Shown here in pieces: positions 1-64,000 of a DNA stretch of 64,000 nucleotides. Source of the stretch: Candidatus Omnitrophota bacterium (GTDB lineage Bacteria > Omnitrophota > Gorgyraeia > Duberdicusellales > 4484-171). The notes beneath the pieces were generated by a model. The model searched no databases, was not told the origin of the DNA, and saw only the letters and a list, made by a program, of their open reading frames with translations. The stretch spans positions 2,947 through 66,946 of the forward strand of contig WJJJ01000013.1 of the NCBI GenBank assembly GCA_014729775.1. The letters are read 5' to 3'. Position numbers and translations under genes: made by a program. How positions within the stretch are numbered: the stretch's first letter is position 1; every line of letters starts with the position of its first letter.

Positions 1-240
1 TTAGCCCGGGAAGCCGGATACCGGACCGTATGCGTCAGCCGCCCTGCGCTCAACGATTTCGCGCGTAAGGAAAAATTTTCCGTCCTGCAAAAAACAGGCA
101 TCAAACGATCGATGTCTTTTCCCACGTTTTCCGGTATCGTCCGGGGCGATGCCGGCGTATACCGCAAACTGCGTTTCACCCGGGCCTGCCGCAGCGCGGT
201 GAAAACGATCATCCGGCCTGCCGGATATGAATGGGTACAA
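1..240 (-). CDS. hypothetical small protein (79 aa); weak
   Basis: Complete ORF on minus strand ending at window edge; no recognisable motif; high-GC background makes short ORFs unreliable. Confidence 0.2.
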   Translation of the reverse strand: MYPFISGRPDDRFHRAAAGPGETQFAVYAGIAPDDTGKRGKRHRSFDACFLQDGKFFLTREIVERRAADAYGPVSGFPG

Positions 241-256
241 GCGAGAGTGATGCGCA

Positions 257-1405
257 GTGGGAGATGATGTATCCGTGTGGCTGTTCTGGATATCGTGGTG
301 GTTTCTTTTCTATGCCTATGCCGGGTATCCGCTGCTGTTATGGATGCTCGCGCGCCTGCGTCCCGCTCCGGTACGTGCCGACGCGCAGGATACGCCTCTC
401 GTTTCGCTGATCATCGCGGCCTACAATGAAGAGCGGTCGATCGCGCGGAAACTCGAGGAAACGCTCACCTACGATTACCCGCGGGACCGGCTTGAGGTAA
501 TCGTGGCTTCTGACGGGTCCACCGACGCGACCGACCGTATCGTATCCGGATATGGCGGGCGCGGCGTAAAACTGGTACGCAACGAACCGCGGCAGGGAAA
601 GACCGCCGCGCAGAATAAGGCGGTGGAAACCGCGCGTGGACACATTCTGCTTTTTTCCGACGCGACCACGAAGTGGGATCCGGATACGCTCCGGATGCTG
701 GTACGCAATTTTCATGACGCCGGAGTCGGCTGTGTAGGCGGGGAGGAGTATTTTCTCCCGGAAGGCGGGATTGCCCGTGAAGCGCATTTTTTCTGGAAGT
801 ACGAGAAGTTCATCCGGCGGTGTGAGAGCCGTATCCGGTCGGTGATCGGGGTGAGCGGATGCGTATTTGGTATCCGCCGCGAACTGTACCTGCCGCTCTC
901 GGATTCGCTGATCGAAGATTTCGCCCTGCCGCTGGCGGTTATCCGCTCCGGATTTCGCTGTGTGTGCGAGCCGCGGGCCCGCGCCTATGAGGCGGCCGCG
1001 CCGGATATCTCGGCGGAATTCGCGCGTAAATCGAGGATCGTCAGTAACGGGATGCGGGTGGTTTGGCATATGCGGGCGCTGTTGAATGTAGTCCGTTTTC
1101 CTTTACCGGCCTGGCAGCTTTTTTCGCATAAGATCTGCCGCTGGCTTGCTCCGGTTGCCATGGCTGTCTTGTTCCTAAGCACTCTGTTCGGTCCGGGCGG
1201 CAGCGCGTTCGTCGCAGCGGCCGGCATCGCGCAGTTGATCTTTTATACGTTCGCCTGCACCGGTTTTCTTTTGCGGCTTCGTCCGCGTACACCCGTATGG
1301 ATAAGAATGCCGTATCATTTTTGTCTGATGAACATCGCGGCGCTGTCCGGTCTGGGGAAATTCTTTCGGGGAGAGCGGAAAGTCTTATGGGAGCCGGTGC
1401 GATGA
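257..1405 (+). CDS. glycosyltransferase family 2 (membrane-anchored, cellulose-synthase-like fold)
   Basis: N-terminal TM segment then VSLIIAAYNEE...SDGSTD (GT2 DXD-type core), C-terminal TM helices; GTG start at 257. Confidence 0.8.
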   Translation: MGDDVSVWLFWISWWFLFYAYAGYPLLLWMLARLRPAPVRADAQDTPLVSLIIAAYNEERSIARKLEETLTYDYPRDRLEVIVASDGSTDATDRIVSGYGGRGVKLVRNEPRQGKTAAQNKAVETARGHILLFSDATTKWDPDTLRMLVRNFHDAGVGCVGGEEYFLPEGGIAREAHFFWKYEKFIRRCESRIRSVIGVSGCVFGIRRELYLPLSDSLIEDFALPLAVIRSGFRCVCEPRARAYEAAAPDISAEFARKSRIVSNGMRVVWHMRALLNVVRFPLPAWQLFSHKICRWLAPVAMAVLFLSTLFGPGGSAFVAAAGIAQLIFYTFACTGFLLRLRPRTPVWIRMPYHFCLMNIAALSGLGKFFRGERKVLWEPVR

Positions 1406-1863
1406 AATATGCGTTGGCAGTATGCGCGGTGATCACGCTCATTCTGGTACTGTCGCTTCTCCCAGTGGCGGAGATAAAAACCGCCCTTAAGGGAATGCTG
1501 GAAGATCCCGAGGCGGTAAGGGCCTGGTTCAAGCGGGTCCTGCCGGTGCGGATTACGCCGACGATGGTGCAGAATATTCTGCACGTGCCTTTTTTTGCCG
1601 GGCTGGCGTGGGTGTCGATGCGCGCGTTGACCCGCGGCGAAAGGAGCGGGGTGAAAGCGGTGATGCTGACCGCGGTCATCGTGTGCGGAATTTCAGTGTT
1701 AAGCGAGGGAATGCAGTTTTTTTCGCTGGAGAGAGATCCCGGGTGGGGAGATTTCCTTCTTGATATGGGCGGCGGTATCGGCGGCGCGGGGGTGTTTTTG
1801 ATACGGGAGAGGAGAAAGTTCCGGGGGCGGACCGCGGAATGTGAGCTTCAGAAGGACGAGTGA
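1402..1863 (+). CDS. VanZ-like family membrane protein
   Basis: Four TM segments with [29 protein letters not shown] (VanZ-like E..Q.F..R..D..D..G motif); ATG at 1402 in frame with listed ORF 1297..1863; ATGA overlap with upstream gene. Confidence 0.55.
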
Positions 1864-2381
1864 TGAGGAACTATTTCTGGGAGATCATACGTTACGGATT
1901 CGGTGCCGGCGCGTGGAGATACCGGCTGGAAAAGTGGGCCTGGTACGTGCATGATCATATCGCGCCCCGCGTCCGAATGAAAAAGGAGCGCGGCCATCGT
2001 ATTCATCCCACGGCGTCCCTGCGCTGCGGACACAATATTTCACTGGGAGTAAACGCCCATATCAATCAGTACTGCTGTATTTGGGCCAGTCAGCGGGCGC
2101 GGATCGTGCTGGGCGATAACCTGCTGATGGGACCGGGAGTGAAAATTTTCGCGTCCAACCACGGAACCGGGCGGGAAAAGGTAATGACCGCCCAGCCCTG
2201 GCGGGAGAAAGATGTCGTGATCGGCAATGATGTCTGGCTGGGAGCTAACGCGGTGGTGACTTCCGGGGTGACCATCGGCGACGGCGCGGTCATCGCTGCC
2301 GGAGCGGTTGTGACTAAAGACATTCCGCCGTACACGATTTGCGGCGGGATCCCTGCGAAAGTGTTGAGGGAAAGAACATGA
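1863..2381 (+). CDS. sugar O-acetyltransferase, left-handed beta-helix (hexapeptide repeat) family
   Basis: [48 protein letters not shown] hexapeptide repeats; alt GTG start 1860 overlapping upstream stop. Confidence 0.8.
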
Positions 2382-3502
2382 ACGAAAGAAAACTGCGCGT
2401 CGCGCACGTCCTCGTTGCCTTAGGCGTAGGCGGGATGGAAAAAGTGGTCGTCGATATTATCCGCCGGTTTGACCGGGCGCGTGTGCGGTCGTCGGTGTAT
2501 TGCGTGTGGAAGAAGGGATCGCTGGCGGAAAAACTGGAAAAGGAAGGCATCCCGGTGGAAGTCGTGCAAAGTAACGGATTCCCCCTGAATCTGGCCTGGC
2601 AACTCGCGCGGAGATTCCGTCAGCATCGTTACGACGTGGTACACAGCTACAGCGGAGTGTACCGCGATGCCGCACTCGCGGCGCGGGCCGCGGGAGTGCC
2701 GGTGATCGTGCACACCGATCAGGGCAAATTCTATCCGGACAGCCGCTGGAGCCGGATCAATCACCGGATCTGTTCGGTCCTGCGCGATCAGGTGACCGCG
2801 GTATCCGATGAATTAAAGGAGTTCTTGGTCGGGGAGGTCGGCATTCCCGAACGGAAGGTCATCCGCATTTATAATGGGGTGGATCCTCGCGAACACGCCA
2901 GTAACGGCGCGCGTGACCAAACGCGGCAGGCGCTGGGGATCGGCGCCGATACGCCGGTGATCGGTATCGTGGCCCGCCTGAGCGAGGTGAAAAATCACCC
3001 CCTGCTGTTTCACGCCTTTTCCCTGGTGTGCAAAGAATGCCCGAGGGCGCTGCTGCTCGTTGTGGGCGACGGAAAAAAACGCACTTCTCTGGAGTCGCTG
3101 GCCGGGAAACTGGGGATTACGGATCGCGTCCGGTTTTTGGGGACACGGCGGGACGTCAAGGAGTTACTGCATTGTATGGATATCGTGTGTCTTTCATCAC
3201 GCAGCGAAGGGTTGTCGCTCACGCTGGCCGAAGCCATGGCCAGCGCCAAACCCGTAGTCGCCACCGCGGTCGGCGGCAACACCGAACTCATCCGTGACGG
3301 GATCGACGGCCGGCTGGTGTCGCCGGAACATGAGGAGGAGATGGCCGACGCACTGCGTGAATTGCTGGGAGAGAAAGAGAAACGGGAGCAGATGGGCCGT
3401 CACGCGCGGGAACGGATCAGGGAAGAATTCAATCTGGAAACGATCGTGAAAGAATACGAAAATGTATATCTGAAGCTGAGCGGAAATAAGGGGAGGAGAT
3501 GA
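2378..3502 (+). CDS. glycosyltransferase family 4 (GT-B), EPS sugar transferase (stp-like)
   Basis: [40 protein letters not shown]4 C-terminal signature; ATGA overlap with previous gene. Confidence 0.85.
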
Positions 3503-4620
3503 GGATACTTCATATGATCTCTTCTTCCGGGTTTTACGGCGCGGAACGGGTCGTGCTGGATTTGTTGTGTTTGGCGCGGGATCAGGCGTGGAAGCCGTAC
3601 CTGGTCTGCCTTAAAAGCGCAGAAAAACCGGATCCGGAGCTGTATGGCCGGGCGCAGGAGTGTGATATCGAATCCTACGTGTTCTCCTGCGGGGCGAAGA
3701 TCGACATGGGTACGGTGAGGAAATTGAACGGCTTTGTACGCGCGGAGAATATTGAGTGTATTCACGCGCACGGGTATAAAGCCGACGTGTACGCGTTGAT
3801 GGTGTCCCGTTCCTGCCGGGTTCCGGCAGTGTCTACTTTGCACGGCTGGACAGGAGAGGATCATAAAGTCGGTTTTTACGAACGGATCGACCGCTGGATC
3901 GTGCGCATGTTCGCGCATCTGGTGCCGGTATCGCCGGACATTGAAGAAACGCTGAAACATGCCGGGATCAGCGCCGAAAAGATCACCTGTATCCCTAACG
4001 CGGTCGACACTTCCCGTTTCGATCCGTCAGATGTTGAACCGTTTCGAACCGAGTGGCATCTGGACGGGGCGCTGGTGTTTGGAAGTGTGGGGCGGTTGAG
4101 TCCGGAAAAGGGGCACCGGATGCTTATTCGCGCCTTTTCCCGGATTGCGGCTGAATTCCCGCGGGCGCGTCTGGTGATCACGGGCGAGGGACCTTTGCGG
4201 GACAATCTGCGGCAGCTTGCCTCGGACGAAAAGATTGGGGAAAAGGTGGTGTTTAGCGGACGGCAGACGGAAATGGAACGGGTATACCGTACCATGAACG
4301 TATTCATCCTGCCGTCACTGACCGAAGGGTTGCCGCTGGCCTTGCTGGAAGCGATGAGCATGGCCTGTCCCGTGATCGCGACCCGCGTCGGCGCGATCCC
4401 CGGAGTGGTGGATCCGGCGCAGGGTATGGTAGTGGATCCGGAAGAAACGGCGTTGACCGACGCGATGCGCCGCTTCGCCGCGGACGAATCATTGAGAATC
4501 CGCTGTGCCGCGGCCGCGCGCGCGAAAGTGATACATGAATATGATCTCGCCTCATTTTTTGGAAAATATCAACAAGTGTATGCCCGGGTGTGTCCGCCGC
4601 GGACGGAGAGTCGTGTATGA
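3499..4620 (+). CDS. glycosyltransferase family 4 (GT-B), second EPS sugar transferase
   Basis: EGLPLALLEAMSMACPVIATRVGAIPGVV GT4 signature; ATGA overlap with upstream GT4. Confidence 0.85.
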   Translation: MRILHMISSSGFYGAERVVLDLLCLARDQAWKPYLVCLKSAEKPDPELYGRAQECDIESYVFSCGAKIDMGTVRKLNGFVRAENIECIHAHGYKADVYALMVSRSCRVPAVSTLHGWTGEDHKVGFYERIDRWIVRMFAHLVPVSPDIEETLKHAGISAEKITCIPNAVDTSRFDPSDVEPFRTEWHLDGALVFGSVGRLSPEKGHRMLIRAFSRIAAEFPRARLVITGEGPLRDNLRQLASDEKIGEKVVFSGRQTEMERVYRTMNVFILPSLTEGLPLALLEAMSMACPVIATRVGAIPGVVDPAQGMVVDPEETALTDAMRRFAADESLRIRCAAAARAKVIHEYDLASFFGKYQQVYARVCPPRTESRV

Positions 4621-5456
4621 AAAAGGTGACCAATTTTCTCACGATTGACGTGGAAGAGTATTTTCAGGTCGAGAACTTTAAACGGCATGTTTCCTATGCC
4701 GAATGGGATTCGTTCCCGTCGCGTGTGGTACCGAACACAAGAAAGATCCTCGCTCTGCTCAAACGGCACCGGGTACGGGCGACATTTTTTGTGCTGGGGT
4801 GGGTTGCGGAAAAATTTCCGGAATTGGTACGGGAGATCTCTACGGATGGGCATGAAGTTGCTTCTCATGGCTACCGGCATGAGCTGATCTTCCGGCAGAC
4901 CGCGGAAGAATTTCGGCGTGATGTGCGCGAGGGCAAAGACCTGCTGGAGAATCTGATTCAGAAAAGAGTGTTAGGCTACCGCGCGCCGAGCTGGTCGCTG
5001 ACGCAAAAATCACCGTGGGTATATCAGATATTACGAGAGGAAGGAATTGTTTATGATTCCAGCGTGTTCCCCTATTACCGGTATGACGGCGGATTTCGTG
5101 ACGGCGAGACAAAACCGTATCAGGTCGACGCCGGGCTGTGGGAGTTTCCGGTGTCGACGTTCAGGGTCGCCGGGCAGAATATTCCGTTCGCAGGCGGGGG
5201 CTATTTCCGTCTTTTTCCCTATCGGCTGATCCAATACGGGGTCCGGCGGCTCAATGCGCGGGGACAGCCGGCGATGGTTTACCTGCATCCCTGGGAATTC
5301 GACCCGGGTCAGCCCCGGTTTCAGGCGAGTTACTTAAGTTCGTTCCGGCACTATGTGAATCTGCATACTACGGAAAGAAAACTTGACCGGCTGTTGGGAG
5401 CGCTTTCTTTTTCTTCGCTTGATTCGGCACTCGGCCCGGAGAAGGGGTGCCCGTGA
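4617..5456 (+). CDS. polysaccharide deacetylase, PEP-CTERM-locus subfamily (TIGR03006-like)
   Basis: N-terminus FLTIDVEEYFQVENF and HEVASHGYRHE match the exosortase-locus deacetylase subfamily as I remember it; NodB-type fold. Confidence 0.7.
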   Translation: MKKVTNFLTIDVEEYFQVENFKRHVSYAEWDSFPSRVVPNTRKILALLKRHRVRATFFVLGWVAEKFPELVREISTDGHEVASHGYRHELIFRQTAEEFRRDVREGKDLLENLIQKRVLGYRAPSWSLTQKSPWVYQILREEGIVYDSSVFPYYRYDGGFRDGETKPYQVDAGLWEFPVSTFRVAGQNIPFAGGGYFRLFPYRLIQYGVRRLNARGQPAMVYLHPWEFDPGQPRFQASYLSSFRHYVNLHTTERKLDRLLGALSFSSLDSALGPEKGCP

Positions 5457-6289
5457 TGAAAAAATATGTTAAAAAAATAGTGTCGTGGCTGGCCGTATAC
5501 AGCGGCATCGCGCGAGCGCGGCGGTATTTCCGGCGCAATCTGCCGGTGGTGTTATGCTATCACCGGGTGGTGGACGATCTTGCGCAGGCGCACCAGTATT
5601 CTGATTCGGGAATGGTCGTCTCACGGGAAACCTTCCGCCGCCAGATGGAATTCTTGCGGCGGCATTACTGCGTGATTTCCATGGATACCTTTACCCGGTT
5701 TCTGGACGGTGCCGGGCCGTTGCCTCAATATTCGGTGCTGGTCACGTTTGATGACGGATACAAGGACAACTTCACCTGCGCCTACCCGGTATTCACAGAA
5801 CTGGACCTGCCGGTGACGCTGTTCGTGACCACGGGTTTTATCGACGGCCGGATCGTCCCGGAGTGGGACCGGGAAGTGAATGGACAGCGGCCGGAGATGC
5901 TCTCCTGGGAAGAGATCCGGCGGATGGAGTCCAACGGCGTGACTATCGGCGCGCATACGGTGACCCATCCCGAGTTCGGTACTACCGATCCGAGCCGGGA
6001 GGAGGAGAGGTTGACCGAGATCCCGGCATCCAAACTGCGGCTGGAGGGTGTATTAGGCCAGCCGGTGGAAGTATTCGCCTATCCTAAGGGGAGCATGTCG
6101 ACCGCCGCGCTCAACGCGGTCAAGCAGGCCGGATTTAAAACCGCGTTTGTGGTGCGCCGCCGCGGGGCCGGTCATGACCGGAGGTATTGCTGGCCGCGAA
6201 TACCGGTAAATGAAGGCCGGACGCGGGGGCCGCGCGGGGAAACCGACATGAGGATGTTTGCCTGCGCGCTCGCGGGGATATGGAAATGA
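5456..6289 (+). CDS. polysaccharide deacetylase (NodB homology domain)
   Basis: VLVTFDDGYKDN...TLFVTTGFID...HTVTHP NodB motifs; alt GTG 5447. Confidence 0.8.
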   Translation: MKKYVKKIVSWLAVYSGIARARRYFRRNLPVVLCYHRVVDDLAQAHQYSDSGMVVSRETFRRQMEFLRRHYCVISMDTFTRFLDGAGPLPQYSVLVTFDDGYKDNFTCAYPVFTELDLPVTLFVTTGFIDGRIVPEWDREVNGQRPEMLSWEEIRRMESNGVTIGAHTVTHPEFGTTDPSREEERLTEIPASKLRLEGVLGQPVEVFAYPKGSMSTAALNAVKQAGFKTAFVVRRRGAGHDRRYCWPRIPVNEGRTRGPRGETDMRMFACALAGIWK

Positions 6290-8820
6290 AGGGAACCCAA
6301 CACACAACACAGAGTATCCCGGCGGTAGTGCTGGGTATGACCGCCAACGGGCTGTCGGTCACGCGAAGTTTAGGCCGTCAAGGCGTGCCGGTGACCGGGG
6401 TTGATTCCGGCCGGCATGAGCCGGGGATGTATTCCTGGTACTGCGATCCCCGGGTGTGTCCCGATCCCGGGAACGATCCTGAGGAGTTTCTGCATTGGCT
6501 TCTTGATTTAGGACGGTCATTCGCCCGGCGCCCGGTGCTGTATCTTACGTCCGATAAATATATCGGCGTGGTATCCCGCGCGCGGGAATCTTTGGAAAAA
6601 TATTTTTCATTTTTACTTCCGGACAAAGAGATCGTGGATGCGTTTTTGGACAAGGAACGCACCGCGGAACTCGCCGCGCGTCACGGCGCGCGTCATCCGC
6701 GTACATTCAAAGTACACGAGGAACGTGATCTGCGGGAGGTGTTGTCCATGGTCGCGTATCCGGTGATCTTAAAGCCGCGGTTTTCTCACGTGTGGAGCCG
6801 GTGTTACGGGGGGCAGAAGGTAATCATTGCAAATACTGGCCAAGAATTAAAGGATAAATATTTATACTTGCGAACCCAGTCACAAGAAGTTTTGGTTCAG
6901 GAAATCATCCCTGGACCTGATCAGAATGTGCATTTATTTATGGCATATTACAACGAGTATTCCGTATCCCTGGCGTTGTTCTGTTGCCGGAAACTGCGCC
7001 AGTATCCGCCGCATTTTGGTGTTGGGGCATTAATGGAAAGTATAGAAGAACCGTCAATCCAATCTGTGGGGGAGAGATTCTTAAGGTCAATAGGATATAG
7101 AGGACTTGTGGGGGTTGAATATAAGGTGGATGAACGTACTGGTGAACCGGTTCTTATTGAAGTTAATATGCGGACGAGTCTTGGCGGAGAAATAAGCGTT
7201 CAATCGGGGGTTGATCTTCCGATGATCATGTATCGCCATTTGGCCTGCGGCGAGTCTGAGCCGGACAAAAAGCACTTTTCATTCGTGCCCGGCGTGAAGC
7301 TGATGAACCTTGATCTCGATACCGGGAGCTTTCTTCGTTATCGTCGGGAAGGGGGAATGACACTTGGAGCATGGTTTCTTTCTTTTCGCGCACCGAAACT
7401 GGCCCATACCTATTTTGCCGCGGATGATTTGCGTCCATTTTTCGCGGTCTATTCCCGTTTTCTCAGAAAGATAGGCAGGAAGGTATTTGCGCGCGCGGGC
7501 ACTGCGAGCGCGCCGGCGCGGCGGGTTCCGGCGGTGGTGCTGGGTATGACCGCGAACGGGCTGTCGGTCGCGCGCAGCCTGGGCCGCAGAGGCATTCTTG
7601 TGATCGGGCTTGATTCGGTTGCCGACAGTATAGGATTCAGATCCCGGTATTGCCGCGCCGCGTGCTGTCCGGATGTCCTTCGGGAGGAAGCGGGATTTGT
7701 CGAGTTCCTTGAGCACGTGGGAAAACATTACCGGGAAAAGCCGGTGCTGATCATGACTGCCGATAGCTATGTTGACTGCGTGTCCCGGCATGAGGCGCGG
7801 CTGAAACGTTCTTTCCGGTTCACGATCCCGCGCCGGGAACAGGTTTCGGCGTTCCTGGACAAACGCCGCACCTACGAAGTCTTTCGGGAATACGGGCTCG
7901 CGTGTCCGCGTTCATTCCTGATCGCCTCGGCGGACGGCGCCGTGCGTGCGGCGGCGAAGGTGACGTTTCCCTGCGCGCTCAAGCCCGCCCGCTCGCATGT
8001 CTGGCGTCAAAAGTACGGCGGGAAAAAACTCTTCGTGGTCCGGTCGCCCCGGGAGCTTCGGGAACTGGCGATTAAGCTGATCGCACAAGGGCAGGAGATC
8101 TTCGTTCAGGAGCTTATCCCCGGAGCGGATAACTTCATCTATACCTTTGTCGCCTATTATGACCGGCAGGGCCGGGCGCTGGGGATCTTCACCAAGCAGA
8201 AGATACGCCAGTATCCAATAAAGTTCGGGATCGGCTGTTTTCACGAATCGGGCCAAAATCCGGAAGTACGGGAAAAAGGCCTGCGTTTTCTTTCGGCGCT
8301 GGGCTATACCGGCTTCGCGGGGATCGAATTCAAATACGACTCGCGGGAGAAAAGGTATAAAGCCGTGGAGGTCAATATCCGGACGCTGATGAGCGGGGAA
8401 CTCGCGGTGCGCTCGGGAGTCGATTTTCCTTATTTGTATTATCGCGATCATACGCAGCAGGCGGTTACTCCGGTCACGGCGTTCCGGGAAGGGGTCAAAT
8501 TCGTGCATGAAGACTTAGATCCGGCGTCGTTTTTCCGTTACCGGGCGCGCGGCGAACTCACCCTGCGCCAATGGCTCGCGACCTACCGCGGAGAAGTTCA
8601 TTGCACATATTTTCGTGTAGACGATCCGTTGCCTTTTTTGTTTATGTCCTGCAGGATAGTCCGGACCGCGTGGTGCAAATTAAGGAAATACGCGAGGTTC
8701 GGATTGTTACGATTGAGGGCCGGGCCTGTCGCTTGGAAAAGGGATTCCGTGCCGCGTTTGGATCGGGTGGCTCAGTTTGATGAACCTGAGGTGACAGAAG
8801 GAAAAAAGGCGGGAATATAA
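6280..8820 (+). CDS. tandem double ATP-grasp (COG3919-like carboxylate-amine ligase) fusion protein, 846 aa
   Basis: Two ~400-aa halves each start with P(A)VVLGMTANGLSV(T/A)RSLGR(Q/R)G and carry an ATP-grasp core (EYKVDERTGEPVLIEVNMR / EFKYDSREKRYKAVEVNIR); the repeat is visible at DNA level (6313-6378 vs 7519-7584). Confidence 0.7.
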   Translation: MEMKGTQHTTQSIPAVVLGMTANGLSVTRSLGRQGVPVTGVDSGRHEPGMYSWYCDPRVCPDPGNDPEEFLHWLLDLGRSFARRPVLYLTSDKYIGVVSRARESLEKYFSFLLPDKEIVDAFLDKERTAELAARHGARHPRTFKVHEERDLREVLSMVAYPVILKPRFSHVWSRCYGGQKVIIANTGQELKDKYLYLRTQSQEVLVQEIIPGPDQNVHLFMAYYNEYSVSLALFCCRKLRQYPPHFGVGALMESIEEPSIQSVGERFLRSIGYRGLVGVEYKVDERTGEPVLIEVNMRTSLGGEISVQSGVDLPMIMYRHLACGESEPDKKHFSFVPGVKLMNLDLDTGSFLRYRREGGMTLGAWFLSFRAPKLAHTYFAADDLRPFFAVYSRFLRKIGRKVFARAGTASAPARRVPAVVLGMTANGLSVARSLGRRGILVIGLDSVADSIGFRSRYCRAACCPDVLREEAGFVEFLEHVGKHYREKPVLIMTADSYVDCVSRHEARLKRSFRFTIPRREQVSAFLDKRRTYEVFREYGLACPRSFLIASADGAVRAAAKVTFPCALKPARSHVWRQKYGGKKLFVVRSPRELRELAIKLIAQGQEIFVQELIPGADNFIYTFVAYYDRQGRALGIFTKQKIRQYPIKFGIGCFHESGQNPEVREKGLRFLSALGYTGFAGIEFKYDSREKRYKAVEVNIRTLMSGELAVRSGVDFPYLYYRDHTQQAVTPVTAFREGVKFVHEDLDPASFFRYRARGELTLRQWLATYRGEVHCTYFRVDDPLPFLFMSCRIVRTAWCKLRKYARFGLLRLRAGPVAWKRDSVPRLDRVAQFDEPEVTEGKKAGI

Positions 8821-8824
8821 TCAT

Positions 8825-10903
8825 ATGGAAATAGTGTACACCGGTCTCCACAGTCTGAACGTGACCCTTCTGCTGTTTTTTGCGGTGCGGCTGCTGCGCA
8901 GAAAACATATTGTGAATCTGCTCGCGGGATTGAGCGTGAGCGCGCTGGCGGTGTATGAGGCGGGCAACGCTTTGTTGTCCGCCGGAGTCGCGGCATCGGC
9001 GCGGGTGATCGGCGCCGGGTTCTGTCTCGCGCCGGTGATGTGGATGGTATTGAGCGTGTCATTGCTTCCGCCCCGGTCGTCGCGCTGGAACCGGGTGATC
9101 CTTACGCCGGTGTTTGTGGTCTTATCGCTGGTATTCTTCCTGGTATGGTGGATCAATCCCTTTGTGCGCGCGGCTCATTTTACCGGCGGGGCCGAGTTGG
9201 CTCTGACCGCACGGTATTTCTTTGTACTGGTGGTATTTGACTGTATTCTGGCCTTGTCGAATTTGGAACGGGCTTGGTATTACCGCAAGGATCCGCTCAC
9301 GCGCCGGGTGCTGCTGAGCGGATTCCTTTTTTTAGTTCCCTTCGTTTTTATCTCCACCTACGCGGTGTTTCTTTCGAAGATGCACGTGAGCGGCCTGGCC
9401 TATTCCGCGGGAGCGGTGCTCATCGGCTGCGGAACGTTCTGGCCGCTTGCCCGCAGGGGATTCGGCCTGGCGGAAGTCAAAGAGGACGTGGCGGTAAATA
9501 CGTCGATGACGCTGTTTCTGCTCGGCGGATATTTGTTTCTCATCGGCGCCTTCGTGAAGCTGTTTCAGTGGTTCGGCTGGAATCTGAGCACGCTGTTCTC
9601 TTTCCTGACTACCGGGTTTGTTCTGCTGGCGCTGATGCTTCTTCTTTTTTCTCCCACGGTGAAACAGCGGCTCAAAACCGTGATGATGAGACACTTTACC
9701 CGGCAGAAGTACGACTGGCAGAAACTGTGGGAGGATTTCACCTACCGGATCTCCCTGGTGACGGATATCGAAGAACTGAAACAGAAGATCGGCGGCGCCT
9801 TGCAGAGGATCATGGGCGCCGACGAGGCGAGGATAGTATTGTTTGAGGAACGGGGCCCGTTTGAGCCGGAGTTCGAAGACTGGATGCTGCGCCGCGCCGG
9901 CGCGTTCGGCATGCGTGAGGTGCAGACGGAGGCGATGAAGAAGAAATATCCCCGTGCCTGTGCCTACCTGGAAGCCAGCGGCGCGGAGATGGCCGCGCCG
10001 CTCTACGGCGACAAAAAGGTCATCGGATTGATTTTTCTTTCGTTCCGCGGGGAACGGTTCGTGGACCGGGAACTGCTCAAGCTGATCACTTTGCAGGCTT
10101 CGGGAGTGATCGTCAACTGCTGGGCGTACCGCGCTCTGCAGGAGGCGGAAAAGAAAGAGTCCTTATATAAGGTATCGTCGTTCGTGATCCATGATGTGAA
10201 AAATTACATCAATCATCTTTCACTGCTGGTGTCCAACAGGGACAAGTTCGGCCGAAAAGACTTTCAGGAGGACGCGTTGTTTACCATTGAGAGTACCATC
10301 GTAAAGATGCAGAAGTTGATCGATGAGTTCCGTACTTTACGGGGCGAGGTGAGCGTGCGCAGCCGCGCATGCGCGGTTGCCGGGGTAGTGAACGGGGTGC
10401 TGAAAGAAATGGGAGAGACGCGTCTGCGTGGGGTGGACGTAAGAAACGAAGTGCCGGCGGATATCGTCGTGGTGAGCGATCCCGACCATCTGTATAAGAC
10501 GGTTCTCAATGTTGCGCTCAACGCGGTGGAGGCGATGCAAGGACGGGGGCGGCTTGAGTTCCATGCGGAAGAAAAAGAAAACCAGGGGATTCTTGAGGTG
10601 CGGGATACCGGCCCGGGGATGACGCAGGATTTTCTTGAAACGAAACTGTTCACGCCGTTCAGTTCGACCAAATCCAAGGGACTGGGGATCGGGCTGTATC
10701 AGTGCAAAACGATCATAGAAGCCAATCATGGCCGTATTGAGGCCGAAAGTACTCCCGGGGAAGGGACGGTATTTCGGATTGCCCTGCCGGCGGCGGGAAG
10801 GGGGCCGGCCGTGCCGGGCGATGAGAGGAACGTAGGAAAAGACACGACAGAGAAAGGATCCGAGTATGAGCAAGAACGAACAGGAACCACAGATCACGGC
10901 TGA
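8825..10903 (+). CDS. prsK: PEP-CTERM system sensor histidine kinase PrsK-like (N-terminal polytopic domain + GAF-like + HisKA/HATPase_c)
   Basis: ~8 TM helices N-terminal, then HDVKN H-box and GPGM...GLGIGLY ATPase motifs; sits immediately upstream of a sigma-54 regulator in an exosortase locus. Confidence 0.75.
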   Translation: MEIVYTGLHSLNVTLLLFFAVRLLRRKHIVNLLAGLSVSALAVYEAGNALLSAGVAASARVIGAGFCLAPVMWMVLSVSLLPPRSSRWNRVILTPVFVVLSLVFFLVWWINPFVRAAHFTGGAELALTARYFFVLVVFDCILALSNLERAWYYRKDPLTRRVLLSGFLFLVPFVFISTYAVFLSKMHVSGLAYSAGAVLIGCGTFWPLARRGFGLAEVKEDVAVNTSMTLFLLGGYLFLIGAFVKLFQWFGWNLSTLFSFLTTGFVLLALMLLLFSPTVKQRLKTVMMRHFTRQKYDWQKLWEDFTYRISLVTDIEELKQKIGGALQRIMGADEARIVLFEERGPFEPEFEDWMLRRAGAFGMREVQTEAMKKKYPRACAYLEASGAEMAAPLYGDKKVIGLIFLSFRGERFVDRELLKLITLQASGVIVNCWAYRALQEAEKKESLYKVSSFVIHDVKNYINHLSLLVSNRDKFGRKDFQEDALFTIESTIVKMQKLIDEFRTLRGEVSVRSRACAVAGVVNGVLKEMGETRLRGVDVRNEVPADIVVVSDPDHLYKTVLNVALNAVEAMQGRGRLEFHAEEKENQGILEVRDTGPGMTQDFLETKLFTPFSSTKSKGLGIGLYQCKTIIEANHGRIEAESTPGEGTVFRIALPAAGRGPAVPGDERNVGKDTTEKGSEYEQERTGTTDHG

Positions 10904-12278
10904 ATCTGTTGCGCCTAAAATGAAACTGCTGCTGGTAGATGACGACGAGGGAGTTTTGCGTCAGCTTAAGTGGGCGCTGGCTGAGGAATACGAGGTATAT
11001 ACCGCGGCCACCAAAGACGATGCCCTGCGGCTGCTGCGGGAGGGGCATCCGGAGCTGGTGACACTGGATATCGATTTGAGCGGACGTCCCACCTTTTCCA
11101 AGGACGGGATCGATATCCTGGAGGAAATAAAAGTGCAAGATCCTTATACCAAGGTGATCATGATCACGGGCAACGACGCCAAGGATCTGGCGATTGAATG
11201 TATCGGCAAGGGAGCGTTCGATTATTACGTCAAGCCTGTGAACGTCGACGATTTGAAAGTAATGCTGAAACGGGCGCAGTACATTCAGGAGCTGGAGCGG
11301 GAGAACCGGCGGCTGAGCCGGGAACTGCATGAATCGGCCCGGTTCGAAGAAATGATCGGTGATTCCGAAAAAATGCGTGAGGTGTTCTCTCTGATCCGGC
11401 GCGTCGCTCCGGCAGATGCGACCGTACTGATCACGGGGGAGAGCGGTACGGGGAAGGAGCTCGCGGCGCGGGCGATCCATTACTCCAGCGCGCGTAAAGA
11501 ACGTCCCTTTATCGTGATCAACTGCGGCGCGATCCCCGAAAATCTTCTGGAAAGTGAGCTCTTCGGCCATGAAAAAGGCTCATTCACCGATGCGCATGCC
11601 CGGCGGGTGGGGAAACTGGAAGTGGCCGGTAAAGGCACGGTGTTTCTGGATGAGATCGGCGAGATGAGTCTGAACCTTCAGGTGAAAATATTGAGATTCC
11701 TGCAGGAACGGGTGATCGAACGCGTCGGAGGCAACAAGCCGCTCGAACTCGACGTGCGGGTCATCGCCGCGACCAACAGCGATTTGACCAAAAAGATCAA
11801 GGAAGGAAAGTTCCGGGAAGATTTATATTACCGGTTAAGCGTGATCAATCTTCTTCTGCCGCCTCTGCGCGAACGCGGAGAGGACGTGCTGCTGCTGGCG
11901 AGTTTTTTCCTGCAGAAGTTTATGAAGGACGGCGCGGGCAAGGAACTTCGCGGGTTTACCAAAGAAGCGAAAGACAGACTGCGTACCTATCACTGGCCGG
12001 GGAATGTGCGGGAAATGGAAAATCGTATCCGGCGGGCGGTGATCCTGGCCGACAGTCCTTTGATTTCCCCCGCGCATCTGGGCTTCCATCCCGACTCCCG
12101 CGAAGAAGACAGGCTCAGTAAATTTTCGCTGAGGGATGTCCGCCAGCAGGCCGAGACAAAAGTGATCGTCCGGGCCCTGCAGGAATGCAGGGGGAATGTG
12201 AGTCTTGCCGCGAAAATGCTCGGGATCACCCGTCCTACTCTTTACGATCTCATCAAAAAATACGATATTGAACTGTGA
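10866..12278 (+). CDS. prsR: sigma-54-dependent response regulator PrsR-like (REC + AAA+ sigma-54 activator + Fis-type HTH)
   Basis: [10 protein letters not shown]...D receiver, GESGTGKE Walker A, GAFTGA-type [15 protein letters not shown] loop, C-terminal HTH; 38-bp overlap with prsK. Confidence 0.85.
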
Positions 12279-12383
12279 ATGTTCTGTCGGGGATCTTTAC
12301 ACAGCGACGAATAATTTAACAGCCCGCAGATCTTTTTCGGGATACCTTTCTTTCCAGCCTTGATATTTTTCTCCCGGGTGAAT

Positions 12384-12399
12384 TGGCATGACTTTTGCT
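12384..12399 (+). promoter_or_regulatory. sigma-54 (-24/-12) promoter TGGCATG-N4-TTGCT
   Basis: tTGGCATgacttTTGCTa; GG at 12385-86, GC at 12397-98, 10-nt spacing; ~65 nt upstream of PEP-CTERM gene start 12463. Confidence 0.7.
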
Positions 12400-12462
12400 A
12401 TTGCTTAATCGAAGATCCACGAATGAAAAGAACGATGACATATGAAGAGAATGGAGGGATTG

Positions 12463-13248
12463 ATGAAAACAATGAAAATACTGGTATTGAGTGTGCTCAT
12501 GACCGCGTTGACGGCCGGGTCTTCGTTTGCCTATTTGATTGACGGAGATCCCAGCGACTGGGGGATTACGCCCTTTACGGACTGGACTCCGGACAGCTGG
12601 ACCGCTGACTGGACGGAACAGGACAACTGGAATCCGCAGGAACCCGTGCAGGGGGCTGATTACGATTCCGATCCGTTTAACGAGCGGTGGGACCTGGAAG
12701 CGATGTATTTCGACGATGACGATGATTATTTTTATTTCGGCATCGTGACCTCGAATCCGTATGAACACAACTGGGCCAAAGAGGATCTGGCGATCGATCT
12801 GGACGGAGACGATTTCCCGGAATACGGGCTGGACGTAGCCAATCTGGAAGGCGATCAGCTGGAAATGAGAGGTGTCTATTCGGTCGAGGACTGGCGTGAA
12901 TTGCGCGACGTTCCCTACCGTATCGATGAGGGTGATCAGATCGGCCAGTACCAGATCTATCAGAAGTACCTCGGCGATATCGAGCCGGATCTCGGTCAGC
13001 CGGGCGGATACTACGGGCATACCTATTTTCTGGAGATGAAGGTGAACCGGGCGCTGTTCGGGAATATTCCCTGCGGTACGCCGATCAATATTTTGTTTTC
13101 GCGGGTGACCTGCTTGAAGGACTGGTTTATGGTCAACGGCTGTACCAACGGCAATTGTCCTCCGGGAGTCATTCCCGAACCGGCGACATTGTTCTTGCTG
13201 GGCGCAGGTCTTTTCGGCATAGCCGGATCCCGCCGCAGAAAAAAATAA
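12463..13248 (+). CDS. PEP-CTERM sorting-domain protein (secreted, D/E/W-rich)
   Basis: Signal peptide MKTMKILVLSVLMTALTAGSSFA; C-terminus VIPEPATLFLLGAGLFGIAGSRRRKK (PEP motif + TM + basic tail). Confidence 0.85.
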   Translation: MKTMKILVLSVLMTALTAGSSFAYLIDGDPSDWGITPFTDWTPDSWTADWTEQDNWNPQEPVQGADYDSDPFNERWDLEAMYFDDDDDYFYFGIVTSNPYEHNWAKEDLAIDLDGDDFPEYGLDVANLEGDQLEMRGVYSVEDWRELRDVPYRIDEGDQIGQYQIYQKYLGDIEPDLGQPGGYYGHTYFLEMKVNRALFGNIPCGTPINILFSRVTCLKDWFMVNGCTNGNCPPGVIPEPATLFLLGAGLFGIAGSRRRKK

Positions 13249-13299
13249 CCGCATTCCTTGTAGTACCTTTCTTTACGGCAGGGTGTATTGAGTGATACA

Positions 13300-13333
13300 A
13301 CGCAGGGGTTCCCCACCCCTGCGTCTTCATTTT
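13300..13333 (+). terminator. rho-independent terminator
   Basis: ACGCAGGGG-ttcccca-CCCCTGCGT stem-loop followed by cttcatttt. Confidence 0.6.
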
Positions 13334-13514
13334 CCCGGCCGGAATCCCTTGTGTGACTGCGTGAGAAAAGGCGGCGCGCGGCTCTTTTCCGGTGTCGGTT
13401 TTTTTTACGATGTCACGCAATTTTACAGTCATTCCGCCAGGGGGAGGATTCCGAGGCAAGAAGATTGAGGGGATTCTCTTTCCTTAGGGGGGGCGGGGGT
13501 AAAAAAGTCAATTT

Positions 13515-13530
13515 TGGCATGGATGTTGCT
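13515..13530 (+). promoter_or_regulatory. sigma-54 (-24/-12) promoter TGGCATG-N4-TTGCT
   Basis: tTGGCATggatgTTGCTa; GG 13516-17, GC 13528-29, 10-nt spacing; ~60 nt upstream of start 13590. Confidence 0.7.
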
Positions 13531-13589
13531 ACAGACTTATAAAGACTAATCATAAGAGAATGGCGGTTGAGGGAAAAGGAGGCATAATT

Positions 13590-14336
13590 ATGAAGAAGGT
13601 AGTGAGTTTGGTGTGCGCGGTACTCGTAGGGATGATGGTTCAGGGGGTGGCTGAAGCATACACGACTTCGCTCACATTCAGCGGGAGCGCGCTATATGAC
13701 CTGGAGAATCCCGTATATTTTACGGAAGAGATGGTGCCGGATGCTGATACCCGGGAATTTTTGAACGGAGAAGATCCGTTTACCGGCGTGGGCGTAATAG
13801 ATTATACGATTGATTGGGATCTGCCGGAGTGGGATGAGCCGCGGTATTGGTCGGTTGATGCCAGCGCGAGTCTCTACGGTGAATACGTCGACGGCAGCGG
13901 AACGCATCATCCGGACATGGATCTGCATTGGTCCTCCGGCACGGCGTATATGGGACATTTTTCCCTGCAGACTTTGTTCGGGGGAATGACCGAAGATCAG
14001 GTAGTGAATCAAATCGTGGCAATGCTGGATCCGTATTACAGCGGAGATCTCGGCGGATACGCCGTACTCGAAGAGGGATTGGGCGGCATCGCGTTGGTCG
14101 GTGACTTGAATGCCGGGACGATTTACCTCGGTACCCTTGAGGATATTGACAGCGTACTGTTTCAGTTGAACGAAGATTATGACGGTTCCATGGACGTGAC
14201 CTCCGCGGATGTGACGTTCAGCGGTCAGGTGAACGCGACTGCCGCGGCTACGCCGGAACCGACGACCGTCTTCATGCTGTTGTCCGGATTGTGCGGACTG
14301 GCCGGGGTCGGTTTTAAAAAGAAACAGAAGGAGTGA
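13590..14336 (+). CDS. PEP-CTERM sorting-domain protein
   Basis: RBS GGAGG + ATG 13590; signal peptide MKKVVSLVCAVLVGMMVQGVAEA; C-terminus ATPEPTTVFMLLSGLCGLAGVGFKKKQKE. Confidence 0.85.
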   Translation: MKKVVSLVCAVLVGMMVQGVAEAYTTSLTFSGSALYDLENPVYFTEEMVPDADTREFLNGEDPFTGVGVIDYTIDWDLPEWDEPRYWSVDASASLYGEYVDGSGTHHPDMDLHWSSGTAYMGHFSLQTLFGGMTEDQVVNQIVAMLDPYYSGDLGGYAVLEEGLGGIALVGDLNAGTIYLGTLEDIDSVLFQLNEDYDGSMDVTSADVTFSGQVNATAAATPEPTTVFMLLSGLCGLAGVGFKKKQKE

Positions 14337-15010
14337 GAGCGGTGAGGAAGACTGTATTATTTTTGATCGGCGCATTAGTGATATCTTTTCCGGCGTACGC
14401 GATTACCTGGCTGACGCCCAATCTGGTGGTGAATCCGGGCGCGGAGACTGGTGATACCTCCGGCTGGGAAGTGTACGGTCCGGCGTACGCGACGACCAGC
14501 CAGTCCCAGAGTACCGGGACGGTCCTGCCTCATTCCGGCGATTATTTCTTTTCCTATGCGCAGAACGCGGCTTCGGATGCGGTTTTAGTCCAGTACGCGG
14601 ATGTGTCGACTTTTGCCGGTTTGATTGATTCCGGCCAGGCATATGTGCAGGCTGGGTTTTGGTACCAAACTGAAGAATATCAAGGTTCGAGCGATGAGGC
14701 GTTCGGTTCGCTGGGTTTTTTTGAAGGGGACAGCAGCGATATGCCGTTTGACGTGCTCACATCCGATCCGCTGGTGTCATCGAGTTGGGCGTACACGGAG
14801 GTGATGGAGTTGATCCCTGCCGGTACCCGGACTATAGGATTGGCAATGATTGGAGAGCTTGAGTCCGGCTCGTACGTGAACGCGTTCTTTGACGACGCGC
14901 AGCTGCGGGTCGGCACTGAAACCGTTATTCCCGAACCGGCAACCCTGCTGCTGCTTGGTAGCGGCCTGCTGGGGCTGGGCGGGACGCGGCTGCGGCGCAG
15001 AAAAAGATAA
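14333..15010 (+). CDS. PEP-CTERM sorting-domain protein
   Basis: GTG start (14333 or 14342) overlapping upstream stop; signal peptide; C-terminus IPEPATLLLLGSGLLGLGGTRLRRRKR. Confidence 0.8.
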   Translation: MRAVRKTVLFLIGALVISFPAYAITWLTPNLVVNPGAETGDTSGWEVYGPAYATTSQSQSTGTVLPHSGDYFFSYAQNAASDAVLVQYADVSTFAGLIDSGQAYVQAGFWYQTEEYQGSSDEAFGSLGFFEGDSSDMPFDVLTSDPLVSSSWAYTEVMELIPAGTRTIGLAMIGELESGSYVNAFFDDAQLRVGTETVIPEPATLLLLGSGLLGLGGTRLRRRKR

Positions 15011-15066
15011 ACTGTCTGTAGTGCGTTCAGTGAGGAGTGACATTTTTTGAGGAGAGAGGAGTTGGC

Positions 15067-15780
15067 ATGAAGAAGTATGTGTGTCTTGTTTCGTTGTTAA
15101 TGCTGATGATGTACACCCCGGGTGCGTACGCGCTCGTGACCAATATTTCGCTTGATCCGGTTGATTGGGAAGTGGTGCCCGGATCTCAGACGATTAATTC
15201 CTCTCTAAGTAATCCGTCGCCGGATATGCTGCGGATCCAGAAAAGTTCCGCAAATCCAGGCAGCGGGCTGGGCGCATTCTATCAGACGACAGATAGGTAC
15301 GATTTCACTGACGCGATACTCCAGTACCAATGGCGATTCAACGGCCAGGGATCTTATGGGAACGTGTCGATCGGGCCTCGCCCATGGCCGGAAGGTTCAG
15401 GGGTCGGCGGCCGCTTTACCAGCGGCTGGTCTTTTGCGGGGAGTACGCTCATCACTTCCAATCAGTGGTATTATACTCAGTTGATTATTCATGACGATTT
15501 ATCCTATAGTTACGATATCAGCGCGTTGGGATACGGAGAAGGCGGTTTTGTGTCATCGACCGGGTCGCTTTCTTCTGCCCAGTACGATTCTCTTCAGGAC
15601 GGGATCTTTCGCGTGAACATATTTGACAACTGGGCGGCGAATCAATACGTGGATATCACCGATGCGACAATCGAAAGCGAGGGCGGTCCGCAGGGCCCGA
15701 TTCCCGAACCGGCAACCCTGCTGCTGCTTGGTAGCGGCCTGCTGGGGCTGGGCGGGAAGCGGCTGCGGCGCAGAAAATGA
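15067..15780 (+). CDS. PEP-CTERM sorting-domain protein
   Basis: RBS GGAG + ATG 15067; signal peptide MKKYVCLVSLLMLMMYTPGAYA; C-terminus IPEPATLLLLGSGLLGLGGKRLRRRK. Confidence 0.85.
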   Translation: MKKYVCLVSLLMLMMYTPGAYALVTNISLDPVDWEVVPGSQTINSSLSNPSPDMLRIQKSSANPGSGLGAFYQTTDRYDFTDAILQYQWRFNGQGSYGNVSIGPRPWPEGSGVGGRFTSGWSFAGSTLITSNQWYYTQLIIHDDLSYSYDISALGYGEGGFVSSTGSLSSAQYDSLQDGIFRVNIFDNWAANQYVDITDATIESEGGPQGPIPEPATLLLLGSGLLGLGGKRLRRRK

Positions 15781-15808
15781 CATTTGAGGCAAAAGGAAAG
15801 GATTTCGC

Positions 15809-16447
15809 ATGAAAGTTCTTATTTTAATCGCACTCACCGTGGGGATTATGTGTACTTCCGGTCAGGCGGCCGAAGCATTGATGATCCCTGAAGTTGAACC
15901 GAACGATTCATTCGCGGATGCAATGAATCTGGATCCCTATTTTTCCGTCGGGGCCAATTCCGATATCGTTGATTCGGCAACCGTGCCCTGGGTTTCAGTG
16001 AGCGGGACCGGGAACGATACTTACGATTACTATTCGTTCACCGTTCCCTTCGCCGGGTCGCAGGGGATTTTTGAAATTGACTATGGGTATGGGGTCGGCG
16101 GAAGTATTGATCCGATACTCCTGCTCTACGCGTCGCCGTACAACCAGCTTGACGGTGACGACGATTCCAATCCGGCATGGGGTGCCGGCGGCAGTACCTC
16201 CTGGTTGGATTCGTATTTACCGCATGGCGGCGGGTGGTATACCTTTCATTCTCCCGGGCTGTATTATCTGCGGGTGAGTGAATGGTCGAGAGGACCGGTG
16301 CGTCCCGGCGGAACGTATACCCTGCAGGCATCAGTGAGCGGGCATAGCACGGATACGGTGATCCCCGAGCCGGCGACCCTGCTGCTGTTGGGCAGCGGCT
16401 TGCTCGGCGTGGGCGGATTCAAGCTTCGCCGCAGGAAAACAGCGTAA
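15809..16447 (+). CDS. PEP-CTERM sorting-domain protein
   Basis: Signal peptide MKVLILIALTVGIMCTSGQAAEA; C-terminus VIPEPATLLLLGSGLLGVGGFKLRRRKTA. Confidence 0.85.
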   Translation: MKVLILIALTVGIMCTSGQAAEALMIPEVEPNDSFADAMNLDPYFSVGANSDIVDSATVPWVSVSGTGNDTYDYYSFTVPFAGSQGIFEIDYGYGVGGSIDPILLLYASPYNQLDGDDDSNPAWGAGGSTSWLDSYLPHGGGWYTFHSPGLYYLRVSEWSRGPVRPGGTYTLQASVSGHSTDTVIPEPATLLLLGSGLLGVGGFKLRRRKTA

Positions 16448-16591
16448 GTGTCGGTATCTTTGACAAAGTCGGATATGTTAACAACGCTTTCGGCGAAAGA
16501 GAGAGGCGAGAGCCTTACAGAGGGAGTTATGACCAGAAATAAGGCAAAATCAGGCCGAAAGAGAAGTTTTTTTGCATTGACGGCTACTTTT

Positions 16592-16607
16592 TGGCACAGG
16601 AATTGCT
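16592..16607 (+). promoter_or_regulatory. sigma-54 (-24/-12) promoter TGGCACA-N4-TTGCT
   Basis: tTGGCACaggaaTTGCTt; GG 16593-94, GC 16605-06, 10-nt spacing; ~75 nt upstream of ATG 16682. Confidence 0.75.
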
Positions 16608-16681
16608 TTAATATCAGGTGGAACGTGGGAACACAAATGAATAGCTTGAAACGGAAGAGAGCAGAACAAGGAGGAATAGCG

Positions 16682-17575
16682 ATGAAAAGAGTTTTAGGAG
16701 TAGCAGCATTGGGGATTTTACTTACGGTGTGCGGCAACGCGTTTGCGTTTCACGCCAGTAACATTCAGTTTGATCTGACGCCGGCCGGTATTACCGGGAC
16801 CACTCCTGACGGTGATAATGTAACCGGTTTTTTCAATCAGTTGCAGACATATATGCAGACGTCATCTTACGTGACGGATAACGGAGACGGGTTGCCGTCT
16901 GTAGGAGATACGTTTGTGGATGTGGGTGATTTGAATGTGACCGCGTTGCTTGGTGGCGGGTCACTGTTGGATACCGAAGGGTTGAACACGCCGACGCTCG
17001 GGTATGAAATTACCGGTCGCTGGGATGATTTGACCGGCGGAATCGTGGATGCGTCGGTATCCGGTGGGGGAACAACGACCCTTTTGTATGATTACACCGG
17101 CGGAACGCTGAATATGTACGCGGACCAGCCGCCCAACCAGACTTACAACAGCGGTATTGGCTCCAACGATGACAATCCGGCAACGTTCACCGACGGGTCG
17201 TTGATCGGTACCCTTCAGCTTGTGAGCGGAAGCGGTTCGTTGATTGTTGACGCGGCCGGCAATCCTATTCAGGGCGCGACTACCCTTTCCTGGAGATTTA
17301 CCAATATGCTTCCCGGGTTTTGGCTGGATGCGGCCGGTAATGATCTGAGCACTTACGTGTTTACTGTAGGTTGGGAAGTACAGGCGCTGTCCGGCTCGGA
17401 TACTCATGGGGAGACGTTGATTCTTACCGATAACGGTGACGGTACCTATCGTGTTGACTCAGATCATGACGGTTCCGTAAGTGTGGGCGTGATTCCGGAA
17501 CCGGCGTCTCTGCTTCTTTTGGGCGGCGGATTGTTTGGGTTAGCCGGCATTGGTATTCGCAAGAAAAAGAAATAA
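16682..17575 (+). CDS. PEP-CTERM sorting-domain protein (G/T/D-rich)
   Basis: RBS GGAGG 16670-74 + ATG 16682; signal peptide MKRVLGVAALGILLTVCGNAFA; C-terminus VIPEPASLLLLGGGLFGLAGIGIRKKKK; the listed ORF 16448.. is an in-frame upstream extension without RBS. Confidence 0.85.
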   Translation: MKRVLGVAALGILLTVCGNAFAFHASNIQFDLTPAGITGTTPDGDNVTGFFNQLQTYMQTSSYVTDNGDGLPSVGDTFVDVGDLNVTALLGGGSLLDTEGLNTPTLGYEITGRWDDLTGGIVDASVSGGGTTTLLYDYTGGTLNMYADQPPNQTYNSGIGSNDDNPATFTDGSLIGTLQLVSGSGSLIVDAAGNPIQGATTLSWRFTNMLPGFWLDAAGNDLSTYVFTVGWEVQALSGSDTHGETLILTDNGDGTYRVDSDHDGSVSVGVIPEPASLLLLGGGLFGLAGIGIRKKKK

Positions 17576-17603
17576 ACCTTTTGGCGGATTGTACAAGGTT
17601 CAA

Positions 17604-17640
17604 AAGAGGCAGGGATAATTCCCTGCCTCTTTCTTTTTTT
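17604..17640 (+). terminator. rho-independent terminator
   Basis: AAGAGGCAGGG-ataatt-CCCTGCCTCTT followed by T9 run. Confidence 0.8.
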
Positions 17641-17651
17641 AGACCGTAATC

Positions 17652-18512
17652 ATGAAAAAAGCCGTATCTATCCTACTTGCCGGGATTTTGACCGCCTCCG
17701 GTATCTCTTCTGCTTCGGCGGCGGTGGTGTATCTGTCCTCAACACGTCAGATTGATCTCGGCGGGGTGACTTCGGAAATGTATCAGGTGCTGAAGTATGA
17801 TACTTTCAGCGGCGAAGCCTCGCTGTTTTTCGATGAATTCGATCCGCTCAATGTCCTGACCGGAAGAGATAAGCAGATCGACGCTCTGCACGTACTCGAT
17901 GAGGATAATATTATCCTTTCTACCACCCGTGATGTGCGCTTCAGCGAAGAGGAGGACGAGCCGTGGTTTAAGGACGGCGATGTGTTTAGATACACCTTTT
18001 CTACCGGGACGGCGGTCCTGCTGTTCAGCCAGGAGCATTTCACCGATGCCCGGGAAGATATCAATGCGTTGCAGTATATTGACGAGGACACGCTGTTACT
18101 GTCCGTGCGGGGCAATGCTGAGCTCGGCGGCTTATCTTTTCGCGACGGTGACGTGGTGCGCTATACTCTTTCCACCGATACTGCCGAATTGTTTTTCAAC
18201 GAAGACAGTTTTTTGGGCAACGAGGACATTGACGCGTTCTCTATGATAGACGAACAGAACATCCTGTTATCCACGCAGGCAAGCGCGACGCTCGGTGATC
18301 TTGTGTTCCGGGACGGAGACATTATCCAGTATAACTTGATCACGGGACAGGCGAGTCTGTTCTTAAGCGAAGATTTGATATCTTCGCCGGTGGATGTCGA
18401 CATTGACGCCTTTCACTTCGTGGCCGGTACCCCGGTGATCCCCGAACCGGCGACATTTCTGTTGTTCCTTTTCGGTCTTTTTCCCCTTTTCCGCTGCCGT
18501 TGCCGCGGGTAA
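17652..18512 (+). CDS. PEP-CTERM-like sorting-domain protein with divergent C-terminal tail and internal triple repeat
   Basis: Signal peptide; three ~45-aa repeats (DGDVFRYTFSTGTAVLLFSQEHF / DGDVVRYTLSTDTAELFFNEDSF / DGDIIQYNLITGQASLFLSEDL); C-terminus VIPEPATFLLFLFGLFPLFRCRCRG. Confidence 0.75.
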   Translation: MKKAVSILLAGILTASGISSASAAVVYLSSTRQIDLGGVTSEMYQVLKYDTFSGEASLFFDEFDPLNVLTGRDKQIDALHVLDEDNIILSTTRDVRFSEEEDEPWFKDGDVFRYTFSTGTAVLLFSQEHFTDAREDINALQYIDEDTLLLSVRGNAELGGLSFRDGDVVRYTLSTDTAELFFNEDSFLGNEDIDAFSMIDEQNILLSTQASATLGDLVFRDGDIIQYNLITGQASLFLSEDLISSPVDVDIDAFHFVAGTPVIPEPATFLLFLFGLFPLFRCRCRG

Positions 18513-18583
18513 CCATCCCGTTCTACTTATTTCCCAATCTCGACTTCCCCCGTACCCTTTCTCCTGCCCGCTTCTTACCCACT

Positions 18584-18682
18584 GTTAACTTCGTAGGTTA
18601 ACCGCATAGCCAAAAAAGCATTGATTCTGTTGACTTTGGTTAACTTCGTAGGTTAACACGGGGGGAGGTTAACACGGGGGGG
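18584..18682. repeat. REP-like GTAG-containing palindromic repeats (GTTAAC-ttcGTAG-GTTAAC x2 plus GGTTAACACGGGGG x2)
   Basis: Exact 19-bp copies at 18584-18602 and 18639-18657; half-copies at 18651-18664 and 18667-18682; immediately upstream of an IS200/RAYT-type transposase gene. Confidence 0.55.
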
Positions 18683-18763
18683 CGGATGTGGGTGAGCGGA
18701 GGAGGGGTGACGAAGAGTTGACAGAGGGCGAAAAAAGAGAGATTATAACGAGAGGAGGTGAGG

Positions 18764-19468
18764 ATGAAGCTGAGAATTGAGGACGGCGGCGTGTATCATA
18801 TATTTAATCGGAGCATCGCCAATTTTGTTATTTTTCATACGGAGAGCGATTATAGAAGGATTATCTGCGCTTTTTCTTTTTTTCAATGGAGAGATCTTCC
18901 CTGTAGTTTCAACCGGCTTCTGAAACGGATTGAAACGGGTCAGCTCACAGAAAAGGACATTTTAAAAAAACAGATTCGATTACCGCGCACTCAAATCATC
19001 GCCTATTGCCTCATGCCGACTCATTTGCATATGATTTTAACACAGATAACTGCTGACGGAATAGCTCAGTATATGAAAAACGTACAGAACAGCTATACAC
19101 GCTATTTCAATACCAAGTACCACAGAAAAGGGCCCTTATGGGAAAGTCGGTATAAAAAAGTTCGGGTTACTACTGACAACCAGTTGCTGCATTTGACCCG
19201 TTACCTGCATTTAAATCCGGTCACGGCTCATCTGGTTGACGATCCGGAGCAATGGCCGTATTCTTCGTATCATGAGTACCTCAACCGTATTCCTGCAGAC
19301 GAGAGGATCTGCGGGTACGAAGATGTATTGGAAGTCAAACCTCGATCTTACCAGAAATTCGTAAGAGAACGCATTCATGATCAACGGGATATTGCCGCGC
19401 TCAAGAAATTTCATTTGGAAGATTGCGGCGATCATTTGTATGCAAAAATACCTTCTGTTCAATCTTGA
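18764..19468 (+). CDS. IS200/IS605-family Y1 (HUH) transposase, REP-associated tyrosine transposase (RAYT)-like
   Basis: YHIFNRSIANFVIF N-terminus, HUH motif LMPTHLHMIL, catalytic-Tyr region YTRYFN...RYLHLNPV; gene is conspicuously AT-rich relative to flanks. Confidence 0.75.
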   Translation: MKLRIEDGGVYHIFNRSIANFVIFHTESDYRRIICAFSFFQWRDLPCSFNRLLKRIETGQLTEKDILKKQIRLPRTQIIAYCLMPTHLHMILTQITADGIAQYMKNVQNSYTRYFNTKYHRKGPLWESRYKKVRVTTDNQLLHLTRYLHLNPVTAHLVDDPEQWPYSSYHEYLNRIPADERICGYEDVLEVKPRSYQKFVRERIHDQRDIAALKKFHLEDCGDHLYAKIPSVQS

Positions 19469-19542
19469 ATCCAGAGGCATTCGGAAAAGATCTGTGTGTG
19501 TAGGAGCACACACCCTGTGAGCCTCTGAGGGTAACGCGGTGA

Positions 19543-21924
19543 GTGCTTGCAAATCCGGCGCGTTTCGATTATGATAAGGACGTGGCTGCCTTCATTCGCC
19601 GATTCATTTTAGTCCTTTTGCGCCGGCCGCTGATATCGATCAGCGTGACCGGAGCAATTACGCTTCTGGCCCTCTCAGTCCTGCCGAAAATTCAAATCGA
19701 TCACAGCGTTGACGTATTCTTTGATCGTGACAGCCCCAGCTACGTGCAGTTTCAGGAATGGAAAAAAGAATTCGGAAGCAACCAGCTGATCGTGGTTGCG
19801 CTCGATTCCGGAGAGGTGTTTACCGAGAAATCTCTTCGGGTGATCCGTACGCTTACTCTCGCGTTTGAACGCCTGCCTCACGTGGACGAGGTGACCAGTA
19901 TTACCAATGTCAATGATATCCGGGGTTCCGATCAGGATTTTATCGTCGAGAAGTTTATTAAAGAGATCCCTTCTGATCCGGACGCGCTGTCCCGTCTCGA
20001 AACCGCCGCGCTTCAGAATCCGCTTTACGTGAAAAATCTAATTTCTCCGGACGGAATGGTTGCCGGTATCTCCATCGAGCTCGTCCGTCATGAAGGAGAA
20101 GATGATACCTATAAGAAGGAAGTCATCGAGGATGTATTCGAAATCCTTCAGAAGGAAGTCCCCTCTTCCCATGAGTATTACGTAAGCGGACTGACCACTA
20201 TCGAACATTTCTATGCCCGGTATATGCAGGAGGATCTCAAACGGTTCCTGCCGTTGATCTTCGTTTTTCTAATCGCAGTGTTGGTGATAAGTTTTCGGCG
20301 TCTGGGCGGCGTCCTTATTCCGCTGGTGACGATCACGGTGAGTCTGGTCTGGACAATGGCCTTCCTCTACTTCTGCGGGTTTTCCATCAATAACGTGACG
20401 ACGATTATTCCTCCGATCATCTTGGCGATCGCGGTTGCCGACAGCGTGCATTTAGTGGGGGAAACCCTGCAGAGGGCGCGAAGGGGGGATTTTTGCGGCG
20501 GGAAGGAAGAAAGTTCCGCCGTGGCGGAGACCGCGATGCATTTGCTTAAGCCCTGCGCGCTGACGACGCTCACTACGATGATCGGTTTTTATTCTCTCAC
20601 GGTGAGCCGGATCCCGCCGGTGCGGGAGCTGGGGATCGTCGCGGGAACCGGGGTCTTCTTTGCTTTTGTGCTGACCTTTACCTTTTTGCCCGCGCTGATC
20701 AAACAGTTTCATTTGTGTGCGATGAAGCCCGGCGGCGGGCGCGGGGCGCTGGACAGCGGGTTCGACGCGTTTTTAAAGAAGATGGCCGGATTCAGCGAAC
20801 GTTTTCATCGGGCGATTCTCTGGGGCGCGGTGCTTCTGGTCGCGGGCTGTGTGTGGGGTACGACGTTCATTCAGTCGGAAACAAGCGTGCTTGAATATTT
20901 CAAACCGCAGACACAAGTGTATCAAGCCACTACGTTTATGGAGGAGAACCTGAGCGGAGTGCATTTCCTTCAGATTTCCCTGCGTGCTCAGGAACGGGAT
21001 TATTTCAAGGATCCGGCGCGGCTCCGCGAGATCGAGAATCTGGAGCGTTTTTTGGAAAAGGTTCCTGAAGTCGATAAAGTCGAATCGGTCGTTGATTACG
21101 TCAAGGAGATCAATAAGTCGTTCCATAACGAGAATCCCGGCTATTACGCCATCCCGGAGTCACGGCCGCTTCTGGCGCAGTATCTCCTGTTGTACGGCGC
21201 CCGGGATTTACGTGAGTTTGTTGATTCCCAGTGGGAATGGACGACTGTGCAGGTCCGTCTCACCGAACATAGCACGGCGCGGCTGAGTGAAGTGATCGAA
21301 AATGTAGAGGGATATCTGCACCGTCATTTCAGCGGGATTGAAGCAAGGGTCCTGGGGCAAACCGTGCTTGAGGTGGAGACGAACAACGCCGTTACTGAGG
21401 GGCAGGTCAAAAGTCTGGCGATGGCAATGGCGGTGATCTTTGTCATGATGTTTTTCGTGTTCCGTACTTTCGGGGCCGGCATGGTGAGCATGGGGGCGAA
21501 TCTCTTGCCTCTTCTGATAAATTTTGGGATAATGGGGTTTGCCGGGATTCGGCTTGACAGCGCGACGTCGATGATTTCCGCGATCGCCATCGGCATTATC
21601 GTTGATGACACCATTCATTACATGCACTCGTTTCAGCATTCTCTGCAGTCGCGGGGAAAGTACCGGGAGGCGATGTATGATGCGTTCCATCAAAAGGGCC
21701 GGCCGATTATTCTTACGTCCCTAATTTTGTTCTGCGGTTTCGGAGTGATGATATTTTCTCATTTTGTCCCCACGTATTATTTCGGAATGCTGAGCGCGCT
21801 GTTGATGATTCATGCCTTGGTGGTCGATCTGATCATTCTGCCCAGCGCGCTGATAGCGCTGAAGCCCCGGTTTCGGTCGGGGCGGAAAGGAAAGGAGAAC
21901 CGCGAAAATGAACTCGTCCGCTGA
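19543..21924 (+). CDS. RND-superfamily exporter, MMPL/COG1033 type (12 TM, two large periplasmic loops)
   Basis: Two 6-TM bundles with sterol-sensing-like segments (ILAIAVADSVHL / AIAIGIIVDDTIHY); GTG start, true start may be GTG 19582. Confidence 0.8.
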   Translation: MLANPARFDYDKDVAAFIRRFILVLLRRPLISISVTGAITLLALSVLPKIQIDHSVDVFFDRDSPSYVQFQEWKKEFGSNQLIVVALDSGEVFTEKSLRVIRTLTLAFERLPHVDEVTSITNVNDIRGSDQDFIVEKFIKEIPSDPDALSRLETAALQNPLYVKNLISPDGMVAGISIELVRHEGEDDTYKKEVIEDVFEILQKEVPSSHEYYVSGLTTIEHFYARYMQEDLKRFLPLIFVFLIAVLVISFRRLGGVLIPLVTITVSLVWTMAFLYFCGFSINNVTTIIPPIILAIAVADSVHLVGETLQRARRGDFCGGKEESSAVAETAMHLLKPCALTTLTTMIGFYSLTVSRIPPVRELGIVAGTGVFFAFVLTFTFLPALIKQFHLCAMKPGGGRGALDSGFDAFLKKMAGFSERFHRAILWGAVLLVAGCVWGTTFIQSETSVLEYFKPQTQVYQATTFMEENLSGVHFLQISLRAQERDYFKDPARLREIENLERFLEKVPEVDKVESVVDYVKEINKSFHNENPGYYAIPESRPLLAQYLLLYGARDLREFVDSQWEWTTVQVRLTEHSTARLSEVIENVEGYLHRHFSGIEARVLGQTVLEVETNNAVTEGQVKSLAMAMAVIFVMMFFVFRTFGAGMVSMGANLLPLLINFGIMGFAGIRLDSATSMISAIAIGIIVDDTIHYMHSFQHSLQSRGKYREAMYDAFHQKGRPIILTSLILFCGFGVMIFSHFVPTYYFGMLSALLMIHALVVDLIILPSALIALKPRFRSGRKGKENRENELVR

Positions 21925-22801
21925 AACTGCGGGAGAGGCCGATCAATTTTTCAGAGAAGCTTTCTGCCGGAATATCGGACTGCTGACCGAAGAGGAGCAG
22001 GAAAAGCTGCGGCGTACGACCGTCGGGGTTATCGGAGCCGGCGGCGTCGGCGGGCTGCACCTGACGACTTTGGCCCGTTTAGGCGTAGGAGGTTTCCATA
22101 TTGCCGACATGGACAGGTACGAATTAGCCAATGTCCAGAGACAGTGCGGCGCGTTCGTGCATACCCTCGGAAAAAATAAGGCGGAGGCAATGCGGGAGAT
22201 CGCGCTGGGGATCAATCCTCATCTGCGGCTTAAAGTATTTTCCGAGCAGATCGGCCGTGAAAATATTCATCAGTTCCTGGAAGGGGTGGATGTGCTCATT
22301 GACGGCATCGATTTTTTTTCGCTGGAAGCGCGGCGCTGCGCTTTCGATGCCGCCCGGGAACGGGGAGTATATACCGTCACCGCGGGGCCTCTGGGGTTCG
22401 GCAGTGCGATGCTGGTGTTCGCTCCCCAAGACGGGATGACGTTTGACGAATATTTTGATATTCATCCTGACATGAACGAGACGGAGAAGATTATCGCGTT
22501 CGCGGTAGGGCTTGCGCCGGCGGCTCTGCATATGCGTTATTTAAATCTTGGTTCGGTGAATCTGAAGAAAAAATCGGGACCGTCTCTGGTAACCGCGTGC
22601 ACGCTGTGCGGGGTGCTTGCCGCCACTGAGGTGATTCGCATTGTATTGAGAAAAGACAGACCGGCCGCGGTGCCGCATTATTTTCAATACGATCCGTATC
22701 TGCAGAAACTGAAGAAAGGATACGTGCGGTGGGGGAATCGTCATCCTCTTCAACGGGTCAAACGCTGGTATCTCGCCAGAAAACTCGGCGCTCGCGCCTG
22801 A
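21908..22801 (+). CDS. ThiF/MoeB/TcdA-family E1-like adenylyltransferase
   Basis: Rossmann nucleotide loop VGVIGAGGVGGLHLTTLARLGVGGFHIADMDRYELANVQRQ; 17-bp overlap with RND gene. Confidence 0.75.
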   Translation: MNSSAETAGEADQFFREAFCRNIGLLTEEEQEKLRRTTVGVIGAGGVGGLHLTTLARLGVGGFHIADMDRYELANVQRQCGAFVHTLGKNKAEAMREIALGINPHLRLKVFSEQIGRENIHQFLEGVDVLIDGIDFFSLEARRCAFDAARERGVYTVTAGPLGFGSAMLVFAPQDGMTFDEYFDIHPDMNETEKIIAFAVGLAPAALHMRYLNLGSVNLKKKSGPSLVTACTLCGVLAATEVIRIVLRKDRPAAVPHYFQYDPYLQKLKKGYVRWGNRHPLQRVKRWYLARKLGARA

Positions 22802-22837
22802 AGGCTTCTAATAACCGATCAAAAGAGGAGTAGCCTG

Positions 22838-23623
22838 ATGACTTACGGGAAGAGAATATTATGGATGTCCGCTTTATTTACCTGTATATGGCTCTCCTTC
22901 CCTCCCGGCGCAGCCGCCCAGGAGCTGAGCGGAGGGCAGATCATGGAAAAATCCTATTTTCGCGAGGACGGGAATGACGCTGAATTCAAGGTTGAGATGA
23001 TCTTAATCGACCGCCGCGGCCGCGCCAGGGACCGTACGCTGATGATGTATTTTAAAGATTACGGGAATTTGCGGAAAACATTTCTCAAGTTCACGGAACC
23101 GGCTGATATCGAGGGTACGAAGTTCTTATCCTGGGAAACCGAAAACGGCGAGGAGACGCAATACTTGTACCTTCCCGCGCTGGGCAGATCCAAGCGGATC
23201 GTGAGTAGCCAAAGGGACCTGCGGTTTGTGAATACTGATTTTACCTACGAGGATATGGAACGGCGCGAGCCCGGTCAGGATACCCATCGGTTTCTGCGGG
23301 ACGGTGAATCCCTGAACCGGCCGTGCTTTGTGGTGGAGAGCGTGCCCAAACCGGACACTTCCCAATACGGAAAACGCGTCAGCTGGGTAACGAAAGATTC
23401 TTTTGTGGTCGTCGCGGTTGATTTTTACGATACCCGGGAGAAGAAAATTAAGGAATTACGGGTGAAGGAGTTGGAGGAGGTCGAAGGGATCCCGACGGCG
23501 ATGAAAACGATAATGAAGGACCTTAAAGAGGATCACCGGACGGTGATGAAGGTTGAGTATGTGGAATATAATCAGGGGCTTGCGGATACGCTGTTTACGC
23601 TTTCCGCTCTCGAACGTAATTAG
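22838..23623 (+). CDS. LolA-like outer-membrane lipoprotein-sorting protein (type commonly paired with MMPL/RND exporters)
   Basis: Signal peptide; ~260 aa; KFLSWE...YLYLPALGRSKRIVSSQRDLRFVNTDFTYEDM resembles the LolA-like family; call from memory of the family. Confidence 0.5.
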   Translation: MTYGKRILWMSALFTCIWLSFPPGAAAQELSGGQIMEKSYFREDGNDAEFKVEMILIDRRGRARDRTLMMYFKDYGNLRKTFLKFTEPADIEGTKFLSWETENGEETQYLYLPALGRSKRIVSSQRDLRFVNTDFTYEDMERREPGQDTHRFLRDGESLNRPCFVVESVPKPDTSQYGKRVSWVTKDSFVVVAVDFYDTREKKIKELRVKELEEVEGIPTAMKTIMKDLKEDHRTVMKVEYVEYNQGLADTLFTLSALERN

Positions 23624-25001
23624 AAGTATTGGATTGGCGTTCGCGCTGAGTGCGGCGGCTTCGCATCCGATCACTGCGCAGGATGCGCTGGAAGGAGCAG
23701 TTTCCTGGTCTTCTTCAGGGGAGCTCGAATTCCGGGTGTTTCAGGACACGGTTGAAGATACCGAATACGAAGATCACCGGCAGTATTTCAGCCGGGCATT
23801 ATGGGAGAATGAGGTCCGGCTCGAAGGAAGTCCTTTGCGCGTTCAGATAAACGCTGAAGCGGTCGGAGAAGCCTGGTCGGGGGACGAGAGCAGAGAGGAC
23901 GCGGATGTATTCCTGCACGAAGCGTACGCGAGTTATGTCAAGGGAGCGCATGCGTTCACCGTCGGGCGTCAAGTGGTGACCTGGGGCCGGATTGAACGGT
24001 CCAGGCTGGACGTGTGGAATCCGCAGAGTTACCGGTGGTTTGTATTGTTTGATAAACAGCGTCGGAAAAGGGCGGTTCTGATGAGCCGCTATGAATATAT
24101 TGCTCCCCGCTTTGATCTCGAATTTGTCTGGATGCCCTGGTTTGAACCTTCTCAGTTGCTGTACTTCGGATCGGACTGGGCGCTGTTTGATCACACGAAA
24201 AAAATCATACGAGAGGAAGGTTATCCGCCGGCGGTGAAATCTCTGGTGAATGCGATCGAAATCCGGGCCGATCCTGAGCGGGAGAAGCACGCGCTCACCA
24301 ATTCTCAAGGCGGAGCGCGACTGCGCTCCCGGGCCGGGGATATCGATTACGCGCTCTATTATCTGAACGTGGCGCAGAATCTTGGAGTCCTGCAGGAATC
24401 GACGCCAAAGGGGAACCTGGTGAAACAGTTTTTGTATCTTCCCTCCGCCGGGAACCTGAACCGGCTGCTCGCGGCTGCCCCGGCCGGAGATGATCTTATT
24501 CTGCGCAAAGAACATCCAAGAATGCACCTGATCGGTGCCGACGCAGAAACCGTGTGGGGAGTAAGTTCGGTGCGAGCGGAGCTGGCCTACGCGACCAAAA
24601 TGGCGTATTTGCGGGAGGATTTTTCGTATGCGATCCACGATACCCTTTTTGGGGCGTGCGGGGCCGATTACACCGGTTCCGGCGGTCTGTATCTGAATAT
24701 CGATTTTCTTTACAGGCAAATTCTCGGTTATAGAGAGTTGTTTGCCGACGAAGAATATACCTTCCAAGTCGACGGCACGCTGCGGAAGGATCTCTGGAGA
24801 GGCAGCGCCGAATTCGTTCTGGACGGTTCGTTTAATTTCTCGCGGCATGACTGGATGATCAATCCGGTGGTCACCTGGAAAGCGAATCCCTCGTTTCACG
24901 TTTCCGCGGGAATGGTTTTTTTCGGCGGGGACTTAACGACTCTTTTTGGACGGTTTGATCAGAAAGATCTGGTATACGTCCGTACTCAATACTTCTTTTA
25001 A
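23553..25001 (+). CDS. putative outer-membrane beta-barrel protein (RND-cassette associated)
   Basis: Signal-peptide-like N-terminus (LAFALSAAASHPITAQD), alternating amphipathic strands, C-terminal ...YVRTQYFF terminal Phe; start uncertain (overlaps previous gene). Confidence 0.45.
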   Translation: MSMWNIIRGLRIRCLRFPLSNVIRSIGLAFALSAAASHPITAQDALEGAVSWSSSGELEFRVFQDTVEDTEYEDHRQYFSRALWENEVRLEGSPLRVQINAEAVGEAWSGDESREDADVFLHEAYASYVKGAHAFTVGRQVVTWGRIERSRLDVWNPQSYRWFVLFDKQRRKRAVLMSRYEYIAPRFDLEFVWMPWFEPSQLLYFGSDWALFDHTKKIIREEGYPPAVKSLVNAIEIRADPEREKHALTNSQGGARLRSRAGDIDYALYYLNVAQNLGVLQESTPKGNLVKQFLYLPSAGNLNRLLAAAPAGDDLILRKEHPRMHLIGADAETVWGVSSVRAELAYATKMAYLREDFSYAIHDTLFGACGADYTGSGGLYLNIDFLYRQILGYRELFADEEYTFQVDGTLRKDLWRGSAEFVLDGSFNFSRHDWMINPVVTWKANPSFHVSAGMVFFGGDLTTLFGRFDQKDLVYVRTQYFF

Positions 25002-25026
25002 TCCGCGCAAGAATCCTTCCGGATGT

Positions 25027-25848
25027 TTACCGCATGATTTTTTCGAAATCGTACGTGGGGTAACATTTCTTGAGGTAGGCGAGGTGTTCCGGAGAGCAGT
25101 TTCGGAGGATTGGATGGCGTTCCACGAAAAACGAGCGCAGGTCGTCTTCCGAAAAACGGAATTTTCCGCTGAATTTTTCGGGTTCGTTCTTTACCCGCAG
25201 GAACATTTTCTGTAAATCTTCACGCTGCATCGTTTTGCATCGTTCTTCAAACCCGTGAAGGTTGATGTATTTGCCTATTGCCGGTGCTCCGTTGGCGTGA
25301 TTGTACGTCTTGAGCTCTCCCAGATCCTCAAACAGGAGAAAATCATAAATAAGCTTATGTTTTGGATGGAACGTGATGCAGGCAAAATCATAATCGTGAT
25401 ATATCGAAAGATAATCAAAGACAAGCTTGAACAGTGAAAAGATGAAGAACATTTTTTTTGCGTTCAACATGACCGATACGCCGCGAAAGAGGTCGGTATT
25501 GCTGGCGAGCATGGTCACTTCGCATACTTTTTTCCCCTGATCGCGTAACGCATCGATTTCATTGCGGTAAATTGCGTCCATGGGCAGGCCCAGAGGGGAA
25601 TCGGGGATCACCGAAACGGTGGAGAGGACAATGTCGTCTGCGACCGTGACAAACGTGCTGCTTTGCGGCAGTGCGTTGTAGACCGTGTAGCGCATCTGCG
25701 ACGGACATTCCTCGGTGTATCCGCGTTTCAGATATTCCCGATAGACGAGAGAGTACGCCTGAGTGATTTCCTCGCGTATGCGTGCGATACGGTAATCCAC
25801 CGAACGTAAGAGAGTTTTTACGTCTATGCAGTCTTGTGACATATTCAT
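25027..25848 (-). CDS. putative N-acyl amino acid synthase (LuxI/FeeM-like; exosortase-system-associated type)
   Basis: ~270 aa, N-terminal RIREEITQAYSLVYREYLKRGY; AT-rich gene; assignment from size, context and weak recollection of the family, not a firm match. Confidence 0.4.
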   Translation of the reverse strand: MNMSQDCIDVKTLLRSVDYRIARIREEITQAYSLVYREYLKRGYTEECPSQMRYTVYNALPQSSTFVTVADDIVLSTVSVIPDSPLGLPMDAIYRNEIDALRDQGKKVCEVTMLASNTDLFRGVSVMLNAKKMFFIFSLFKLVFDYLSIYHDYDFACITFHPKHKLIYDFLLFEDLGELKTYNHANGAPAIGKYINLHGFEERCKTMQREDLQKMFLRVKNEPEKFSGKFRFSEDDLRSFFVERHPILRNCSPEHLAYLKKCYPTYDFEKIMR

Positions 25849-26327
25849 GACTTTACGTGAATGTCCCCGTGCTGATCGAGATATTCGCTGAGAATCGTCC
25901 GGCTGACGTAGAAAACGAATTTCTGCCGGTCTTGAGGGGACATTTTGTGAAACCGGATTCCGGTAAGATACGCGGGATACGAAGAGGAGCCTGAATGCGT
26001 GTTCTCCGGCTGGGAATTCCAGATGACGTCGGCATCAACCGAGAAAGGTTTCTGTTCGTCCGGAAGCTTCAGTTTAAGCGAGATCACCTGTCCCCGGGTG
26101 AGCGGGACAGGGGAAAGAAAGCGCATCCCTCCGCCGCTGATATCTTCAATCGCGAGAGGGCGATGCCAACGATTCCGGCCGCTCATTGCAAATTCCATCT
26201 CCAGCGGGAGAGTGACCCGGTCGGTCTTTCGCTTCTCTTTGGCCAGCAAAGTCTGCAGTTTTTTCAACTCTTCCCGCATGAATGCTCCTCGCTGTTCCAT
26301 TATCGGCATATTTGGGCGTACTGTCAA
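25845..26327 (-). CDS. PilZ domain protein (c-di-GMP binding)
   Basis: KEKRKTDRVTLPL (RxxxR) and EDISGGGMRF (DxSxGG) PilZ motifs; ATGA-type overlap with downstream gene on minus strand. Confidence 0.75.
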   Translation of the reverse strand: MTVRPNMPIMEQRGAFMREELKKLQTLLAKEKRKTDRVTLPLEMEFAMSGRNRWHRPLAIEDISGGGMRFLSPVPLTRGQVISLKLKLPDEQKPFSVDADVIWNSQPENTHSGSSSYPAYLTGIRFHKMSPQDRQKFVFYVSRTILSEYLDQHGDIHVKS

Positions 26328-26569
26328 GGCGAAATCCGCCGGTTTGAGAGAGAACGACGCGTCCGCGAGAAGGAGAGAAGAGCTCGCGTGATCATCCGTG
26401 GGAGGGCATCACAAAATTTGTGGAATTTTCCCACAAAGAGCCAAAAATGTCGAAAAGATTGACATTGTTTAACTTGTTGATAAATATAGTGTTAAAGAAA
26501 CATTGTTCGTTTCCTTTGAGGCTTTGTTGATATTTATAGACATTTCGCCGATGGGGGGAACCGCCGAAT

Positions 26570-26597
26570 GAAAACGGTTTCAAGGAAAACGGTTTTA
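26570..26597. promoter_or_regulatory. two tandem AAAACGGTTTT palindromes (candidate enhancer / bEBP upstream activating sequence)
   Basis: Perfect 11-bp palindromes at 26571-26581 and 26586-26596, third half-like site AACCGTTTA at 26630-38; 75-100 bp upstream of the sigma-54 -24 element at 26673. Confidence 0.4.
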
Positions 26598-26671
26598 TAT
26601 CTCTAACAGTTTGATTCCCAACCGTTTATAGTTGACTTATTTCACCCTTTTTCGCGGGAGTAACTCTTATT

Positions 26672-26687
26672 TGGCATGGAATCTGCT
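26672..26687 (+). promoter_or_regulatory. sigma-54 (-24/-12) promoter TGGCATG-N4-CTGCT
   Basis: tTGGCATggaatCTGCTt; GG 26673-74, GC 26685-86, 10-nt spacing; 30 nt upstream of start 26717. Confidence 0.65.
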
Positions 26688-26716
26688 TTACCTTATACAA
26701 GCGCAGGTAAAAGAAA

Positions 26717-27598
26717 ATGGAGCGAATAGTCGGATATCCCAGTAGAGATGTGGATAAAAAGTTCCGCCGGGCGGTGCGAACCGTACGGAAGACCCTGCGG
26801 GAAATTACAAGACCTGACGTAAGAAGGGTCTGTGCTTCTTTTTTCCTGGGGGTGTTCCTGACCGGTACTGTTGCCGCGGTGGTGTGGTTAGTGCGCAGTT
26901 CTGTGTATGCTCAGTCGACTATGGTACGGTCGGCGGCTGTGCCGCTGGAATCGGTTCGTTGGGTGATGAGCGGGAGCTTGGCGAGCGCATTGATCAGTTT
27001 CGCCCGCGTAAAGTATCGCCTGGGAAAACGGTGTTTTGATGTGGCGGCGTCTGCGATCGGACTTATTTTGTCGGCGCCGTTGCTGATCATTATCGCGATA
27101 CTGGTGAAGCTTGAATCGGAAGGTCCGGTGTTCTTTACCCAGAAGCGGCTGGGGAAGAACGGCAAAATTTTCAATATTTGGAAATTTCGCACGATGCGCA
27201 ATAACGCCGAGATGGAAACCGGTCCGGTATGGGCGCAGGATGACGATCCCCGGGTCACCCGCTTGGGAAATTTCCTGCGTAAAACGCATATCGATGAACT
27301 GCCGCAATTATGGAATGTGGTGAGAGGGGACATGAGTCTTATCGGTCCGCGTCCGGAACGTCCCGAATTCTCGGAGCAGATTGCCTTTCACGTGCCGCAG
27401 TTTCGTCAGCGGATCGAGGTGAAACCAGGGATTACCGGTTTGGCACAGGTGCGCTATCAATACGGAGCATCAATACGCGATGCGTCGAGAAAATTGCGGT
27501 ACGATCAATTATATCTGCAGCGGATGTGTTGGTTTCTTGATTTCCAGATCCTGCTTTGGACTCTGGGACGGGTGATGACCGGCGAAGGCGCCAGGTAA
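26717..27598 (+). CDS. exopolysaccharide priming polyprenyl-phosphate sugar phosphotransferase (bacterial sugar transferase, EpsB/WbaP C-terminal type)
   Basis: KRCFDV...LLIIIAILVKLESEGPVFFTQKRLGKNGKIFNIWKFRTM...DELPQLWNVVRGDMSLIGPRPERPEF. Confidence 0.85.
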   Translation: MERIVGYPSRDVDKKFRRAVRTVRKTLREITRPDVRRVCASFFLGVFLTGTVAAVVWLVRSSVYAQSTMVRSAAVPLESVRWVMSGSLASALISFARVKYRLGKRCFDVAASAIGLILSAPLLIIIAILVKLESEGPVFFTQKRLGKNGKIFNIWKFRTMRNNAEMETGPVWAQDDDPRVTRLGNFLRKTHIDELPQLWNVVRGDMSLIGPRPERPEFSEQIAFHVPQFRQRIEVKPGITGLAQVRYQYGASIRDASRKLRYDQLYLQRMCWFLDFQILLWTLGRVMTGEGAR

Positions 27599-27615
27599 AC
27601 GAAGTTTCTCTGCTG

Positions 27616-28422
27616 ATGAAAACAGCGATACATATTTGGAAAGATTCCTGGCAGCTGCTCCAACGGCATTTAAAAGTGATCGTGCCGTTCGGGGTGACCG
27701 CGCTGGCGGGAGTGTTGGCCTTGTGGATTTTATATTTGGCGCCGCAGAAACCGGTATCGTATCTGCTGGCACCGCCGATCAGAAAATTCCTGGGGGAAAA
27801 GTTCCTTCATTATCCGTATCATTTATTTATTCTGCCCAAGTTGTTCTATTACGCAGAAAGGGTGATCATCGCCGTAGTCGGCGTGCTGATGACCGGAACC
27901 GCGATCGGGATGATCAAGGAAACGTTTGAAGGGAAAAGACCCCGTATTATGCGTAATTTCACGTACGCGCTTCGGAGATTTTTCGCGTTGTTTGTGATTC
28001 TCGCGGTGATGATGGGCGCGGCGATCCTGACGTCGGAAGCCGTAAAAGCGGTATTTGCGCAGAGGAACTTCGCTACGGCGCTCCTGATGTATCTGGCAGC
28101 GCTGATCCCTCAGGCGTTGTTTATTTACGCGCTGCCCGCGATCATTTTGGGCAGACAAAATGTGATCAGGGCATTCCATGAGGGAATAAAATTATTCGGG
28201 CGCCGGTCTTTGACGACTATTCTTTTTATTGTAGTTCCTGCGCTGGTCTATGTGCCAGTGCTGGCGCTCAACCAGATCGGCAGAAATTTAATCGTGAATA
28301 TCGCTCCGGAAGTGATCCTGGTGATGATCGGCCTGGGAATCATTGCGTCGTTGATCATCGAGATATGGACGATACTCGCGCCGACGGTATTGTATTTGAA
28401 AACAAAGGAGGGAAGTGTATGA
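27616..28422 (+). CDS. polytopic membrane protein, function unknown
   Basis: 6-7 predicted TM helices; ATG 27616 (listed ORF starts 27556); ATGA overlap with next gene. Confidence 0.4.
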   Translation: MKTAIHIWKDSWQLLQRHLKVIVPFGVTALAGVLALWILYLAPQKPVSYLLAPPIRKFLGEKFLHYPYHLFILPKLFYYAERVIIAVVGVLMTGTAIGMIKETFEGKRPRIMRNFTYALRRFFALFVILAVMMGAAILTSEAVKAVFAQRNFATALLMYLAALIPQALFIYALPAIILGRQNVIRAFHEGIKLFGRRSLTTILFIVVPALVYVPVLALNQIGRNLIVNIAPEVILVMIGLGIIASLIIEIWTILAPTVLYLKTKEGSV

Positions 28423-28619
28423 GTGGTAAGGTGAAACTGACATGTATGGTGTGCGCCCTGTGCGTCGCGTTTCTCACCGGATGTAAAGGCGGCGGTGGAG
28501 GAGGAGATCAGTATTCCTATCTGCAAGATATTCCTCATCAGCCTGAACCGGCGACAATCGTGATGTTCGGACTCGGCGCACTGGGCGTGTTCGGCGCGCG
28601 TAAGTTTAAAAAGAAATAA
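28419..28619 (+). CDS. mini PEP-CTERM lipoprotein (66 aa: lipobox signal peptide + Gly run + PEP-CTERM sorting signal)
   Basis: RBS AAGGAGGG; MSGKVKLTCMVCALCVAFLTGC (lipobox LTGC) KGGGGGGDQYSYLQDIPHQ PEPATIVMFGLGALGVFGARKFKKK. Confidence 0.7.
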   Translation: MSGKVKLTCMVCALCVAFLTGCKGGGGGGDQYSYLQDIPHQPEPATIVMFGLGALGVFGARKFKKK

Positions 28620-28648
28620 CATTGTTTGTGATCCAGAATTCATGAGTC

Positions 28649-28687
28649 GCAAAAGAGAAGAATAGTCTTCTCTTTTGCGCTTTTATA
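28649..28687 (+). terminator. rho-independent terminator
   Basis: GCAAAAGAGAAGA-atagt-CTTCTCTTTTGC perfect 13-bp stem followed by GCTTTTAT. Confidence 0.8.
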
Positions 28688-28699
28688 AGGAGTGTCAAG

Positions 28700-30145
28700 A
28701 TGCGAATCGCGCAGATTACGGTGTTGGCGGGATGCGTGGCGGTATTGGCCGCCTGCGGAGACGCACGTTACGGATCGGAAAAGCTGTACTGGAAAGCTGA
28801 ACAGCGGGCGGCAAAAATAATTGCCCGTAAAGGTCCCGGGAATCTCACCGCCGACGATTATGCCCGGATTATCGAAGGGTATCGCAGGGTTACCAGTACC
28901 TATCCTTATCAGTACAAGACCGTGCAAGCGCATTTTGATATCGCGCGGGTGTATTTGGCGCAGGATAAATTCGAACCGGCGCTTGAAGAACTGGAAACAG
29001 TGATCCACAATTTTTCGGCCGCGCCGAAAATCGCGTCACGGGCGCAGTTCGCGATCGCGAAACTTTACGAAGCGCGGCGCGAGTATGAAACCGCGCTGGA
29101 GGAATACGACAAAATTCTTGATTTATATCCGGTGACCCCAATCGGCCTGGAAACACCGATTTACCTTATCCGCTTTCATGAACGCGTGCGCGATGATCAG
29201 GAGGAGGCTGCACGTGCCTATCAGCGGGCGCTGAGGCACTACCGCTCGCTTGCCGGAGAATACGGGGAGGAGACCCCGGTCGGGGTGGCGGTAAAAGATT
29301 ACCTGGCGCGAACGTATTTATTGAAAGAGCAGTGGCAGGATGCCGCCGGCGTGTGGGAAGAAGTGATGAACCAGAAAGAAGTGCCTTTGCTGGCTGGCAA
29401 GGCCCAGCTCGCGCGCGCATCGTTGTTCGCAGACCAGCTCAAGGAACCTTCCCGCGCGATCGAATTGTACAAATCGTTCGAGCAGAAATTTCCGCGCAGC
29501 CGCATGCTGCCAATGGCTCTTTTTCAGTTGGGACGGGTGTATCTTAAGGAAGGAAACCTTCCCGAGGCGAAAGAAACGTTTGAGAAAATAATCACGCAGT
29601 TTCCCCGGAATACGGAACTGAATATCCTGTCCCGGGTTGCTATCGCGGAAGCGTATAAAAAGGAAGGAGATCTGGAAGCGGTACGGCGGGAGTATACGAC
29701 ATTAGAGAGCGCCTATCCGGAGAGTCCGAAAGTGTTCGCGGTGCCTTACCTTCTCTATACCTATTACCGCGATGCCGGACGCGATACTAAGGCGGCGATG
29801 CTGCTGGAGCTGGCGATTACTGAGTATGAAAAAAAACTGGAGCGGATCGTCGATCAGCGAAAAAAGGATGCGCTGGCGCAGTGGCTGATTCTTTCGTACC
29901 GGGAAAAAGGTCAATGGCAAAAAGCTATCGACGTGCTTGATCAGCTTGCTGAAGATTTCCCCGGGGATCCGCGGTATCCGCTGGCGGCCGCCGCGCTGTA
30001 TAAGAATCAAATGAAAGATCCTGCGGGAGCGTTAAAGATGTACGAAGAGGTGCAGAACGCGTATCCGCTGAACGAGATGGTTACCGATTCACTCCAGAAA
30101 CAGATTGAGTCTCTGCAGGGAGTACTGAAGGTGGGGGATCAGTGA
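28700..30145 (+). CDS. TPR-repeat lipoprotein (half-size PrsT-like)
   Basis: Lipobox VLAACGD; repeated TPR-like helical hairpins (YP..P...A.F.IA..Y); paralogous to next gene. Confidence 0.7.
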   Translation: MRIAQITVLAGCVAVLAACGDARYGSEKLYWKAEQRAAKIIARKGPGNLTADDYARIIEGYRRVTSTYPYQYKTVQAHFDIARVYLAQDKFEPALEELETVIHNFSAAPKIASRAQFAIAKLYEARREYETALEEYDKILDLYPVTPIGLETPIYLIRFHERVRDDQEEAARAYQRALRHYRSLAGEYGEETPVGVAVKDYLARTYLLKEQWQDAAGVWEEVMNQKEVPLLAGKAQLARASLFADQLKEPSRAIELYKSFEQKFPRSRMLPMALFQLGRVYLKEGNLPEAKETFEKIITQFPRNTELNILSRVAIAEAYKKEGDLEAVRREYTTLESAYPESPKVFAVPYLLYTYYRDAGRDTKAAMLLELAITEYEKKLERIVDQRKKDALAQWLILSYREKGQWQKAIDVLDQLAEDFPGDPRYPLAAAALYKNQMKDPAGALKMYEEVQNAYPLNEMVTDSLQKQIESLQGVLKVGDQ

Positions 30146-31569
30146 AGCGTGCCGGGTTCTCGATTTCATGGGGATGGATTACTGCTGTCGCCGCGGTGCT
30201 GGCGCTTTCGGGTTGTGTGGATCCCGGCTACCGGGCCGAACGGCTTTTTTGGCAGGCCGAACGCAAGGCAGATGAAGTATTCAAAAAAGGCATCGATAAT
30301 TTTACCGACGAGGATTTTGAAACGCTTATCGGGCTTTACCGGAAAGTAGTGGAAGCCGCCCCTCTTGAAGACGAAAGCTCCCAGGCGCAGTTCATTATTG
30401 CCGATCTCTATACCTACCAGCATAAATACCGGAAAGCACAGCAGCAGTTACTGCAGATAGAGAATAATTTTTTTACCAAACCGGTGATCGCTTCCCGTGC
30501 GAAATTTTTCATGGCTAAGCTTTACGAAAAAAGGGAGAAGCCGGAGGAAGCAATTCAATATTACGAGGAATTAATGTCTAAGTATCCGGTGACGCCGATC
30601 GGGCTCACCCTGCCGCGGTACTTAATGACAAAATATAAAGAAGAGGGGAGTGCCGGGAAAGCCCGGGAGTTTTACGACCGCGCGATTACCCACTACCAGG
30701 ATCTTCTGTCGCAGTATACCGATACCGCGGTCGCGCCGACGGTGTACGACGCGTTAGCCGAATTGTATCTGGCGGAAGGTGAACCGGAAAAAGCCCTGGA
30801 GATGTGGGATCGGATCATTCTTGATTATCCGGAAAGCGGCTATATTCCTAAAGCGTATACCTCAAAAGCGGAAACGTATGTCCGGCAGTTATCTCACATG
30901 AAGAACGCGCAAGAGGTGTATGAGCAGTTCAGCGAACGCTATCCTGATTTTCCTCAGCGGCCGGAAATCGAACTGCGGCTGGCCCGGCTGTATCTTCAGG
31001 ATGACAAGACAGCCAAAGCCAAACGCATCTATCGCGAGATCATCAATGAATTTCCAGAAAAGTCGACCCTCCTCGCGCAGGCCTATGCGGGACTTGCCGA
31101 ATGTTATCAGAAAGAAGCGAATACCGGGAAAATGGAGGAAACCTACGGGTACATTCGGGAACATTTTCCCGACTCACAGGCGGCGTTCATGATACCATTT
31201 TTGACCGCCCGGTACTATGAGCAAACGGGGTTTCATCAGAAAGCTCAACGCGGATATCGGCAGGCGGCAAAGAAATACGAACAATATCTGGCGAAGCATC
31301 CTGATCCTCGCGTAAAAAAAGAAGCGGCAAATGTGCTTACATTATGTTATATTAAGACAAACCGGGTGAGCGACGCGGTGGCGTTACTGGAAAAGCTCTC
31401 AACGGCGTTTCCCCGTGATCCGATGTATTTATTCGATCTTGCAACCTTGTACGTAAATCTGCATAAGCCGGAAAAAGCCCGGGAGGTTTACCAAACCATC
31501 CAGGAGAAATATCCGACGAATTATTTCGTGAACCGGCTCGCGCAGCGGAGGATGAATACGCTTCGGTAG
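30142..31569 (+). CDS. TPR-repeat lipoprotein (half-size PrsT-like, paralogue)
   Basis: Lipobox LALSGCVD; shares motifs with previous gene (YPVTPIGL..P.YL, ASRAKF..AKLYE); GTG start overlapping upstream stop. Confidence 0.7.
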   Translation: MKRAGFSISWGWITAVAAVLALSGCVDPGYRAERLFWQAERKADEVFKKGIDNFTDEDFETLIGLYRKVVEAAPLEDESSQAQFIIADLYTYQHKYRKAQQQLLQIENNFFTKPVIASRAKFFMAKLYEKREKPEEAIQYYEELMSKYPVTPIGLTLPRYLMTKYKEEGSAGKAREFYDRAITHYQDLLSQYTDTAVAPTVYDALAELYLAEGEPEKALEMWDRIILDYPESGYIPKAYTSKAETYVRQLSHMKNAQEVYEQFSERYPDFPQRPEIELRLARLYLQDDKTAKAKRIYREIINEFPEKSTLLAQAYAGLAECYQKEANTGKMEETYGYIREHFPDSQAAFMIPFLTARYYEQTGFHQKAQRGYRQAAKKYEQYLAKHPDPRVKKEAANVLTLCYIKTNRVSDAVALLEKLSTAFPRDPMYLFDLATLYVNLHKPEKAREVYQTIQEKYPTNYFVNRLAQRRMNTLR

Positions 31570-31612
31570 TGCCGTCCGGATGCGTGATTCTTCTTGAAGC
31601 CACGGAAAATCC

Positions 31613-32473
31613 ATGAATAAGAAGATCTCATTTGCCGGTATCGAACTTACCCTCAGGACGTTGCGGCGGATTGTGCTTATGAGCGCGCTTTTCGCGGCGG
31701 TGTATTTTCCCGTAATCCCCCATTTTATCTCGCGGTTTTCCGCCCGTGATTCCTATTATTCTCATGGTTTCTTGATCCCTGTGGTTTCGCTGTATTTGGT
31801 GTTTCGCAGCCGGGAAATACTGGCCCGTATACCCACATGGCCGCATCCGGCCGGTTTCGCGCTGATTCTTTTAGGGCTGGCAATGTATCTGATCGGGTAT
31901 GTGCTTCAGATCAATTTCGGGATGTACGCGAGCCTGCTGCCGGTGCTCTTCGGATTAGCGCTGTATTTGGGGGGATCGCAATACTTCCGGGTATTGTTCT
32001 TTCCCATTCTATTTTTGGGATTCATGCTGCCGCTGCCGCAAGTATTCATTATCGGCGCTTCATTCCGGTTGAAACTCATGGCCGCGCAGGCAGCGACGTT
32101 CCTGTCGCGAATGATGGGAATAGAGGCAGTGCAAAATGGATCGATGATTTACTATCCGGGCGGGCAGATACTTGTCGGAGATCCCTGCAGCGGGTTGAGG
32201 TCGTTGATTGCATTTATCGCGCTCGGGGCGCTGTGTGCTTATCTGGCACGGGGAAGTACGATCAAACGGGTGTTACTGTTTGTTCTTGCCGTGCCGGTCG
32301 CGCTTTTCTCAAATCTGTTGAGGCTGACCTTTCTGGTCGGGGTCGGCTATGTCTACGGCGAAAAAATCGCTTCGGGGACGGTGCATGATGTTTCAGGGAT
32401 GCTGGTGTTTGTACTCGGTTTTCTCTGTTTTGTGGGTCTTATCCGGCTGTTAGGCTGCCGGATTGAGGTGTGA
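31613..32473 (+). CDS. xrtA: exosortase (EpsH/XrtA-type archaeosortase/exosortase family)
   Basis: 8 TM helices; conserved Cys in GDPCSGLRSLIAF and downstream Arg in NLLRLTFLVG, the exosortase catalytic signature; XrtA subtype assigned from context only. Confidence 0.85.
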   Translation: MNKKISFAGIELTLRTLRRIVLMSALFAAVYFPVIPHFISRFSARDSYYSHGFLIPVVSLYLVFRSREILARIPTWPHPAGFALILLGLAMYLIGYVLQINFGMYASLLPVLFGLALYLGGSQYFRVLFFPILFLGFMLPLPQVFIIGASFRLKLMAAQAATFLSRMMGIEAVQNGSMIYYPGGQILVGDPCSGLRSLIAFIALGALCAYLARGSTIKRVLLFVLAVPVALFSNLLRLTFLVGVGYVYGEKIASGTVHDVSGMLVFVLGFLCFVGLIRLLGCRIEV

Positions 32474-32474
32474 A

Positions 32475-33116
32475 ATGCGCAAAAATATTTTTCGTTCTTT
32501 TCTGACCGTTCCCTATTTTCAGGTCGCCTGCCTGTTCGCAGCTGCGGCATTGTTGATCGGGAAGATGGAACTGTCTGCCCGTTCCTCTCCGGCTCCCTCT
32601 CAAATTTCGTTCCCGATGCAGATTGGAGAATGGAAAGGAAAAGACCTGGAGGTTGACGAAAGTACCTATGAGATCCTGGAAACGCGGGACGTGATCTCCC
32701 GGGAATATACCGATCCCGACGGCGATACGCTGTATTTTTCGCTCGTGTACGCGCAGGATACCCGGCACAGCTTTCATCCTCCCGAACTCTGTTATGTCGG
32801 GGGCGGTGTGGAGGTCATGGGCAAGGAAAAGGCCGAAATCCCGCTCGATCAGGATCAATTAACCGTAAACGTCCTGTACATGAAAGCCGGGTATGGAAAC
32901 CTGCGCGCCTGGTACTGGTTTTCTGCCGGTTCGGAATTCACCGACAGCTATGTAGGCCAGCAAATACGGCTTTTTTTCGACGTCATGCGCGGGGAAAAAC
33001 CGTCCGGCGCGCTGATCAGAGTCTCGACCCCTTCTCCGGAATCGGCACCCAAGGCCGAATCCTTCATCCGAAAGCTCATCCCTCCTCTCAAACGGACCCT
33101 CGAAAAAATAGGTTGA
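32475..33116 (+). CDS. epsI: EpsI-family exosortase-associated protein
   Basis: Single TM then FHPPELCYVGGGVEV (H.PE.CY.G.G EpsI motif); ATG 32475 (alt TTG 32463), adjacent to exosortase stop. Confidence 0.8.
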   Translation: MRKNIFRSFLTVPYFQVACLFAAAALLIGKMELSARSSPAPSQISFPMQIGEWKGKDLEVDESTYEILETRDVISREYTDPDGDTLYFSLVYAQDTRHSFHPPELCYVGGGVEVMGKEKAEIPLDQDQLTVNVLYMKAGYGNLRAWYWFSAGSEFTDSYVGQQIRLFFDVMRGEKPSGALIRVSTPSPESAPKAESFIRKLIPPLKRTLEKIG

Positions 33117-33141
33117 TAAAGAATTTTTGAAATGTTATACT
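33113..33141 (+). promoter_or_regulatory. sigma-70-like promoter (TTGATA-N17-TATACT)
   Basis: -35 TTGATA 33113-18, -10 TATACT 33136-41, 17-bp spacer, 25 nt upstream of ATG 33166. Confidence 0.5.
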
Positions 33142-33165
33142 TTAGTTCTCCTCAAAAGAGAACCT

Positions 33166-34374
33166 ATGGAGTCAAATCCGTACGAAAATCCAGTAAAAGA
33201 ATTTCTTACGGTCAGTCTGGACCGCTGTATGCAGGAAGTAAATGCCGGTTCGGGCTCGATCTTTCTCGTGGACGAGGTGACCCAGGACCTTGTCCTTGAA
33301 ATTATCCACAGTAAAGAAAGGCGTAATCTTGAAGGAACCCGCACCAAGCTCGGAGAACGGGTGTCCGGCAGGGTCGCGCAGGAACGAAAACCCTTTCTAG
33401 TGGCGAATATTGATTCCGAACCGTCGTTCGGTACCTTTCCTCGTTATTCTCACTACCAGTCTAAATCGTTTTTGTCGGTTCCCCTCGAATCATCGGGCAC
33501 TCTGCTTGGAGTGGTGAATCTCACGGAAAAGGGGGACGGGACCGTATTTGATAATGATGATCTTGATGCCGTGATGCTTATCGCCAGACAGCTGGGGATT
33601 GCGCTCGAGAAACTGAAACTATTTTCCGCCTCTCAGAAAACCGAATATTTGCGGCTGAAAGCCGAACGGGAGAATCTTTCCCGGTCAATCGAACAGTATA
33701 AGAAATTCTCTTCGCTCGGGAAATTCATCGGCGGGCTCGTACACGAGATCAATAACCCGCTGGACGGAGTCATGCGATACATAAACTTAAGCATGGACCG
33801 CGTGCAGTCCGACGAGGTGCTCAAAGAGTATCTGCAGGAGTCGCAGAAGGGATTGCAGCGTATCGCTCAATTCGTACGTTCATTGCTCGATTTTTCCTGG
33901 AGCATGTCCTCGGCGGGCCGGGAGATCGACGTGAACCGGATCTTTGAAGAAACCCGTTTCCTGTATGACGGTGAATTGCGTTCCGGCAATGTGTCGGTGG
34001 AAACGGAACTGGACTCCAATCTGCCCAAGATCCCGGATTACGGGCTTAAGATTGTGCTGAATAATCTTTTCAAGAATGCCCGGGAGGCGATGCAGCCGGA
34101 GGGCGGGGTAATACGGGCCAAGACGCGTAAGATTCCCGGCGGTATTATGGTGGAGTTTTCCGATACGGGTGCCGGCATTCCTGCCGAGGTAAAAGGAAGG
34201 ATTTTTGAACCTTTTTTCACCACGAAGCAGATGGGAGAAGGGTCCGGGCTGGGACTGGCGTTGGTGAGTGAAATCGTAGAGAAATATAAAGGAACGATCC
34301 ACGTGGACAGCGGCCGGGGAGCCGGCACTACTTTTCGTATTTTCCTTCCCGCCTCAAATTTTCAGACGACATGA
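33166..34374 (+). CDS. cytoplasmic GAF-domain sensor histidine kinase
   Basis: GAF-like N-terminus, H-box LVHEINNPLD, N-box LNNLFKNAREA, G-boxes DTGAGI / GSGLGL. Confidence 0.8.
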   Translation: MESNPYENPVKEFLTVSLDRCMQEVNAGSGSIFLVDEVTQDLVLEIIHSKERRNLEGTRTKLGERVSGRVAQERKPFLVANIDSEPSFGTFPRYSHYQSKSFLSVPLESSGTLLGVVNLTEKGDGTVFDNDDLDAVMLIARQLGIALEKLKLFSASQKTEYLRLKAERENLSRSIEQYKKFSSLGKFIGGLVHEINNPLDGVMRYINLSMDRVQSDEVLKEYLQESQKGLQRIAQFVRSLLDFSWSMSSAGREIDVNRIFEETRFLYDGELRSGNVSVETELDSNLPKIPDYGLKIVLNNLFKNAREAMQPEGGVIRAKTRKIPGGIMVEFSDTGAGIPAEVKGRIFEPFFTTKQMGEGSGLGLALVSEIVEKYKGTIHVDSGRGAGTTFRIFLPASNFQTT

Positions 34375-35756
34375 AATCGCACAACAAGATCCTGATCGTT
34401 GATGATGAACCGCTCACCCGCAAATCACTGCAGGAAATTCTCAGGAAAGACGGGTATGCGGTTTCGTCTGCCGGGGACGGGGAAAACGCGTGTGAAATAG
34501 TGGCACGCGAAGTGCCGGATGTGGTCCTGACCGATTTTAAACTGCCCGGCATGGACGGTCTGCAATTGTTGAAAAAAATAAAAGAACAGTATCCGGGAAT
34601 CGAGGTCGTTCTTATTACCGCTTACGGTTCCATAGAGCACGCGGTAAAAGCCATGCGCGAAGGGGCGTTCGATTACGTCACCAAGCCGATCATTGATGAT
34701 GAAATCAAAATTATCATCCGCAGGGTATTCGAGCAGAAGAAAATTCTTGATGAGAATGAGTTCCTGAAACGGCAGCTTACCTCGCATGCGCGGGAGAAGT
34801 TCCACACGATTATCGGCAAGAACCCCCGCATGCAAAAAATTTATAATTTGATTGAAACCGTCGCGCCGACCAATGCGATTATTTTGATTCAGGGCGACAG
34901 CGGGACGGGAAAACGGGTAGTGGCTCACGCGATTCACCGTGCGGATTATCATCGGAAAGACCATCCCTTGATCGAAGTCAGTTGTGGGGCATTGCCGGAG
35001 AATCTGCTTGAGAGCGAGTTGTTCGGCCACGTCAAGGGCGCGTTTACCGGAGCGATTAAGGATAGGCAGGGAAGATTCGAAGCCGCCCATGAGGGGACGA
35101 TCTTTCTCGATGAGATCGATACCTTCAGTCCGAAACTGCAGGTGAAGCTTTTGCGTATCTTGCAGGAAGGGGAATTCGAACGGGTAGGAGATACCAAAAC
35201 GATTCAGGTCAACGTCCGGGTCATTGCCGCGACAAATCAGGATTTAAAAGAATTGATTCAGCAGGGAACATTCCGGGAGGATCTATATTACCGGCTTAAC
35301 GTGATCCCCATACATCTGCCTCCTTTGCGGGAACGCCGGGACGACATCCCCCTGCTTATTCAGCACTTTTTGGAAAAAGGCGGCCGGAAACTTTCGGTGA
35401 AACCAAAACAGTTTTCCCCGGAAGCGATGGGGATATTGTGCAGTTACGAATGGCCGGGCAACGTGCGCGAACTGGAGAACGTGGTGGAACGCGCCTTAAT
35501 TCTTTGCAAGTCGAAAACCGTCGGCCCTGATGATCTGCCTGAAGCCGTGCAGAATTCACCGGTGACCGCAGATACCGGCAGTGTGGCTGATGAAAGCGTT
35601 TCGCTTAAAGACGCGCTTCGGGTGTCTGAGAAAAAGATCATCGCCGAGGCGCTGGAAAGATGCGGATGGAACCGGAAGAAAGCGTCTTTGATGTTAGGAA
35701 TTAACCGTACCACGCTTTATAATAAGATGAGAGACTACGGTTTGCTGGATGAATAG
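34371..35756 (+). CDS. sigma-54-dependent (NtrC-family) response regulator
   Basis: REC (ILIVDDE...D), AAA+ GDSGTGKR Walker A, ESELFGHVKGAFTGA, C-terminal HTH; ATGA overlap with kinase. Confidence 0.85.
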   Translation: MKSHNKILIVDDEPLTRKSLQEILRKDGYAVSSAGDGENACEIVAREVPDVVLTDFKLPGMDGLQLLKKIKEQYPGIEVVLITAYGSIEHAVKAMREGAFDYVTKPIIDDEIKIIIRRVFEQKKILDENEFLKRQLTSHAREKFHTIIGKNPRMQKIYNLIETVAPTNAIILIQGDSGTGKRVVAHAIHRADYHRKDHPLIEVSCGALPENLLESELFGHVKGAFTGAIKDRQGRFEAAHEGTIFLDEIDTFSPKLQVKLLRILQEGEFERVGDTKTIQVNVRVIAATNQDLKELIQQGTFREDLYYRLNVIPIHLPPLRERRDDIPLLIQHFLEKGGRKLSVKPKQFSPEAMGILCSYEWPGNVRELENVVERALILCKSKTVGPDDLPEAVQNSPVTADTGSVADESVSLKDALRVSEKKIIAEALERCGWNRKKASLMLGINRTTLYNKMRDYGLLDE

Positions 35757-35761
35757 GCTTT

Positions 35762-37153
35762 TTAACCGCGGATTCTTTTCCGGCGATGATAGGGAGGGAT
35801 CCTCAATTCTTCCCGGTATTTTGCCACTGTTCTTCGTGCGATTCTTATACCCTTGCCACTCAGCTGCTGCGCGATTTGCGAGTCTTTGAGGGGCTCATCC
35901 GCCGTTTCTTCTTCAATCAGCGAAAGGATTTCTTCTTTTACCATTTCCTGGGAAATATCGGCGCCGTTGCTTGAAGGAAAAGATTTGGTAAGGAAAAAAT
36001 CAAGCCGGTAGATGCCGTAGGGCGTGGAAATATATTTGTTATTTACTACCCGGCTTACGGTCGATTCGTTGCGGTGTGCTTTCAGGGCGATATCCTTGAG
36101 TGTTAACGGATTGAGCCGGGCCGGATCTCCCTGAAGAAAGAATTCTTTTTGATGTTCCACGATAAGGGTCCCGATCCTGCGTATGGTTTCTTCTCTTTTC
36201 ATCACCGCTTTGATTACCGTGAGAGCGTATTTCACTTTTCCGCGAATGTACCGTTTCGTTTCGGGAGAAAGCTCTCCTTCCCTGAGCAATTCCAGGTAAC
36301 GGCTGCTCACCCGTAGTCGGGGCAGGAACGAATTGTTTACCCTGATTTCCAGACTGCTTTTATGCTGTTCTACGGTAAGGTCTGGTTGAGAGGCGGCGTT
36401 AAACTGCCGGGTAAAGGCAGTGAATTTGTCCCCGGGGCGGGGAGCGAGAGAGGAAATTTCCTTTTTCGCGGCAAGTACCTCTCGATGCGGGATTTTGAGC
36501 TTCCTGGAGATCGCCGCGATTTTATTTTTCGCGAGTTCGGGGAGACAGGAAGTAATAATACGATAGGCGGGAGAGTCTTTTTTCCCTCTGCGTTCCAGCT
36601 GAAGCAGAAGACTCTCTTTTAGATTACGCGCCCCGACTCCCGGAGGATCGCAGGTTTTTAACGTTTCTATCGCCGTTTCTATTTCTTCCGGAGAGAACGG
36701 GGTATGATGTTCGTTGCGCAGGAAGAGCGAAATTTCCTCAGAAGAGAGATTGAGATAACCGTTTTCATCTAAATTGCCCACCAGAAATTCCAGGATCAGC
36801 TGCTGACGGGAAGAGAGAGGCTGGATACGAATTTGACTGAGTAAATGCTCGGGTAGCGTGCGGGAGGACGTGATCAGCGATTCGGTGTAATTGCGCCGTT
36901 TGGCGGCTTCTTCCGGAGACAGACCCAGCGCAATATAGGGGTTTTCCTGTTCGGGGCGCGTGAGCTGTTCGGTTTGCTTCAGTAAATCCCTTTCCGGAGG
37001 ATCTATACATTCCAGTATCGGATTTTCTTCTGCCTGTGCTTCAAGAAAATGGCGTAAATCGGTTACCGGGAGCTGCAAAATACGCAGAAACTGACGCATT
37101 TGCGGGGTAAGTGCCAGCGTCTGGGTGAGTTTCTGACTTTGTTTAATTTCCAT
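35762..37153 (-). CDS. rpoN: RNA polymerase sigma-54 factor
   Basis: Gln-rich N-terminal region I, C-terminal HTH and RpoN box ARRTVAKYREELRIP. Confidence 0.9.
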   Translation of the reverse strand: MEIKQSQKLTQTLALTPQMRQFLRILQLPVTDLRHFLEAQAEENPILECIDPPERDLLKQTEQLTRPEQENPYIALGLSPEEAAKRRNYTESLITSSRTLPEHLLSQIRIQPLSSRQQLILEFLVGNLDENGYLNLSSEEISLFLRNEHHTPFSPEEIETAIETLKTCDPPGVGARNLKESLLLQLERRGKKDSPAYRIITSCLPELAKNKIAAISRKLKIPHREVLAAKKEISSLAPRPGDKFTAFTRQFNAASQPDLTVEQHKSSLEIRVNNSFLPRLRVSSRYLELLREGELSPETKRYIRGKVKYALTVIKAVMKREETIRRIGTLIVEHQKEFFLQGDPARLNPLTLKDIALKAHRNESTVSRVVNNKYISTPYGIYRLDFFLTKSFPSSNGADISQEMVKEEILSLIEEETADEPLKDSQIAQQLSGKGIRIARRTVAKYREELRIPPYHRRKRIRG

Positions 37154-37344
37154 GTTTTTTTACTTCTGCCGCCGGATAAATCAAAAAATTATTCTTCGGT
37201 TTTCGTTTTCTCTTTTTTTCTTCTCCGTCTCTGTGCTTCTTTCTTCTTGTTCCTTGCTTCCTGCCTTTTCCTCTGCGGCATCCAGGTTCTCAATTGTAAC
37301 ATATTTTCTTTCTCTTGAGCAATATTATTACACACTGTTTTTTA

Positions 37345-37373
37345 TTGGAATTCTCCAATGATTGTGCTATAAT
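37345..37373 (+). promoter_or_regulatory. sigma-70-like promoter (TTGGAA-N17-TATAAT)
   Basis: -35 TTGGAA 37345-50, -10 TATAAT 37368-73 in the divergent rpoN/yqeY intergenic region. Confidence 0.5.
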
Positions 37374-37430
37374 TTGGCTCGTTGTGGAAACCGCGTCGAC
37401 GCGGAAAAAGACGAAATAAAGGAGCCGGAT

Positions 37431-37877
37431 ATGATCGAACAGAAAATTTATGAAGATTACGTTGCCGCGATGAAGAACCGGGAGAAGGAAAAGGCCGGTT
37501 TTTTGAGTTTTCTTCGGGCACAGCTGAAAAACGCGGCAATCGAAACACGCAGTGAAACGCTCGGTGATGAAAAAACCCTGGAGGTGCTTCAAAAACAGAA
37601 AAAGCGTCTTCAGGAAACGATTGAGAGTGTGCAGGCATCGGGGCGGGATGACCTCCGGCAGGAAGCGGAGCGGGAGCTTGAATTCCTTTCGGCGTATCTT
37701 CCGGAACCATTGTCTGAGGAGGAAATCCGCCGTATCGTGGACGAGGTCGTACAGTCTACCGGTGCTTCCTCTATGAAAGATATGGGACGGGTAATGAAAG
37801 AGATCCTGCCACGGACCGGCGCGCGCGCTGACGCCAAGGAGATCAGTCTGCTGGTCCGGCAAAAACTTTCCTCCTGA
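37431..37877 (+). CDS. yqeY: GatB/YqeY domain protein
   Basis: RBS AAGGAG + ATG 37431; YqeY-like helical protein (…AAMKNREKEKAGFLSFLRAQLKN…). Confidence 0.65.
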   Translation: MIEQKIYEDYVAAMKNREKEKAGFLSFLRAQLKNAAIETRSETLGDEKTLEVLQKQKKRLQETIESVQASGRDDLRQEAERELEFLSAYLPEPLSEEEIRRIVDEVVQSTGASSMKDMGRVMKEILPRTGARADAKEISLLVRQKLSS

Positions 37878-38103
37878 ACCCTCAACGTTCGGTTTATAAA
37901 TCTCTTTTTAGTCCGCTTAAGTGAATTTCTTTTCAGGTAATTTATAACTGCTTGTATACCCACTGCTTACAGAAAACGTTCAGTGTCCTATTCGCCTTGC
38001 TTTTTCCGGATTGAGTATGGTATACCCATATAATACCCCGGAGACGCTGTTCTTTGCCGTGGACCGGGCACTTTAGAAATTACCCAAAGGAGCGTGACCA
38101 GCC

Positions 38104-38505
38104 ATGCAGAGAATTTTTTCGTTGTGTCTTGTGATCGTGTTCATGACCGGATTCGCCGCTGGGAACCGTTCGGTTTCCTACGGTAACAGTATTTCCGTGA
38201 GAGGGCTGGCGTCCTGGTACTCGGAATCAGACCGCGGCGTGAAGAAAACCACGGCGAATATGGAAGTGTTTGACGACAGTCAGCTTACCTGCGCCATATG
38301 GAATGTGCCTTTCGGTACTAAATTGAAGATCACAAACACCCATACGGGAGAGTCGATTGTCGTGCGGGTAAATGACCGGGGTCCCGCGAAGCGGCTGGTG
38401 CGCCAGGGCCGGATTGTTGATTTGACGAAAGCCGCTTTCTCCCGGCTCGCGGACCTGGACGAAGGACTGATTGCGGTTGATATTCAGATCGTCTCTTCTC
38501 TCTAA
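38104..38505 (+). CDS. RlpA-like double-psi beta-barrel (DPBB) lipoprotein
   Basis: ASWYSE...TANMEVFDD..LTCAIWNVPFGTKLKITN..TGESIVVRVNDRGP matches RlpA DPBB signature. Confidence 0.7.
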   Translation: MQRIFSLCLVIVFMTGFAAGNRSVSYGNSISVRGLASWYSESDRGVKKTTANMEVFDDSQLTCAIWNVPFGTKLKITNTHTGESIVVRVNDRGPAKRLVRQGRIVDLTKAAFSRLADLDEGLIAVDIQIVSSL

Positions 38506-38706
38506 CTCATTCCCTTCCTTTTGTATAAGAATGTATTTCCTGCAGATACCGTGACGCGGTGCGGGCGTATGTGTGTTCGTTTTTCGGCCTGTCCCGGTCT
38601 CTTCTTCCGCCGCGAAATCCTTTTATTTTTCCCAAAATTAGGTATAATACTCCTCGGACCTTTTCCCGTATCAATCCGTGCGGACACATAAGGAAAGGAT
38701 TGAAAA

Positions 38707-40419
38707 ATGGCTACACGATCAGGCAGACATCCTCATTCTCTTCGTATTCGAAAAAAAGAACGGCGTATTGCCTATTTTTCCATGGAGGTAGGAGTCCATT
38801 CGGATATCCCCACATACAGCGGAGGGCTGGGTATTCTCGCCGGAGATACGATCAGGTCCGCCGCGGATTTAAACGTGCCCATGGTCGGGGTTACGCTTTT
38901 GTACCGTAAAGGATATTTTTTTCAGAAGATCGACGCTGAAGGACAGCAGCATGAATATCCCTTTGAATGGAATCCGAAAAAGGTCCTCCGGCTGTCCTCA
39001 AGAAGGACGAGTGTCCAAATCGAAGGTCGTGAAGTTCATATCCAGGCCTGGCAGTATGTGGTGCGGGGTAGTGCCGGTTATCTTATTCCGGTGATTTTTC
39101 TCGATACGGATCTTCCGGAGAATGACGAATACGGCCGCAGTCTTTCCTATTTCTTATACGGAGGGGACCGCCGCTACCGTCTTTCCCAGGAGCTCGTGCT
39201 TGGAGTAGGCGGCGTACGGATGTTAAGGGAGCTAGGGTACCGGCAGCTGAACCGTTATCATATGAATGAGGGACACGCGAGTTTACTTACCCTTGAACTC
39301 CTGCGCGTACGGGGCCGGCCGGAGGGAGAGTGGGATATGGACGGCGTGCGGCGGATGTGTGTGTTTACCACTCATACTCCCGTGCCCGCCGGGCATGATA
39401 AATTCTCCTACGATCTTGTGCGGGAGGTGCTCAGCGACCTGGTACCGTTGGAGCTCCTGCAGCAGTGCGCCGGGAACGAAGAATTGAACATGACGCGCCT
39501 GGCGATGAATCTCAGCCATTACGTCAACGGAGTGGCAAAACAGCACGGAAAGGTTTCTCAGGAAATGTTCCCGGGGTATCACATCGATTCAATTACCAAC
39601 GGAGTGCATTCTCCGACGTGGGTAAGCACCCATTTTCGCAAGTTGTTCGATAAATACATGTGGGGATGGGTCCATGATCCGTTTAACTTTCGTTACGCGT
39701 TGAGTATTCCGCGGGAAGAGGTGTGGATGGCGCACGATGAGGCAAAACAGGAGCTTATCCGGTATGTCAATGAACACACCGGTTCCGGGTTGGACCCGGA
39801 GGTGTTTACGATCGGGTTCGCCCGTCGCGCAACGGCCTATAAACGCGCCGATCTGGTGTTCCACGACACGGAACGGCTGATCAGGATCGCGGAAGAGGCG
39901 GGGAAGGTACAGTTTATTTTTTCCGGAAAAGCGCATCCGCAGGATCATGACGGTAAAGCGCTGATCAAAAAAATCATTCAAACCGCTCATGCCTTAAGCG
40001 AGAAGATCAAGATCGTGTATTTAGAGCATTACAATATGGATCTTGCGAAAATGCTCATTTCAGGCGTGGATCTATGGCTGAATACGCCCCGCAAACCGAA
40101 AGAAGCATCCGGAACTTCCGGCATGAAAGCCGCGCATAACGGGATTCCGTCCTTGAGTATTCTAGACGGCTGGTGGATCGAGGGGAGTATCGAGAACCTC
40201 ACCGGCTGGTCCATCGGCACTCTGCATGATCCCGAAAACGACGATGAGCGGGATGCCGCGGCATTGTATGAAAAATTGGAGAAGGTGATTGTTCCTTCAT
40301 ATTACCGCGACCGGGACCGGTGGATAGATATTATGCGTCACTGTATCGCGATCAACGCTTCATTCTTTAATACCCACCGGATGATTCAGCAGTACGTGTT
40401 AAACGCCTATTTACATTAA
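38707..40419 (+). CDS. glgP: alpha-glucan phosphorylase (GT35, GlgP-family short form)
   Basis: YFSMEVGVHSDIPTYSGGLGILAGDTIRSAADLNVPMVGVTLLYRKGYF N-terminus; PLP-region TSGMKAAHNG. Confidence 0.8.
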   Translation: MATRSGRHPHSLRIRKKERRIAYFSMEVGVHSDIPTYSGGLGILAGDTIRSAADLNVPMVGVTLLYRKGYFFQKIDAEGQQHEYPFEWNPKKVLRLSSRRTSVQIEGREVHIQAWQYVVRGSAGYLIPVIFLDTDLPENDEYGRSLSYFLYGGDRRYRLSQELVLGVGGVRMLRELGYRQLNRYHMNEGHASLLTLELLRVRGRPEGEWDMDGVRRMCVFTTHTPVPAGHDKFSYDLVREVLSDLVPLELLQQCAGNEELNMTRLAMNLSHYVNGVAKQHGKVSQEMFPGYHIDSITNGVHSPTWVSTHFRKLFDKYMWGWVHDPFNFRYALSIPREEVWMAHDEAKQELIRYVNEHTGSGLDPEVFTIGFARRATAYKRADLVFHDTERLIRIAEEAGKVQFIFSGKAHPQDHDGKALIKKIIQTAHALSEKIKIVYLEHYNMDLAKMLISGVDLWLNTPRKPKEASGTSGMKAAHNGIPSLSILDGWWIEGSIENLTGWSIGTLHDPENDDERDAAALYEKLEKVIVPSYYRDRDRWIDIMRHCIAINASFFNTHRMIQQYVLNAYLH

Positions 40420-40431
40420 TGGGCAAAGGAG

Positions 40432-41496
40432 ATGTCTATGTTAAGTTATTCGCAAATCGCGGCTCTTTTGGGGAAAGAGGCAGATTCTCTTTTACAGCAT
40501 ACCTGTTCTACGATCTCCCGCAAGATGCTTTCTCTTCCCGGTTCCGATTTTCTCGATCGCGTGTTTATTGATTCTGACCGTCCAAATTCCGTTCTGCGTA
40601 ATTTGGCATCTTTATTCCGGCATGGTCGTCTCGGCGGCACGGGATATCTGTCGATCCTGCCCGTCGATCAGGGGATTGAACATACTGCCGGGGCTTCCTT
40701 TTCGCCGAACCCTGAATATTTTGATCCGGAAAATATCGTGAAACTGGCGATTGAAGGAGGATGTAACGGAGTTGCCTCTACGCTGGGCGTCCTGGGCCTG
40801 GTGGCGCGCAGGTACGCGCATAAAATTCCCTTTATCGTGAAGCTCAATCACAACGAACTTTTGTCCTATCCGAATTCATATGATCAGCGGTTGTTCGCTT
40901 CCGTTGAGCAGGCTTATTCAATGGGCGCGGTCGGGGTAGGTGCTACCATTTATTTCGGTTCACCCGAATCCCGCCGCCAAATCGAAGAAGTTTCGGCGTT
41001 GTTCGAACGGGCGCACCAGCTGGGTTTGTGCACGGTGTTATGGTGTTATTTAAGAAATTCGGCTTTTAAAAAAGACGATACCGACTATCATACCGCGGCA
41101 GATCTCACCGGTCAGGCCAACCATCTGGGAGTTACTTTGCAGGCCGATATCATCAAACAGAAACTGCCGATGGACAACGGCGGATTCCAGACGCTGAAAT
41201 TCGGAAAGACCCATCCGCTGATGTATGAACAACTGGCCAGCGCGCATCCCGTTGATCTTACCCGTTATCAGGTTGCCAACTGCTACATGGGAAAAATTGG
41301 GTTGATCAATTCCGGCGGTCCTTCCGGAAAAAATGATTTACAGCAGGCGGTAAGAACCGCGGTGATCAACAAGCGCGCCGGAGGTACCGGCCTTATTTCC
41401 GGACGGAAAGCATTCCAGAAATCACTCCATGACGGAGTGGAAATCCTTCATGCCATTCAGGACGTGTATTTAACCGATGAGATTTCCGTCGCATAA
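40432..41496 (+). CDS. fbaB: class I fructose-bisphosphate aldolase (DhnA/FbaB type)
   Basis: Near-collinear similarity along the whole length to E. coli FbaB as I recall it ([126 protein letters not shown]). Confidence 0.85.
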
Positions 41497-41532
41497 ATTT
41501 GGCGGAGCCGGCCTGAGAACGACGGCGGTGAG

Positions 41533-41691
41533 TTACCGTTTCTTTTTTCGTACTCTTCTTTTTTGGGAGGGTTTTGTGTAATATTGCCTTTCCCGGAAGT
41601 TCTTTATGATTCTTTCTCGTTTGCACTGGGTTTTAAAAGAACGAAGCGCTTTCTCGAATTCCGCGTTGGATTTGATTTGAACTTCAGCCAT
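41533..41691 (-). CDS. rpsU: 30S ribosomal protein S21
   Basis: Hand translation MAEVQIKSNAEFEKALRSFKTQCKRERIIKNFRERQYYTKPSQKRRVRKKKR with RBS GGAGGAG; matches S21 pattern (M..v.v..NE.fe.ALRrFK..c...g.....rrr..YeKP...rkr); below the 60-aa cutoff of the ORF track. Confidence 0.8.
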   Translation of the reverse strand: MAEVQIKSNAEFEKALRSFKTQCKRERIIKNFRERQYYTKPSQKRRVRKKKR

Positions 41692-41882
41692 TTCTCCTCC
41701 TTGGTTAGGAGTGTTATATCATAAATTGACGGTTTGGCAAGGGAAAAGTATTTCGACCTTTATTTACTGGGGTAAAATCGTTTTTCGGAAGGAACTTACT
41801 TGCGCAGATCAGGGAAAAATTATACAATGAAGGCGTTTCCTGAACGTATTTTCACTCTTTCATTTCAACAGAAAGGATAAGA

Positions 41883-42563
41883 ATGTCGTTAAAACTTGTC
41901 AAAGCAGAACCGGTGGAAAATCCGGAGGTATCACTGGAGACCGCCGAACCGGCGCGGGTCCGGGAAGAAGTGGCGCGCAACACCCGGAATTTCAGGAATT
42001 CCTGGCGTAATTTGGCGAAAGTGCTTGGGGTTGTCTGGCAGCGGAAGTTGTACAGAGAATGGGGATATGAAACATTTGATCAATATACCGCACAGGAAGT
42101 GGCGATTCGTAAACATACCGCAATGAAATTGATTCGGTCCTATAATTTTTTACAGAAAGAGGAGCCGGAGTGCCTGAAACATGATGAACGAACGGAATCC
42201 ACTCCGGCCGCGGCGCCCACGTTGGAAGCAGTACATACCCTGCGAATGGCGAAACAGAAACTGGACGGAGAAGGGTATCAGCGGGTGAAACGCGAATTAT
42301 TTGACCAGAACCGCAGCCCTGCTGAAGTGAAAAAAGACCTGACGATGGTGATGAAACAGCGGCGGGAGGTCGATCCGGAAACCGAACGCGGAAGGAAACG
42401 GCACGTGATCATCAAACGATTTCTCGGTTCATTGGAAGGATTCATGCGTGATGCCGAACTGCTCGAGATTCTTCCTGATCCGGTGGCCGAGGAACTTCGC
42501 CGCGCGAAGCGCAGTCTCGCGGGACTGCTTGAGGAAGAAAAGATGCCGGGAGAAGCTGCATGA
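41883..42563 (+). CDS. hypothetical charged protein (226 aa)
   Basis: No recognisable domain; first gene of a 5-gene operon with overlapping junctions. Confidence 0.3.
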   Translation: MSLKLVKAEPVENPEVSLETAEPARVREEVARNTRNFRNSWRNLAKVLGVVWQRKLYREWGYETFDQYTAQEVAIRKHTAMKLIRSYNFLQKEEPECLKHDERTESTPAAAPTLEAVHTLRMAKQKLDGEGYQRVKRELFDQNRSPAEVKKDLTMVMKQRREVDPETERGRKRHVIIKRFLGSLEGFMRDAELLEILPDPVAEELRRAKRSLAGLLEEEKMPGEAA

Positions 42564-42880
42564 AAACGGTGCGGATCAATGAACTGCGTCCCGGGATGAA
42601 GGTCGTCAAAGAGGTGAAGGATGCGCAAGGGATGTTGGTGTGTCCTGCCGACACTCCGGTGAGCGAGCGGCTCAAAGAATTGTGCCTGCGCCGCGGCGTG
42701 GAGGAGGTCTGGATTGCGGAGGAGCAGGACGCGGCGGAAACCCGGGGGACGGTGCGGGAAACGCCGGAGCAGATACGGAAAAGAGTGAGGGAGAAGTTCG
42801 CTCCGTATATGGAGGATCCGGTAATGGCCCGGTTATGCGAATTGGCGCAGGAGTATCTGCTGCGCAGGGAGGAAATGTGA
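42560..42880 (+). CDS. hypothetical small protein (106 aa)
   Basis: ATGA overlap upstream and ATGTGA overlap downstream; no recognisable motif. Confidence 0.3.
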   Translation: MKTVRINELRPGMKVVKEVKDAQGMLVCPADTPVSERLKELCLRRGVEEVWIAEEQDAAETRGTVRETPEQIRKRVREKFAPYMEDPVMARLCELAQEYLLRREEM

Positions 42881-43731
42881 AAATACGGAATCCGCGGGAG
42901 TTCGTCCGGGATATCGAAGGTCTCCCGACCCTGCCCAATTTATATACCCGCTTCCGGCAGAAAATCTATGATCCCAAATCCTCGGCGAACGATATCGCCG
43001 AAATTATTTCCGCCGATCAGGCGATCGTTTCCAATATTCTCAAGATCGCCAATTCCGCCTTTTACGGATTCTCAAGACGTATTTCCAGCGTGACCCACGC
43101 GATCGTCATTATCGGATTCAACGGCATTCACCATATCGTCCTGAATACCACAGTGGTGAAAATGTTTTCAGGGCAGACGCAGGGCGGGTTCGATTTATCA
43201 CGGATCTGGGAACATTCGTTGGGAACTGCGGCGATTGCGAAATATATCGCCAAAAAGAAAGAACAGAAGAATTTCGAGGAAGTCTTTACGGCGGGATTGC
43301 TCCACGATATCGGGAAAGTGATCGTGTTTAAATACCTTCCCGATGAGTTCAGAGCCGTAATGGAGAGGGTAAGAGAAGAAAATATCCCGATAAAGGAAGC
43401 GGAAGCCCGGGAGGTGGGTGTTGATCATACTGAAATCGGAAAGTGTCTTCTCGAAGAGTGGAAATTTCCCGAAAGTCTTGTTCGCGCGGCGGCCTATCAC
43501 GACAATCCGGTGCTGGCGAAAGAGAAAAAAACAGAGGTGAGTATCGTGCATCTGGCCAATGTCATTACCCGGGCTTTCGAGATCGGATCCGGAGGAGATG
43601 ACCTGATCTCTCCGTGCAATGAAGATGCATGGAATCATTTAGGGTTTGCGCTTGAGGATCTGGATGATATCGCGGCGCACGTTGATGAAGCGCTCAGAGA
43701 GTGCGCGGTATTCAAGGATTTGATGGGATGA
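42877..43731 (+). CDS. HDOD domain signalling protein
   Basis: GTG 42877 in frame; LPTLPNLYTRFRQKIYDPKSSANDIAEIISADQAIVSNILKIANSAFYG...LLHDIGKV HDOD/HD-like motifs; the listed 42640 start adds a low-complexity extension overlapping the upstream gene. Confidence 0.75.
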   Translation: MKIRNPREFVRDIEGLPTLPNLYTRFRQKIYDPKSSANDIAEIISADQAIVSNILKIANSAFYGFSRRISSVTHAIVIIGFNGIHHIVLNTTVVKMFSGQTQGGFDLSRIWEHSLGTAAIAKYIAKKKEQKNFEEVFTAGLLHDIGKVIVFKYLPDEFRAVMERVREENIPIKEAEAREVGVDHTEIGKCLLEEWKFPESLVRAAAYHDNPVLAKEKKTEVSIVHLANVITRAFEIGSGGDDLISPCNEDAWNHLGFALEDLDDIAAHVDEALRECAVFKDLMG

Positions 43732-44831
43732 CGCACATAAGCGATTTTAAAGTTTTTTGCCGCAGTCTGCTGGAGAGTCTCCCTTACGGGGTGATGATCC
43801 TGAATCAGCAGGGGCTGATACTGCACATGAACCGCAATATGTCGTTTATGCTGAATATCACTGAACCGGAAGCGGAGAACGTGAGTTTTCGCGACGTGCT
43901 CCCCCGGGAAATCTCCCGGACAGTCCAGCAGATGGTAGATGACACTACTTCTTACGGTTTCGTGATGGACAGGCGTATTTCGGTCAATGTCGCCGAAAAA
44001 GCCGAGGTGCTGATGGCAATGAGCGGGTCAATTCTGCGCGATGAGGAGGGGCAGCCGGCGGGGATTACCCTGATTTGCCGGGAGATGACCGCGACCCGCG
44101 AGTTGGACCGGATGCGGGAATTGGATAAGCTCAAAGACGATTTCATTTCCAGCGTGTCGCATGATTTGAAAAATCCGCTGAGCAGTATTCTGGGGTTTTC
44201 CGATATCCTTCTAGAAATGGCCAAAGAGAAGGATTTGAGCGAGGAAACCGAGTACCTCCAGATTATCCGGCAGGAGAGCCGGCGCTTATCAGGGATGATC
44301 GGGCAGATGCTCAGCCTTGCACGAATCGAGTCCGGAATGTTACACTTAAAAGTAGGGAAAGTCGTGCTCAAAGAGGTGGTGTCCGAGGTTCTGAAGGTGC
44401 TTTCCGTGCAGAGCAAAGGAAAACATGATTTCAGGGCCGAGATGGATGATGAAATCCCGGAGTTATGGCTGGATCGTGAGGAGATCAGCCGGGTGATCAT
44501 GAACCTGGTGAGCAACGCGATGAAGTATTCCCCCGAAGGCGGTCCGGTCACGGTGCGCGGTTTTGTGCGGGGAGAAAACGTGCACCTGGAAGTACATGAT
44601 AAAGGGATCGGGATGTCGGAGGAAACACTGTCGCATATGTTCGAGAAGTTTTTCCGGGAAACAGGCGGAGAAGCCCAGAGAGTTCCCGGAACCGGACTGG
44701 GCCTGGTGATTACCAAAGGAATCGTGGAGGCTCACGGCGGGACAATTTCGGTGGAAAGCGCAGTAGGCGACGGATCGGTGTTCTCGGTGATACTCCCTTT
44801 GTGGTTGCGTGACAAGAAGCCGAGTGCCTAA
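43728..44831 (+). CDS. PAS-domain sensor histidine kinase
   Basis: PAS-like N-terminus, H-box SSVSHDLKNPLSSILGF, HATPase_c NLVSNAMKYS...GTGLGL; ATGA overlap with HDOD gene. Confidence 0.8.
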   Translation: MTHISDFKVFCRSLLESLPYGVMILNQQGLILHMNRNMSFMLNITEPEAENVSFRDVLPREISRTVQQMVDDTTSYGFVMDRRISVNVAEKAEVLMAMSGSILRDEEGQPAGITLICREMTATRELDRMRELDKLKDDFISSVSHDLKNPLSSILGFSDILLEMAKEKDLSEETEYLQIIRQESRRLSGMIGQMLSLARIESGMLHLKVGKVVLKEVVSEVLKVLSVQSKGKHDFRAEMDDEIPELWLDREEISRVIMNLVSNAMKYSPEGGPVTVRGFVRGENVHLEVHDKGIGMSEETLSHMFEKFFRETGGEAQRVPGTGLGLVITKGIVEAHGGTISVESAVGDGSVFSVILPLWLRDKKPSA

Positions 44832-44844
44832 CAGGGAGGGCGAG

Positions 44845-45225
44845 ATGACCAAGCGGATTTTGATTGTAGACGACGACCGGAATATACGCGGTTTGATCAG
44901 GAAGGTGCTGGAACGCGAAGGGAAGTACGAAGTAGCCGAGGCCGAAGACGGGAAAGCTGCAGAAGAAAAGCTCGCGGGGTTCCGGCCGGATCTGGTGGTG
45001 CTGGACATTCAAATGCCGGGTGAGGGCGGATACGAGACCTGTATGCATATCCGTAGTCTGGCAGGGCGCAAGAAAATAAAAATTGTAGGTGTGTCGGGGG
45101 TGTCCGGAAAAATCGGTGATGCGATCATGACCGCACTCGGCGCGGATTATTTTTTTGAAAAACCGTTCAACAATAGCCAGTTTACCCATAAAATAGAAGA
45201 GCTCCTTGAGGAAGTCGAAGCGTAG
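44845..45225 (+). CDS. single-domain response regulator (CheY-like receiver)
   Basis: RBS GGGAGGG; ILIVDDDRNIRGLI...LVVLDIQMPGEGGYE receiver motifs, no output domain. Confidence 0.8.
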   Translation: MTKRILIVDDDRNIRGLIRKVLEREGKYEVAEAEDGKAAEEKLAGFRPDLVVLDIQMPGEGGYETCMHIRSLAGRKKIKIVGVSGVSGKIGDAIMTALGADYFFEKPFNNSQFTHKIEELLEEVEA

Positions 45226-45273
45226 CTTTATTGGGGAAATTGATTTCGAAGAGGCCGGGTAACCGGCGAACTT

Positions 45274-45864
45274 ATGGAAATGCATTCATTCTTTTCATCC
45301 GACTTCTTCTCTCTGGTCTGTATCCCTCTCGCGATTTTTCTGGTGCGCATTGTCGACGTGAGCATGGGGACGCTGCGCATTATTTCCGTGTCGCAGGGTG
45401 CCCGGTCCCGTGCGGCAATTTTAGGATTTTTCGAAGTATTAATATGGCTTGTTGCCTTGAGCCAGTTGATACGGGAAGGTTCCAGTCTGATTCATTATTT
45501 TGCCTATGCCGCCGGTTTCGGGACCGGAACGTTCGTGGGTGTTTCGATCGAAAAACGCGTCGGTTACGGGAAATTGCTGATACGCGTCATCGTGTCCTCG
45601 GATGCGGCCCGGCTGATGGAGACCTTAAGAGAACGCGGCTACGGGGTTACTACTATTCGGGCGCAGGGAACCAAGGGGCCGGTTACGATCATCTTCACGG
45701 TGGCCAAACGCAATTGCGTCACCGATATCCTTAAAATCATTACCAGATGCAACCCGAAAGCGTTCTATACGATCGAAAATATCAATTTCGCCAGTGCCCG
45801 CTCTTTTCTTGTGCCGGCGTCCCGGCCGTCAGTGCCGGGTTACTTTTTCCAGAAAAGAAAATAA
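45274..45864 (+). CDS. UPF0316/DUF2179-type membrane protein
   Basis: Three TM helices then a compact C-terminal domain (GVTTIRAQGTKGPVTIIFTVAKRN) as in YebE/DUF2179 proteins. Confidence 0.45.
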   Translation: MEMHSFFSSDFFSLVCIPLAIFLVRIVDVSMGTLRIISVSQGARSRAAILGFFEVLIWLVALSQLIREGSSLIHYFAYAAGFGTGTFVGVSIEKRVGYGKLLIRVIVSSDAARLMETLRERGYGVTTIRAQGTKGPVTIIFTVAKRNCVTDILKIITRCNPKAFYTIENINFASARSFLVPASRPSVPGYFFQKRK

Positions 45865-46052
45865 GGAAAATCCTTGGCGCATCGGATTCAGGATATTTCG
45901 TGCTTGATCCTGGGTTTTTGATTCCGGATGCTGGATGGGGAGAGGAGAAGTAAAAGATAAGAAGGAAGAAATACGAGGAGGGAAGAGAGAATCCGCATTC
46001 CCGTGCCGCGCAGATGGCAGGGGAGTAGAGTTTGGTAAGAGAGGAGGAAAGA

Positions 46053-46325
46053 ATGGATTGGAAAGTTTTTGCGGCGACATTCGGCGCGATCTTTCTGGCG
46101 GAGCTCGGGGATAAGACCCAGATGGCGAATCTGTGTTTCGCGGCACAGTCTAAATCGCTGATGAGCGTGTTCTTCGCGTCGGTGCTGGGATTTGCCGCGG
46201 TGACGTTGCTTACCATGATTTTTGCCGGGGCGGTGTGCCGGTATGTGCACCCGGAACATATTCGTTATGGAGCTGCATCTCTGTTTATTCTTGCGGGAAT
46301 ACTGACGTTCGCGGGGAAACTATAG
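46053..46325 (+). CDS. UPF0016 (GDT1/TMEM165-like) half-size cation transporter subunit
   Basis: E-x-G-D-(KR)-T motif in AELGDKTQMA; three TM segments; ATG 46053 (alt TTG 46032). Confidence 0.7.
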   Translation: MDWKVFAATFGAIFLAELGDKTQMANLCFAAQSKSLMSVFFASVLGFAAVTLLTMIFAGAVCRYVHPEHIRYGAASLFILAGILTFAGKL

Positions 46326-46331
46326 GCGGTT

Positions 46332-47102
46332 ATGGAAAATGGTTTGACCTTCGACCGTATCTGGATTCCGTTTTTATTGACCTGCCTGGCGGGGTTCTCC
46401 ACGGGATTGGGGAGTATCCTCGCCTTCTGCGTAAAAGATTTCAAGGACTCCTATTTCCGGTTTTCCCTCGGGCTTTCCGCAGGAGCGATGGTGTACATAT
46501 CATTTGTGGAACTCTTATCTTCCGCCGTAGCTTCGGTAGGATTCCTGGGCGCGAATATCTGGTTTTTTATCGGCATTTTTTTTATTCTTTTGATCGATTT
46601 TCTTATTCCGCATCAGTACGGAGAGGAACGGGTTGAAGGGGCGGCGCCCGGGAAGAAGATGATGAACGCCGGCATGGTGATCGCGTTGGGGCTTGCCATT
46701 CATAATTTTCCCGAGGGACTCGCGGTATTCATGAGTTCTCTGGGGGATATTCGCTTAGGGCTTCCTCTGGCCGTGGCAATCGCTATTCATAATATTCCCG
46801 AAGGAGTCGCGGTGTCTACTCCGATCTACTACGCCACAGGCAGCCGGAAAAAGGCCTTTTGGTTTTCGTTCCTTTCGGGCGTTGCCGAACCGATAGGTGC
46901 CTTGGCGGGGATTTTCTTGCTCTTTCCCTATTTGAACGAGCAGATCATGGCGTATTCTTTCGCGTTTGTGGCCGGGATTATGGTGTTTATCGGGTTCGAT
47001 GAGGTGCTTCCCCTCTGTTACCGGGAAGAAGGGGCGCACTTGGCGATCAGCGGGGTGATCCTGGGAATGGCGGTAATGGCGCTGAGCATCTATTTGTTAT
47101 GA
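46332..47102 (+). CDS. zupT: ZIP-family divalent metal (zinc) transporter
   Basis: Paired HNFPEGLAVF and HNIPEGVAVS metal-binding helices typical of ZupT. Confidence 0.8.
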   Translation: MENGLTFDRIWIPFLLTCLAGFSTGLGSILAFCVKDFKDSYFRFSLGLSAGAMVYISFVELLSSAVASVGFLGANIWFFIGIFFILLIDFLIPHQYGEERVEGAAPGKKMMNAGMVIALGLAIHNFPEGLAVFMSSLGDIRLGLPLAVAIAIHNIPEGVAVSTPIYYATGSRKKAFWFSFLSGVAEPIGALAGIFLLFPYLNEQIMAYSFAFVAGIMVFIGFDEVLPLCYREEGAHLAISGVILGMAVMALSIYLL

Positions 47103-47612
47103 GGATTGCTTCTTACGTCCTGTTTTCTTTTTTCGAACGTTTTTTTTCTTCTTTTTTGGCACGAGATCCTGGTCTTTTTTCGTAACATCCGTCATCCGGT
47201 ATTCAATTGCCTTACGCGCTTCGAAGTATGCCTGAGAAATGAGTTTATGCAGATTTTCCAGGTCTTCCGGGTGCTCCCGTGACTGTTTTACCGCTTTCGT
47301 CATTTCCTTTGTGTCCACGCCGAATGTCTTCTTCGGGTACATCCCGGAAATAACCTCGCAAAAGTGAAGAGAAAGCGCCACCCGGATCGTTTCCGAAAAG
47401 CTGAGGTCGTACTCCCGGCCGATATACTGAATGTACTCAGCCAGGTAATCTTTGAGAAGTACTTGATATCGTTTTAACATTGCATCAATTATATCATTTA
47501 TTCCCGGAAAATCAACTTTTGCCGCGATGTTTTGTGTTTCTGGCGCGTGCAATCCAAATTTTCGGAAATCATTTTTCTTCTGATTTTCGTGCTGGTCTTC
47601 CTGCCCGGACAC
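47097..47612 (-). CDS. hypothetical protein with Lys-rich C-terminal tail
   Basis: 171 aa, no recognisable domain, ends KKKKKNVRKKKTGRKKQSS. Confidence 0.3.
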   Translation of the reverse strand: MSGQEDQHENQKKNDFRKFGLHAPETQNIAAKVDFPGINDIIDAMLKRYQVLLKDYLAEYIQYIGREYDLSFSETIRVALSLHFCEVISGMYPKKTFGVDTKEMTKAVKQSREHPEDLENLHKLISQAYFEARKAIEYRMTDVTKKDQDLVPKKKKKNVRKKKTGRKKQSS

Positions 47613-47613
47613 T

Positions 47614-47892
47614 TCAGACCGTGACGTCGATATTGTTCCCCAGTTCTGTCCGAAACCCTGAAAATTGCCCCACTTGAATCCGGGGGGCGATATTGACCGG
47701 ATTAATCGGCGGAGGCTGAAGGTTTACCGTTTCCCTGCGGAACTGGCTTGCCTTTTCATTGATGCCTCTCAGCAGCGAATCGGTGTTCTGCAACCGCAAC
47801 GACCTTCCGATTCGGGCTTGATCCATCCGGGAAAGAGGAGGCGAAAAATCAGGGATAGCCGGTGTCTTGAAAGGAGAGGTGAATGCTGCCAT
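47614..47892 (-). CDS. hypothetical protein (92 aa)
   Basis: Pro-rich, no motif; 1-nt gap to downstream gene. Confidence 0.25.
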   Translation of the reverse strand: MAAFTSPFKTPAIPDFSPPLSRMDQARIGRSLRLQNTDSLLRGINEKASQFRRETVNLQPPPINPVNIAPRIQVGQFSGFRTELGNNIDVTV

Positions 47893-47916
47893 CTTTCCCT
47901 CCTTTTTCTGATTCGG

Positions 47917-48222
47917 TTAATATTCTTCCGGCGCGTAAAAGTTTAACGTTCTCAGTGCGACAGCGCCGGTATTTTTTATTTCGTGTGCTTCGCCCGCTTC
48001 TATCAACAGCAGTGTCTTTTCCAGGAGAGGAGTGTGTTGTCCTGCGACGACGGCTTCACCATTTCCGGACAGGACATACATCCACTGATCGCTTTCCCGG
48101 TGACGGTTCTCCGGTCCGCCGGTCGTTTCCCCCGGCGTGAGTACCATTGTAGCTGTCTGCGACCTTCCTGTTCCTCCGAGCATACTCCACTCCTTGTCGG
48201 CCTTGATGTCATACCTTTTCAT
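47917..48222 (-). CDS. cupin-2 domain protein
   Basis: ENRHRESDQWMYVLSGNGEAVV...EAGEAHEIKNTG cupin motifs (G(X)5HXH-like...GX5PXGX2HX3N). Confidence 0.6.
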   Translation of the reverse strand: MKRYDIKADKEWSMLGGTGRSQTATMVLTPGETTGGPENRHRESDQWMYVLSGNGEAVVAGQHTPLLEKTLLLIEAGEAHEIKNTGAVALRTLNFYAPEEY

Positions 48223-48378
48223 TTCTTCCTCCTTTCAATTTTCATTATAAAGGGGAGGCTTTGGGGCGTATAGTGGCTGTTTCTGCTTTTTCCTGACTTC
48301 ATTCTGAATATGTCCCATTGGAGGAGGAAAAGACAGGGGGTTGACAGGAGAAAAACGGCGTGGTATCCTTTAACAAAG

Positions 48379-48397
48379 AATGAGAATCATTCTCAAT
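48379..48397. promoter_or_regulatory. Fur-box-like 19-bp palindrome AATGAGAATCATTCTCAAT
   Basis: About 17/19 identity to the 19-bp palindromic Fur consensus GATAATGATAATCATTATC (core AATGA.AATCATT.TCATT); lies in the divergent region between the cupin operon and the fur gene. Confidence 0.55.
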
Positions 48398-48407
48398 AAG
48401 GAGAGAA

Positions 48408-48887
48408 ATGCAGAGAAGAATGAGAGGAAGACAGGGATACGGCTGGCTGCAGGGGCGGTTGCGGCATCGAGGATACCGAATGACGCTTGCCCGGCAGGCG
48501 GCATTGCAGGTGCTGAGCCGGACAAGGGACCATCTCAGTGCCGAAGAAATTTACCAGCGGGTGCAGAGAATATCGCCGTCGGTGGGGATTGCCACGGTAT
48601 ACCGCACGCTGGAGATGCTTACTGAACTGGGACTGGTATTTAAATTCGATTTCGGCGACGGCCGGGCGAGGTATGAATTATCCCGCGGTCCCGAGGCCAA
48701 GGATCACCATCATCATTTAGTATGCACGCATTGTGGCCGGGTGATTGATTACACCGATTTCATAGACGAAGAAGTTGAGTTATTGAACAAAACAGAGCGG
48801 CATTTGGCAAAAAAATATCGGTTCGATATCAGAAAACATATTTTGCAGTTTTACGGCGTCTGTAACGAGTGCCGGAAACAGGGGTAA
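48408..48887 (+). CDS. fur: Fur-family metalloregulator (Fur/Zur-like)
   Basis: HHHLVCTHCGRVIDY...CNEC C-terminal metal sites; N-terminal winged helix; sits downstream of zupT. Confidence 0.8.
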   Translation: MQRRMRGRQGYGWLQGRLRHRGYRMTLARQAALQVLSRTRDHLSAEEIYQRVQRISPSVGIATVYRTLEMLTELGLVFKFDFGDGRARYELSRGPEAKDHHHHLVCTHCGRVIDYTDFIDEEVELLNKTERHLAKKYRFDIRKHILQFYGVCNECRKQG

Positions 48888-48901
48888 AAATTTTTTACAA
48901 T

Positions 48902-48926
48902 CTTAATGAGAATAATTCTCATTAAG
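48902..48926. promoter_or_regulatory. Fur-box-like perfect palindrome CTTAATGAGAAT-A-ATTCTCATTAAG
   Basis: 12-1-12 perfect inverted repeat sharing the AATGAGAAT/ATTCTCATT arms of the box at 48379; 30 nt upstream of the DUF5320 gene start. Confidence 0.6.
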
Positions 48927-48957
48927 GAAGGAATGAGACACAAGAAAGGAGGGAAAA

Positions 48958-49338
48958 ATGCCGAGAGGAGACGGAACAGGGCCTCAAGGATTTGGTCCCA
49001 TGACAGGACGGGCCGCGGGGTATTGCGCTGGATTTGGAGTTCCGGGCTTTATGAACGTGGGGCCGGGCAGAGGATTTGGCCGCGGATATGGTCGCGGTTT
49101 TGGCCGCGGATATGGTCGCGGTTTTGGCCGCGGATTTGGTCGCGGTTTTGGCCGCGGCGCTGGGGCGGCATGGAGACAGGATGCGTATGCCTATCCGCCG
49201 GCCGGGTATTCCGGCACCCTTTCCCCGGAGGATGAATCCCGGGCGTTACGCGCCCAGGCCGAAGGGATGGAACGTGAACTTCAGGCGGTGAAGCAGCGTC
49301 TGCAGGAATTGGAAAATCAGGCTGCTCAGGAAGAATAA
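48958..49338 (+). CDS. DUF5320-like protein with Gly-Arg-aromatic repeats and C-terminal coiled coil
   Basis: RGFGRGYGRGFGRGYGRGFGRGFGRGFGRG array then a heptad-rich tail; recalled as often found next to NifX-like and Fe-S ATPase genes. Confidence 0.5.
   Translation: MPRGDGTGPQGFGPMTGRAAGYCAGFGVPGFMNVGPGRGFGRGYGRGFGRGYGRGFGRGFGRGFGRGAGAAWRQDAYAYPPAGYSGTLSPEDESRALRAQAEGMERELQAVKQRLQELENQAAQEE
49076..49150 (+). repeat. tandem 24-bp DNA repeat (GGCCGCGGATATGGTCGCGGTTTT x3+) encoding the GFGRGYGR motif
   Basis: Directly visible: tttggccgcggatatggtcgcggttttggccgcggatatggtcgcggttttggccgcggatttggtcgcgg. Confidence 0.8.
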
Positions 49339-49408
49339 CGGAAGAAGGGCACGCCGGGGTGAGTAAGATCCTTGGCGTGCCGCTTCCTGTTTAAGAAAGG
49401 AGTACGGT

Positions 49409-49795
49409 GTGCGTATTGCGATTTCAACTGATTCCGGTCAGGTGTCGGCGCATTTCGGCCGTTGTCCGGAATTCACTCTCGTGGATGTGGAAGAGGGAAA
49501 AGAACTGTCCCGCAGGGTTATTGCCAATCCCGGCCATCATCCCGGATTTTTACCTCAGTTCCTGCGCGATCAGCAGGTTGCGGTGATCATTGCCGGCGGA
49601 ATGGGTCCCCGGGCGCAGGCATTATTTACCGAGCAGGGAATACAAATGATTTTCGGGGTATCCGGTTCGGTCGAGAACGCCGTTTCTCAGTTTCTGAGCG
49701 GAACACTCGTGAAGGGGCAGAGTGCGTGTACTCCCGGATCCGGCCGGGGATACGGAGTGGAGAAGTCTGAGTGCAGCCATGAAGAGGAGAAGTGA
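49409..49795 (+). CDS. NifX/NifB-C-terminal-like dinitrogenase FeMo-cofactor-biosynthesis domain protein
   Basis: MRIAI..DSGQVSAHFGRCPEF.LVDVEEG........N.....G..L...L.DQQV.VIIAGGMGP.A...F...GI; GTG start with RBS AAGGAG. Confidence 0.7.
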   Translation: MRIAISTDSGQVSAHFGRCPEFTLVDVEEGKELSRRVIANPGHHPGFLPQFLRDQQVAVIIAGGMGPRAQALFTEQGIQMIFGVSGSVENAVSQFLSGTLVKGQSACTPGSGRGYGVEKSECSHEEEK

Positions 49796-49974
49796 AGAGG
49801 CAGCAAAAGAAGTGAGAGGCCAGGAGAGAAACAGGGTATCAGCGTGCAGGCATCAGGGGGCAGGTGATCAGAAAAGCAGCATATGAGAGAGAAGAAAGAA
49901 GATGAGATGAAGAAGTGGAGAGAAGAGGAAACAGCAGAGAAGCAAAGAATCAAAGATCACGAACAAGGAGGGGT

Positions 49975-50337
49975 ATGAAAATTTGTGTGACTGCACAGGA
50001 GAATAATTTGAACGCGGAAATTGATCCCCGTTTCGGTCGCTGTCGTTTTTTCCTTTTCGTGGATGAGGATTCGAAAGAATTCCAGGCGTATGAGAATCCG
50101 AACGCGGTGAGCGGAGGGGGTGCGGGTATTCAATCAGCTCAACAGGTCGCCGAAAGAGGAGCAAAGGCTGTCTTAACCGGCAACGTGGGGCCCAACGCCT
50201 ATCAAACCCTGCATCAGGCCGGAATCAGGGTGATTACCGGTGCTTCTGGAACGGTGCGGGACGCGTTGGAGAAATTCAGCCGGGGAGAGTATTCTGAAAG
50301 CAACGGCCCGAGCGTGGGGCCGAAATTCGGCGCGTAA
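49975..50337 (+). CDS. NifX/NifB-C-terminal-like domain protein (second copy)
   Basis: MKICVTAQENNLNAEIDPRFGRCRFFLFVDEDS...AVLTGNVGPNAYQTLHQAGIRV; RBS AAGGAGGGG. Confidence 0.7.
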   Translation: MKICVTAQENNLNAEIDPRFGRCRFFLFVDEDSKEFQAYENPNAVSGGGAGIQSAQQVAERGAKAVLTGNVGPNAYQTLHQAGIRVITGASGTVRDALEKFSRGEYSESNGPSVGPKFGA

Positions 50338-50377
50338 TCCTTAAGGGGATGAGAACCGAAAAGAGGAGAAGAGGAAG

Positions 50378-51220
50378 ATGATCGTGTCTGTGGCGAGCGG
50401 CAAGGGCGGAACGGGGAAAACTACGATTGCCGTGAATTTGGCGCTTTCGGTATCCGGAGCGCAGTTGCTTGATTGTGATGTAGAAGAGCCAAATTCACAT
50501 TTGTTTCTCCGGCCGGAATTCAGCGGGGAAAAAGAGGTTACGGTTCCTGTTCCCGCGGTTGACGCGCAGCGCTGTACCGGGTGCGGGAAGTGCGCCCAGG
50601 TGTGTCAGTATCATGCGATTGCGGTAGTGGGGGGGAAGGTGCTGGTGTTCCCGGAATTATGCCATGGATGCGGCGCGTGCGCCTATGTGTGTCCGGAGGG
50701 CGCGCTCAAGGAGGAGCCGCGCGGTATCGGTGTGGTCCAGAACGGGAAAGCGGGCGAACTTGATTTCGCGCAGGGAGTACTCCATATCGGTCAGGCGATG
50801 GCACCGCCGTTGATCAAAGCGGTGAAAAAAATGAAAGATGAACGGCTGATGACGGTCATTGATGCGCCTCCGGGAACCTCCTGTCCAATGATTACCGCCG
50901 TCAAGGATTCCGATTACGTGGTTTTAGTAACCGAACCGACGCCGTTTGGACTGAATGACCTTACGCTGGCGGTCGAGGTGGTACGGACGTTGGGGATTCC
51001 CTGCGGTGTGGTGGTGAATAAGGCTGACCTCGGTGACCGCAAGGTATTCGAGTACTGTGATCGTGAAGGTATTCCAGTACTCATGGAAATCCCGTTCAGC
51101 CGGCAAATCGCCGAAGCGTATTCTGAAGGTCGTCCTTTTGTCACGGTATTGCCGGAATGGAAGCGGCGGTTCGCGGGATTGAGAAAAATGATCGAACACC
51201 AGCGAAAGGAACCGGGATGA
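50378..51220 (+). CDS. MinD/Mrp-like P-loop ATPase with two [4Fe-4S] ferredoxin-type Cys clusters
   Basis: SGKGGTGKTT Walker A plus CTGCGKCAQVCQYHAI and CHGCGACAYVCPEGA. Confidence 0.75.
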   Translation: MIVSVASGKGGTGKTTIAVNLALSVSGAQLLDCDVEEPNSHLFLRPEFSGEKEVTVPVPAVDAQRCTGCGKCAQVCQYHAIAVVGGKVLVFPELCHGCGACAYVCPEGALKEEPRGIGVVQNGKAGELDFAQGVLHIGQAMAPPLIKAVKKMKDERLMTVIDAPPGTSCPMITAVKDSDYVVLVTEPTPFGLNDLTLAVEVVRTLGIPCGVVVNKADLGDRKVFEYCDREGIPVLMEIPFSRQIAEAYSEGRPFVTVLPEWKRRFAGLRKMIEHQRKEPG

Positions 51221-52092
51221 GACAGGTCGTGGTGATCAGTGGAAAAGGCGGCACGGGAAAGACCATCGTTACCGCTTCCTTTGCCGCGCTCGCGAAGAAT
51301 AAGATCATGGCCGATTGTGATGTGGACGCGGCAGATTTGCATTTAATGCTCGCGCCGCAGGTCCGCCAGCGACACGATTTTTTCAGCGGGGTGACCGCGC
51401 GGGTTGACCCGTCCCGCTGCGTGCAGTGCGGCCGCTGCCGGGAGGTCTGTCGGTTCGATGCGATCGGGGATGACTTTACCGTGGATCCGGTTGCCTGCGA
51501 GGGGTGCGCGTTCTGCAGTTACGTGTGTACGGAGCGCGCGGTGGAGATGAAACGAAATCTCTGCGGGCAGTGGTTTGTGTCGGATACCCGGTGCGGCCCG
51601 TTGGTACACGCGAAGCTCGGCGTAGCCGAAGAGAATTCGGGAAAATTGGTGAGTACGGTAAGGGAAAAAGCGCGTGAGATGGGAATGAAACAGAAAAGAG
51701 AATGGGTGATCATCGACGGCTCGCCGGGAATCGGGTGTCCGGTTATCGCTTCCCTGAGCGGCGTAGACTGCGCGGTTGTGGTGACCGAACCGTCGCTGTC
51801 GGGTTTACACGACGCCCGCCGGGTGATCGAGGTGGCGGTTCATTTCGGAGTGCCCGTCCGCCTGGTGATCAATAAATGGGATTTGAATCCGGATTTGACC
51901 CGCCGAATAGAAGCATATGCCTCCCAAACGGATATACCCGTGCTGGGCAAGATACGGTTCGACCCGGCGGTCGTGCAGGCGATGGTGAACGGCAGGAGTA
52001 TCGTAGAGACCGCTCAGTCTGAAACCTCCGAAACGATCCGTCACCTATGGGATGCGCTGCGGGCCGACCTTTCCGATTTTCCTTCTTCATAG
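51217..52092 (+). CDS. MinD/Mrp-like P-loop ATPase with [4Fe-4S] ferredoxin-type clusters (paralogue)
   Basis: SGKGGTGKT, CVQCGRCREVCRFDAI, CEGCAFCSYVCTERA; ATGA overlap with upstream paralogue. Confidence 0.75.
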   Translation: MRQVVVISGKGGTGKTIVTASFAALAKNKIMADCDVDAADLHLMLAPQVRQRHDFFSGVTARVDPSRCVQCGRCREVCRFDAIGDDFTVDPVACEGCAFCSYVCTERAVEMKRNLCGQWFVSDTRCGPLVHAKLGVAEENSGKLVSTVREKAREMGMKQKREWVIIDGSPGIGCPVIASLSGVDCAVVVTEPSLSGLHDARRVIEVAVHFGVPVRLVINKWDLNPDLTRRIEAYASQTDIPVLGKIRFDPAVVQAMVNGRSIVETAQSETSETIRHLWDALRADLSDFPSS

Positions 52093-52157
52093 CTGGAAAA
52101 AGCGCGCGAAGGATTGTATAATATCTGTATTTGTGAATCATTGAAAGGAGGGGACCG

Positions 52158-52466
52158 ATGCCGGATTTCGGGAATGCGTTTTCGGGATTAAAAAATGACA
52201 GAAAGCTCACCAGAGAAGAATTGATCCGTGCGGTGAGGTTCATGATCGCCGCCGAATACGAGGCGATCCAGCTGTATATGCAGCTGGCCGAATCCACGGA
52301 TCACGAACTCGTGCAGGAGGTACTGCGTGATGTTGCCGACGAGGAAAGGGTCCATGCGGGTGAATTCCTGCGCTTATTGAAGGAGCTTGCTCCGGACGAA
52401 GAGGAGTTTTATCGCGAGGGCGAAGAAGAGGTCGAAGAGGAGTTCTTGCGGAAGAAGAAACGCTGA
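52158..52466 (+). CDS. small ferritin-like/rubrerythrin-type diiron protein (EncFtn-like)
   Basis: ~100 aa; AAEYEAIQLYMQLAE and DEERVHAGEF resemble the E..E..A...Y / EE..H metal-ligand helices of ferritin-like proteins; acidic C-terminal tail. Confidence 0.45.
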   Translation: MPDFGNAFSGLKNDRKLTREELIRAVRFMIAAEYEAIQLYMQLAESTDHELVQEVLRDVADEERVHAGEFLRLLKELAPDEEEFYREGEEEVEEEFLRKKKR

Positions 52467-52470
52467 CCTT

Positions 52471-52579
52471 CCCCCCAAACTAGGTTCAACCTACGCGGTT
52501 GAACTCACCGTGAGCCCCGATCGAGAAAGGAAAATCAAGGAAACCTTGTGGTTCAACCTACGCGGTTGAACCGGGGGGG
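52471..52579. repeat. REPIN/MITE-like element: C6 - [GGTTCAACC-TACGC-GGTTGAAC] - 46-bp spacer - [GGTTCAACC-TACGC-GGTTGAAC] - G7
   Basis: Two identical 22-bp GTAG-containing palindromes (52483-52504, 52551-52572) flanked by CCCCCC/GGGGGGG; 90-bp core differs by 1 nt from the copy at 54136. Confidence 0.7.
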
Positions 52580-52782
52580 ACGGGTTCGTGGATCCGGATA
52601 TCGGGTCATCAGCAATACCAAAATTCTCTGATATTCCGGAGTGCGTGCATCTACTTTTTTCCTGTTCGCTCTGTTCGATTGCAAGGTCAACGTTTTTCCT
52701 ATACAATAGGTTTTCACCCAGGAAATAGTGTTTGTATGTGGGAGGGGCTTGATTCCCGAGGAGTGCGACGGACAGGAGGCGC

Positions 52783-54120
52783 ATGCGAATACTCATAATC
52801 GGAGCGGGGCCAACCGGCTTAAGCACGGGCCGGAGGCTTCTTGAGTTGGGACACGATGATTTTACAATCTATGAACAGCACTCCTACGCGGGAGGGCTGT
52901 GTGCCAGTTTCCGCGATGAGCAGGGTTTTACCTGGGATCTCGGCGGGCATGTGATCTTTTCCCAGTATCCCTACTTCAACCAGTTGTTTGAATCGGCGCT
53001 CCACGGTCAATTTTACGAGCATACCCGGAAGGCCTGGATTTATTTCATGGACCGATGGGTGCCTTATCCGTTTCAAAACAACCTTCGTCATCTGCCGCGG
53101 GAGGTAATTGCCAAGTGCGTGCGGGATCTTCGTGCGGCGCATCGCAAGAATACTTCTCCGGAGAATTTCAAAGAGTGGATTATGGCCAACATGGGCGAAG
53201 GGATCGCCCAGTATTTTATGCTTCCCTATAACGAAAAAGTATGGGCGTATCCGCTGGAGGACATGAGTGCGGACTGGATCACCGAACGGGTCAGCCGGCC
53301 TGACGTAAAAGAAGTGGTAGGGCTGCTGATCTCAGATAAAGACCGTATGGATTGGGGGCCGAACTCCATTTTTAAGTTTCCCGCTGAAGGGGGGACGGGC
53401 CAGATCTTCCATAACGTGGCCGCCCAGCTTGCACAGAAGATACAGTTCGATACGCGCGTGGAGGAGGTGGATCTTATTGGTAAAAGCGTGAAGCTGAGTA
53501 ACGGCGCGCGGCAAGGGTATGATGTATTGGTGAATACTTCTCCCCTCGATCTTTTCACCCGCATGTGCGCAGGGGCGCCGGCATCGCTGACGGAATGGGG
53601 GGAACAATTGGCACACAATCGGGTATGGGTCGTTGGCGTGGGATTAAAGAAAGGAGCGCTCGATGAAAAATCGTGGGGATATTTTCCGCAGAAGGATGTG
53701 CCGTTCTTCCGCGCGACCTATTTTTCCAATTATTCTCCACGTAACGTACCCGGCCCGGGATACCGGTCGTTTTTGTGCGAAACGGCATATTCTGAGGATT
53801 CCCCATTTGGAAAAAACCAAGCCGTGGATACGACGATCGCAGGTCTTCTTGACACCGGTTTAATCGCGCCGGAGGAAAGGAGCAATATTGTGTCTACGTT
53901 TTCATTCGATATCCCTTACGCCTATCCCATTCCTACCCTAAACCGGGAGAAAGTATTGGCGCGGATTAATCCGCTGCTTGAAGAGCACGGGGTGTTTTCG
54001 CGAGGTCGTTTCGGGGCGTGGCGGTATGAAGTAGGCAATACCGACCATTCGGTCATGCAGGGGAAAGAAATCGCCGACCGGATAGTGAACGGAACGACAG
54101 AGACGGTGTGGCACGGGTAA
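52783..54120 (+). CDS. NAD(P)/FAD-binding oxidoreductase (amine-oxidase / UDP-galactopyranose-mutase superfamily)
   Basis: N-terminal Rossmann MRILIIGAGPTGLSTGRRLLELGHDDFTIYEQHSYAGGLCAS...WDLGGHVIF. Confidence 0.65.
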   Translation: MRILIIGAGPTGLSTGRRLLELGHDDFTIYEQHSYAGGLCASFRDEQGFTWDLGGHVIFSQYPYFNQLFESALHGQFYEHTRKAWIYFMDRWVPYPFQNNLRHLPREVIAKCVRDLRAAHRKNTSPENFKEWIMANMGEGIAQYFMLPYNEKVWAYPLEDMSADWITERVSRPDVKEVVGLLISDKDRMDWGPNSIFKFPAEGGTGQIFHNVAAQLAQKIQFDTRVEEVDLIGKSVKLSNGARQGYDVLVNTSPLDLFTRMCAGAPASLTEWGEQLAHNRVWVVGVGLKKGALDEKSWGYFPQKDVPFFRATYFSNYSPRNVPGPGYRSFLCETAYSEDSPFGKNQAVDTTIAGLLDTGLIAPEERSNIVSTFSFDIPYAYPIPTLNREKVLARINPLLEEHGVFSRGRFGAWRYEVGNTDHSVMQGKEIADRIVNGTTETVWHG

Positions 54121-54130
54121 ATACCTAAAA

Positions 54131-54255
54131 CCGCCGGTTCAACCTACGCGGTTGAACTCACCGTGAGCCCCGATTGAGAAAGGAAAATCAAGGAAACCTT
54201 GTGGTTCAACCTACGCGGTTGAACCGGGTTGGGGCACGCGGTTGAACCGGGGGAG
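54131..54255. repeat. REPIN/MITE-like element, second copy (with extra partial third palindrome)
   Basis: 54136-54225 is 89/90 identical to 52483-52572; extra GCGGTTGAACCGGGGG at 54237-54252; begins 11 bp after the oxidoreductase stop. Confidence 0.7.
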
Positions 54256-54421
54256 GCAAATGCTTCGCTTCTTTTTTTTCTCTCCGTAAGCAGCTGTCGT
54301 TGGGTTCTTTACCCGCCGTTGTTTCCCTTCGTGTGTGCCTTCCTCGGGCTGATCCCGGCGGGAAAGTGTGAACCAAATCAAAATAAACAGGACGCAGGCC
54401 CTGTCTGAATAGTTCCCGCTA

Positions 54422-54533
54422 TCCTATAATCATTATAGATATTCCGCACCTCACAGATTAGCGATAAGCGCGCGGCGCGTCAGGTGTGCCTCGCCTCCCC
54501 CTTTGTGTGCCCCGCGCGAGTCGCTAATCTGTC
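54422..54533. promoter_or_regulatory. Fur-core-like palindrome CTATAATCATTATAG plus long inverted repeat ACAGATTAGCGA...TCGCTAATCTGT
   Basis: 15-bp perfect palindrome 54424-54438 containing ATAATCATTAT (centre of the E. coli Fur box) and a TATAAT hexamer; 12-bp perfect IR arms at 54452-54464 / 54521-54533 extendable to ~22 bp with a bulge. Confidence 0.4.
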
Positions 54534-54754
54534 TTCATCTCTTTGCGCAATCTGTCAACTCCGCCTGGGGCGATTTTCCCTGGTGAGTGCCTCATTTCTG
54601 AGTACGCGGTTCGCCCCGGACAGGCGAGTACCGAGAGTGCCGGAAATTATCCGTGACCGATTGCAAAGCGTATGATTTTCTTATAGAATACCTTTGCGTG
54701 AGGGAAATCCGGGGGATACAATGACTGCCGGTAATTGGAGGAAGGAGGCTTGAC

Positions 54755-55663
54755 ATGGGTTCGATCACACACGCTGCGGGGTTGCTTCAGGAAAAACTGA
54801 AAACATGGCTGGAGTCCTGCATTTTGGTCCTGCCGAATTTTCTCGTCGCCCTGCTGGTGCTGGTAGTGAGTTATCTTCTTTCCCGGCGCTTGTCAGCCGT
54901 GGTTCGCGGCATGTTGTCCCGTTTTGTGAAAAATCAGGCCCTGATTAATTTTCTTGGTATTCTTGTTCGCATCACGGTTCTGCTTCTTGGTTTTCTGATC
55001 GCCCTTCGGATACTTGATCTAGACGACGCGTTTTTTTCAGTGATGGCCGGGGTCGGGATCGCCGGGATCGCGATCGGCTTCGCGTTTCAGGATGTTGCTT
55101 CGAACTTTATCGCCGGAATCGCCCTGGTTTTCCGTTCCGACCGGCCGTTTAAAGTGGGAGATGTGGTGGAGACCAATGATTTTATCGGGGTGATCAAAGA
55201 GATTAATTTGCGGGATACACTCCTTGAAACCTTTCACGGGCATTCGATCTTTATCCCGAACAAGCTTATTTTTGAGAACGCGGTGGTCAACTACACCCTG
55301 AAGGGGCAGCGCCGGGTAGATTTACAGGTGGGTATTTCCTATGGCGAAGATTTGGAAAAGGTGAAAGAAGTAACCATGGCCGCGCTTGAACCTGTGACCG
55401 GAAAACTGGCCGCCCGGCCGGTGGAATTTTATTTTGAAGAGTTCGGCAACAGTTCCATCAACTTTCAGGTGAGGGTGTGGATTCCATTCGTCAGTCAGCC
55501 GGAATATTTACGGACGCGCAGTGACATGGTGGTTCGTATCAAGAAAGCTTATGATCAGCACGGCATTACCATTCCTTTTCCGATTCGGACACTTGACTTC
55601 GGCATTAAGGGCGGGGAAAAACTTTCCGCCATGCTTTCCTCCAAAGAGGGATTCGGCAGTTAG
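54755..55663 (+). CDS. mscS: small-conductance mechanosensitive channel (MscS family)
   Basis: Three N-terminal TM helices, pore helix with GIAGIAIGFAFQD, conserved beta-domain PFKVGDVVE. Confidence 0.8.
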   Translation: MGSITHAAGLLQEKLKTWLESCILVLPNFLVALLVLVVSYLLSRRLSAVVRGMLSRFVKNQALINFLGILVRITVLLLGFLIALRILDLDDAFFSVMAGVGIAGIAIGFAFQDVASNFIAGIALVFRSDRPFKVGDVVETNDFIGVIKEINLRDTLLETFHGHSIFIPNKLIFENAVVNYTLKGQRRVDLQVGISYGEDLEKVKEVTMAALEPVTGKLAARPVEFYFEEFGNSSINFQVRVWIPFVSQPEYLRTRSDMVVRIKKAYDQHGITIPFPIRTLDFGIKGGEKLSAMLSSKEGFGS

Positions 55664-56623
55664 ATGATGCCGGTGACCGAACGTATTGCCGCGGGATTGT
55701 TCCTTGCTGCGGTGCTGGCGGTCTACGCGCTTGAACTGCGAATATTGGCCGCGCAGTTGTTCCGGCGGCCCCTCCCTTCCGTATTTCTCCGCCGGGCGCG
55801 TCCCTGGATTCACGCGGCCGCGTTGGCTGGGTTGATCTGTTTTCTGTATGGGTTATTCGTTGAGCCCTACTGGCTGCAGGTGAATCGAGAGAAGATACGG
55901 ACAGGATCCTTACGTGATACTTCCTTCCGCGTGGTGCAGATTTCCGATCTGCATTGTGACCGGAAAATCCGGAACGAGCCGAAACTGGTCAGGATGGTCA
56001 ATGAGCTCCGCCCCGATATTATCGTGTTTACCGGCGACGCGCTCAATACAGAAAAAGCGCTGGGAACGTTTCGACGGACACTTGCCTCGCTGCGGTCCTC
56101 CCACGGAAAATTCGCGGTTCGCGGTAATTTTGACGTGTGGTATTGGGACGAGGCCGAGCTGTTTTCCGGGACGGGATTCCGGGAACTGAACGCGACGGTA
56201 GCAGTTCAGAAAAACGGCGAAGTGCTGTACCTTACCGGTTCACGGTGTGATCGTCCTTCCGAGATACTGACACGGTGCGCCGAGGTTCCCCGTGGAATTT
56301 TTCATATCGTGCTGTTTCACTATCCGTATCTGGTGGAGCGGCTCCCCGCGCGTTCCACTGATTTATATTTATGCGGACATACGCACGGGGGGCAGGTCGC
56401 GGTTCCCGGCTACGGCGCGCTGGTTACGATGTCACGACTGGGTAAGAAATACGAACGGGGGAAGTACCGGGTAGAGAATACCCATATGTACGTGAATCGC
56501 GGGGTCGGGATGGAAGGCGGGATCGCGCCGCGGGTGCGGTTCTTTGCCCGGCCGGAAATCACGGTGTTCGATATCGTTCCGGTCAGTGCCGTGAACGGAA
56601 ATGCTTCCGGAGCAGGGCAATGA
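55664..56623 (+). CDS. calcineurin-like metallophosphoesterase (membrane-associated)
   Basis: VVQISDLHCD, FTGDALN, GNFD, GHTHGGQV metal-binding motifs; two N-terminal TM helices. Confidence 0.75.
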   Translation: MMPVTERIAAGLFLAAVLAVYALELRILAAQLFRRPLPSVFLRRARPWIHAAALAGLICFLYGLFVEPYWLQVNREKIRTGSLRDTSFRVVQISDLHCDRKIRNEPKLVRMVNELRPDIIVFTGDALNTEKALGTFRRTLASLRSSHGKFAVRGNFDVWYWDEAELFSGTGFRELNATVAVQKNGEVLYLTGSRCDRPSEILTRCAEVPRGIFHIVLFHYPYLVERLPARSTDLYLCGHTHGGQVAVPGYGALVTMSRLGKKYERGKYRVENTHMYVNRGVGMEGGIAPRVRFFARPEITVFDIVPVSAVNGNASGAGQ

Positions 56624-57084
56624 CGGGGATAATTGTGTATCATTCGGCGCATCATCAGAATACCGCCAAGGTGGCAGACGCCATGGCCCAAGTCGCGGGG
56701 TGTCAGGCGGTTCGAGCCGGGGAAATTGATCCCGGGGAACTGACGAAATACGAAGTGGCCGGGTTCGGCTCGGGAATATATTTCGGAAGGCATCACCGGA
56801 TACTCTTGCGCTGGGTCGAACAATGTCCCGCACTCCCCGCGCAGGTTTTCATTTTTTCGACCAGCGGACGGGGAACCGGAGGAAAGAATCACCGGGCACT
56901 GCGCGAGATGATTCGCCGTCGCGGCTGCCGTGTGCGCGGGGAGTTCGCCTGCAAAGGATACGATACCTTCGGTCCTTTGAAGTTATTCGGAGGCATTCAC
57001 CGCGGGAAACCGGATCACGGCGATATTCGCCGGGCACGGGAATTCGCGATGCGCATGAATGCAGATCTTCCGCCGGAGCCGTAA
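56620..57084 (+). CDS. flavodoxin-fold protein
   Basis: IIVYHSAHHQNTAKVADAMA...AGFGSGIYFG flavodoxin-like FMN loop; ATGA overlap upstream. Confidence 0.55.
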   Translation: MTGIIVYHSAHHQNTAKVADAMAQVAGCQAVRAGEIDPGELTKYEVAGFGSGIYFGRHHRILLRWVEQCPALPAQVFIFSTSGRGTGGKNHRALREMIRRRGCRVRGEFACKGYDTFGPLKLFGGIHRGKPDHGDIRRAREFAMRMNADLPPEP

Positions 57085-57105
57085 TAAGACGTGCAGGTTT
57101 TTTGC

Positions 57106-57134
57106 TTGACGTTTGAGAGTTTTTCCTATATAGT
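57106..57134 (+). promoter_or_regulatory. sigma-70-like promoter (TTGACG-N17-TATAGT)
   Basis: -35 TTGACG 57106-11; -10 TATAGT 57129-34 (alt TATATA 57127-32); 35 nt upstream of PerR-like gene. Confidence 0.45.
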
Positions 57135-57168
57135 AGCTATTCCTATCTGACAGTGAAAGGAGCGCGCA

Positions 57169-57660
57169 ATGGAGAGATTTTTGCAGCGTTGCAGGCAAGA
57201 TCGTATACGGATCACTCCTCAGCGGGAGGCGATTTACCGGGTGGTGAAAGACGCTCACGAACACCCGTATGCACAACGGGTATATCGTAAAGTGAAACCC
57301 AGATTCCGGTCTATCTCATTTGATACGGTCAACCGCACGTTGGAACTGTTCGTGCGTATGGGGCTGTTGAAGACGGTAGAGGGCAGCGGGCAGCCAAAGC
57401 GGTTTGATGCCGATCTCGGATCTCATTCGCATTTCCGCTGTACGCGGTGTAACACGATTTTTGATTTTTCTTACGGTCCTTACGAACGGTTGACAGTTCC
57501 CCGCAAGATCAGCACGCGGCACTCAGTCCGGTCCGTGAGTGTAGTAATAGAGGGTATATGCGAACGATGTTCACGCAGGAAACCGGCCCCGAAAGAAGGT
57601 GTTCATGAAAGTGTTAGGGATATGCGGAACCAACAAAAAAGAAGAAAAATCGGCAAGTGA
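57169..57660 (+). CDS. Fur-family regulator (PerR-like)
   Basis: RITPQREAIYRVV...H.YAQRVYRKV...ISFDTVNRTLELFVRMGL winged helix; CTRC and CERC CxxC pairs. Confidence 0.75.
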   Translation: MERFLQRCRQDRIRITPQREAIYRVVKDAHEHPYAQRVYRKVKPRFRSISFDTVNRTLELFVRMGLLKTVEGSGQPKRFDADLGSHSHFRCTRCNTIFDFSYGPYERLTVPRKISTRHSVRSVSVVIEGICERCSRRKPAPKEGVHESVRDMRNQQKRRKIGK

Positions 57661-58312
57661 ATGGTTTCTGGCGGAAGCGCTGCGGGCCGCCCGGGAAGCG
57701 GGTGCGGATACTGAATCAGTACGATTGAGCCGGTACAGGCTCAAACCGTGCTTATCGTGTGATCTGTGTTTTTGCGGCAGGAAGTGTCCGTTATTTGATG
57801 ATCCCGAAGACGACGGAGGGGTTCTGTTCGAGAAATTCTTCTCGGCCGATGCCTTGATTTTTTCCTCGCCCGTGTACTCTTACCAGCAGCCGGCGCAGGT
57901 GATCAACTTAATCCAGCGGTCCCGCGTGTTTCATGAGATTGCGCGCGGGCGGCGAATGGGACTGCGCAGTATTAAGATGAACGGGAACCCGTACGCGGGC
58001 AAGCCGGTCGGAAATCTGGCGGTGTCGGCGACCATCGGGCAGGAAACCGCGCTCGCCGGTATTCTGCATAATCTGAGAGGACTTGGTGCCGCCCCGGTGG
58101 CCTGCGCGGGGATCTCGCTCATGGAGCCGGTGATCAAAGACATGTACAGAGCCGCTGACCGCGAGGCGCTTCAGAATGTCGCGGGAACGAGTCCGGATGG
58201 GTTTGAAGAAAACGGTGCCGCGCGTGACATGGCCCGGGCAGTCGGGCAGTATGTATGCACGGTGCATGCGTCAAAGATGTTCCAGAAAATAAAACACCAC
58301 ATTAAACTGTGA
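57605..58312 (+). CDS. NADPH-dependent FMN reductase-fold protein with N-terminal Cys cluster (iron-sulfur flavoprotein-like)
   Basis: MKVLGICGTNKK...CLSCDLCFCGRKCP compact Cys motif followed by flavodoxin-like fold. Confidence 0.55.
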   Translation: MKVLGICGTNKKEEKSASEWFLAEALRAAREAGADTESVRLSRYRLKPCLSCDLCFCGRKCPLFDDPEDDGGVLFEKFFSADALIFSSPVYSYQQPAQVINLIQRSRVFHEIARGRRMGLRSIKMNGNPYAGKPVGNLAVSATIGQETALAGILHNLRGLGAAPVACAGISLMEPVIKDMYRAADREALQNVAGTSPDGFEENGAARDMARAVGQYVCTVHASKMFQKIKHHIKL

Positions 58313-58980
58313 ATAGGTATCGAAACCGGCAACGTGAGAGGAGCGGGAGAGTGAAGCGTCTTCTGGCGGGCGGCGGTGTGGTTCTGCTGGCGATTTTCGT
58401 GCAAAGCGGGACGGCCGGGCATGTTTCGGCTGAGGAAGGGCAAAAAAGGGTGCTGGTCGTCTATTATTCCCGTACCGGATATACGCACAGCGTCGCCCGA
58501 AAGATCGCGGAGAGATTTGACGCCGATCTGGAACGGCTTATTGATACCCGCAAGAGGACGGGACCTTTCGCGGTGGCGGTCGCCGGCAAGGACGCGGTAG
58601 CCGGTAACCGCACGGTGCTTAAGCCTCTGCAGGCTGACCCGGGGGAGTATTCTCTGATTTTGATCGGCACGCCGGCGTGGTTCGGGAACGTCACCCCGGC
58701 CGTACGGACGTTCGTGGCCGAATACGATATTGCGGAGAAAACGGCGGGGCTGTTCGGGACCACTAATTTAACCGGGATTGAGGCGGCACTGGATCAGCTT
58801 GCCGGACTGATCGCGCCGGAAGACTCTCCGGAACAGGCCCGGGAATATCCCCGTTTACCCTTGCGGCAGAAAGACCTGAAAGAAGAAATCCTGGACGGGA
58901 AAATTGATGCGTTTTATCAGGAAGTGATGAATTCCTCCCAAGATAATCCGTTGTCTTCCCCGACTCCCACAACACAGTAA
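58309..58980 (+). CDS. flavodoxin-fold protein with N-terminal signal/anchor
   Basis: VLVVYYSRTGYTHSVARKIAE flavodoxin loop after a hydrophobic leader; likely GTG start 58351. Confidence 0.45.
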   Translation: MNRYRNRQRERSGRVKRLLAGGGVVLLAIFVQSGTAGHVSAEEGQKRVLVVYYSRTGYTHSVARKIAERFDADLERLIDTRKRTGPFAVAVAGKDAVAGNRTVLKPLQADPGEYSLILIGTPAWFGNVTPAVRTFVAEYDIAEKTAGLFGTTNLTGIEAALDQLAGLIAPEDSPEQAREYPRLPLRQKDLKEEILDGKIDAFYQEVMNSSQDNPLSSPTPTTQ

Positions 58981-58992
58981 AGGACTCAACAC

Positions 58993-59499
58993 ATGGGAAA
59001 AAAACGTATCTATGAGGGCAAAATAGTCAATTTATCGGTCGAGTCCCGGACACTGCCTACCGGCGTGGATACTACTCTTGAAATCATCCGCCATCCGGGA
59101 GCGGTGTTGATCATTCCTTATGCGGGCCCAGGCGCGGTGCTCATGCTGCGTCAGTACCGGCCGGTCGTGGAGGAGTATCTGTGGGAATTTCCCGCGGGTA
59201 CGCTGGACCCCGGAGAATCCATACGTGAGTGCGCCCGCCGCGAACTGCGGGAAGAAACAGGCTATTCGGCCCGCCGGTTCAAAAAATGCGGCGTGATTTA
59301 CCCGGCGCCGGGATATTCAAACGAAACGATCGTGCTTTACGAAGCCCGTGAGTTACGTATGGGCCTCCCGGATCGGGAGGAGGACGAAATAATCGAGGTG
59401 CGTGAACTGACCCTTCCCCGGGTCATGTCTCTCTGCAGTAACGGTAAGATAAAAGACGCCAAAACCCTGAGCGCATTGCAGTATTTGCGGTCCGGGTAG
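58993..59499 (+). CDS. NUDIX hydrolase (ADP-ribose pyrophosphatase-like)
   Basis: Nudix box GTLDPGESIRECARRELREETGY. Confidence 0.8.
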   Translation: MGKKRIYEGKIVNLSVESRTLPTGVDTTLEIIRHPGAVLIIPYAGPGAVLMLRQYRPVVEEYLWEFPAGTLDPGESIRECARRELREETGYSARRFKKCGVIYPAPGYSNETIVLYEARELRMGLPDREEDEIIEVRELTLPRVMSLCSNGKIKDAKTLSALQYLRSG

Positions 59500-59572
59500 C
59501 GGTCCGGCGGCGCGAGGAAGTGCCCGAAAAAGAATTGTTGTTTCCTGGCCGATATTCCGTTAAGATATCCAC

Positions 59573-60433
59573 ATGACCAAATCCCCGTCCCAGAAAAAAG
59601 GACTCATTCAGTGGCACCGATTCCGTATTCCTTACCGGGTATACGGAAATGGGGAGGATGTGCTGTGTCTCAACGGCGCCCAGCAGTCGATGGCCATGTG
59701 GTTTTCCTTCCTGCAGCGGTTCGGGCAACGCTATCGGATCACCCTGTTTGATTTTCCGCATCAGGGCAAGGCACAGATCCTTCACGGTCCCTCGCGAATA
59801 TCTTTGGAGGAACAAGTGGCCATTGTACGTGAGGTGATGCGCGCCGCCGGTATCCGGCAGGCGACGGTGTGTTCTGCATCCTGGGGGGGAGTAGTCGCGT
59901 TGCTGTTCGCGCTCCGGTTTCCCGCATTGACGCAGCGATTGATCCTTGCCAGTATCGGAATGAAACCGAACGAACGCATGAGGCGGACGATTATGCAGGG
60001 GGTCACGATGGAAAAAGAGGAACGGGTTTCCATGGCCGAAACGCTCATCGCCAGTTTCGGGTCCTGTCTCTCGGAGAAATTCAAAAAGCAGATCACCCGG
60101 CAGTTTGAATCCATGTCGGCCGAGCGGCTGGGAGAATTCTGCGAGCACGGTCTTTCGGTAATCAATGCCGGCGCGCTCGATAAAGTCGTTGCGCTGCATG
60201 AAGTGAGCGTTCCCACTCTTGTGCTGTACGGAGAAAATGATCCGATCATTGATTTTGAAGACGTGGAACTGCTTGCGTTAAAAATAGGGGGGTGCGGAGT
60301 ATACCGTATTCCTGGCGTGGGCCATTTTCTGCATCTGGAAGATGAAAAAGTATTTGATGTGTACGCCGCAATCCTTTCCGGCGGTGAAGTATACCATTCT
60401 TCTTCCCGGAAGATCTGTCCGCTTTATTTCTGA
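59573..60433 (+). CDS. alpha/beta-fold hydrolase
   Basis: Nucleophile elbow CSASWGG, acid/His region GVGHFLHLED. Confidence 0.65.
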   Translation: MTKSPSQKKGLIQWHRFRIPYRVYGNGEDVLCLNGAQQSMAMWFSFLQRFGQRYRITLFDFPHQGKAQILHGPSRISLEEQVAIVREVMRAAGIRQATVCSASWGGVVALLFALRFPALTQRLILASIGMKPNERMRRTIMQGVTMEKEERVSMAETLIASFGSCLSEKFKKQITRQFESMSAERLGEFCEHGLSVINAGALDKVVALHEVSVPTLVLYGENDPIIDFEDVELLALKIGGCGVYRIPGVGHFLHLEDEKVFDVYAAILSGGEVYHSSSRKICPLYF

Positions 60434-60458
60434 TGCGGCTCGTGAAATGATTGTGCCG

Positions 60459-60677
60459 TCAGATTCTGATATCGATGTTGTTGCCCCGGATAGCGCCTCC
60501 CAGCGAATGCAAAATCGGCACGATCGGCTCGATTTTTGCATGAGTTCGCGCGGCTCCGACCCGGTTGACGTTTGACATCGAATCCAGTAGCGTCATCGCG
60601 TTCTGTTTGTGGAGCGCGAGGCCGGTTTTCAGGGCCGACATCTGGCTTACTTGACTCATTAACGCGACACCGTTCAT
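60459..60677 (-). CDS. YjfB-like putative motility protein (small)
   Basis: RBS GGAGG + ATG 60677; MNGVALMSQVSQMSALKTGLALHKQNAMTLLDSM resembles YjfB-family pattern (M.I..L...MSQ..V..A....LK.A.D.Q); weak. Confidence 0.35.
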   Translation of the reverse strand: MNGVALMSQVSQMSALKTGLALHKQNAMTLLDSMSNVNRVGAARTHAKIEPIVPILHSLGGAIRGNNIDIRI

Positions 60678-60906
60678 AGCGCCTCCTTTCGTTTCCGCAG
60701 CGACACTTAGACTATAGCACATTTTGCCCCACGTGCCAACGGGATCGGGCCCGAAAATATTCGGAGGATACCCCGAAAAAAACGATTTTTTGCTTATCAA
60801 ATTGGTCTAATTTGTTATAATAGGAGCTTCGTCTTTCCGCGTGATTCGAAGAAGATCCGTCGGGGAGAAACAGCTTCAAAGCCTCTGAGCCACAAGAGAA
60901 GATCGC

Positions 60907-62301
60907 ATGCGCAGGAAAAATAATCTTATTCAGGGACCGGTGGGAAAGACCCTGGTATCGCTCACAATTCCGATGCTGTTCGGGATGTTTTCGATGGTGT
61001 TGTTTAATTTGGTGGACGCCTTTTTTATCTCGCGTCTGGGGACCCGGGAATTGGCCGCCATTGGATTTACGTTTCCGGTGATCATGTTCGTGAGCGGGAT
61101 CGCGCTCGGTCTGGGGGTCGCGGCAGCTTCAGTCGTTTCACGGGCGATCGGCCGCGGGGAGCAGAAGACAGTGAGACGCCTTGCGACCGACAGCCTCGCG
61201 ATTTCAATCGTGGTGGTGGCAGTATTGGCCTGGGTCGGGTTGCGCACGATTTCCCCGGTGTTCCGCATGCTGGACGCCGATGCGTCCATGCTGGTGCTTA
61301 TCCGGCAGTACATGGAAATTTGGTATATCGGAACGGTATTTGTAGTCGTGCCGATGGTGGGCAATAACGTCCTGCGGGCAAGCGGCGACACGCTGTATCC
61401 GGCGCTGTTGATGATGATTTCGACCGTTCTCAATATCATACTTGATCCCCTGCTTATCTTCGGACTGGCCGGATTTCCCCGAATGGAATTGGCGGGAGCC
61501 GCGCTGGCGACGGTCATCGCCCGGGGGGTGACCTGTGTGTGTTCTCTTGCGATCCTGCATTATCGGGAGCGTCTGCTTGATTTCCGCCTTCCTCGGGCTT
61601 CAGAATTCGCCGCGTCCGTCCGGCAGATTTTATATATCGCGGTTCCTTCTTCTTTTTCCAGAATCCTGCTTCCGGCGGCAACGGCGGTCATTACCCGGCT
61701 GGTGGCCCAATTCGGCGCGCCGGCTGTGGCCGCGCTTGGTGCCGCGGTGCGGGTGGAAATGTTTGTGTTTACCGTCATCATGGCGCTGGCAACCGCGTTG
61801 ATTCCTTTTGTCGGGCAAAACTGGGGCGCGCGCCGTTATGACCGGGTCAACCTGGCACGGCGGTATTCCCGCCGCTTTTCGCTGGGATGGGGGCTCGTGC
61901 TGGCGGTCGTATTATTTTTTTCGGCCGGGCCGGTGGCGCGAATCTTCAGCGCGGATCCCGAGGTTGTAGGCGCGCTTGTCTGGTATCTCAGAATTATTCC
62001 CCTCAGCTACGGAATGCGCTCGCTGGCTCTGCTCACCGCGTCGGTATTTAATGCGGTGAACAAACCGTTGATCGCGGGGGGAATTAATGTCATTCGCATG
62101 TTCGGGCTCTACGTGCCGTTCTCGTATCTGGGCGCGTGGTGGGGCGGATTGCCCGGTCTGTTTGCGGGGCTGTGTCTGGCCAACATTTCCGCCGGGATCA
62201 TTACCGAATGGTGGGGAAGCCGATTGCCTTCGACCGTTCCGGCGCCGGCGTCCTGTCCGGAACACACTCCCGACGATTCCCGTCTGCCGGTATGTGAATA
62301 A
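60907..62301 (+). CDS. MATE-family multidrug/oligosaccharide efflux transporter
   Basis: 12 TM helices; N-terminal GPVGKTLVSLTIPMLFGMFSMVLFNLVDAFFISRLG typical MATE opening. Confidence 0.85.
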   Translation: MRRKNNLIQGPVGKTLVSLTIPMLFGMFSMVLFNLVDAFFISRLGTRELAAIGFTFPVIMFVSGIALGLGVAAASVVSRAIGRGEQKTVRRLATDSLAISIVVVAVLAWVGLRTISPVFRMLDADASMLVLIRQYMEIWYIGTVFVVVPMVGNNVLRASGDTLYPALLMMISTVLNIILDPLLIFGLAGFPRMELAGAALATVIARGVTCVCSLAILHYRERLLDFRLPRASEFAASVRQILYIAVPSSFSRILLPAATAVITRLVAQFGAPAVAALGAAVRVEMFVFTVIMALATALIPFVGQNWGARRYDRVNLARRYSRRFSLGWGLVLAVVLFFSAGPVARIFSADPEVVGALVWYLRIIPLSYGMRSLALLTASVFNAVNKPLIAGGINVIRMFGLYVPFSYLGAWWGGLPGLFAGLCLANISAGIITEWWGSRLPSTVPAPASCPEHTPDDSRLPVCE

Positions 62302-62441
62302 CGGGTTTCCCGTAGAGGGGGATGCGGGAAAAGAAATCCAGGGTATAAACGGTGGGCAGAGCGGCCGATCGATTTCTCCCGCGCAATCGAAAAAAGTTGT
62401 ATTCAGGGGAAGCGCGTGTTATACTTTGCTTTCGTTGAACG

Positions 62442-62810
62442 GTGGAGCCCATGAGTGTCGAAAAAGCATTAGATCATTTTTTGGGAAGGAACGGGTGCCA
62501 GAGGGTAAATTGCGCTCACGCGCTGGGTAAAGCCTTTCAGGATGAAGCCGGTCTTTCCCCGGATGTGGTCCAGTCGTTCTCGCGTCGTGGTCACGGCCGC
62601 GCGCCGGAGGGGGACTGCGGGGCGTTGTACGCCGGCCGGGTGCTGATCGCTCATTATGATCCGCCGCGGGAAGAAGAATGCGTCAACGTGTTCGTCGGCG
62701 AAGCGGGCGCCCGCCGCTGCAGGGATATTCGTTCTTCCCGTTCTCTCACCTGCGCGCAGTGCGTGGAGGCGGTGGCTCGTTATTGTGCCCGGATCTTTTC
62801 CTCTCCGTAG
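62442..62810 (+). CDS. C_GCAxxG_C_C-family putative redox-active protein
   Basis: NCAHALGKAFQDEAGL and GDCGALYAGRVLI correspond to the family's N-C-A-Q-A / C-G-A-x-x-G motifs; two C-terminal Cys. Confidence 0.6.
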   Translation: MEPMSVEKALDHFLGRNGCQRVNCAHALGKAFQDEAGLSPDVVQSFSRRGHGRAPEGDCGALYAGRVLIAHYDPPREEECVNVFVGEAGARRCRDIRSSRSLTCAQCVEAVARYCARIFSSP

Positions 62811-63053
62811 AGCGCGTTTTTCTCTGTTTTCCCCCATATCTTTTCTGTGCGTTTCTATTTTTCGCCATACTTCAGGACCGAAAAAGGGAGAAAAAAGTCA
62901 AGGTAAACCGGAAGGAAGGTGTTGCCTGGAAGCAGTGTCTTTGATACACTTTTCGTGTTTTGAGAATGTTGTATCTTGGAAAATGATTTTGTTTCAAGTA
63001 TAATAGCAGATATTGAGCCTGGGGATTTCTCATTGTATCGGATGAGGGAATGC

Positions 63054-64000
63054 ATGATTGAGTACGCGCATAAACGGGTGGTGATTGAGAACCTTACTCC
63101 CGAGGTGAATGAAGGCCGGTATCCGGTCAAACGCACGGTTGGGGAATTGGTAAAGGTCGAGGCCGATGTGTTTGCCGATGGACACGACCATGTGACCGCG
63201 GAACTGCTTTTTCGCCGTGCCGATCAGTCCCGCTGGCGTACGGTATCCATGCGACACTTAGGCAACGACCGCTGGAGGGGAGAGTTCTCGATTGAAGAGG
63301 AATGCGAATATTTATATACCGTCCGGGGGTGGGTTGATCCGTTTCGTTCCTGGCAGAATGATTTGCGCAAGAAGCTGGACGCCGGCGTTGACGTGTCCGT
63401 GGACGCGCTGGCCGGGGTAAAATTAATGAGAGAATCGTACCGGGAGAAAAAAACGAAACGCGCCGTCCGGCTGAAAGCGCTGGCTGATGAAATCGAAGCA
63501 GCGCATACCGACGCCGACCGGATCCGTTTGTTGTGTTTTACCGAGGAACTGACCGCGATAATGAGCCAGCCGGATCCGGCGCGGGTGAGTGAATATCCGC
63601 GGCAGTTGCGGGTCCAGGTAGACCGGGAGAAAGCGCGTTTTTCCGCCTGGTATGAGTTTTTCCCCCGGTCGCGGGGCAGGCGTCGGGGTGCGCACGGTAC
63701 ACTGCGTGAAAGCGAACGGCTTTTGCCGGAAATCGCCCGGATGGGGTTTGATGTAGTCTATCTGCCTCCTGTCCATCCGATCGGCGTCACCAACCGTAAA
63801 GGAAAAAATAACACCGTGAACGCGGAACCGGGGGATCCGGGAAGTCCCTGGGCGATCGGTTCGGCAGAGGGAGGACACACTGCGCTCGCTCCGGAGCTGG
63901 GAGCGATGAAAGATTTCACGCATTTTGTCTCCGCGGCGGGCCGTCACGGACTCGAAGTCGCGCTTGATCTCGCCTTTCAGTGTTCGCCCGACCATCCTTA
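63054..64000 (+). CDS. glgE: alpha-1,4-glucan:maltose-1-phosphate maltosyltransferase GlgE (N-terminal part, continues beyond window)
   Basis: Hand translation MIEYAHKRVVIENLTPEVNEGRYPVKRTVGELVKVEADVFADGHDH...WYEFFPRS...FDVVYLPPVHPIGVTNRKGKNNT..AEPGDPGSPWAIGS matches GlgE N-domain and catalytic-domain start; not in ORF track because no stop in window. Confidence 0.8.
   Translation, partial: MIEYAHKRVVIENLTPEVNEGRYPVKRTVGELVKVEADVFADGHDHVTAELLFRRADQSRWRTVSMRHLGNDRWRGEFSIEEECEYLYTVRGWVDPFRSWQNDLRKKLDAGVDVSVDALAGVKLMRESYREKKTKRAVRLKALADEIEAAHTDADRIRLLCFTEELTAIMSQPDPARVSEYPRQLRVQVDREKARFSAWYEFFPRSRGRRRGAHGTLRESERLLPEIARMGFDVVYLPPVHPIGVTNRKGKNNTVNAEPGDPGSPWAIGSAEGGHTALAPELGAMKDFTHFVSAAGRHGLEVALDLAFQCSPDHP

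Follow-up and report, generated by a model that had tools for sequence, protein, structure and literature searches.

Likely recent gene conversion between PEP-CTERM tail segments in an exosortase cargo array of an Omnitrophica bacterium

Introduction

How do two neighboring genes with unrelated bodies come to share the DNA of their sorting signals almost letter for letter? The question is raised by an array of PEP-CTERM genes from an Omnitrophica bacterium, located within the 64,000-nucleotide stretch of DNA that we analyzed (hereafter called the “window”). A first-pass annotation had ascribed the shared tail segment to recombination or concerted evolution, a view that the synonymous-site identity, the sharp tract, the orthologue tails and a replicate in a second genome all uphold. 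We consider it likely that the locus is an exosortase-cargo array with PrsK/PrsR and sigma-54, in which the tails of two genes, g3 and g4, reflect recent gene conversion.

Results

The array and its exosortase locus

Seven plus-strand ORFs are present, as had been claimed, and the array sits downstream of PrsK/PrsR (Table 1). In the whole window, sigma-54-like sites with at most one mismatch occur four times versus 1.22 expected, and three of the four lie directly upstream of g1, g2, and g6. The g2/g3, g3/g4, and g4/g5 gaps measure −4, 56, and 28 nt, and no terminator-like hairpin is listed in the g2–g5 gaps, the only one in that span (15408-15428) lying inside g4. The promoter-like site 5′ of g2 probably serves g2–g5. 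The g2 ORF opens at 13560, with AAGGAGG 8 nt upstream of the ATG at 13590, while the g6 ORF opens at 16448 and its start is placed at 16682. The array, the regulators, and the exosortase form a standard PEP-CTERM/exosortase locus, and the exosortase is presumed to be the enzyme processing the tails. A REP-associated tyrosine transposase gene and REP-like palindromes are found just 3′ of the array.

Table 1. Features of the array and its surroundings, in window coordinates
Feature	Position	Strand	Basis
XrtA-system polysaccharide deacetylase, EPS-locus marker	4590..5456	+	TIGR03006, 349.8 vs 276.2 cut-off
PrsK-like transmembrane histidine kinase	8825..10903	+	best NCBIfam match TIGR02916 PrsK, full length, 228 bits (below 300-bit cut-off); HATPase_c
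PrsR, PEP-CTERM-box sigma-54 response regulator	10866..12278	+	TIGR02915, 581 bits vs 502.6 cut-off; order REC, sigma-54 AAA+, HTH_8
Sigma-54 −24/−12 promoter-like site, 5′ of g1	12384..12399	+	TGGCATGACTTTTGCT, 1 mismatch
Seven-ORF array	12442-18512	+	ORF list
g1, PEP-CTERM protein, acidic and aromatic-rich	12442..13248	+	ORF; tail passes both cut-offs
Terminator-like hairpin 3′ of g1	13300..13324	+	10-bp stem, 7 GC pairs, then T-rich tail
Sigma-54 promoter-like site, 5′ of g2	13515..13530	+	TGGCATGGATGTTGCT, 1 mismatch
g2, PEP-CTERM protein	13590..14336	+	ORF; tail passes both cut-offs
g3, PEP-CTERM protein, CBM-like jelly-roll body (predicted)	14333..15010	+	family conserved; AF2 and Foldseek
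Repeat copy A, tail-coding segment of g3, 78 nt	14927..15004	+	77/78 nt identical to copy B
g4, PEP-CTERM protein, ConA/lectin-like beta-sandwich body (predicted)	15067..15780	+	HMMER relatives; AF2 and Foldseek
Repeat copy B, tail-coding segment of g4, 78 nt	15700..15777	+	77/78 nt identical to copy A
g5, PEP-CTERM protein	15809..16447	+	tail peptide similar to g3/g4, DNA diverged
Sigma-54 promoter-like site, 5′ of g6	16592..16607	+	TGGCACAGGAATTGCT, 0 mismatches
g6, PepA-like PEP-CTERM protein, Gly/Thr/Ser-rich	16682..17575	+	NF033554 floc_PepA, full-length match, 76.9 bits (below 80-bit cut-off)
Terminator-like hairpin 3′ of g6	17603..17632	+	13-bp stem, then T run
g7, acidic repeat-containing protein, degenerate PEP-CTERM-like tail	17652..18512	+	ORF; PF07589 below cut-off
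Eighth PEP-CTERM gene, mini lipoprotein-like Gly-rich protein	28365..28619	+	tail QPEPATIVMFGLGALGVFGARKFKKK
Exosortase (EpsH family)	31613..32473	+	TIGR02602, 166 vs 105.6 cut-off; XrtA-specific TIGR03109, 173.8 (below 208 cut-off)
EpsI, exosortase-associated protein	32463..33116	+	TIGR02914, 103.6 vs 42.8 cut-off
rpoN (sigma-54)	35762..37153	−	TIGR02395, 377.8 vs 277 cut-off

Signals and bodies of the cargo proteins

Each of the seven ORFs has a basic N-terminus followed by a hydrophobic run of 13–28 residues, in agreement with the signal peptides reported earlier, which were called here by a heuristic only, not by SignalP. PEP-CTERM tails had also been assigned to all seven. This holds for g1–g6, which exceed the cut-offs of both TIGR02595 (16) and PF07589 (20.7), but not for g7, which scores 17.5 with PF07589 and has no match to the TIGR02595 profile. 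The g7 tail, VIPEPATFLLFLFGLFPLFRCRCRG, with the final residues FRCRCRG, reads as a degenerate PEP-CTERM signal.

The bodies are strongly acidic (pI ~4.1) and G/S/T-rich, with a K+R content of 1–5% versus 13%. The first-pass annotation had described them as low-complexity, whereas their windowed entropy of 3.2–3.4 bits equals that of background proteins and nowhere drops below 2.5. In the g3 and g4 bodies, no Pfam domains were detected. Their AF2 models have pLDDT values of 83 and 88, and Foldseek matched the g3 model to CBM61, CBM16, Fbs1, and CBM22 at E values of 1e-9 to 1e-6, and the g4 model to legume lectins, calreticulin, and CBM15 at 4e-6. We therefore model both bodies as CBM/lectin-like beta-sandwich folds. 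From the proposal that the cargo comprises glycan-binding matrix proteins, the glycan-binding part may thus be retained for g3 and g4, by way of these predicted folds.

The tail segment of g3 and g4 was copied as DNA

The reported tail repeat is real, with 78 nt and one mismatch, although the second copy had been placed 1–2 nt off, at 15698-15776; the term “exon” used for it is a misnomer in a bacterium. The two copies differ solely in having C (Thr) at 14985 and A (Lys) at 15758, and the longest exact run is 58 nt. The tract runs exactly from the codon preceding PEP to the final Lys codon. The flanks of the two copies are unrelated on both sides: identity ends at the stop codon, without a duplicated flank, and BLASTP of g3 against g4 gives no similarity outside the tail, as had been noted. 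Within the window, there are just two occurrences of the segment, and each lies exactly in the reading frame of a tail.

Does this likeness reside in the peptide or in the DNA? All 25 amino acids shared by the two tails use identical codons, versus 7.6 expected from a model based on the window's own codon usage (P = 10^-13.3), in which Leu, Gly, and Arg usage is not extreme (CTG accounts for 40% of the Leu codons). In the remaining tail pairs of the window, 41% of the residues that agree are also encoded by the same codon. The g5 tail matches the g3 tail at 23/26 residues, but with only 11/23 same codons and 76% nucleotide identity, and the window tails match those of L001, an Omnitrophica metagenome-assembled genome (MAG; GCA_028711575.1), at 20/24 residues with only 9/20 codons. 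The same-codon identity, together with the 76% DNA identity of g5, means that DNA was copied and that peptide selection is insufficient. The likeness of the g3 and g4 tails thus arose by DNA copying.

Tails in other genomes

The g3 tail is 99% identical in nucleotides to that of its unrelated neighbor g4, versus 69% and 60% to those of its orthologues in L001 and in the locus L002. The g3 family (A1) is conserved, and its members end in their own, diverse PEP-CTERM tails. For g4, a full HMMER search yielded 43 relatives at E<1e-10, with a best identity of 40%, and each of the ten that were retrieved (P0032-P0039, P0041, P0043) has its own tail. Since the homologues of both genes bear their own tails, an existing tail was overwritten, rather than newly gained. 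Searches for a close relative of the source genome gave none, and hence no pre-conversion allele, donor, or recipient can be pointed out. Orthologues of g1 are present in L001 (5063-5833) and L002 (4647-5441), at 40–51%, and the order g1-like, g3-like, PepA-like is syntenic with both.

L001 provides an independent replicate, with a different tail sequence. Four of its genes, with mutually unrelated bodies, have tails that are 83–94% identical in nucleotides, the longest exact run being 64 nt, and another two have a second tail type in common, at 89%. The L001 g2 and g6 are distant paralogues, each bearing the tail type of its neighbors. The common tract extends 90–100 nt beyond the stop codon, and intergenic modules are repeated at 88–98% identity; the unit copied in L001 may have comprised the tail together with 3′ flank or regulatory DNA, and not the tail by itself.

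We compared the longest exact tail runs of gene pairs with unrelated bodies, the within-locus side comprising only the 10 loci with two or more tails. Between loci, the 99th percentile is 13 nt and the maximum 16. This maximum is exceeded within 7 of the 10 loci: the window (58), L001 (64), L088 (25), L004 (20), and L084, L096, and L002 (17 nt each). In the L002/L003 and L164/L165 arrays, no tail homogenization was seen, and L165 has two paralogues with bodies 79% identical and tails only 56%. Tail homogenization is therefore episodic, not pervasive, and a selective drive, if there is one, acts weakly or intermittently.

Discussion

Which explanation fits best?

Gene conversion or recombination homogenizing the sorting-signal segment is the best-supported explanation, for five reasons. 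First, the identity is at the DNA level, including synonymous sites. Second, the tract limits are sharp. Third, the g3 tail is far closer to that of g4 than to those of its orthologues. Fourth, both families had their own tails. Finally, L001 replicates the pattern independently.

An alternative that we regard as unlikely is modular duplication, in which a tail, with or without its flank, was fused to a new body, or the body of a duplicated g3 was swapped for an unrelated gene. This model was set out by Haft et al. 2006 (PMC1569441), and the L001 tract, with its 3′ flank and repeated intergenic modules, appears cassette-like, with tail and body histories decoupled in both directions. However, the retrieved homologues of g3 and g4 have their own tail at the same position, an in-frame body swap requires two precise illegitimate junctions, and the window repeat lacks a duplicated flank beyond the stop codon.

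A good deal less probable is an artefact, in which an assembler or polisher homogenized distinct tails or joined strains at the repeat. The source is indeed a MAG, and an exact repeat of 58 nt can mislead assembly graphs built with small k, but both copies are in frame, lie on unique flanks, and differ by one base, whereas a collapsed repeat would leave one copy, not two. Moreover, the conserved gene order argues against it, as does the similar sharing, each time with a different sequence, in a MAG that was assembled independently and in several contigs from metagenomes.

We give very little credence to maintenance of the segment as a nucleic-acid element (RNA structure, sRNA target, or mobile repeat) rather than tail recombination. 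The transposase gene and REP-like palindromes place repeat-mobilizing machinery nearby; however, the segment is non-palindromic, does not resemble the GTTAAC repeats, and is confined in the window to two in-frame tails, the region has no Rfam match, and the RNA fold z-score is −1.07, with 30/200 shuffles folding equally well or better.

The least credible explanation is that purifying selection on the peptide, imposed by exosortase demand, and strong codon bias mimicked DNA identity without transfer: the tail type PEPATLLLLGSGLLGL-G, common to g3, g4, g5, and four L001 genes, suggests that this peptide is under selection throughout the lineage, and PEP-CTERM domains cluster by species (Haft 2006, PMC1569441), but the synonymous-site test strongly disfavors it.

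A model for the cargo and its tails

Under the gene-conversion reading, we propose the following model. The array would consist of exosortase cargo genes under PrsK/PrsR and sigma-54 control in an uncultured Omnitrophica bacterium, encoding Sec-exported, very acidic beta-sandwich or repeat proteins, which end in a PEP-CTERM signal composed of the PEP motif, a transmembrane helix, and a basic cluster. Cleavage and transfer of this signal would fall to the exosortase/EpsI pair, encoded ~14 kb downstream, so that the proteins would come to lie in or on an exopolysaccharide matrix. The g3/g4 event would be a recent non-reciprocal homologous recombination between tandem tail segments of the same operon. 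The two segments would already have been alike, and one 78-nt tail would have replaced the other, the tract being bounded by the conserved PEP-motif codons on the 5′ side and the Arg/Lys codons on the 3′ side, where the genes cease to align. Such events recur sporadically in the lineage, uncoupling the tail history from the body history.

The enzymology could be RecA-type conversion or template switching; which tail served as the template, whether the copying brought a selective benefit, and what the cargo proteins do are likewise matters that we can only infer. Counting against conversion, the segments would have started from ~75% homology over 78 nt, a short stretch for the classical RecA-dependent process.

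Comparison with known systems

Gene conversion and concerted evolution among bacterial paralogues are known from the tuf genes, rRNA operons, Neisseria pilE/pilS, and opa. The present case shares with them the non-reciprocal copying between nearby repeats, the sharp tract bounds, and a paralogue identity exceeding the orthologue identity. It differs in that g3 and g4 are homologous only over a 78-nt 3′ module, the tract is very short, and there is no sign of programmed variation or dedicated machinery.

The predicted beta-sandwich folds of g3 (E 1e-9) and g4 (4e-6) resemble those of CBM61/16/22/4 and ConA-like lectins according to Foldseek, although with sequence identities of 5–20% and TM scores of only 0.4–0.56. 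The g6 protein aligns over its full length with PepA of Zoogloea/Aquincola (NF033554), the Gly/Thr/Ser-rich type of PEP-CTERM protein that acts as an RpoN-dependent floc and matrix factor (PMC9850573). It likewise lies behind a perfect sigma-54 promoter-like site, with PrsK/PrsR and rpoN, whereas its score remains under the family cut-off and the characterized members are from Betaproteobacteria only.

The closest known system is the PEP-CTERM/exosortase (EpsH/XrtA) sorting system with its PrsK/PrsR sigma-54 regulon, described by Haft et al. 2006 (PMC1569441). Both have the three-part tail (PEP motif, transmembrane helix, C-terminal basic cluster), N-terminal signal peptides, and K/R- and Cys-poor, S/T/N-rich bodies; in both, PrsK-PrsR adjoin the genes, sigma-54 −24/−12 sites lie upstream, and the exosortase, EpsI, TPR proteins, glycosyltransferases, and deacetylase share one locus. 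In contrast, the present host belongs to the Omnitrophica, a group absent from the 2006 list of lineages; the genes are condensed into about three or four transcription units, where the known system has mainly one-gene operons behind long leaders; neither PrsK nor the exosortase reaches the XrtA/PrsK equivalog cut-offs; and a clear PrsT is missing. In both cases, tails are closer within a genome than between genomes. Here, this likeness is seen at synonymous sites and between unrelated bodies, which was outside the scope of the 2006 paper, and the DNA-level evidence is thus an incremental addition to the species-specific tail clustering reported there (PMC1569441).

The array genes and their sorting signals

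The seven neighbouring genes g1–g7 are all present as ORFs on the + strand, and a heuristic reading of their N-termini finds a basic stretch, a hydrophobic run of 13–28 residues and Ala-X-Ala-like sites in each. The C-terminal tails share one layout, in which xPEP is followed by a hydrophobic helix of ~15–20 residues and by an Arg/Lys cluster near the C-terminus. In HMM searches, the tails of g1–g6 exceed the cut-offs of both PEP-CTERM models (TIGR02595, 20.5–27.4 vs 16; PF07589, 22.9–30.6 vs 20.7), while that of g7 falls below (PF07589, 17.5 vs 20.7; no TIGR02595 match). The PEP motif and the helix are present in g7, and its end, FRCRCRG, has Cys residues interleaved in the basic cluster RCRCRG. 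The first-pass annotation of seven PEP-CTERM ORFs with signal peptides thus stands for the genes and their signal-peptide-like N-termini, except that the g7 tail is sub-threshold.

Coordinates of the array genes and of other features of the locus (positions within the window)
Feature	Position	Strand	Remark
ATP-grasp protein gene	6280–8820		846 aa
g1	12442–13248	+	ORF
g2	13590–14336	+	ORF
g3	14333–15010	+	ORF
g4	15067–15780	+	ORF
g5	15809–16447	+	ORF
g6	16682–17575	+	ORF
g7	17652–18512	+	ORF
RAYT gene	18758–19468
Priming glycosyltransferase	26717–27598		ORF
Eighth PEP-CTERM gene, very small	28365–28619		tail at 28539
Exosortase	31613–32473
EpsI	32463–33116
rpoN	35762–37153

The protein bodies are strongly acidic (pI about 4.1), with K+R at 1–5% as compared to 13% in the window's other proteins, and with G+S+T reaching 37%. 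The same composition has been described for PEP-CTERM proteins generally (Haft et al. 2006, PMC1569441). The bodies had also been called low-complexity, but their sequence entropy equals the background level, and they are compositionally biased only. In g7, we observed three to four internal repeats of ~58 aa each, with the pattern F[KR]DGD[VI].[RQ]Y.[FL].T[GD].A.L[FL][FL]...[ED]DIDA; the NCBIfam profile search gave no match for this protein. As publicly annotated, g1 of the source MAG apparently corresponds to a 181-aa protein (P0180, spanning 68% of the ORF), a length at which the signal peptide would be lost, and g3 is given as 222 aa. The public start codons of both genes are probably mis-set.

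Directly after the array lies a gene for a REP-associated tyrosine transposase (RAYT), which has a Y1_Tnp Pfam domain and scores 68 bits with NF047646 (cut-off, 80). In the region before it (18584–18681), the 19-mer GTTAACTTCGTAGGTTAAC, which includes a palindrome, is present twice in exact form and is absent from the rest of the window; AGGTTAACACGGGGGG is also present there in two copies.

The eighth PEP-CTERM gene closely precedes the TPR and exosortase genes, and encodes an LTGC lipoprotein-like signal and a Gly run, directly followed by the tail. Similar mini-proteins, both NPEPTT-tailed, close the arrays of two metagenomic loci, L002 (8273–8497) and L165 (6395–6616); the L002 protein, the one whose sequence was read, is Gly-rich. 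The mini-protein may be a conserved minimal substrate of the exosortase, the presumed tail-processing enzyme.

A DNA segment shared by g3 and g4

The segments 14927–15004 in g3 and 15700–15777 in g4 are identical at 77/78 positions, and the sole mismatch, C at 14985 and A at 15758, exchanges Thr for Lys. The identity tract extends from the Ile codon before PEP to the last Lys codon. Outside the tract, the two genes are unrelated, both in the 36 nt upstream and in the sequence past the stop codon, and BLASTP detects no similarity between their bodies. The near-identical 78-bp ends of otherwise unrelated genes, as first described, are therefore real, with the second interval corrected by 1–2 nt.

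Does this identity reside in the peptide or in the DNA? The same codon is used at all of the residues common to the g3 and g4 tails (25/25), where 7.6 identical codons are expected from the usage in 25 ORFs of the window (P = 10^-13.3). In the remaining tail pairs of the window, the same codon is found at 41% of the identical residues. As judged from the sequences, the key internal control is g5: its tail has the same residue as those of g3/g4 at 23/26 positions, with a DNA identity of 76% and only 11/23 identical codons. The 25 shared codons and the divergence of g5 together indicate that the identity of the g3 and g4 tails belongs to the DNA, rather than to the peptide.

Tail history and body history

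Syntenic arrays were found downstream of PrsK/PrsR (the PEP-CTERM kinase and sigma-54 regulator; a PrsK-like kinase and PrsR also precede g1), or of PrsR, in a second Omnitrophica MAG (L001; GCA_028711575.1), in JGI metagenomes (L002/L003, L164/L165 and L166) and in a binned contig (L004). A scan of genome contigs with the PrsR query returned mostly generic NtrC-type activators, and an array only with L004 (67% identity). In L166, a small gene (2229–2597) with bAvd / 23S-rRNA-IVP Pfam matches is inserted between PrsK and PrsR; the bAvd-type fold is that of the diversity-generating retroelement accessory protein.

BLASTP on the bodies alone yields three orthologue sets: g1 with L001_g1 and L002_g2; g3 with L001_g3 and L002_g3 (49–51% identity); and a PepA-like set of g6 and L002_g5, to which L001_g5 is linked via L002_g5, as g6 and L001_g5 give no direct BLASTP match at E<=0.01. 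Between these anchor genes, the gene content varies by genome. At the nucleotide level, the tails of g3 and of the unrelated neighbouring gene g4 share 99% identity, whereas the identity between the g3 tail and its counterparts in the orthologues is only 69% (L001) and 60% (L002).

The alignment of the g3 family ends in diverse PEP-CTERM tails. For g4, a full HMMER search found 43 relatives at E<1e-10, and each of the ten that were retrieved bears its own tail. These sequences indicate that both families were ancestrally tailed; since the homologues in both own their tails, one of the two existing tails would have been overwritten with the sequence of the other. The impression from a word-indexed search that g4 is an ORFan, or a new gene capturing its first tail, was overturned by the 43 HMMER relatives. 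No relative above 54% protein identity was found in any collection searched, and a metagenome scan with the g3 family returned no near-identical strain. Exact-sequence queries with g3, g4, g5 and the NCBI-annotated g3 (P0001) likewise gave no match, in an index that lacks the source assembly.

Tail homogenisation in other arrays

Four L001 genes, no two of which have related bodies, end in tails with 83–94% nucleotide identity and with exact matches as long as 64 nt, and a second tail type is common to another two unrelated genes (89%). All of these pairs are significant under the L001 codon usage (P of 3.5e-5 or lower). The gene L001_g2 is distantly paralogous to L001_g6 (25% identity, E 4e-4), and each of the two bears the tail type of its own physical neighbours. 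The shared tracts of L001 extend beyond the stop codon; 5757–5935 and 7663–7841 are 92% identical over 179 nt, and 10947–11112 and 11645–11810 are 88% identical over 166 nt. Repeat mosaics also fill the long intergenic regions of this locus. The regions within 3900–10000 contain GTTTGAC repeats every 22 nt (17 copies of a 34-nt unit), inverted GTCAAAC copies, and blocks of 110–180 nt that are 88–98% identical between different intergenic regions. These repeats may be PrsR-binding enhancer arrays that have been homogenised together with the tails.

A survey of 164 sequences (the window and 163 loci, 2.0 Mb) took pairs of genes whose bodies are unrelated and compared the longest exact run common to their tails. 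When the two genes come from different loci, this run never exceeds 16 nt, and its 99th percentile is 13 nt. For pairs from the same locus, it reaches 64 nt in L001, 58 in the window, 25 in L088, 20 in L004, and 17 in L084, L096 and L002, so that runs of 17 nt or more come from 7 of the 10 loci having at least two tails; with a small sample and with codon usage shared inside loci, this comparison is supportive, not decisive.

Homogenisation is absent from L002/L003 and L164/L165, where the tails have 43–68% nucleotide identity, and is thus episodic. Moreover, L165 2090–3635 (the same as L164 9217–10762) contains tandem paralogues of the g1 family with bodies that are 79% identical and tails with 56% nucleotide identity (16/26 aa). 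This pair is the reverse of g3/g4, and its sequences suggest that one tail there was also replaced. Tails and bodies are therefore uncoupled in both directions.

Origin of the shared tail

We consider it probable that the identity of the g3 and g4 tails arose by recombination. The proposal that recombination homogenises the sorting-signal segment, already made in the first-pass annotation, is supported by the signs used to recognize gene conversion: the excess of synonymous identity, the discrete tract with unrelated flanks, the greater likeness to the neighbour within the genome than to the orthologue (also in L001), and the pre-existence of a tail in both partners, as judged from the homologues retrieved for the two families. 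Gene conversion between two tandem, already similar tail-coding segments would be the simplest account. The PEP codons CCCGAACCGGC and the Arg/Lys codons CGCAGAAAA, which are conserved in several tails (families D2 and D3), would provide the homology at the ends of the tract.

Modular duplication, or replacement of the body, is a possible alternative that fits L001 better but is less parsimonious for g3/g4, where tails were already present in both families and no flank is duplicated. An assembly artefact is unlikely, since each copy has unique flanks, one mismatch is retained, the arrays are syntenic and the pattern is replicated independently. A functional nucleic-acid element within the repeat is not supported, and the RNA candidate was dropped, as the repeat has no Rfam match and a fold z-score of −1.07. 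Selection on the peptide alone is contradicted by the synonymous-site test and is rejected.

Beyond occasional neutral conversion, the tail segment, joined in some genomes by its 3′ flank and by repeated intergenic regulatory modules, could conceivably be a portable recombination junction, selected for the cassette-like recruitment and swapping of matrix-protein cargo in PEP-CTERM arrays, although we regard this as improbable. If true, a variety of unrelated cargo genes would stay suited to one exosortase through frequent short conversions and exchanges, and bodies and tails could be re-paired.

Regulation and exopolysaccharide context

The regulator PrsR passes its model (TIGR02915, 581.2 vs 502.6). 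The PrsK-like kinase, with a gene that overlaps the PrsR start, matches TIGR02916 best and over its full length, at 228 against a cut-off of 300. Between the polysaccharide deacetylases and PrsK, the ATP-grasp protein gene encodes two ATP-grasp halves (carbamoyl-phosphate-synthase-like / RimK-like).

The window has four promoter-like matches to the sigma-54 −24/−12 element with 0–1 mismatch, as compared to 1.22 expected, and three of these, at 12384, 13515 and 16592, lie just upstream of g1, g2 and g6, respectively. For g1 and g2, TTTACA-like strings, which are candidate PrsR sites, precede the −24 element by about 90 nt; the PrsR-binding motif (Haft motif 1) ends in TTTACA (Haft et al. 2006, PMC1569441). 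A terminator-like hairpin is present after g1 and another after g6. The array is probably transcribed as four units (g1, g2-g3-g4-g5, g6 and g7), which would place g3 and g4 in one operon.

The window also encodes RpoN, glycosyltransferases, a priming glycosyltransferase, TPR proteins and a second kinase/activator pair. The exosortase passes TIGR02602 (166 vs 105.6); the XrtA-specific TIGR03109 gives 173.8, below 208, and is still its best specific match. The XrtA-system deacetylase passes TIGR03006 (349.8 vs 276.2). The TPR lipoprotein PrsT was not recognised among the TPR proteins at 28700–31569, which give 46–61 bits with TIGR02917 (cut-off, 312). Within 33127–37153, the second histidine kinase and an NtrC-type sigma-54 activator directly follow exosortase/EpsI, beside rpoN on the opposite strand; this activator scores 423 bits with the PrsR model TIGR02915, under its cut-off of 502.6. 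The locus thus has two sigma-54 two-component systems. The priming glycosyltransferase ORF is preceded, at a distance of 30 nt, by another sigma-54 promoter-like site, TGGCATGGAATCTGCT (26672–26687, 2 mismatches), and therefore the synthesis of the exopolysaccharide and the cargo genes may be under common sigma-54 control.

Predicted folds of the cargo proteins

The AlphaFold model of g3 (pLDDT 83) matches CBM61, CBM16, CBM22 and the Fbs1 sugar-binding domain (E 1e-9 to 1e-6), and that of g4 (pLDDT 88) matches legume lectins, calreticulin and CBM15 (E about 4e-6 to 1e-4). The g6 protein is a near-threshold relative of the flocculation protein PepA: it scores 76.9 bits with NF033554, just under the cut-off of 80, with residues 3–295 aligned to model positions 2–261. 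PepA is an RpoN-dependent PEP-CTERM protein required for floc formation (PMC9850573). Most likely, the array supplies lectin-like matrix proteins, which the exosortase would attach to the exopolysaccharide layer or release into it.

Comparison with known PEP-CTERM systems

Few surface proteins of environmental bacteria evolve as fast, or are as poorly understood, as the PEP-CTERM proteins. The window and L001 provide clean DNA-level evidence of tail copying among neighbouring genes with unrelated bodies, a simple route for keeping many cargoes compatible with a single exosortase. For annotation, similar tails are no proof of orthology or of recent whole-gene duplication. In the library searched, we found no paper joining PEP-CTERM with 'gene conversion' or 'concerted evolution', and nothing relevant came from a wider literature search for sorting signals.

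In a protein tree, PEP-CTERM domains group according to species, a pattern that was read as the rapid paralogous expansion of a modular domain (Haft et al. 2006, PMC1569441). The present locus is a member of this known type of system, and not a new system. Its additions to the known picture are modest, namely DNA-level copying among genes whose bodies are unrelated and tails that are uncoupled from bodies, and the finding refines known biology.

Follow-up and report, generated by a model that had tools for sequence, protein, structure and literature searches.

A class-2 Y1 transposase-like gene and GTAG-loop hairpins in an exosortase locus of Candidatus Omnitrophota: a candidate REPtron-like unit

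In an exosortase/PEP-CTERM operon of a Candidatus Omnitrophota bacterium, an AT-rich gene for a Y1-type enzyme stands behind a cluster of small palindromes bearing the tetranucleotide GTAG. The question raised by this arrangement is whether gene and palindromes form a unit in which an enzyme of the RAYT type is accompanied by REP-like repeats, or whether they represent an insertion of the IS200 type. RAYT enzymes and their REPs provide the most familiar instance in which bacteria have retained a transposase along with the miniature substrates on which it acts; how such enzymes select hairpins and cleavage sites has been worked out in just a few cases, all proteobacterial. Here we describe the gene, its protein and its neighbouring hairpins within a stretch of 64,000 nucleotides (the window, meaning the whole stretch of DNA analysed), and compare them with loci from other genomes and metagenomes. 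We favour, with moderate confidence, the reading of the locus as a REPtron-like unit from an unclassified clade of class-2 Y1 enzymes, inserted in the exosortase operon.

The Y1 gene and its place in the exosortase locus

The gene (18764..19468, + strand) is intact and encodes a Y1/HUH endonuclease of 234 aa. Its open reading frame can be read from 18758 or 18764, and ATG 18764 is adopted as the start codon because 234 aa is the length of the database protein P0001 (tag GF333_03160), which comes from a Candidatus Omnitrophica MAG and is identical to the window protein. Upstream lies a sigma-70-like promoter match (TTGACA-17-GATTAT, 18718..18746, + strand), which at 10 of 12 positions is a match to the consensus only, followed on the same strand by a ribosome-binding site, GAGGAGG, at 18752-18758. 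The HUH motif HLHMIL, recognized in the original prediction, occupies residues 87-92 of a protein that scores above the cut-off for Pfam Y1_Tnp (32.5 bits against 23); further along are W126-E, Y147 within YLHLNP, and S167-S168. Alignment of 40 homologs showed H87, H89, W126, Y147, N151 and S167-S168 to be invariant, with the pair N151 and P152 invariant or nearly so. T86 is likewise invariant in this alignment, and the resulting T-H-u-H form of the HUH motif, constant in the family, fits no published subclass signature. The protein has a conserved tail of about 80 aa, in which an AlphaFold (AF2) model built on the 40 homologs (pLDDT 88) places a single long C-terminal helix (residues 193-220) followed by a disordered end; no HTH was detected in the protein with Pfam.

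Class-2 TnpA_Y1 proteins are defined by the signature Y---NP, whereas those of IS200 (subclass 1.1) carry Y---Q, in the form Y[IV]ENQ (Quentin et al. 2018, PMC6006769); IS200 TnpA proteins are also core-only, with a median length of 152 aa, and are present as many near-identical copies per genome (PMC6006769). Among proteins of known structure, the top sequence match of the window protein is E. coli TnpAREP (4ER8, E = 7.5e-6), with ISDra2 TnpA at E = 0.1. The AF2 model also finds its top fold match in 4ER8 (E = 1.2e-6, TM 0.68 on target), with ISDra2 and IS608 at about 1e-3, so that IS200/IS605 transposases are about a thousand-fold weaker fold matches. The NCBIfam model NF047646 (REP_Tyr_transpos) gave 68.2 bits, below its cut-off of 80, over a match limited to profile positions 45-146, a result that counts against the REPtron-like reading. 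On its motifs and predicted fold, the protein is RAYT-like and not an IS200-type TnpA, since it has Y---NP rather than Y---Q, differs in length and has TnpAREP as its top structural match. These same three features dispose of the canonical IS200 TnpA that had been offered as the alternative to a RAYT, and we would advise that the gene not be labelled an IS200 transposase in annotation.

The homolog family comprises 2,489 matches, mainly from Omnitrophota, Patescibacteria and Scalindua, none of which exceeds 53% identity to the window protein. Members of the clade are numerous in Omnitrophota and in bacteria of candidate phyla, and the clade extends to an anammox planctomycete. One copy of the Y1 gene was found in the 64 kb, and a paralog from the same MAG (P0112, tag GF333_08045) is about 50% identical. 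The top identity of the neighbouring RND protein to other sequences is 56%, and the MAG has no close sequenced relative, so the absence of near-identical Y1 copies elsewhere says little. Neither hairpin, nor any member of the protein family, was found when viral contigs were scanned.

The setting of the gene was examined through a metagenome locus (L039/L040) that carries an ortholog of the RND gene (52% identity). Gene order there is that of the window, with six PEP-CTERM genes followed by RND, ThiF, LolA-like, DUF1302 and FeeM genes, and the interval between the last PEP-CTERM gene and RND measures 111 nt, with no Y1 gene in between. Because L039/L040 lacks a Y1 gene at this point, the roughly 1-kb cassette of the window can be regarded as an insertion relative to a conserved layout. 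Judged from this synteny, gene and repeats have been inserted after the last of the PEP-CTERM cargo genes and before RND, in agreement with the original prediction. For the RND gene, GTG 19582 is the probable start codon, with a separate promoter match upstream of it. The Y1 gene is an intruder in the exosortase/PEP-CTERM operon and stands outside the secretion system.

The low GC content that had been noticed for the gene was confirmed: the window averages 53.1% (sd 3.5) and the gene 42.3%, the lowest value among all 705-nt windows, with a GC3 of 0.458 (0.451 from ATG 18764) that is the lowest among the long ORFs of the window. This difference was rejected as a sign of recent arrival. In all eight family loci compared below, the Y1 gene has a higher AT content than the locus that hosts it, and these include copies fixed within housekeeping operons; the P0002 and P0101 copies, for example, hold a fixed position in 16-23 contigs, with coding sequences that overlap their neighbours. 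As AT-richness is a trait of the Y1 family, low GC cannot date the insertion.

Hairpin families in the window and in other genomes

Upstream of the gene stand two copies of a hairpin (family A), GTTAAC-TTCGTAG-GTTAAC, in which a 6-bp stem closes a 7-nt loop containing CGTAG. The corresponding 19-mer, GTTAACTTCGTAGGTTAAC, occurs exactly at 18584-18602 (A1) and 18639-18657 (A2) on the + strand, 55 nt from start to start as originally described, placing A1 at -180 and A2 at -125 relative to the ATG. The 36-nt spacer between them (18603..18638, + strand) ends in a segment, AAGCATTGATTCTGTTGACTTTG, that resembles a conserved segment, TAAGTCATTGATATTCAAGCACTTG, preceding the 19-mer in Ratteibacteria and Omnitrophica loci. 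The two half-sites that had been reported alongside the palindromes proved to be an exact tandem duplication of 2 x 16 nt (18650..18681, + strand), whose unit, AGGTTAACACGGGGGG, consists of AG, the 3' stem arm and a G-run; its left boundary falls within the hairpin loop at CGT/AG (the slash marking the break). No T-tract follows the upstream hairpins. We also considered, and discarded, a large cloverleaf-like structure in which the upstream region as a whole folds by pairing of its C-rich left flank with its G-rich right flank; it proved no better than shuffles (z = -0.39).

In the window, the two exact copies of the 19-mer compare with 0.02 expected, and no other site was found even when three mismatches were allowed. 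Hairpins having a 7-nt NNCGTAG loop and a stem of at least 5 bp number six, against a chance expectation of about 0.075 per 64 kb, and ACNNCGTAGGT occurs eight times against 0.14 expected. The total of GGTTAAC sites, at five, is close to the 5.3 expected; all five lie within 80 nt, at 18596-18673.

Past the stop codon, where two small hairpins had been predicted at 19493-19532, we found a nested hairpin (19472..19526, + strand) with a 7-bp inner stem, GTGTGTG-taggag-CACACAC (19493-19512), enclosed by an outer stem (19472-19478/19520-19526). The prediction was thus roughly right as to the presence of structure, the stability of which is marginally above that of shuffles (z = -1.9), but the hairpin is of another class than the upstream pair, to which it is unrelated, and its loop is not of the NNCGTAG type. 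This counts against the REPtron-like reading, as the two ends match in most relatives.

A search of the window for the apex of family A, AC-NN-CGTAG-GT, brought to light a second hairpin family with this apex (family B) farther along, its GTAG strand being the minus strand. The first doublet (52483..52575), downstream of a small ORF, consists of two hairpins, GGTTCAAC-cgcgtag-GTTGAACC, 66 nt apart. The second (54136..54228), identical to it at 92 of 93 nt, stands just past an amine-oxidase ORF (52783-54120), so that two 93-nt doublets one base apart in sequence flank this ORF. An extra, truncated hairpin end (54236..54253, minus strand), which reads ACGCGGTTGAACCGGGGG on the + strand, terminates on the GTAG strand at CGCGT/AG, and this fragment breaks at the same loop position as the boundary of the family A duplication. 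The layout of family B mirrors that of family A in having two direct hairpins (66 versus 55 nt) followed by a G-run, with a truncated half-site at one copy. No Y1 gene was found near the family B doublets.

Across a collection of 185,579 genomes, among which the source MAG is not included, the family A 19-mer was found in one record, another Omnitrophica MAG (WOR_2, L001), where it is single-copy; the match extends over 25 nt and is therefore not due to chance. Nine metagenome loci also contain it. A conserved neighbouring segment of 25-60 nt accompanies the 19-mer in Ratteibacteria (L022, two 175-nt copies), in Omnitrophica WOR_2 (L001), and in L006 and L007. In Ratteibacteria, a separate candidate phylum, the 19-mer forms the sharp terminus of a repeated extragenic module of 47-175 nt, of which a single 6-kb stretch contains two copies, one following folD and the other brxL. 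Modules of this kind lie at the 3' ends of genes or between convergent genes, sometimes supplying the stop codon (L001, L007, L009), and among the 19-mer loci L007 alone has a family Y1 gene within 600 nt. In two loci, L002 and L008, the 19-mer alone is shared and the adjoining module is missing; these matches may be due to chance. A nhmmer search with a 60-nt module profile gave no further degenerate copies in the window or the fetched loci, and Rfam gave no match in the window or in the nine module loci. The 19-mer was also considered as a possible promoter mark and rejected as such, since in the other loci the DNA past it is the 3' end of a convergent gene.

REP families have tens to hundreds of copies per genome. 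In the 64 kb, family A is confined to its one locus and family B has two loci, and the 19-mer is single-copy in the sole complete genome record that contains it. The confinement of family A and the single copy of its 19-mer count against the REPtron-like reading. Taken on their distribution in sequence, the hairpins would behave like low-copy REP-type elements.

Hairpins beside Y1 genes across the family

The association between hairpins and gene was followed in eight independent family loci: the window and seven further loci (L011, L019, L026, L032, L034, L036 and L041), the latter chosen without regard to repeats. A perfect hairpin adjoins the Y1 gene in every one of them; in seven it has at least 6 bp and lies within about 20-95 nt of the ATG, while the window hairpins are farther away (107-180 nt), which counts against the REPtron-like reading. 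In most of the family loci a matching copy is present at or just past the stop codon. Hairpins stand on both sides of the gene in L019 (CGCACCCC-W-GGGGTGCG), in L034 (TTTCAAC-tgcgtag-GTTGAAA) and in L041, from Ca. Scalindua rubra (CCCAC-ctcgtag-GTGGG). L026 has three copies of CTTGCAC-cgcgtag-GTGCAAG, and L032 has GGCAAC-ctcgtag-GTTGCC upstream with the same stem but a different loop downstream; other palindromes occupy these positions in L011 and L036.

The 7-nt NNCGTAG loop is present in five of the eight loci (four from Omnitrophota and that of Ca. Scalindua). Hairpins without CGTAG in the other three count against the REPtron-like reading. In the flanks of six homolog loci, about 115 kb in total, NNCGTAG hairpins were found only beside the Y1 gene, apart from one lying 1.6 kb off in L026. 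When nine hairpins are aligned, the apex AC-NN-CGTAG-GT is invariant, GTAG forming the last four loop positions and adjoining the 3' arm in all nine, and five of the seven stem pairs have changes on both sides. The hairpins in this count of compensatory changes were selected as hairpins; what provides independent evidence is that they lie beside the gene. The upstream palindromes of the window are members of a hairpin class statistically tied to the Y1 family.

Known systems, competing readings and a proposed mechanism

Among described systems, REPtrons (E. coli YafM, 4ER8; subclasses 2.2, 2.4, 2.5, 2.7 and 2.8, PMC6006769) are among the closest. Common to both are the HUH plus Y---NP core and a C-terminal tail with W-P-x-SS-Y, and REPtrons supply the top match in sequence and fold. 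Short GTAG-bearing hairpin repeats flank the gene in REPtrons as here, gene-less hairpins are dispersed in extragenic DNA with several hairpin families per genome, and paralogs are of low mutual similarity. There are also differences. The original prediction had taken GTAG beside a palindrome as a hallmark of REPs, and whereas the tetranucleotide is indeed present, it occupies the apical loop and not the 5' foot of the hairpin, where classical REPs carry GT[AG]G, a difference that counts against the REPtron-like reading. REPINs are inverted, whereas the doublets described here are direct; the REPtron HuH motif is D/N-H-u-H rather than T-H-u-H; and REPtron proteins are about 150-165 aa long, compared with 234 aa in the window.

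In length the protein agrees better with the TIRYT proteins of TIRtrons (Di Nocera et al. 2013, PMC3733652), which correspond to TnpA_Y1 subclass 2.1 and Bertels group 1. Proteins of this type are about 230-240 aa long, with about 238 aa given for subclass 2.1, and carry Y[IV]HLNP or YIELNP, to which the YLHLNP of the window protein comes close (L for I/V), and their W[EQ] and SS tail motifs are matched by W126-E127 and S167-S168. The window protein is nearer by sequence to subclass 2.1 than to 2.2, and a typical 2.1-type gene in L039 is 33% identical to it (tblastn E = 3e-20). However, the HuH motif of TIRYT/2.1 is NH[VYF]H, compared with THLH in the window, and its C-terminus is HTH-like, whereas a long helix is predicted here by AF2. 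A further point in common is that the TIRYT repeats are low-copy, flank the gene at a similar distance from both ends and are in some cases self-complementary (PMC3733652), but the GGGGWSAS inverted-repeat pair is missing at our locus, a single GGGGTGAC at 18704 having no partner and the motif being at background level in the window (0.36 per kb). The GTAG-bearing hairpins also set the locus apart from subclass 2.1, in which Quentin et al. found no REP-like sequences (PMC6006769).

The alternative that survives best is that of an autonomous IS200-like insertion sequence, in which the entire hairpin-gene-hairpin cassette (about 0.75-0.95 kb) is mobile, the Y1 protein is an active transposase responsible for copying its own gene, and solo hairpins are decayed ends or miniature derivatives. 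IS200 elements have in common with this family the Y1 HUH fold, AT-richness relative to the host, as is usual for mobile DNA and is seen in all eight loci, an upstream hairpin near the ribosome-binding site and, in relatives of the window gene, a compact hairpin-tnpA-hairpin layout of about 0.75 kb. In four of these relatives (L019, L026, L034, L041) the gene is bracketed by near-identical hairpins, the upstream one about 14-66 nt from the ATG and the downstream one 1-9 nt from the stop, an arrangement comparable to the related subterminal hairpins at IS200 ends, whereas the pair in the window is upstream only and the two ends of its cassette differ. The cassettes are found in unrelated contexts, including within operons, and the window copy is itself an insertion relative to synteny; moreover, Y1 genes were also present in unrelated loci retrieved for other purposes (L007, L039), suggesting that a genome contains many of them. 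Yet near-identical copies were not found, the same-MAG paralog being about 50% and other matches at most 53% identical in the case of a MAG without a close sequenced relative, and the P0002/P0101 copies stay at one genomic position across 16-23 contigs, overlapping their neighbours. The enzyme itself lacks both the Y---Q motif and the core-only build of about 150 aa expected of IS200, and in its Y---NP motif, its C-terminal tail and its fold it is nearer to TnpAREP than to IS200/IS605 TnpA. We regard an autonomous insertion sequence as the main competing explanation, serious but rather unlikely, from which the data set the REPtron-like reading apart only imperfectly.

A host function for the hairpins, as terminators, mRNA-stabilising stem-loops or operators of a GTTAAC-binding regulator in intergenic DNA upon which the Y1 protein does not act, appears very unlikely. 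Classical REPs have such side roles, and the positions of the copies at 3' ends or between convergent genes, the stop codons supplied in L001, L007 and L009, and the location of the window copies in the interval from the 3' end of the preceding gene to the Y1 promoter would all be in keeping with them. A local regulator, however, would not explain the same apex on co-varying stems beside Y1 genes in two phyla, nor does such a role sit well with the lack of a T-tract after the hairpins, with a 93-nt family B unit copied almost exactly between sharp boundaries, or with truncated copies whose breaks fall within the loop. Fortuitous clustering of short palindromes beside an unrelated transposase-like gene, for which one could cite the self-complementarity of GTTAAC and the unremarkable window total of GGTTAAC, was rejected by the shuffle controls as vanishingly improbable, given the excess of the 19-mer, of NNCGTAG hairpins and of ACNNCGTAGGT and the gathering of all GGTTAAC sites within 80 nt.

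For the favoured REPtron-like unit, we propose a mechanism in which the gene for a class-2 TnpA_Y1 (RAYT/TIRYT-type) single-stranded DNA endonuclease/ligase is accompanied by a doublet of what are most likely its cognate hairpins. TnpAREP and IS608 TnpA are known to bind a folded single-stranded hairpin and to cut and rejoin DNA via the HUH metal site and a tyrosine (PMC8266576, PMC3479197), and by analogy the Y1 protein should do the same. Expressed from its own promoter, the protein would bind its hairpins in single-stranded DNA by reading the apex AC-NN-CGTAG-GT, with stem sequences that differ from one hairpin family to another. Conservation of the loop, set on stems that vary, suggests that the protein reads the loop and that family specificity comes from the stem. 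Cutting and rejoining would proceed via H87 and H89, as metal ligands, and Y147, through a covalent 5'-phosphotyrosine. The two truncated copies (18650-18681 and 54236-54253) are what hints at cleavage within the loop, at CGT/AG. Cleavage in a loop is unusual for a Y1 transposase. The outcome would be the spread of hairpin-only units, such as the 93-nt doublets at 52.5 and 54.1 kb and the 19-mer module in other genomes; the hairpin-gene cassette itself would also have moved at some time, and may still be mobile.

More tentatively, and as a proposal that we consider possible rather than probable, the T-H-u-H ... Y-x-H-L-N-P clade of about 220 aa may constitute a type of REPtron outside the published classifications, with its recognition and perhaps cleavage element, AC-NN-CGT/AG-GT, in the apical loop. 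Origin hairpins of HUH Rep proteins likewise present a conserved loop sequence on a varying stem. The parallel with these Rep systems of rolling-circle plasmids and CRESS-DNA viruses is an analogy only, as they comprise a Rep protein and a replicon, whereas here the enzyme is of the Y1 transposase type and has no replicon context. Were the proposal true, the hairpins of the clade would be closer to HUH Rep origin hairpins than to the REPs of known RAYTs, which are tagged at the foot; cassettes of hairpin, gene and hairpin would establish themselves within operons, and hairpin-only modules would be common to several phyla, as with the exact 19-mer and its neighbouring segment in Omnitrophica and Ratteibacteria. 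Coming from poorly studied phyla, this clade, with an invariant loop on co-varying stems, provides a clean and testable recognition rule, and could help to account for the spread of small hairpin modules among widely differing genomes.

Family A hairpins and their apex motif

The 19-mer (family A hairpin GTTAAC-TTCGTAG-GTTAAC), two copies of which precede the RAYT-like Y1 gene of the window, also occurs in other genomes. In Omnitrophica WOR_2 (MHGN01000005; locus L001, 738-838) a 34-nt segment (GATAAAAGGAATG...) that is coding sequence for the C-terminus of a Clp-type ATPase flanks it on both sides as two copies that have diverged, and the ATPase gene presently ends inside the hairpin (…LLTS*); this arrangement looks like an insertion footprint. 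In a Ratteibacteria locus (L022), the 19-mer opens a composite extragenic repeat of ~175 nt, continuing with other G/C-rich hairpins (CCTCTCCCCatcGGGGAGAGG) and present in two direct copies, one after folD and one after the BREX gene brxL (2244-2416 and 5533-5706).

Within the window the apex motif ACNNCGTAGGT occurs 8 times, against 0.14 expected. Two of these exact matches, on the minus strand (7870-7880 and 9356-9366), lie inside coding regions, where both lack a proper stem, and may represent either decayed copies or a codon-driven coincidence.

Family B hairpins and other repeats

A second hairpin family, GGTTCAAC-cgcgtag-GTTGAACC, forms hairpin doublets in the window, where two 93-nt copies (52483-52575 and 54136-54228), identical except at 1 nt, bracket an amine-oxidase ORF and are accompanied by a truncated extra end (54236-54253). 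No Y1 gene was found in the vicinity of these copies in the window; their cognate may be GF333_08045, a Y1 paralog elsewhere in the genome.

Two other repeats were observed. The 530 nt of non-coding DNA that precede an MscS-type channel gene contain a long inverted repeat with imperfect arms, ACAGATTAGCGATAAGCGCGCGG ... CCCGCGCGAGTCGCTAATCTGT (54450-54535), for which no Rfam match was found, and seven tandem 12-nt units (GGATTTGGCCGC / GGATATGGTCGC; 49060-49169) have as predicted product a Gly/Arg/aromatic repeat (GFGRGYGRG...).

Y1 genes in their host loci

In the start region of the RND ORF (19543-19600), the start as listed is GTG 19543. Because a promoter match (TTGCAA-17-TATGAT, 19547-19575) and AAGGA precede GTG 19582, and because homologs cover 96% of the RND protein query, the sequence suggests that GTG 19582 is the true start.

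GC and GC3 of the Y1 gene were below those of the host DNA in 8/8 loci (z -0.8 to -3.5), comprising L011, L019, L026, L032, L034, L036, L041 and the window gene (18764-19468), and this also holds for Y1 copies embedded in housekeeping operons. In L039, an exosortase locus from another organism that is syntenic with the one in the window, a different Y1 gene (13845-14405) follows DUF1302, at a position differing from that of the window Y1 gene, and encodes a typical subclass 2.1 protein (NHVH, YIELNP, 186 aa). Such genomes seem to host Y1 genes frequently.

Follow-up and report, generated by a model that had tools for sequence, protein, structure and literature searches.

Our analysis points to a self-contained lipid synthesis and export module, derived from the acyl-oxazolone (Oxz/Tyz/Trz) pathway and encoded by a gene cassette in the 64-kb stretch of Omnitrophota DNA analysed here (the window). 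We put the probability of this reading at about 60%. Gene content, protein families, synteny, gene overlaps, fusions elsewhere, the absence of an oxidase near the loci of this enzyme clade and the retention of invariant residues were computed here. The initial annotation had described an exporter cassette with an E1-like enzyme in it; to this we add that, judged from its sequences, the cassette is a derivative of the known oxazolone pathway without the flavin oxidase, that a PilZ gene belongs to the set, and that the pump, LolA-like protein and DUF1302 barrel resemble the AmeABCD type of HAE3 system. The cassette would thus be a stripped-down, exporter-linked "oxazolone lipid" pathway, and may help to explain the occurrence of such lipids alongside exosortase systems.

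The four plus-strand genes of the initial annotation are all present. They encode an HAE3/MMPL RND pump (19543-21924, 793 aa; Pfam MMPL, 1.9e-39), a ThiF/E1-like enzyme (21908-22801, 297 aa; Pfam ThiF, 5.6e-49), a secreted LolA-like protein (22838-23623, 261 aa; Pfam PF17131, LolA_like/TP_0789-like, 2e-59) and a DUF1302 outer-membrane beta-barrel (23634-25001; longest ORF from 23553). Only the barrel start was revised, as it is probably the TTG at 23634 (NCBI model, 455 aa) or the ATG at 23559, not necessarily 23553. As described earlier, the last 17 nt of the pump gene overlap the start of the E1-like gene. Convergent with these genes is a minus-strand operon (26327-25027) in which a PilZ-domain gene (25845-26327, 160 aa; Pfam PilZ, 6e-14) lies upstream of a gene for a FeeM-fold N-acyl amino acid synthase (NAS; 25027-25848, 273 aa; Pfam FeeM, 3.3e-37), overlaps it by 4 nt and is translationally coupled to it.

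The placement of the cassette inside an exosortase locus is confirmed. Seven PEP-CTERM genes lie at 12442-18512, with a priming sugar transferase at 26717, an exosortase at 31613 and EpsI at 32463; profile scans of window ORFs identified a GAF histidine kinase, a sigma-54 response regulator and RpoN after EpsI. One PEP-CTERM gene (16448-17575, +, 375 aa) encodes a PepA-like protein with a PEP-CTERM domain and a match to NCBIfam floc_PepA of 75.8 bits, slightly below the cut-off of 80. Its orthologues (34-40% identity over ~280 aa) lie immediately upstream of the MMPL gene in three related loci (L023, L041, L042) and near the cassette in L001 and L003; this recurrent upstream neighbour is a possible functional partner of the cassette. 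Between the PEP-CTERM genes and the pump sits a REP-associated tyrosine transposase (RAYT)-like gene (18758-19468, +; Pfam Y1_Tnp, 1e-7; NCBIfam REP_Tyr_transpos, 68 bits, under the cut-off of 80). No RAYT-type gene was called or annotated at this position in related loci, and the gene is probably an insertion outside the system. Two copies of GTTAACTTCGTAGGTTAAC lie upstream of it.

The initial annotation had proposed profile searches for the class of the E1-like enzyme. The ThiF-like protein (100% identical to NCBI protein P0001, with the same start) scored 378 bits against NCBIfam PRK08223 (cut-off 266), 364 bits against the ThiF part of PRK14851 (ThiF plus a nitroreductase-type flavin oxidase, NTR), 251 bits against that of PRK14852 (FeeM, ThiF and NTR) and a modest 72 bits against the Rv1355c (TrzS) family model. 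These scores place it in the OxzB/TyzB/TrzS "oxazolone cyclase" branch of ThiF, and assignment to MccB was rejected in favour of this placement. The counter-reading named beforehand was a TcdA orthologue present by chance; the protein is not TcdA, as it reached 62 bits against an NCBIfam cut-off of 304 and TcdA ranked 33 among structural matches. The MoeB and ThiF models gave 55-90 bits, far under their NCBIfam cut-offs. ThiF-fold proteins are ubiquitous and HAE3 pumps are found with LolA-like partners in a variety of settings (PMC6394551), which would suit a housekeeping TcdA, MoeB or ThiF orthologue that lies by chance beside an unrelated solvent- or hopanoid-type transporter. However, the pump scored 79-112 bits against NCBIfam HpnN (hopanoid-type) models with cut-offs of 752-1100, and synteny with overlapping genes is conserved over ten contigs. 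Family scores and synteny already refute this explanation, and we give it almost no weight.

The FeeM-like protein matches the FeeM structure 2G0B in the PDB (8e-21). Its sole NCBIfam match is the N-terminal FeeM part (positions 31-202) of tri-domain PRK14852; the NCBIfam exosortase-associated acyltransferase models gave no match. In the PilZ protein, RxxxR (R33-R37) and DISGGG (D62-G67) motifs are present. RxxxR and two glycines are invariant across six orthologues, and the canonical serine of the D/NxSxxG motif is kept in only two of the six, the window protein included. The protein is a candidate c-di-GMP switch. The suggested link between the E1-like enzyme and the synthase gene is supported by proteins in which FeeM and ThiF are fused, represented by PRK14852 and by P0219 (982 aa), a single chain in which Pfam confirmed FeeM, ThiF and NTR domains.

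Such fusions argue for a small-molecule substrate shared by FeeM and ThiF and bear on whether the ThiF-like protein could instead be a classical E1 enzyme whose substrate is a polypeptide C-terminus (that of a ThiS/MoaD/ubiquitin-like protein, of a RiPP precursor or perhaps of a processed PEP-CTERM protein), with its adjacency to FeeM and the pump regulatory or coincidental. Most characterised ThiF-family enzymes do act on polypeptides or tRNA (PMC12596934), and many PEP-CTERM proteins are encoded nearby. The predicted structure (AF2 pLDDT 93) has the E1 fold, with target TM-scores of ~0.84 to AclA, ThiF and MoeB, and the ATP/Mg residues G43xGGxG48, D67, R78, K91 and D132/D135 are conserved. 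Several points speak against a polypeptide substrate: the Zn CxxC/catalytic-Cys crossover segment of ThiF, with its cysteines, is missing, the closest relatives of the protein are small-molecule OxzB-type enzymes, the 10 kb around the cassette hold no small GG-terminated ORF, and ThiS, MoaD, rhodanese and RiPP-recognition domains were found in none of the loci. We therefore consider a polypeptide substrate very unlikely.

The proposed HMM checks of the two secreted proteins agreed with their assignments. The LolA-like protein has an N-terminal signal peptide (...PPGAAA/QE) and, besides its LolA_like match, is DUF1329-related (Pfam, 5e-11); we propose that it is a periplasmic lipid carrier or adaptor. 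The barrel, described earlier as ending in Phe, terminates in ...YVRTQYFF and matches DUF1302 with 31.8 bits, above the Pfam gathering score of 23.2; its orthologues carry PF06980, as do all of P0271-P0274. Its AF2 model (pLDDT 67.5) consists mainly of long antiparallel strands, and the best Foldseek matches are OmpF/OmpC/OprD-type porins of 16-18 strands (E 2e-11 to ~1e-11, prob 1.0). The best NCBIfam match of the pump is HAE3 TIGR00921 (217 bits, below cut-off), and Patched/sterol-sensing and ACR_tran matches were found in Pfam.

Examination of relatives, as the initial annotation had proposed, revealed that the cassette recurs on ten independent contigs with ThiF identities of 50-66%. Gene order is permuted among them, while adjacency and overlapping stop and start codons are preserved; the arrangement is therefore not due to chance. 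MMPL and ThiF genes overlap by 17 nt in the window and L023, by 4 nt in L042 and, in reversed order, by 4 nt in L003. Pump orthologues (46-54% identity) adjoin ThiF in L001, L003, L023, L025, L026, L041 and L042, and also occur in two NTR-containing loci: L043 (42%), which holds LolA-like, DUF1302, MMPL, ThiF and NTR genes, and Desulfospira L005 (37%), where FeeM is found with MMPL-ThiF-NTR. LolA-like orthologues (46-54%) come after ThiF or MMPL in L003, L023, L025, L026, L041, L042 and L043. PilZ adjoins FeeM in L003, L021, L023, L025, L027, L041 and L042. The cassette is thus not confined to this exosortase locus, as it recurs in those of L023, L025, L027/28 and L042, and the conserved synteny and overlaps suggest that the E1-like enzyme is, as first claimed, a real and unusual member of an exporter cassette. 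No pump or LolA-like gene lies nearby in L021 and L027/28, and L027/28 also lack the barrel; the exporter is thus an optional part of the set.

Most of the nearest ThiF relatives (40-55% identity) have an NTR fused to them or next to them, and some are fused to a FeeM-type synthase (NCBIfam PRK14851, PRK14852). Those from named genomes (47-53%) are ThiF-NTR fusions of 671-706 aa; among the 150 nearest 50%-identity representatives, NTR is fused in 83 and FeeM in 3. The window enzyme stands alone, without a nitroreductase domain, and falls within a monophyletic clade (bootstrap 93/100) of NTR-less enzymes, which we call class A. This class comprises ten independent loci, and those with named sources are all Omnitrophota. 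Its loci keep FeeM (42-56% identity; 8/8 loci with sufficient flank) and PilZ, usually the pump/LolA-like/barrel trio, and PEP-CTERM (8/10) or exosortase (exosortase or EpsI, 5/10) genes.

An NTR was found within 10 kb in none of the ten class-A loci. The NTR-domain HMM (--max) gave no match in the 64-kb window or L001-L004, tblastn gave none in the remaining class-A loci, and Pfam Nitroreductase matched none of the 49 window ORFs scanned. Elsewhere, NTR is fused to ThiF or in the same stretch in 22 of 32 loci (20/26 when only those above 4 kb are counted), and it adjoins ThiF in all of these but L019. The absence from class A, together with the single clade, argues for a single ancestral loss over repeated relocation. 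If the pathway were instead an ordinary, complete acyl-oxazolone one whose flavin oxidase is encoded elsewhere in the genome, it would make a conjugated (desaturated) oxazolone or an N-acyl dehydroamino acid, as in Tyz, Oxz and the stieleriacines. The search covered 64 kb in the window and 10 kb on either side in relatives, and L014, L015, L018, L019, L022, L034 and L043 carry ThiF and NTR as separate genes, as that explanation would allow. Given the contrast between 22/32 and 0/10 loci and the support for the clade, we judge it improbable.

Under the reading that we favour, a derived pathway without the oxidase, the FeeM-fold synthase would N-acylate an amino acid from acyl-ACP or acyl-CoA, with the co-translated PilZ protein probably responding to c-di-GMP. 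The cytoplasmic ThiF-like enzyme would then adenylate the free alpha-carboxylate in an ATP-dependent reaction and, as in characterised relatives, the amide oxygen would attack the adenylate to close a 5(4H)-oxazolone ring. That the E1-like enzyme activates an acyl-type carboxylate, as the initial annotation had supposed, is consistent with the biochemistry of ThiF enzymes that have an NAS and an oxidase as partners, in the architecture seen in the relatives: ATP-dependent cyclisation of N-acyl amino acids is established for the ThiF domains of TyzB and TrzS (PMC10404671, PMC12856293) and assigned to that of OxzB, and FeeM-fold acyltransferases make the substrates of all three (PMC10404671, PMC12856293, bioRxiv 10.1101/2020.06.11.147165). 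TrzS closes the ring before oxidation, and a saturated cyclised intermediate builds up if the oxidase is inactivated or O2 runs short (PMC10404671, PMC12856293). Since the ring-desaturating flavin oxidase appears to have been lost in class A, the predicted product is the saturated oxazolone (azlactone) or the adenylate itself. Both would be reactive acyl donors, unlike a conjugated end product, which is stable. At the inner membrane the lipid would enter the HAE3/MMPL pump, the LolA-like protein would carry or bridge it, and the DUF1302 barrel would pass it into or through the outer membrane, to act in the PEP-CTERM protein/exopolysaccharide matrix built by the surrounding exosortase locus. 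Experimental support for the direction of transport in HAE3/DUF1302/LolA-like systems is confined to Ame efflux phenotypes. We infer from sequence comparison each chemical step in this organism, which amino acid and acyl chain are used, which way transport runs and that the lipid is tied to exosortase function.

All characterised oxazolone systems have the oxidase, and an oxazolone left saturated is prone to hydrolysis; the actual product could thus be a different one, for example an amide or ester with a second nucleophile. ThiF-family enzymes generally nucleotidylate a carboxylate that various nucleophiles then displace (reviewed in PMC12596934), so ThiF could act after FeeM as a ligase-type activator, with the adenylated N-acyl amino acid captured by another amino acid, an amine, a lipid or sugar hydroxyl or the product of a PlsC-like acyltransferase. 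The outcome would be a stable dipeptido- or ester-linked aminolipid, pumped to the outer membrane; a dedicated inner-to-outer-membrane route fits a structural membrane lipid, and loss of the oxidase takes away the step that stabilises an oxazolone. A FAAL-ACP-PlsC-type acyltransferase gene also lies next to FeeM/PilZ in 6/8 class-A relatives. Its combination with FeeM recalls ornithine and glycine lipid synthesis, in which an N-acyltransferase works together with an O-acyltransferase. However, that gene is absent from the window, where the pathway may consequently be incomplete or use general acyl-ACP pools, and the cassette conserves no candidate second-substrate enzyme or condensation partner. 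Moreover, no alignment column that is fixed in oxidase-linked ThiF domains varies within class A, and a single column is class-specific (Q77 in class A, N in oxidase-linked ThiF). Capture by a second nucleophile thus seems to us a possible but unlikely outcome, and the oxazolone-derived pathway remains our preferred reading.

Parts of the cassette have counterparts in known systems. TcdA, the tRNA ct6A synthase, shares the ThiF fold and drives ATP-dependent cyclodehydration of an N-acylated (carbamoylated) amino acid to an oxazolone (PMC12596934), but its substrate is tRNA, it has no synteny to lipid genes, and its similarity to the window enzyme covers the Rossmann half alone (residues 16-162; PDB match of 52 bits). 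The clusters for N-acyl (dehydro)tyrosines (stieleriacines, thalassotalic and kyonggic acids) of Planctomycetota and marine bacteria combine NAS, ThiF and nitroreductase, with or without a methyltransferase; the authors who describe them regard the part played by ThiF as enigmatic (PMC12479983). Pirellulales L022 has this composition, with two FeeM genes, NTR, ThiF (54% identical to the window enzyme) and a MacB/TolC-type exporter in place of the MMPL pump. Clustering of an exporter with biosynthetic genes is shared with the window; the nitroreductase, the other exporter type and, in some neighbourhoods, methyltransferase-ThiF fusions are not.

The envelope genes resemble AmeABCD of Castellaniella defragrans, in which an HAE3-type RND pump, a DUF1329/LolA-like periplasmic protein and a DUF1302 barrel form one cassette that exports apolar compounds by a proposed trans-envelope route (PMC6394551). 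Unlike AmeABCD, the window cassette has no AmeC (COG4447), its LolA-like protein is of the short PF17131 type (261 aa versus a 451-aa DUF1329 type), its barrel is smaller (~455 versus 605 aa), and it is coupled to a biosynthetic enzyme rather than a catabolic island.

The closest parallels are OxzA/OxzB of Pseudoalteromonas rubra and TyzA/TyzB/TyzC and TrzA/TrzS of Mycobacterium tuberculosis, which likewise pair a FeeM-fold synthase with an ATP-dependent ThiF of the same branch; the M. tuberculosis tyz genes flank mmpL9 (PMC10404671), which as an MMPL-superfamily transporter gene parallels our pump. Unlike these systems, the cassette has no NTR/FDO fused, adjacent or anywhere in the 64 kb, so desaturation is not expected. 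It also differs in having a pump gene that overlaps ThiF, a full three-part envelope exporter and a PilZ partner, in lying within a PEP-CTERM/exosortase locus, and in its host, an uncultured Omnitrophota rather than an actinomycetote or pseudomonadote. In the literature searched on PEP-CTERM and ThiF, ThiF-type genes of a PEP-CTERM locus appear only as two gene-table entries, with no pairing of ThiF, the pump/LolA-like/DUF1302 trio and PilZ with an exosortase-locus NAS. The association of NAS with exosortases is itself published (Craig et al. 2011, as cited in PMC4897644 and PMC11072679), and as far as those citations describe it, the window is a further case: a FeeM-type NAS gene inside an XrtA-like exosortase/EPS locus that includes the histidine kinase, sigma-54 response regulator and RpoN.

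All four plus-strand ORFs that the initial annotation placed in an exporter cassette are real genes at this locus. The first (19543-21924) encodes a 793-amino-acid HAE3/MMPL-type RND transporter (Pfam MMPL, 1.9e-39). Pfam MMPL matches it in two stretches, as expected for the two MMPL/SSD-type transmembrane halves with periplasmic loops of HAE3 RND proteins (COG1033/MMPL), and Patched-SSD and ACR_tran also match. The HAE3 model TIGR00921 aligned to residues 28-770 with 217 bits; as the subfamily cut-off is 352, we class the pump from its sequence as HAE3-like rather than a curated HAE3 member. An assignment to the hopanoid transporter HpnN was rejected, as its two models, with cut-offs of 1100 and 752, gave the pump only 79 and 112 bits, respectively. 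No hopanoid biosynthesis families were present among the 49 scanned window ORFs. The second gene (21908-22801), whose ATG overlaps the final 17 nt of the pump gene, encodes a 297-amino-acid ThiF-family protein (Pfam ThiF, PF00899, 5.6e-49) identical to an NCBI protein from a Candidatus Omnitrophica MAG.

The remaining two genes encode a secreted LolA-like protein of 261 amino acids (22838-23623; PF17131, 2e-59) and a DUF1302 protein (PF06980) ending in QYFF, and the profile searches bear out their proposed identities. The longest ORF for the DUF1302 protein spans 23553-25001; alternative starts are a TTG at 23634 (the NCBI model, 455 amino acids) and an ATG at 23559. Its Pfam match of 31.8 bits (gathering score 23.2) covers part of the model, and its orthologues are annotated with PF06980. 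The AF2 model (pLDDT 67.5, from a shallow alignment) consists mainly of long antiparallel strands and matches 16-18-strand porins with E values of about 1e-11 (best 2e-11); it is only moderate because the homologue search gave just four proteins. The Pfam match, strand-rich model, and C-terminal FF are those of a DUF1302 outer-membrane protein. Two antisense ORFs (21208-21693 and 23799-24899) had no support, and we regard them as spurious.

Convergent with the barrel gene, tail to tail across a 25-nt gap, is a minus-strand operon of two genes overlapping by 4 nt. These encode a PilZ protein (26327-25845) and a FeeM-fold N-acyl amino acid synthase (NAS; 25848-25027; Pfam 3e-37; FeeM structure PDB 2G0B, 8e-21), the latter 2.2 kb from the ThiF gene on the opposite strand. 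The PilZ protein carries both canonical motifs, R33KTDR37 (RxxxR) and D62ISGGG67 ((D/N)xSxxG), making it a candidate c-di-GMP receptor-type protein by motifs. In its orthologues, the Ser position of the second motif varies (S, G, or C), so c-di-GMP binding is less certain there.

The Pfam match, ATP/Mg residues, and fold place the ThiF-like protein in the ThiF/MoeB/E1 superfamily (PF00899). Residues G43xGGxG48, D67, R78, K91, and D132/D135 align with those of ThiF and TcdA and are invariant in 46 homologues. The AF2 model (pLDDT 93) has an E1 fold, with target TM-scores of 0.82-0.84 to ThiF, MoeB, and AclA (9EGB), which are its nearest structures; TcdA ranks 33rd. The top structural match, AclA, is a Tenacibaculum discolor protein released in 2025 "in complex with substrate". 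It is possibly a further ThiF with a small-molecule or peptide substrate and merits comparison.

None of the E1 families named for checking in the initial annotation (TcdA, MoeB, or MccB-like) fit this protein. The annotation had allowed that it could be a TcdA orthologue present by chance; the TcdA model NF011696, whose cut-off is 304 bits, gave only 62, over residues 15-161 only. Models for MoeB/ThiF sulfur-carrier E1 enzymes scored 55-90 bits (cut-offs 159-449), the segment aligned to the crossover region of E. coli ThiF (CYRC/CxxC) contains no Cys, and no small GG-terminated (ubiquitin/ThiS-like) ORF or sulfur-carrier gene lies near the cassette. MccB/PaaA-type enzymes were rejected because the 297-residue protein lacks an N-terminal extension (RRE) and there is no precursor-like ORF; PDB MccB and PaaA align to residues 30-114 only (E 1e-6 to 1e-8). 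MoeZ and SAMP-E1 assignments were discarded on NCBIfam and PDB scores.

Instead, the protein passes the NCBIfam model PRK08223 (378 bits, cut-off 266) and falls by sequence in the branch of OxzB, TyzB, and TrzS, the ThiF enzymes of published acyl-oxazolone pathways. It aligns full-length to the ThiF part of PRK14851 (679 positions; 364 bits) and of PRK14852 (989 positions), while the window FeeM aligns to PRK14852 positions 31-202. A 671-amino-acid Desulfospira protein spans PRK14851 end to end; the C-terminal half belongs to the nitroreductase superfamily and additionally matches the FMN-oxidoreductase models Rv1355c and Acg. In a Pirellulales locus, a nitroreductase of 371 amino acids, encoded as a gene of its own, spans PRK14852 positions 619-986. 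From these alignments, PRK14851 describes ThiF joined to a nitroreductase-type flavin oxidase (NTR), and PRK14852 describes FeeM, ThiF, and NTR, which are the architectures of oxazolone synthetases. A 982-amino-acid relative (P0219) with FeeM, ThiF, and NTR Pfam domains in one chain confirms the latter fusion. The window ThiF retains the branch-specific motif GM(S/T)FD(E/A)YFD, and all columns invariant in NTR-linked ThiF domains are also invariant in the clade of relatives without NTR; the sole class-specific column is Q77 in this clade versus N. From these retained residues, we infer that the window ThiF could carry out ATP-dependent cyclization of an N-acyl amino acid.

An exhaustive HMMER search of 1.84 billion representatives recovered 380 proteins at E<=1e-30. 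Among the best 150 of these 380, NTR is fused to one side or the other of ThiF in 83, FeeM is fused in 3, and 47 stand alone. Several of the same 150 are fused to a methyltransferase; P0137, P0145, and P0168 are methyltransferase-ThiF and methyltransferase-ThiF-NTR fusions in this branch, recalling the methyltransferase/ThiF/nitroreductase trio of stieleriacine clusters. In named genomes (Desulfospira, Desulfobacterales, Acidobacteriota, Halodesulfovibrio), relatives with 47-53% identity are ThiF-NTR fusions, three with FeeM alongside. Stand-alone ThiF genes in Burkholderiales and in 2 of 5 Bdellovibrionales loci have a separate NTR gene within the stretch of sequence examined. A Pirellulales locus (L022), whose ThiF is 54% identical and also passes PRK08223 (419 bits, with an adjoining NTR), contains two FeeM genes, a MacB/HlyD/TolC-type exporter, NTR, and ThiF; NAS, ThiF, and nitroreductase are the gene set of stieleriacine-type clusters (PMC12479983). 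The window ThiF is 47-54% identical to the ThiF-NTR fusions and the L022 ThiF, and nests among them in the tree.

The nearest relatives (50-66% identity) form one clade (neighbor-joining bootstrap 93/100), which we call class A. Peptide-word searches, which required exact words, gave 16 genome and 17 metagenome contig loci, and class-A counts rest on ten independent loci, the window included, those with a named source being Omnitrophota MAGs. Of the 120 nearest 90%-identity clusters, about 69 score as class A. The pump gene directly adjoins ThiF in 8 of the 10 loci and precedes it in six, with overlaps of 17 nt (window and L023) or 4 nt (L042); L003 has ThiF ahead of the pump, again overlapping by 4 nt. 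These overlaps suggest co-production and, perhaps, direct hand-over. LolA-like and DUF1302 genes come next in 6 of 7 loci with downstream sequence, and FeeM and PilZ are present in all 8 with enough flank.

Two loci, L023 and L042, mirror almost the whole window, in the order exosortase, EpsI, sugar transferase, PEP-CTERM, MMPL, ThiF, LolA-like, barrel, PilZ, FeeM, (FAAL-ACP-PlsC), conserved unknown, TPR, GAF kinase, and sigma-54 regulator. The cassette does recur in other exosortase loci, a point on which its functional reading had been made to depend. Small 23S_rRNA_IVP/bAvd-like four-helix-bundle genes occur at varying insertion points (L001 9549-9929, there separating the pump gene from ThiF; L003 9547-9900; L023 3146-3316) and look like mobile passengers.

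The window fails to provide the NTR partner of the OxzB, TyzB, and TrzS cyclases, while the FeeM partner is present. No match to an NTR HMM (filters off, six-frame ORFs of at least 50 amino acids) was found in the 64-kb window or in L001-L004, and Pfam Nitroreductase was absent from the 49 window ORFs. A search for a hidden nitroreductase by tblastn with eight NTR domains also found nothing. In the class-A loci, tblastn gave no NTR hit, so that 0 of the 10 have an NTR homologue inside 10 kb. An oxidase gene in trans could still serve class-A genomes. Since a flavin oxidase partner is one of the defining features of oxazolone synthetases, we do not count the cassette as a member. An intermediate metagenome locus (L043) contains LolA-like, DUF1302, MMPL, ThiF, and NTR genes, and the Desulfospira locus has the order FeeM...MMPL-ThiF-NTR. 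These pump-ThiF-NTR loci indicate that the link between ThiF and the exporter predates loss of the oxidase.

In 6 of the 8 class-A loci with enough flank, a protein of 890-1000 amino acids with AMP-binding and PlsC-type acyltransferase domains (and, in three, a PP-binding domain) is encoded beside FeeM/PilZ (L003 17378-20059; L021 13843-16542; L023 14603-17596; L025 15848-17800; L027 5617-8274; L042 14217-17201). By analogy with ornithine/glycine lipid synthesis, this FAAL-ACP-PlsC protein could O-acylate the product; it could also feed acyl groups to FeeM. Using tblastn, we detected no homologue in the 64-kb window, and L041 also lacks one.

The cassette lies within a PEP-CTERM/exosortase locus. 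Glycosyltransferases and polysaccharide deacetylases occupy 0.2-6.3 kb, followed at 6280-12278 by an 846-amino-acid protein with two ATP-grasp modules, a histidine kinase, and a sigma-54 response regulator, and at 12.4-18.5 kb by seven PEP-CTERM genes. Beyond the PilZ operon are a priming sugar transferase (26.7 kb; EPS_sugtrans 294.5 bits, cut-off 295.6), a conserved 288-amino-acid ORF with no Pfam or NCBIfam match (27556-28422), TPR proteins, an exosortase (31613; TIGR02602 166 bits, cut-off 106), EpsI/DUF3485 (32463; 1e-33), a GAF histidine kinase followed by a sigma-54 response regulator (PEP_resp_reg 423 bits, under its cut-off of 503), and RpoN (35762-37153). The kinase and regulator upstream of the PEP-CTERM array are a second pair, giving the locus two sigma-54 two-component systems. 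As the XrtA model scored 174 bits, under its cut-off of 208, we describe this by sequence as an exosortase system of XrtA-like type, not curated XrtA. The conserved ORF has tblastn matches (21-36%) in or near L003, L021, L025, L027/28, and L042, usually directly ahead of a TPR protein, and a 285-amino-acid ORF without Pfam matches occupies the same place in L023.

Sigma-54-like -24/-12 sites (TGGCAT-N5-(T/C)TGCT) at 12384-12399, 13515-13530, and 26672-26687 precede two PEP-CTERM genes and the sugar transferase gene by 30-45 nt, which agrees with the presence of RpoN and sigma-54 regulators in this locus. The count of such matches across the window (21, versus 20.95 expected by chance) is at chance level and neither the pump gene nor the PilZ operon has one ahead of it, so we make no claim of co-regulation. 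A RAYT-like gene (REP-associated tyrosine transposase; 18758-19468) was probably inserted where the PEP-CTERM array ends and before the pump begins, with none called or annotated at that position in related loci. Just 5′ of it, at 18583-18681, are two copies of a GTTAAC-flanked repeat, GGTTAACTTCGTAGGTTAAC, the first copy type a perfect 20-mer and the other carrying one mismatch (their common 19 nt are identical), and a tandem AGGTTAACACGGGGGG (two copies) is also upstream.

PEP-CTERM genes are present in 8 of the 10 class-A loci and exosortase or EpsI in 5 of 10. One PEP-CTERM family, PepA-like, recurs (window 16448-17575; L001 3436-4311; L003 1397-2224; L023 6327-7109; L041 6530-7387; L042 6366-7145), with the tail ...S/TDHDGS..V(V/I)PEPAS.... 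Its gene is immediately 5′ of the pump in L023, L041, and L042 and near it in L001 and L003, and accompanies the cassette even in L041, which has no exosortase gene within 10 kb. Genes for proteins with genuine PEP-CTERM tails also lie within about 2 kb of NTR-containing clusters in Acidobacteriota (L009 11835-12932; L030 7447-8091 and 16625-17413), Pirellulales (L022 11175-12152), and metagenome contigs (L036 6347-7219; L038 6892-7791; L043 4449-5249), and 4-6 kb away in Desulfospira (L005 16226-17170, encoding a protein that is weakly PepA-like along its full length) and Halodesulfovibrio (L013 1468-3577). Thus, PEP-CTERM association, here uncalibrated against genome-wide PEP-CTERM density, may be common to oxazolone-type lipids generally. 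A published study (Craig et al., 2011, as cited in PMC4897644 and PMC11072679) linked NAS to PEP-CTERM/exosortase systems. Among papers retrieved by full text for PEP-CTERM with ThiF, we found only a Rubrivivax table that lists "UBA/THIF-type" genes, uncommented, in a PEP-CTERM EPS cluster. The additional partners (ThiF, the exporter trio, and PilZ) appear to be new.

From homology and context, we infer the following chemistry for the cassette. FeeM, possibly gated by PilZ, would make an N-acyl amino acid, and ThiF would adenylate its carboxylate. This fits the initial annotation's proposal that an acyl-type carboxylate is adenylated in connection with the FeeM gene, which appears essentially right. 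In the TrzS pathway, cyclization precedes desaturation, and a saturated cyclized intermediate is seen if the oxidase is disabled or O2 runs short. By analogy, the amide oxygen would close a saturated 5(4H)-oxazolone, and without an oxidase the product would remain an activated, hydrolysable acyl donor; alternatively, another nucleophile might capture the adenylate. The pump, LolA-like protein, and DUF1302 barrel would carry the lipid outward; their three families are those found in the AmeABCD efflux system.

Taken further, the saturated azlactone made by an NTR-less ThiF would pass as a reactive acyl donor to the pump of the overlapping gene and N-acyl-aminoacylate an amine at the envelope. 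We consider this unlikely as stated, at roughly one chance in seven. Candidate acceptors would be the PepA-like PEP-CTERM protein, partly deacetylated exopolysaccharide, or the exosortase acceptor. If true, envelope acylation by azlactone would add a hitherto unknown ATP-primed route of lipidation, operating outside the cytoplasm, and would account for the unexplained NAS-exosortase link noted in 2011, and the reactive lipid would inform the question of what exosortase joins its substrates to. The cassette offers a testable mechanistic lead on why NAS travel with exosortase systems, and a concrete substrate hypothesis for HAE3/LolA-like/DUF1302 transporters. Class A would provide a natural "cyclase-only" system in which to ask what a ThiF cyclase makes without desaturation.

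Acyl-oxazolone lipids were discovered in 2020-2025, and a 2025 review singles out OxzB as the one ThiF-like enzyme with a known small-molecule substrate. The OxzA/OxzB pair of Pseudoalteromonas rubra and the TyzA/B/C and TrzA/S systems of M. tuberculosis (PMC10404671; PMC12856293; bioRxiv 10.1101/2020.06.11.147165) share three steps: N-acylation of an amino acid by a FeeM-fold acyltransferase, ATP-dependent cyclization by the ThiF enzyme or domain, and desaturation of the ring by a nitroreductase-type flavin oxidase (PMC10404671; PMC12856293). Class A is a coherent branch, its named sources Omnitrophota, with three departures: the oxidase is shed, a gene of the three-part envelope exporter overlaps ThiF, and the setting is one of PilZ (a putative c-di-GMP-type switch) and PEP-CTERM/exosortase genes. 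On the export side, AmeABCD, the HAE3 system of Castellaniella defragrans, effects efflux of apolar compounds (PMC6394551). The cassette has no AmeC-like (COG4447) gene; compared by family, it has counterparts of three of the four AmeABCD components (HAE3 pump, DUF1302, and LolA-like). The cassette resembles an Oxz/Tyz/Trz-like pathway joined to an Ame-like exporter.
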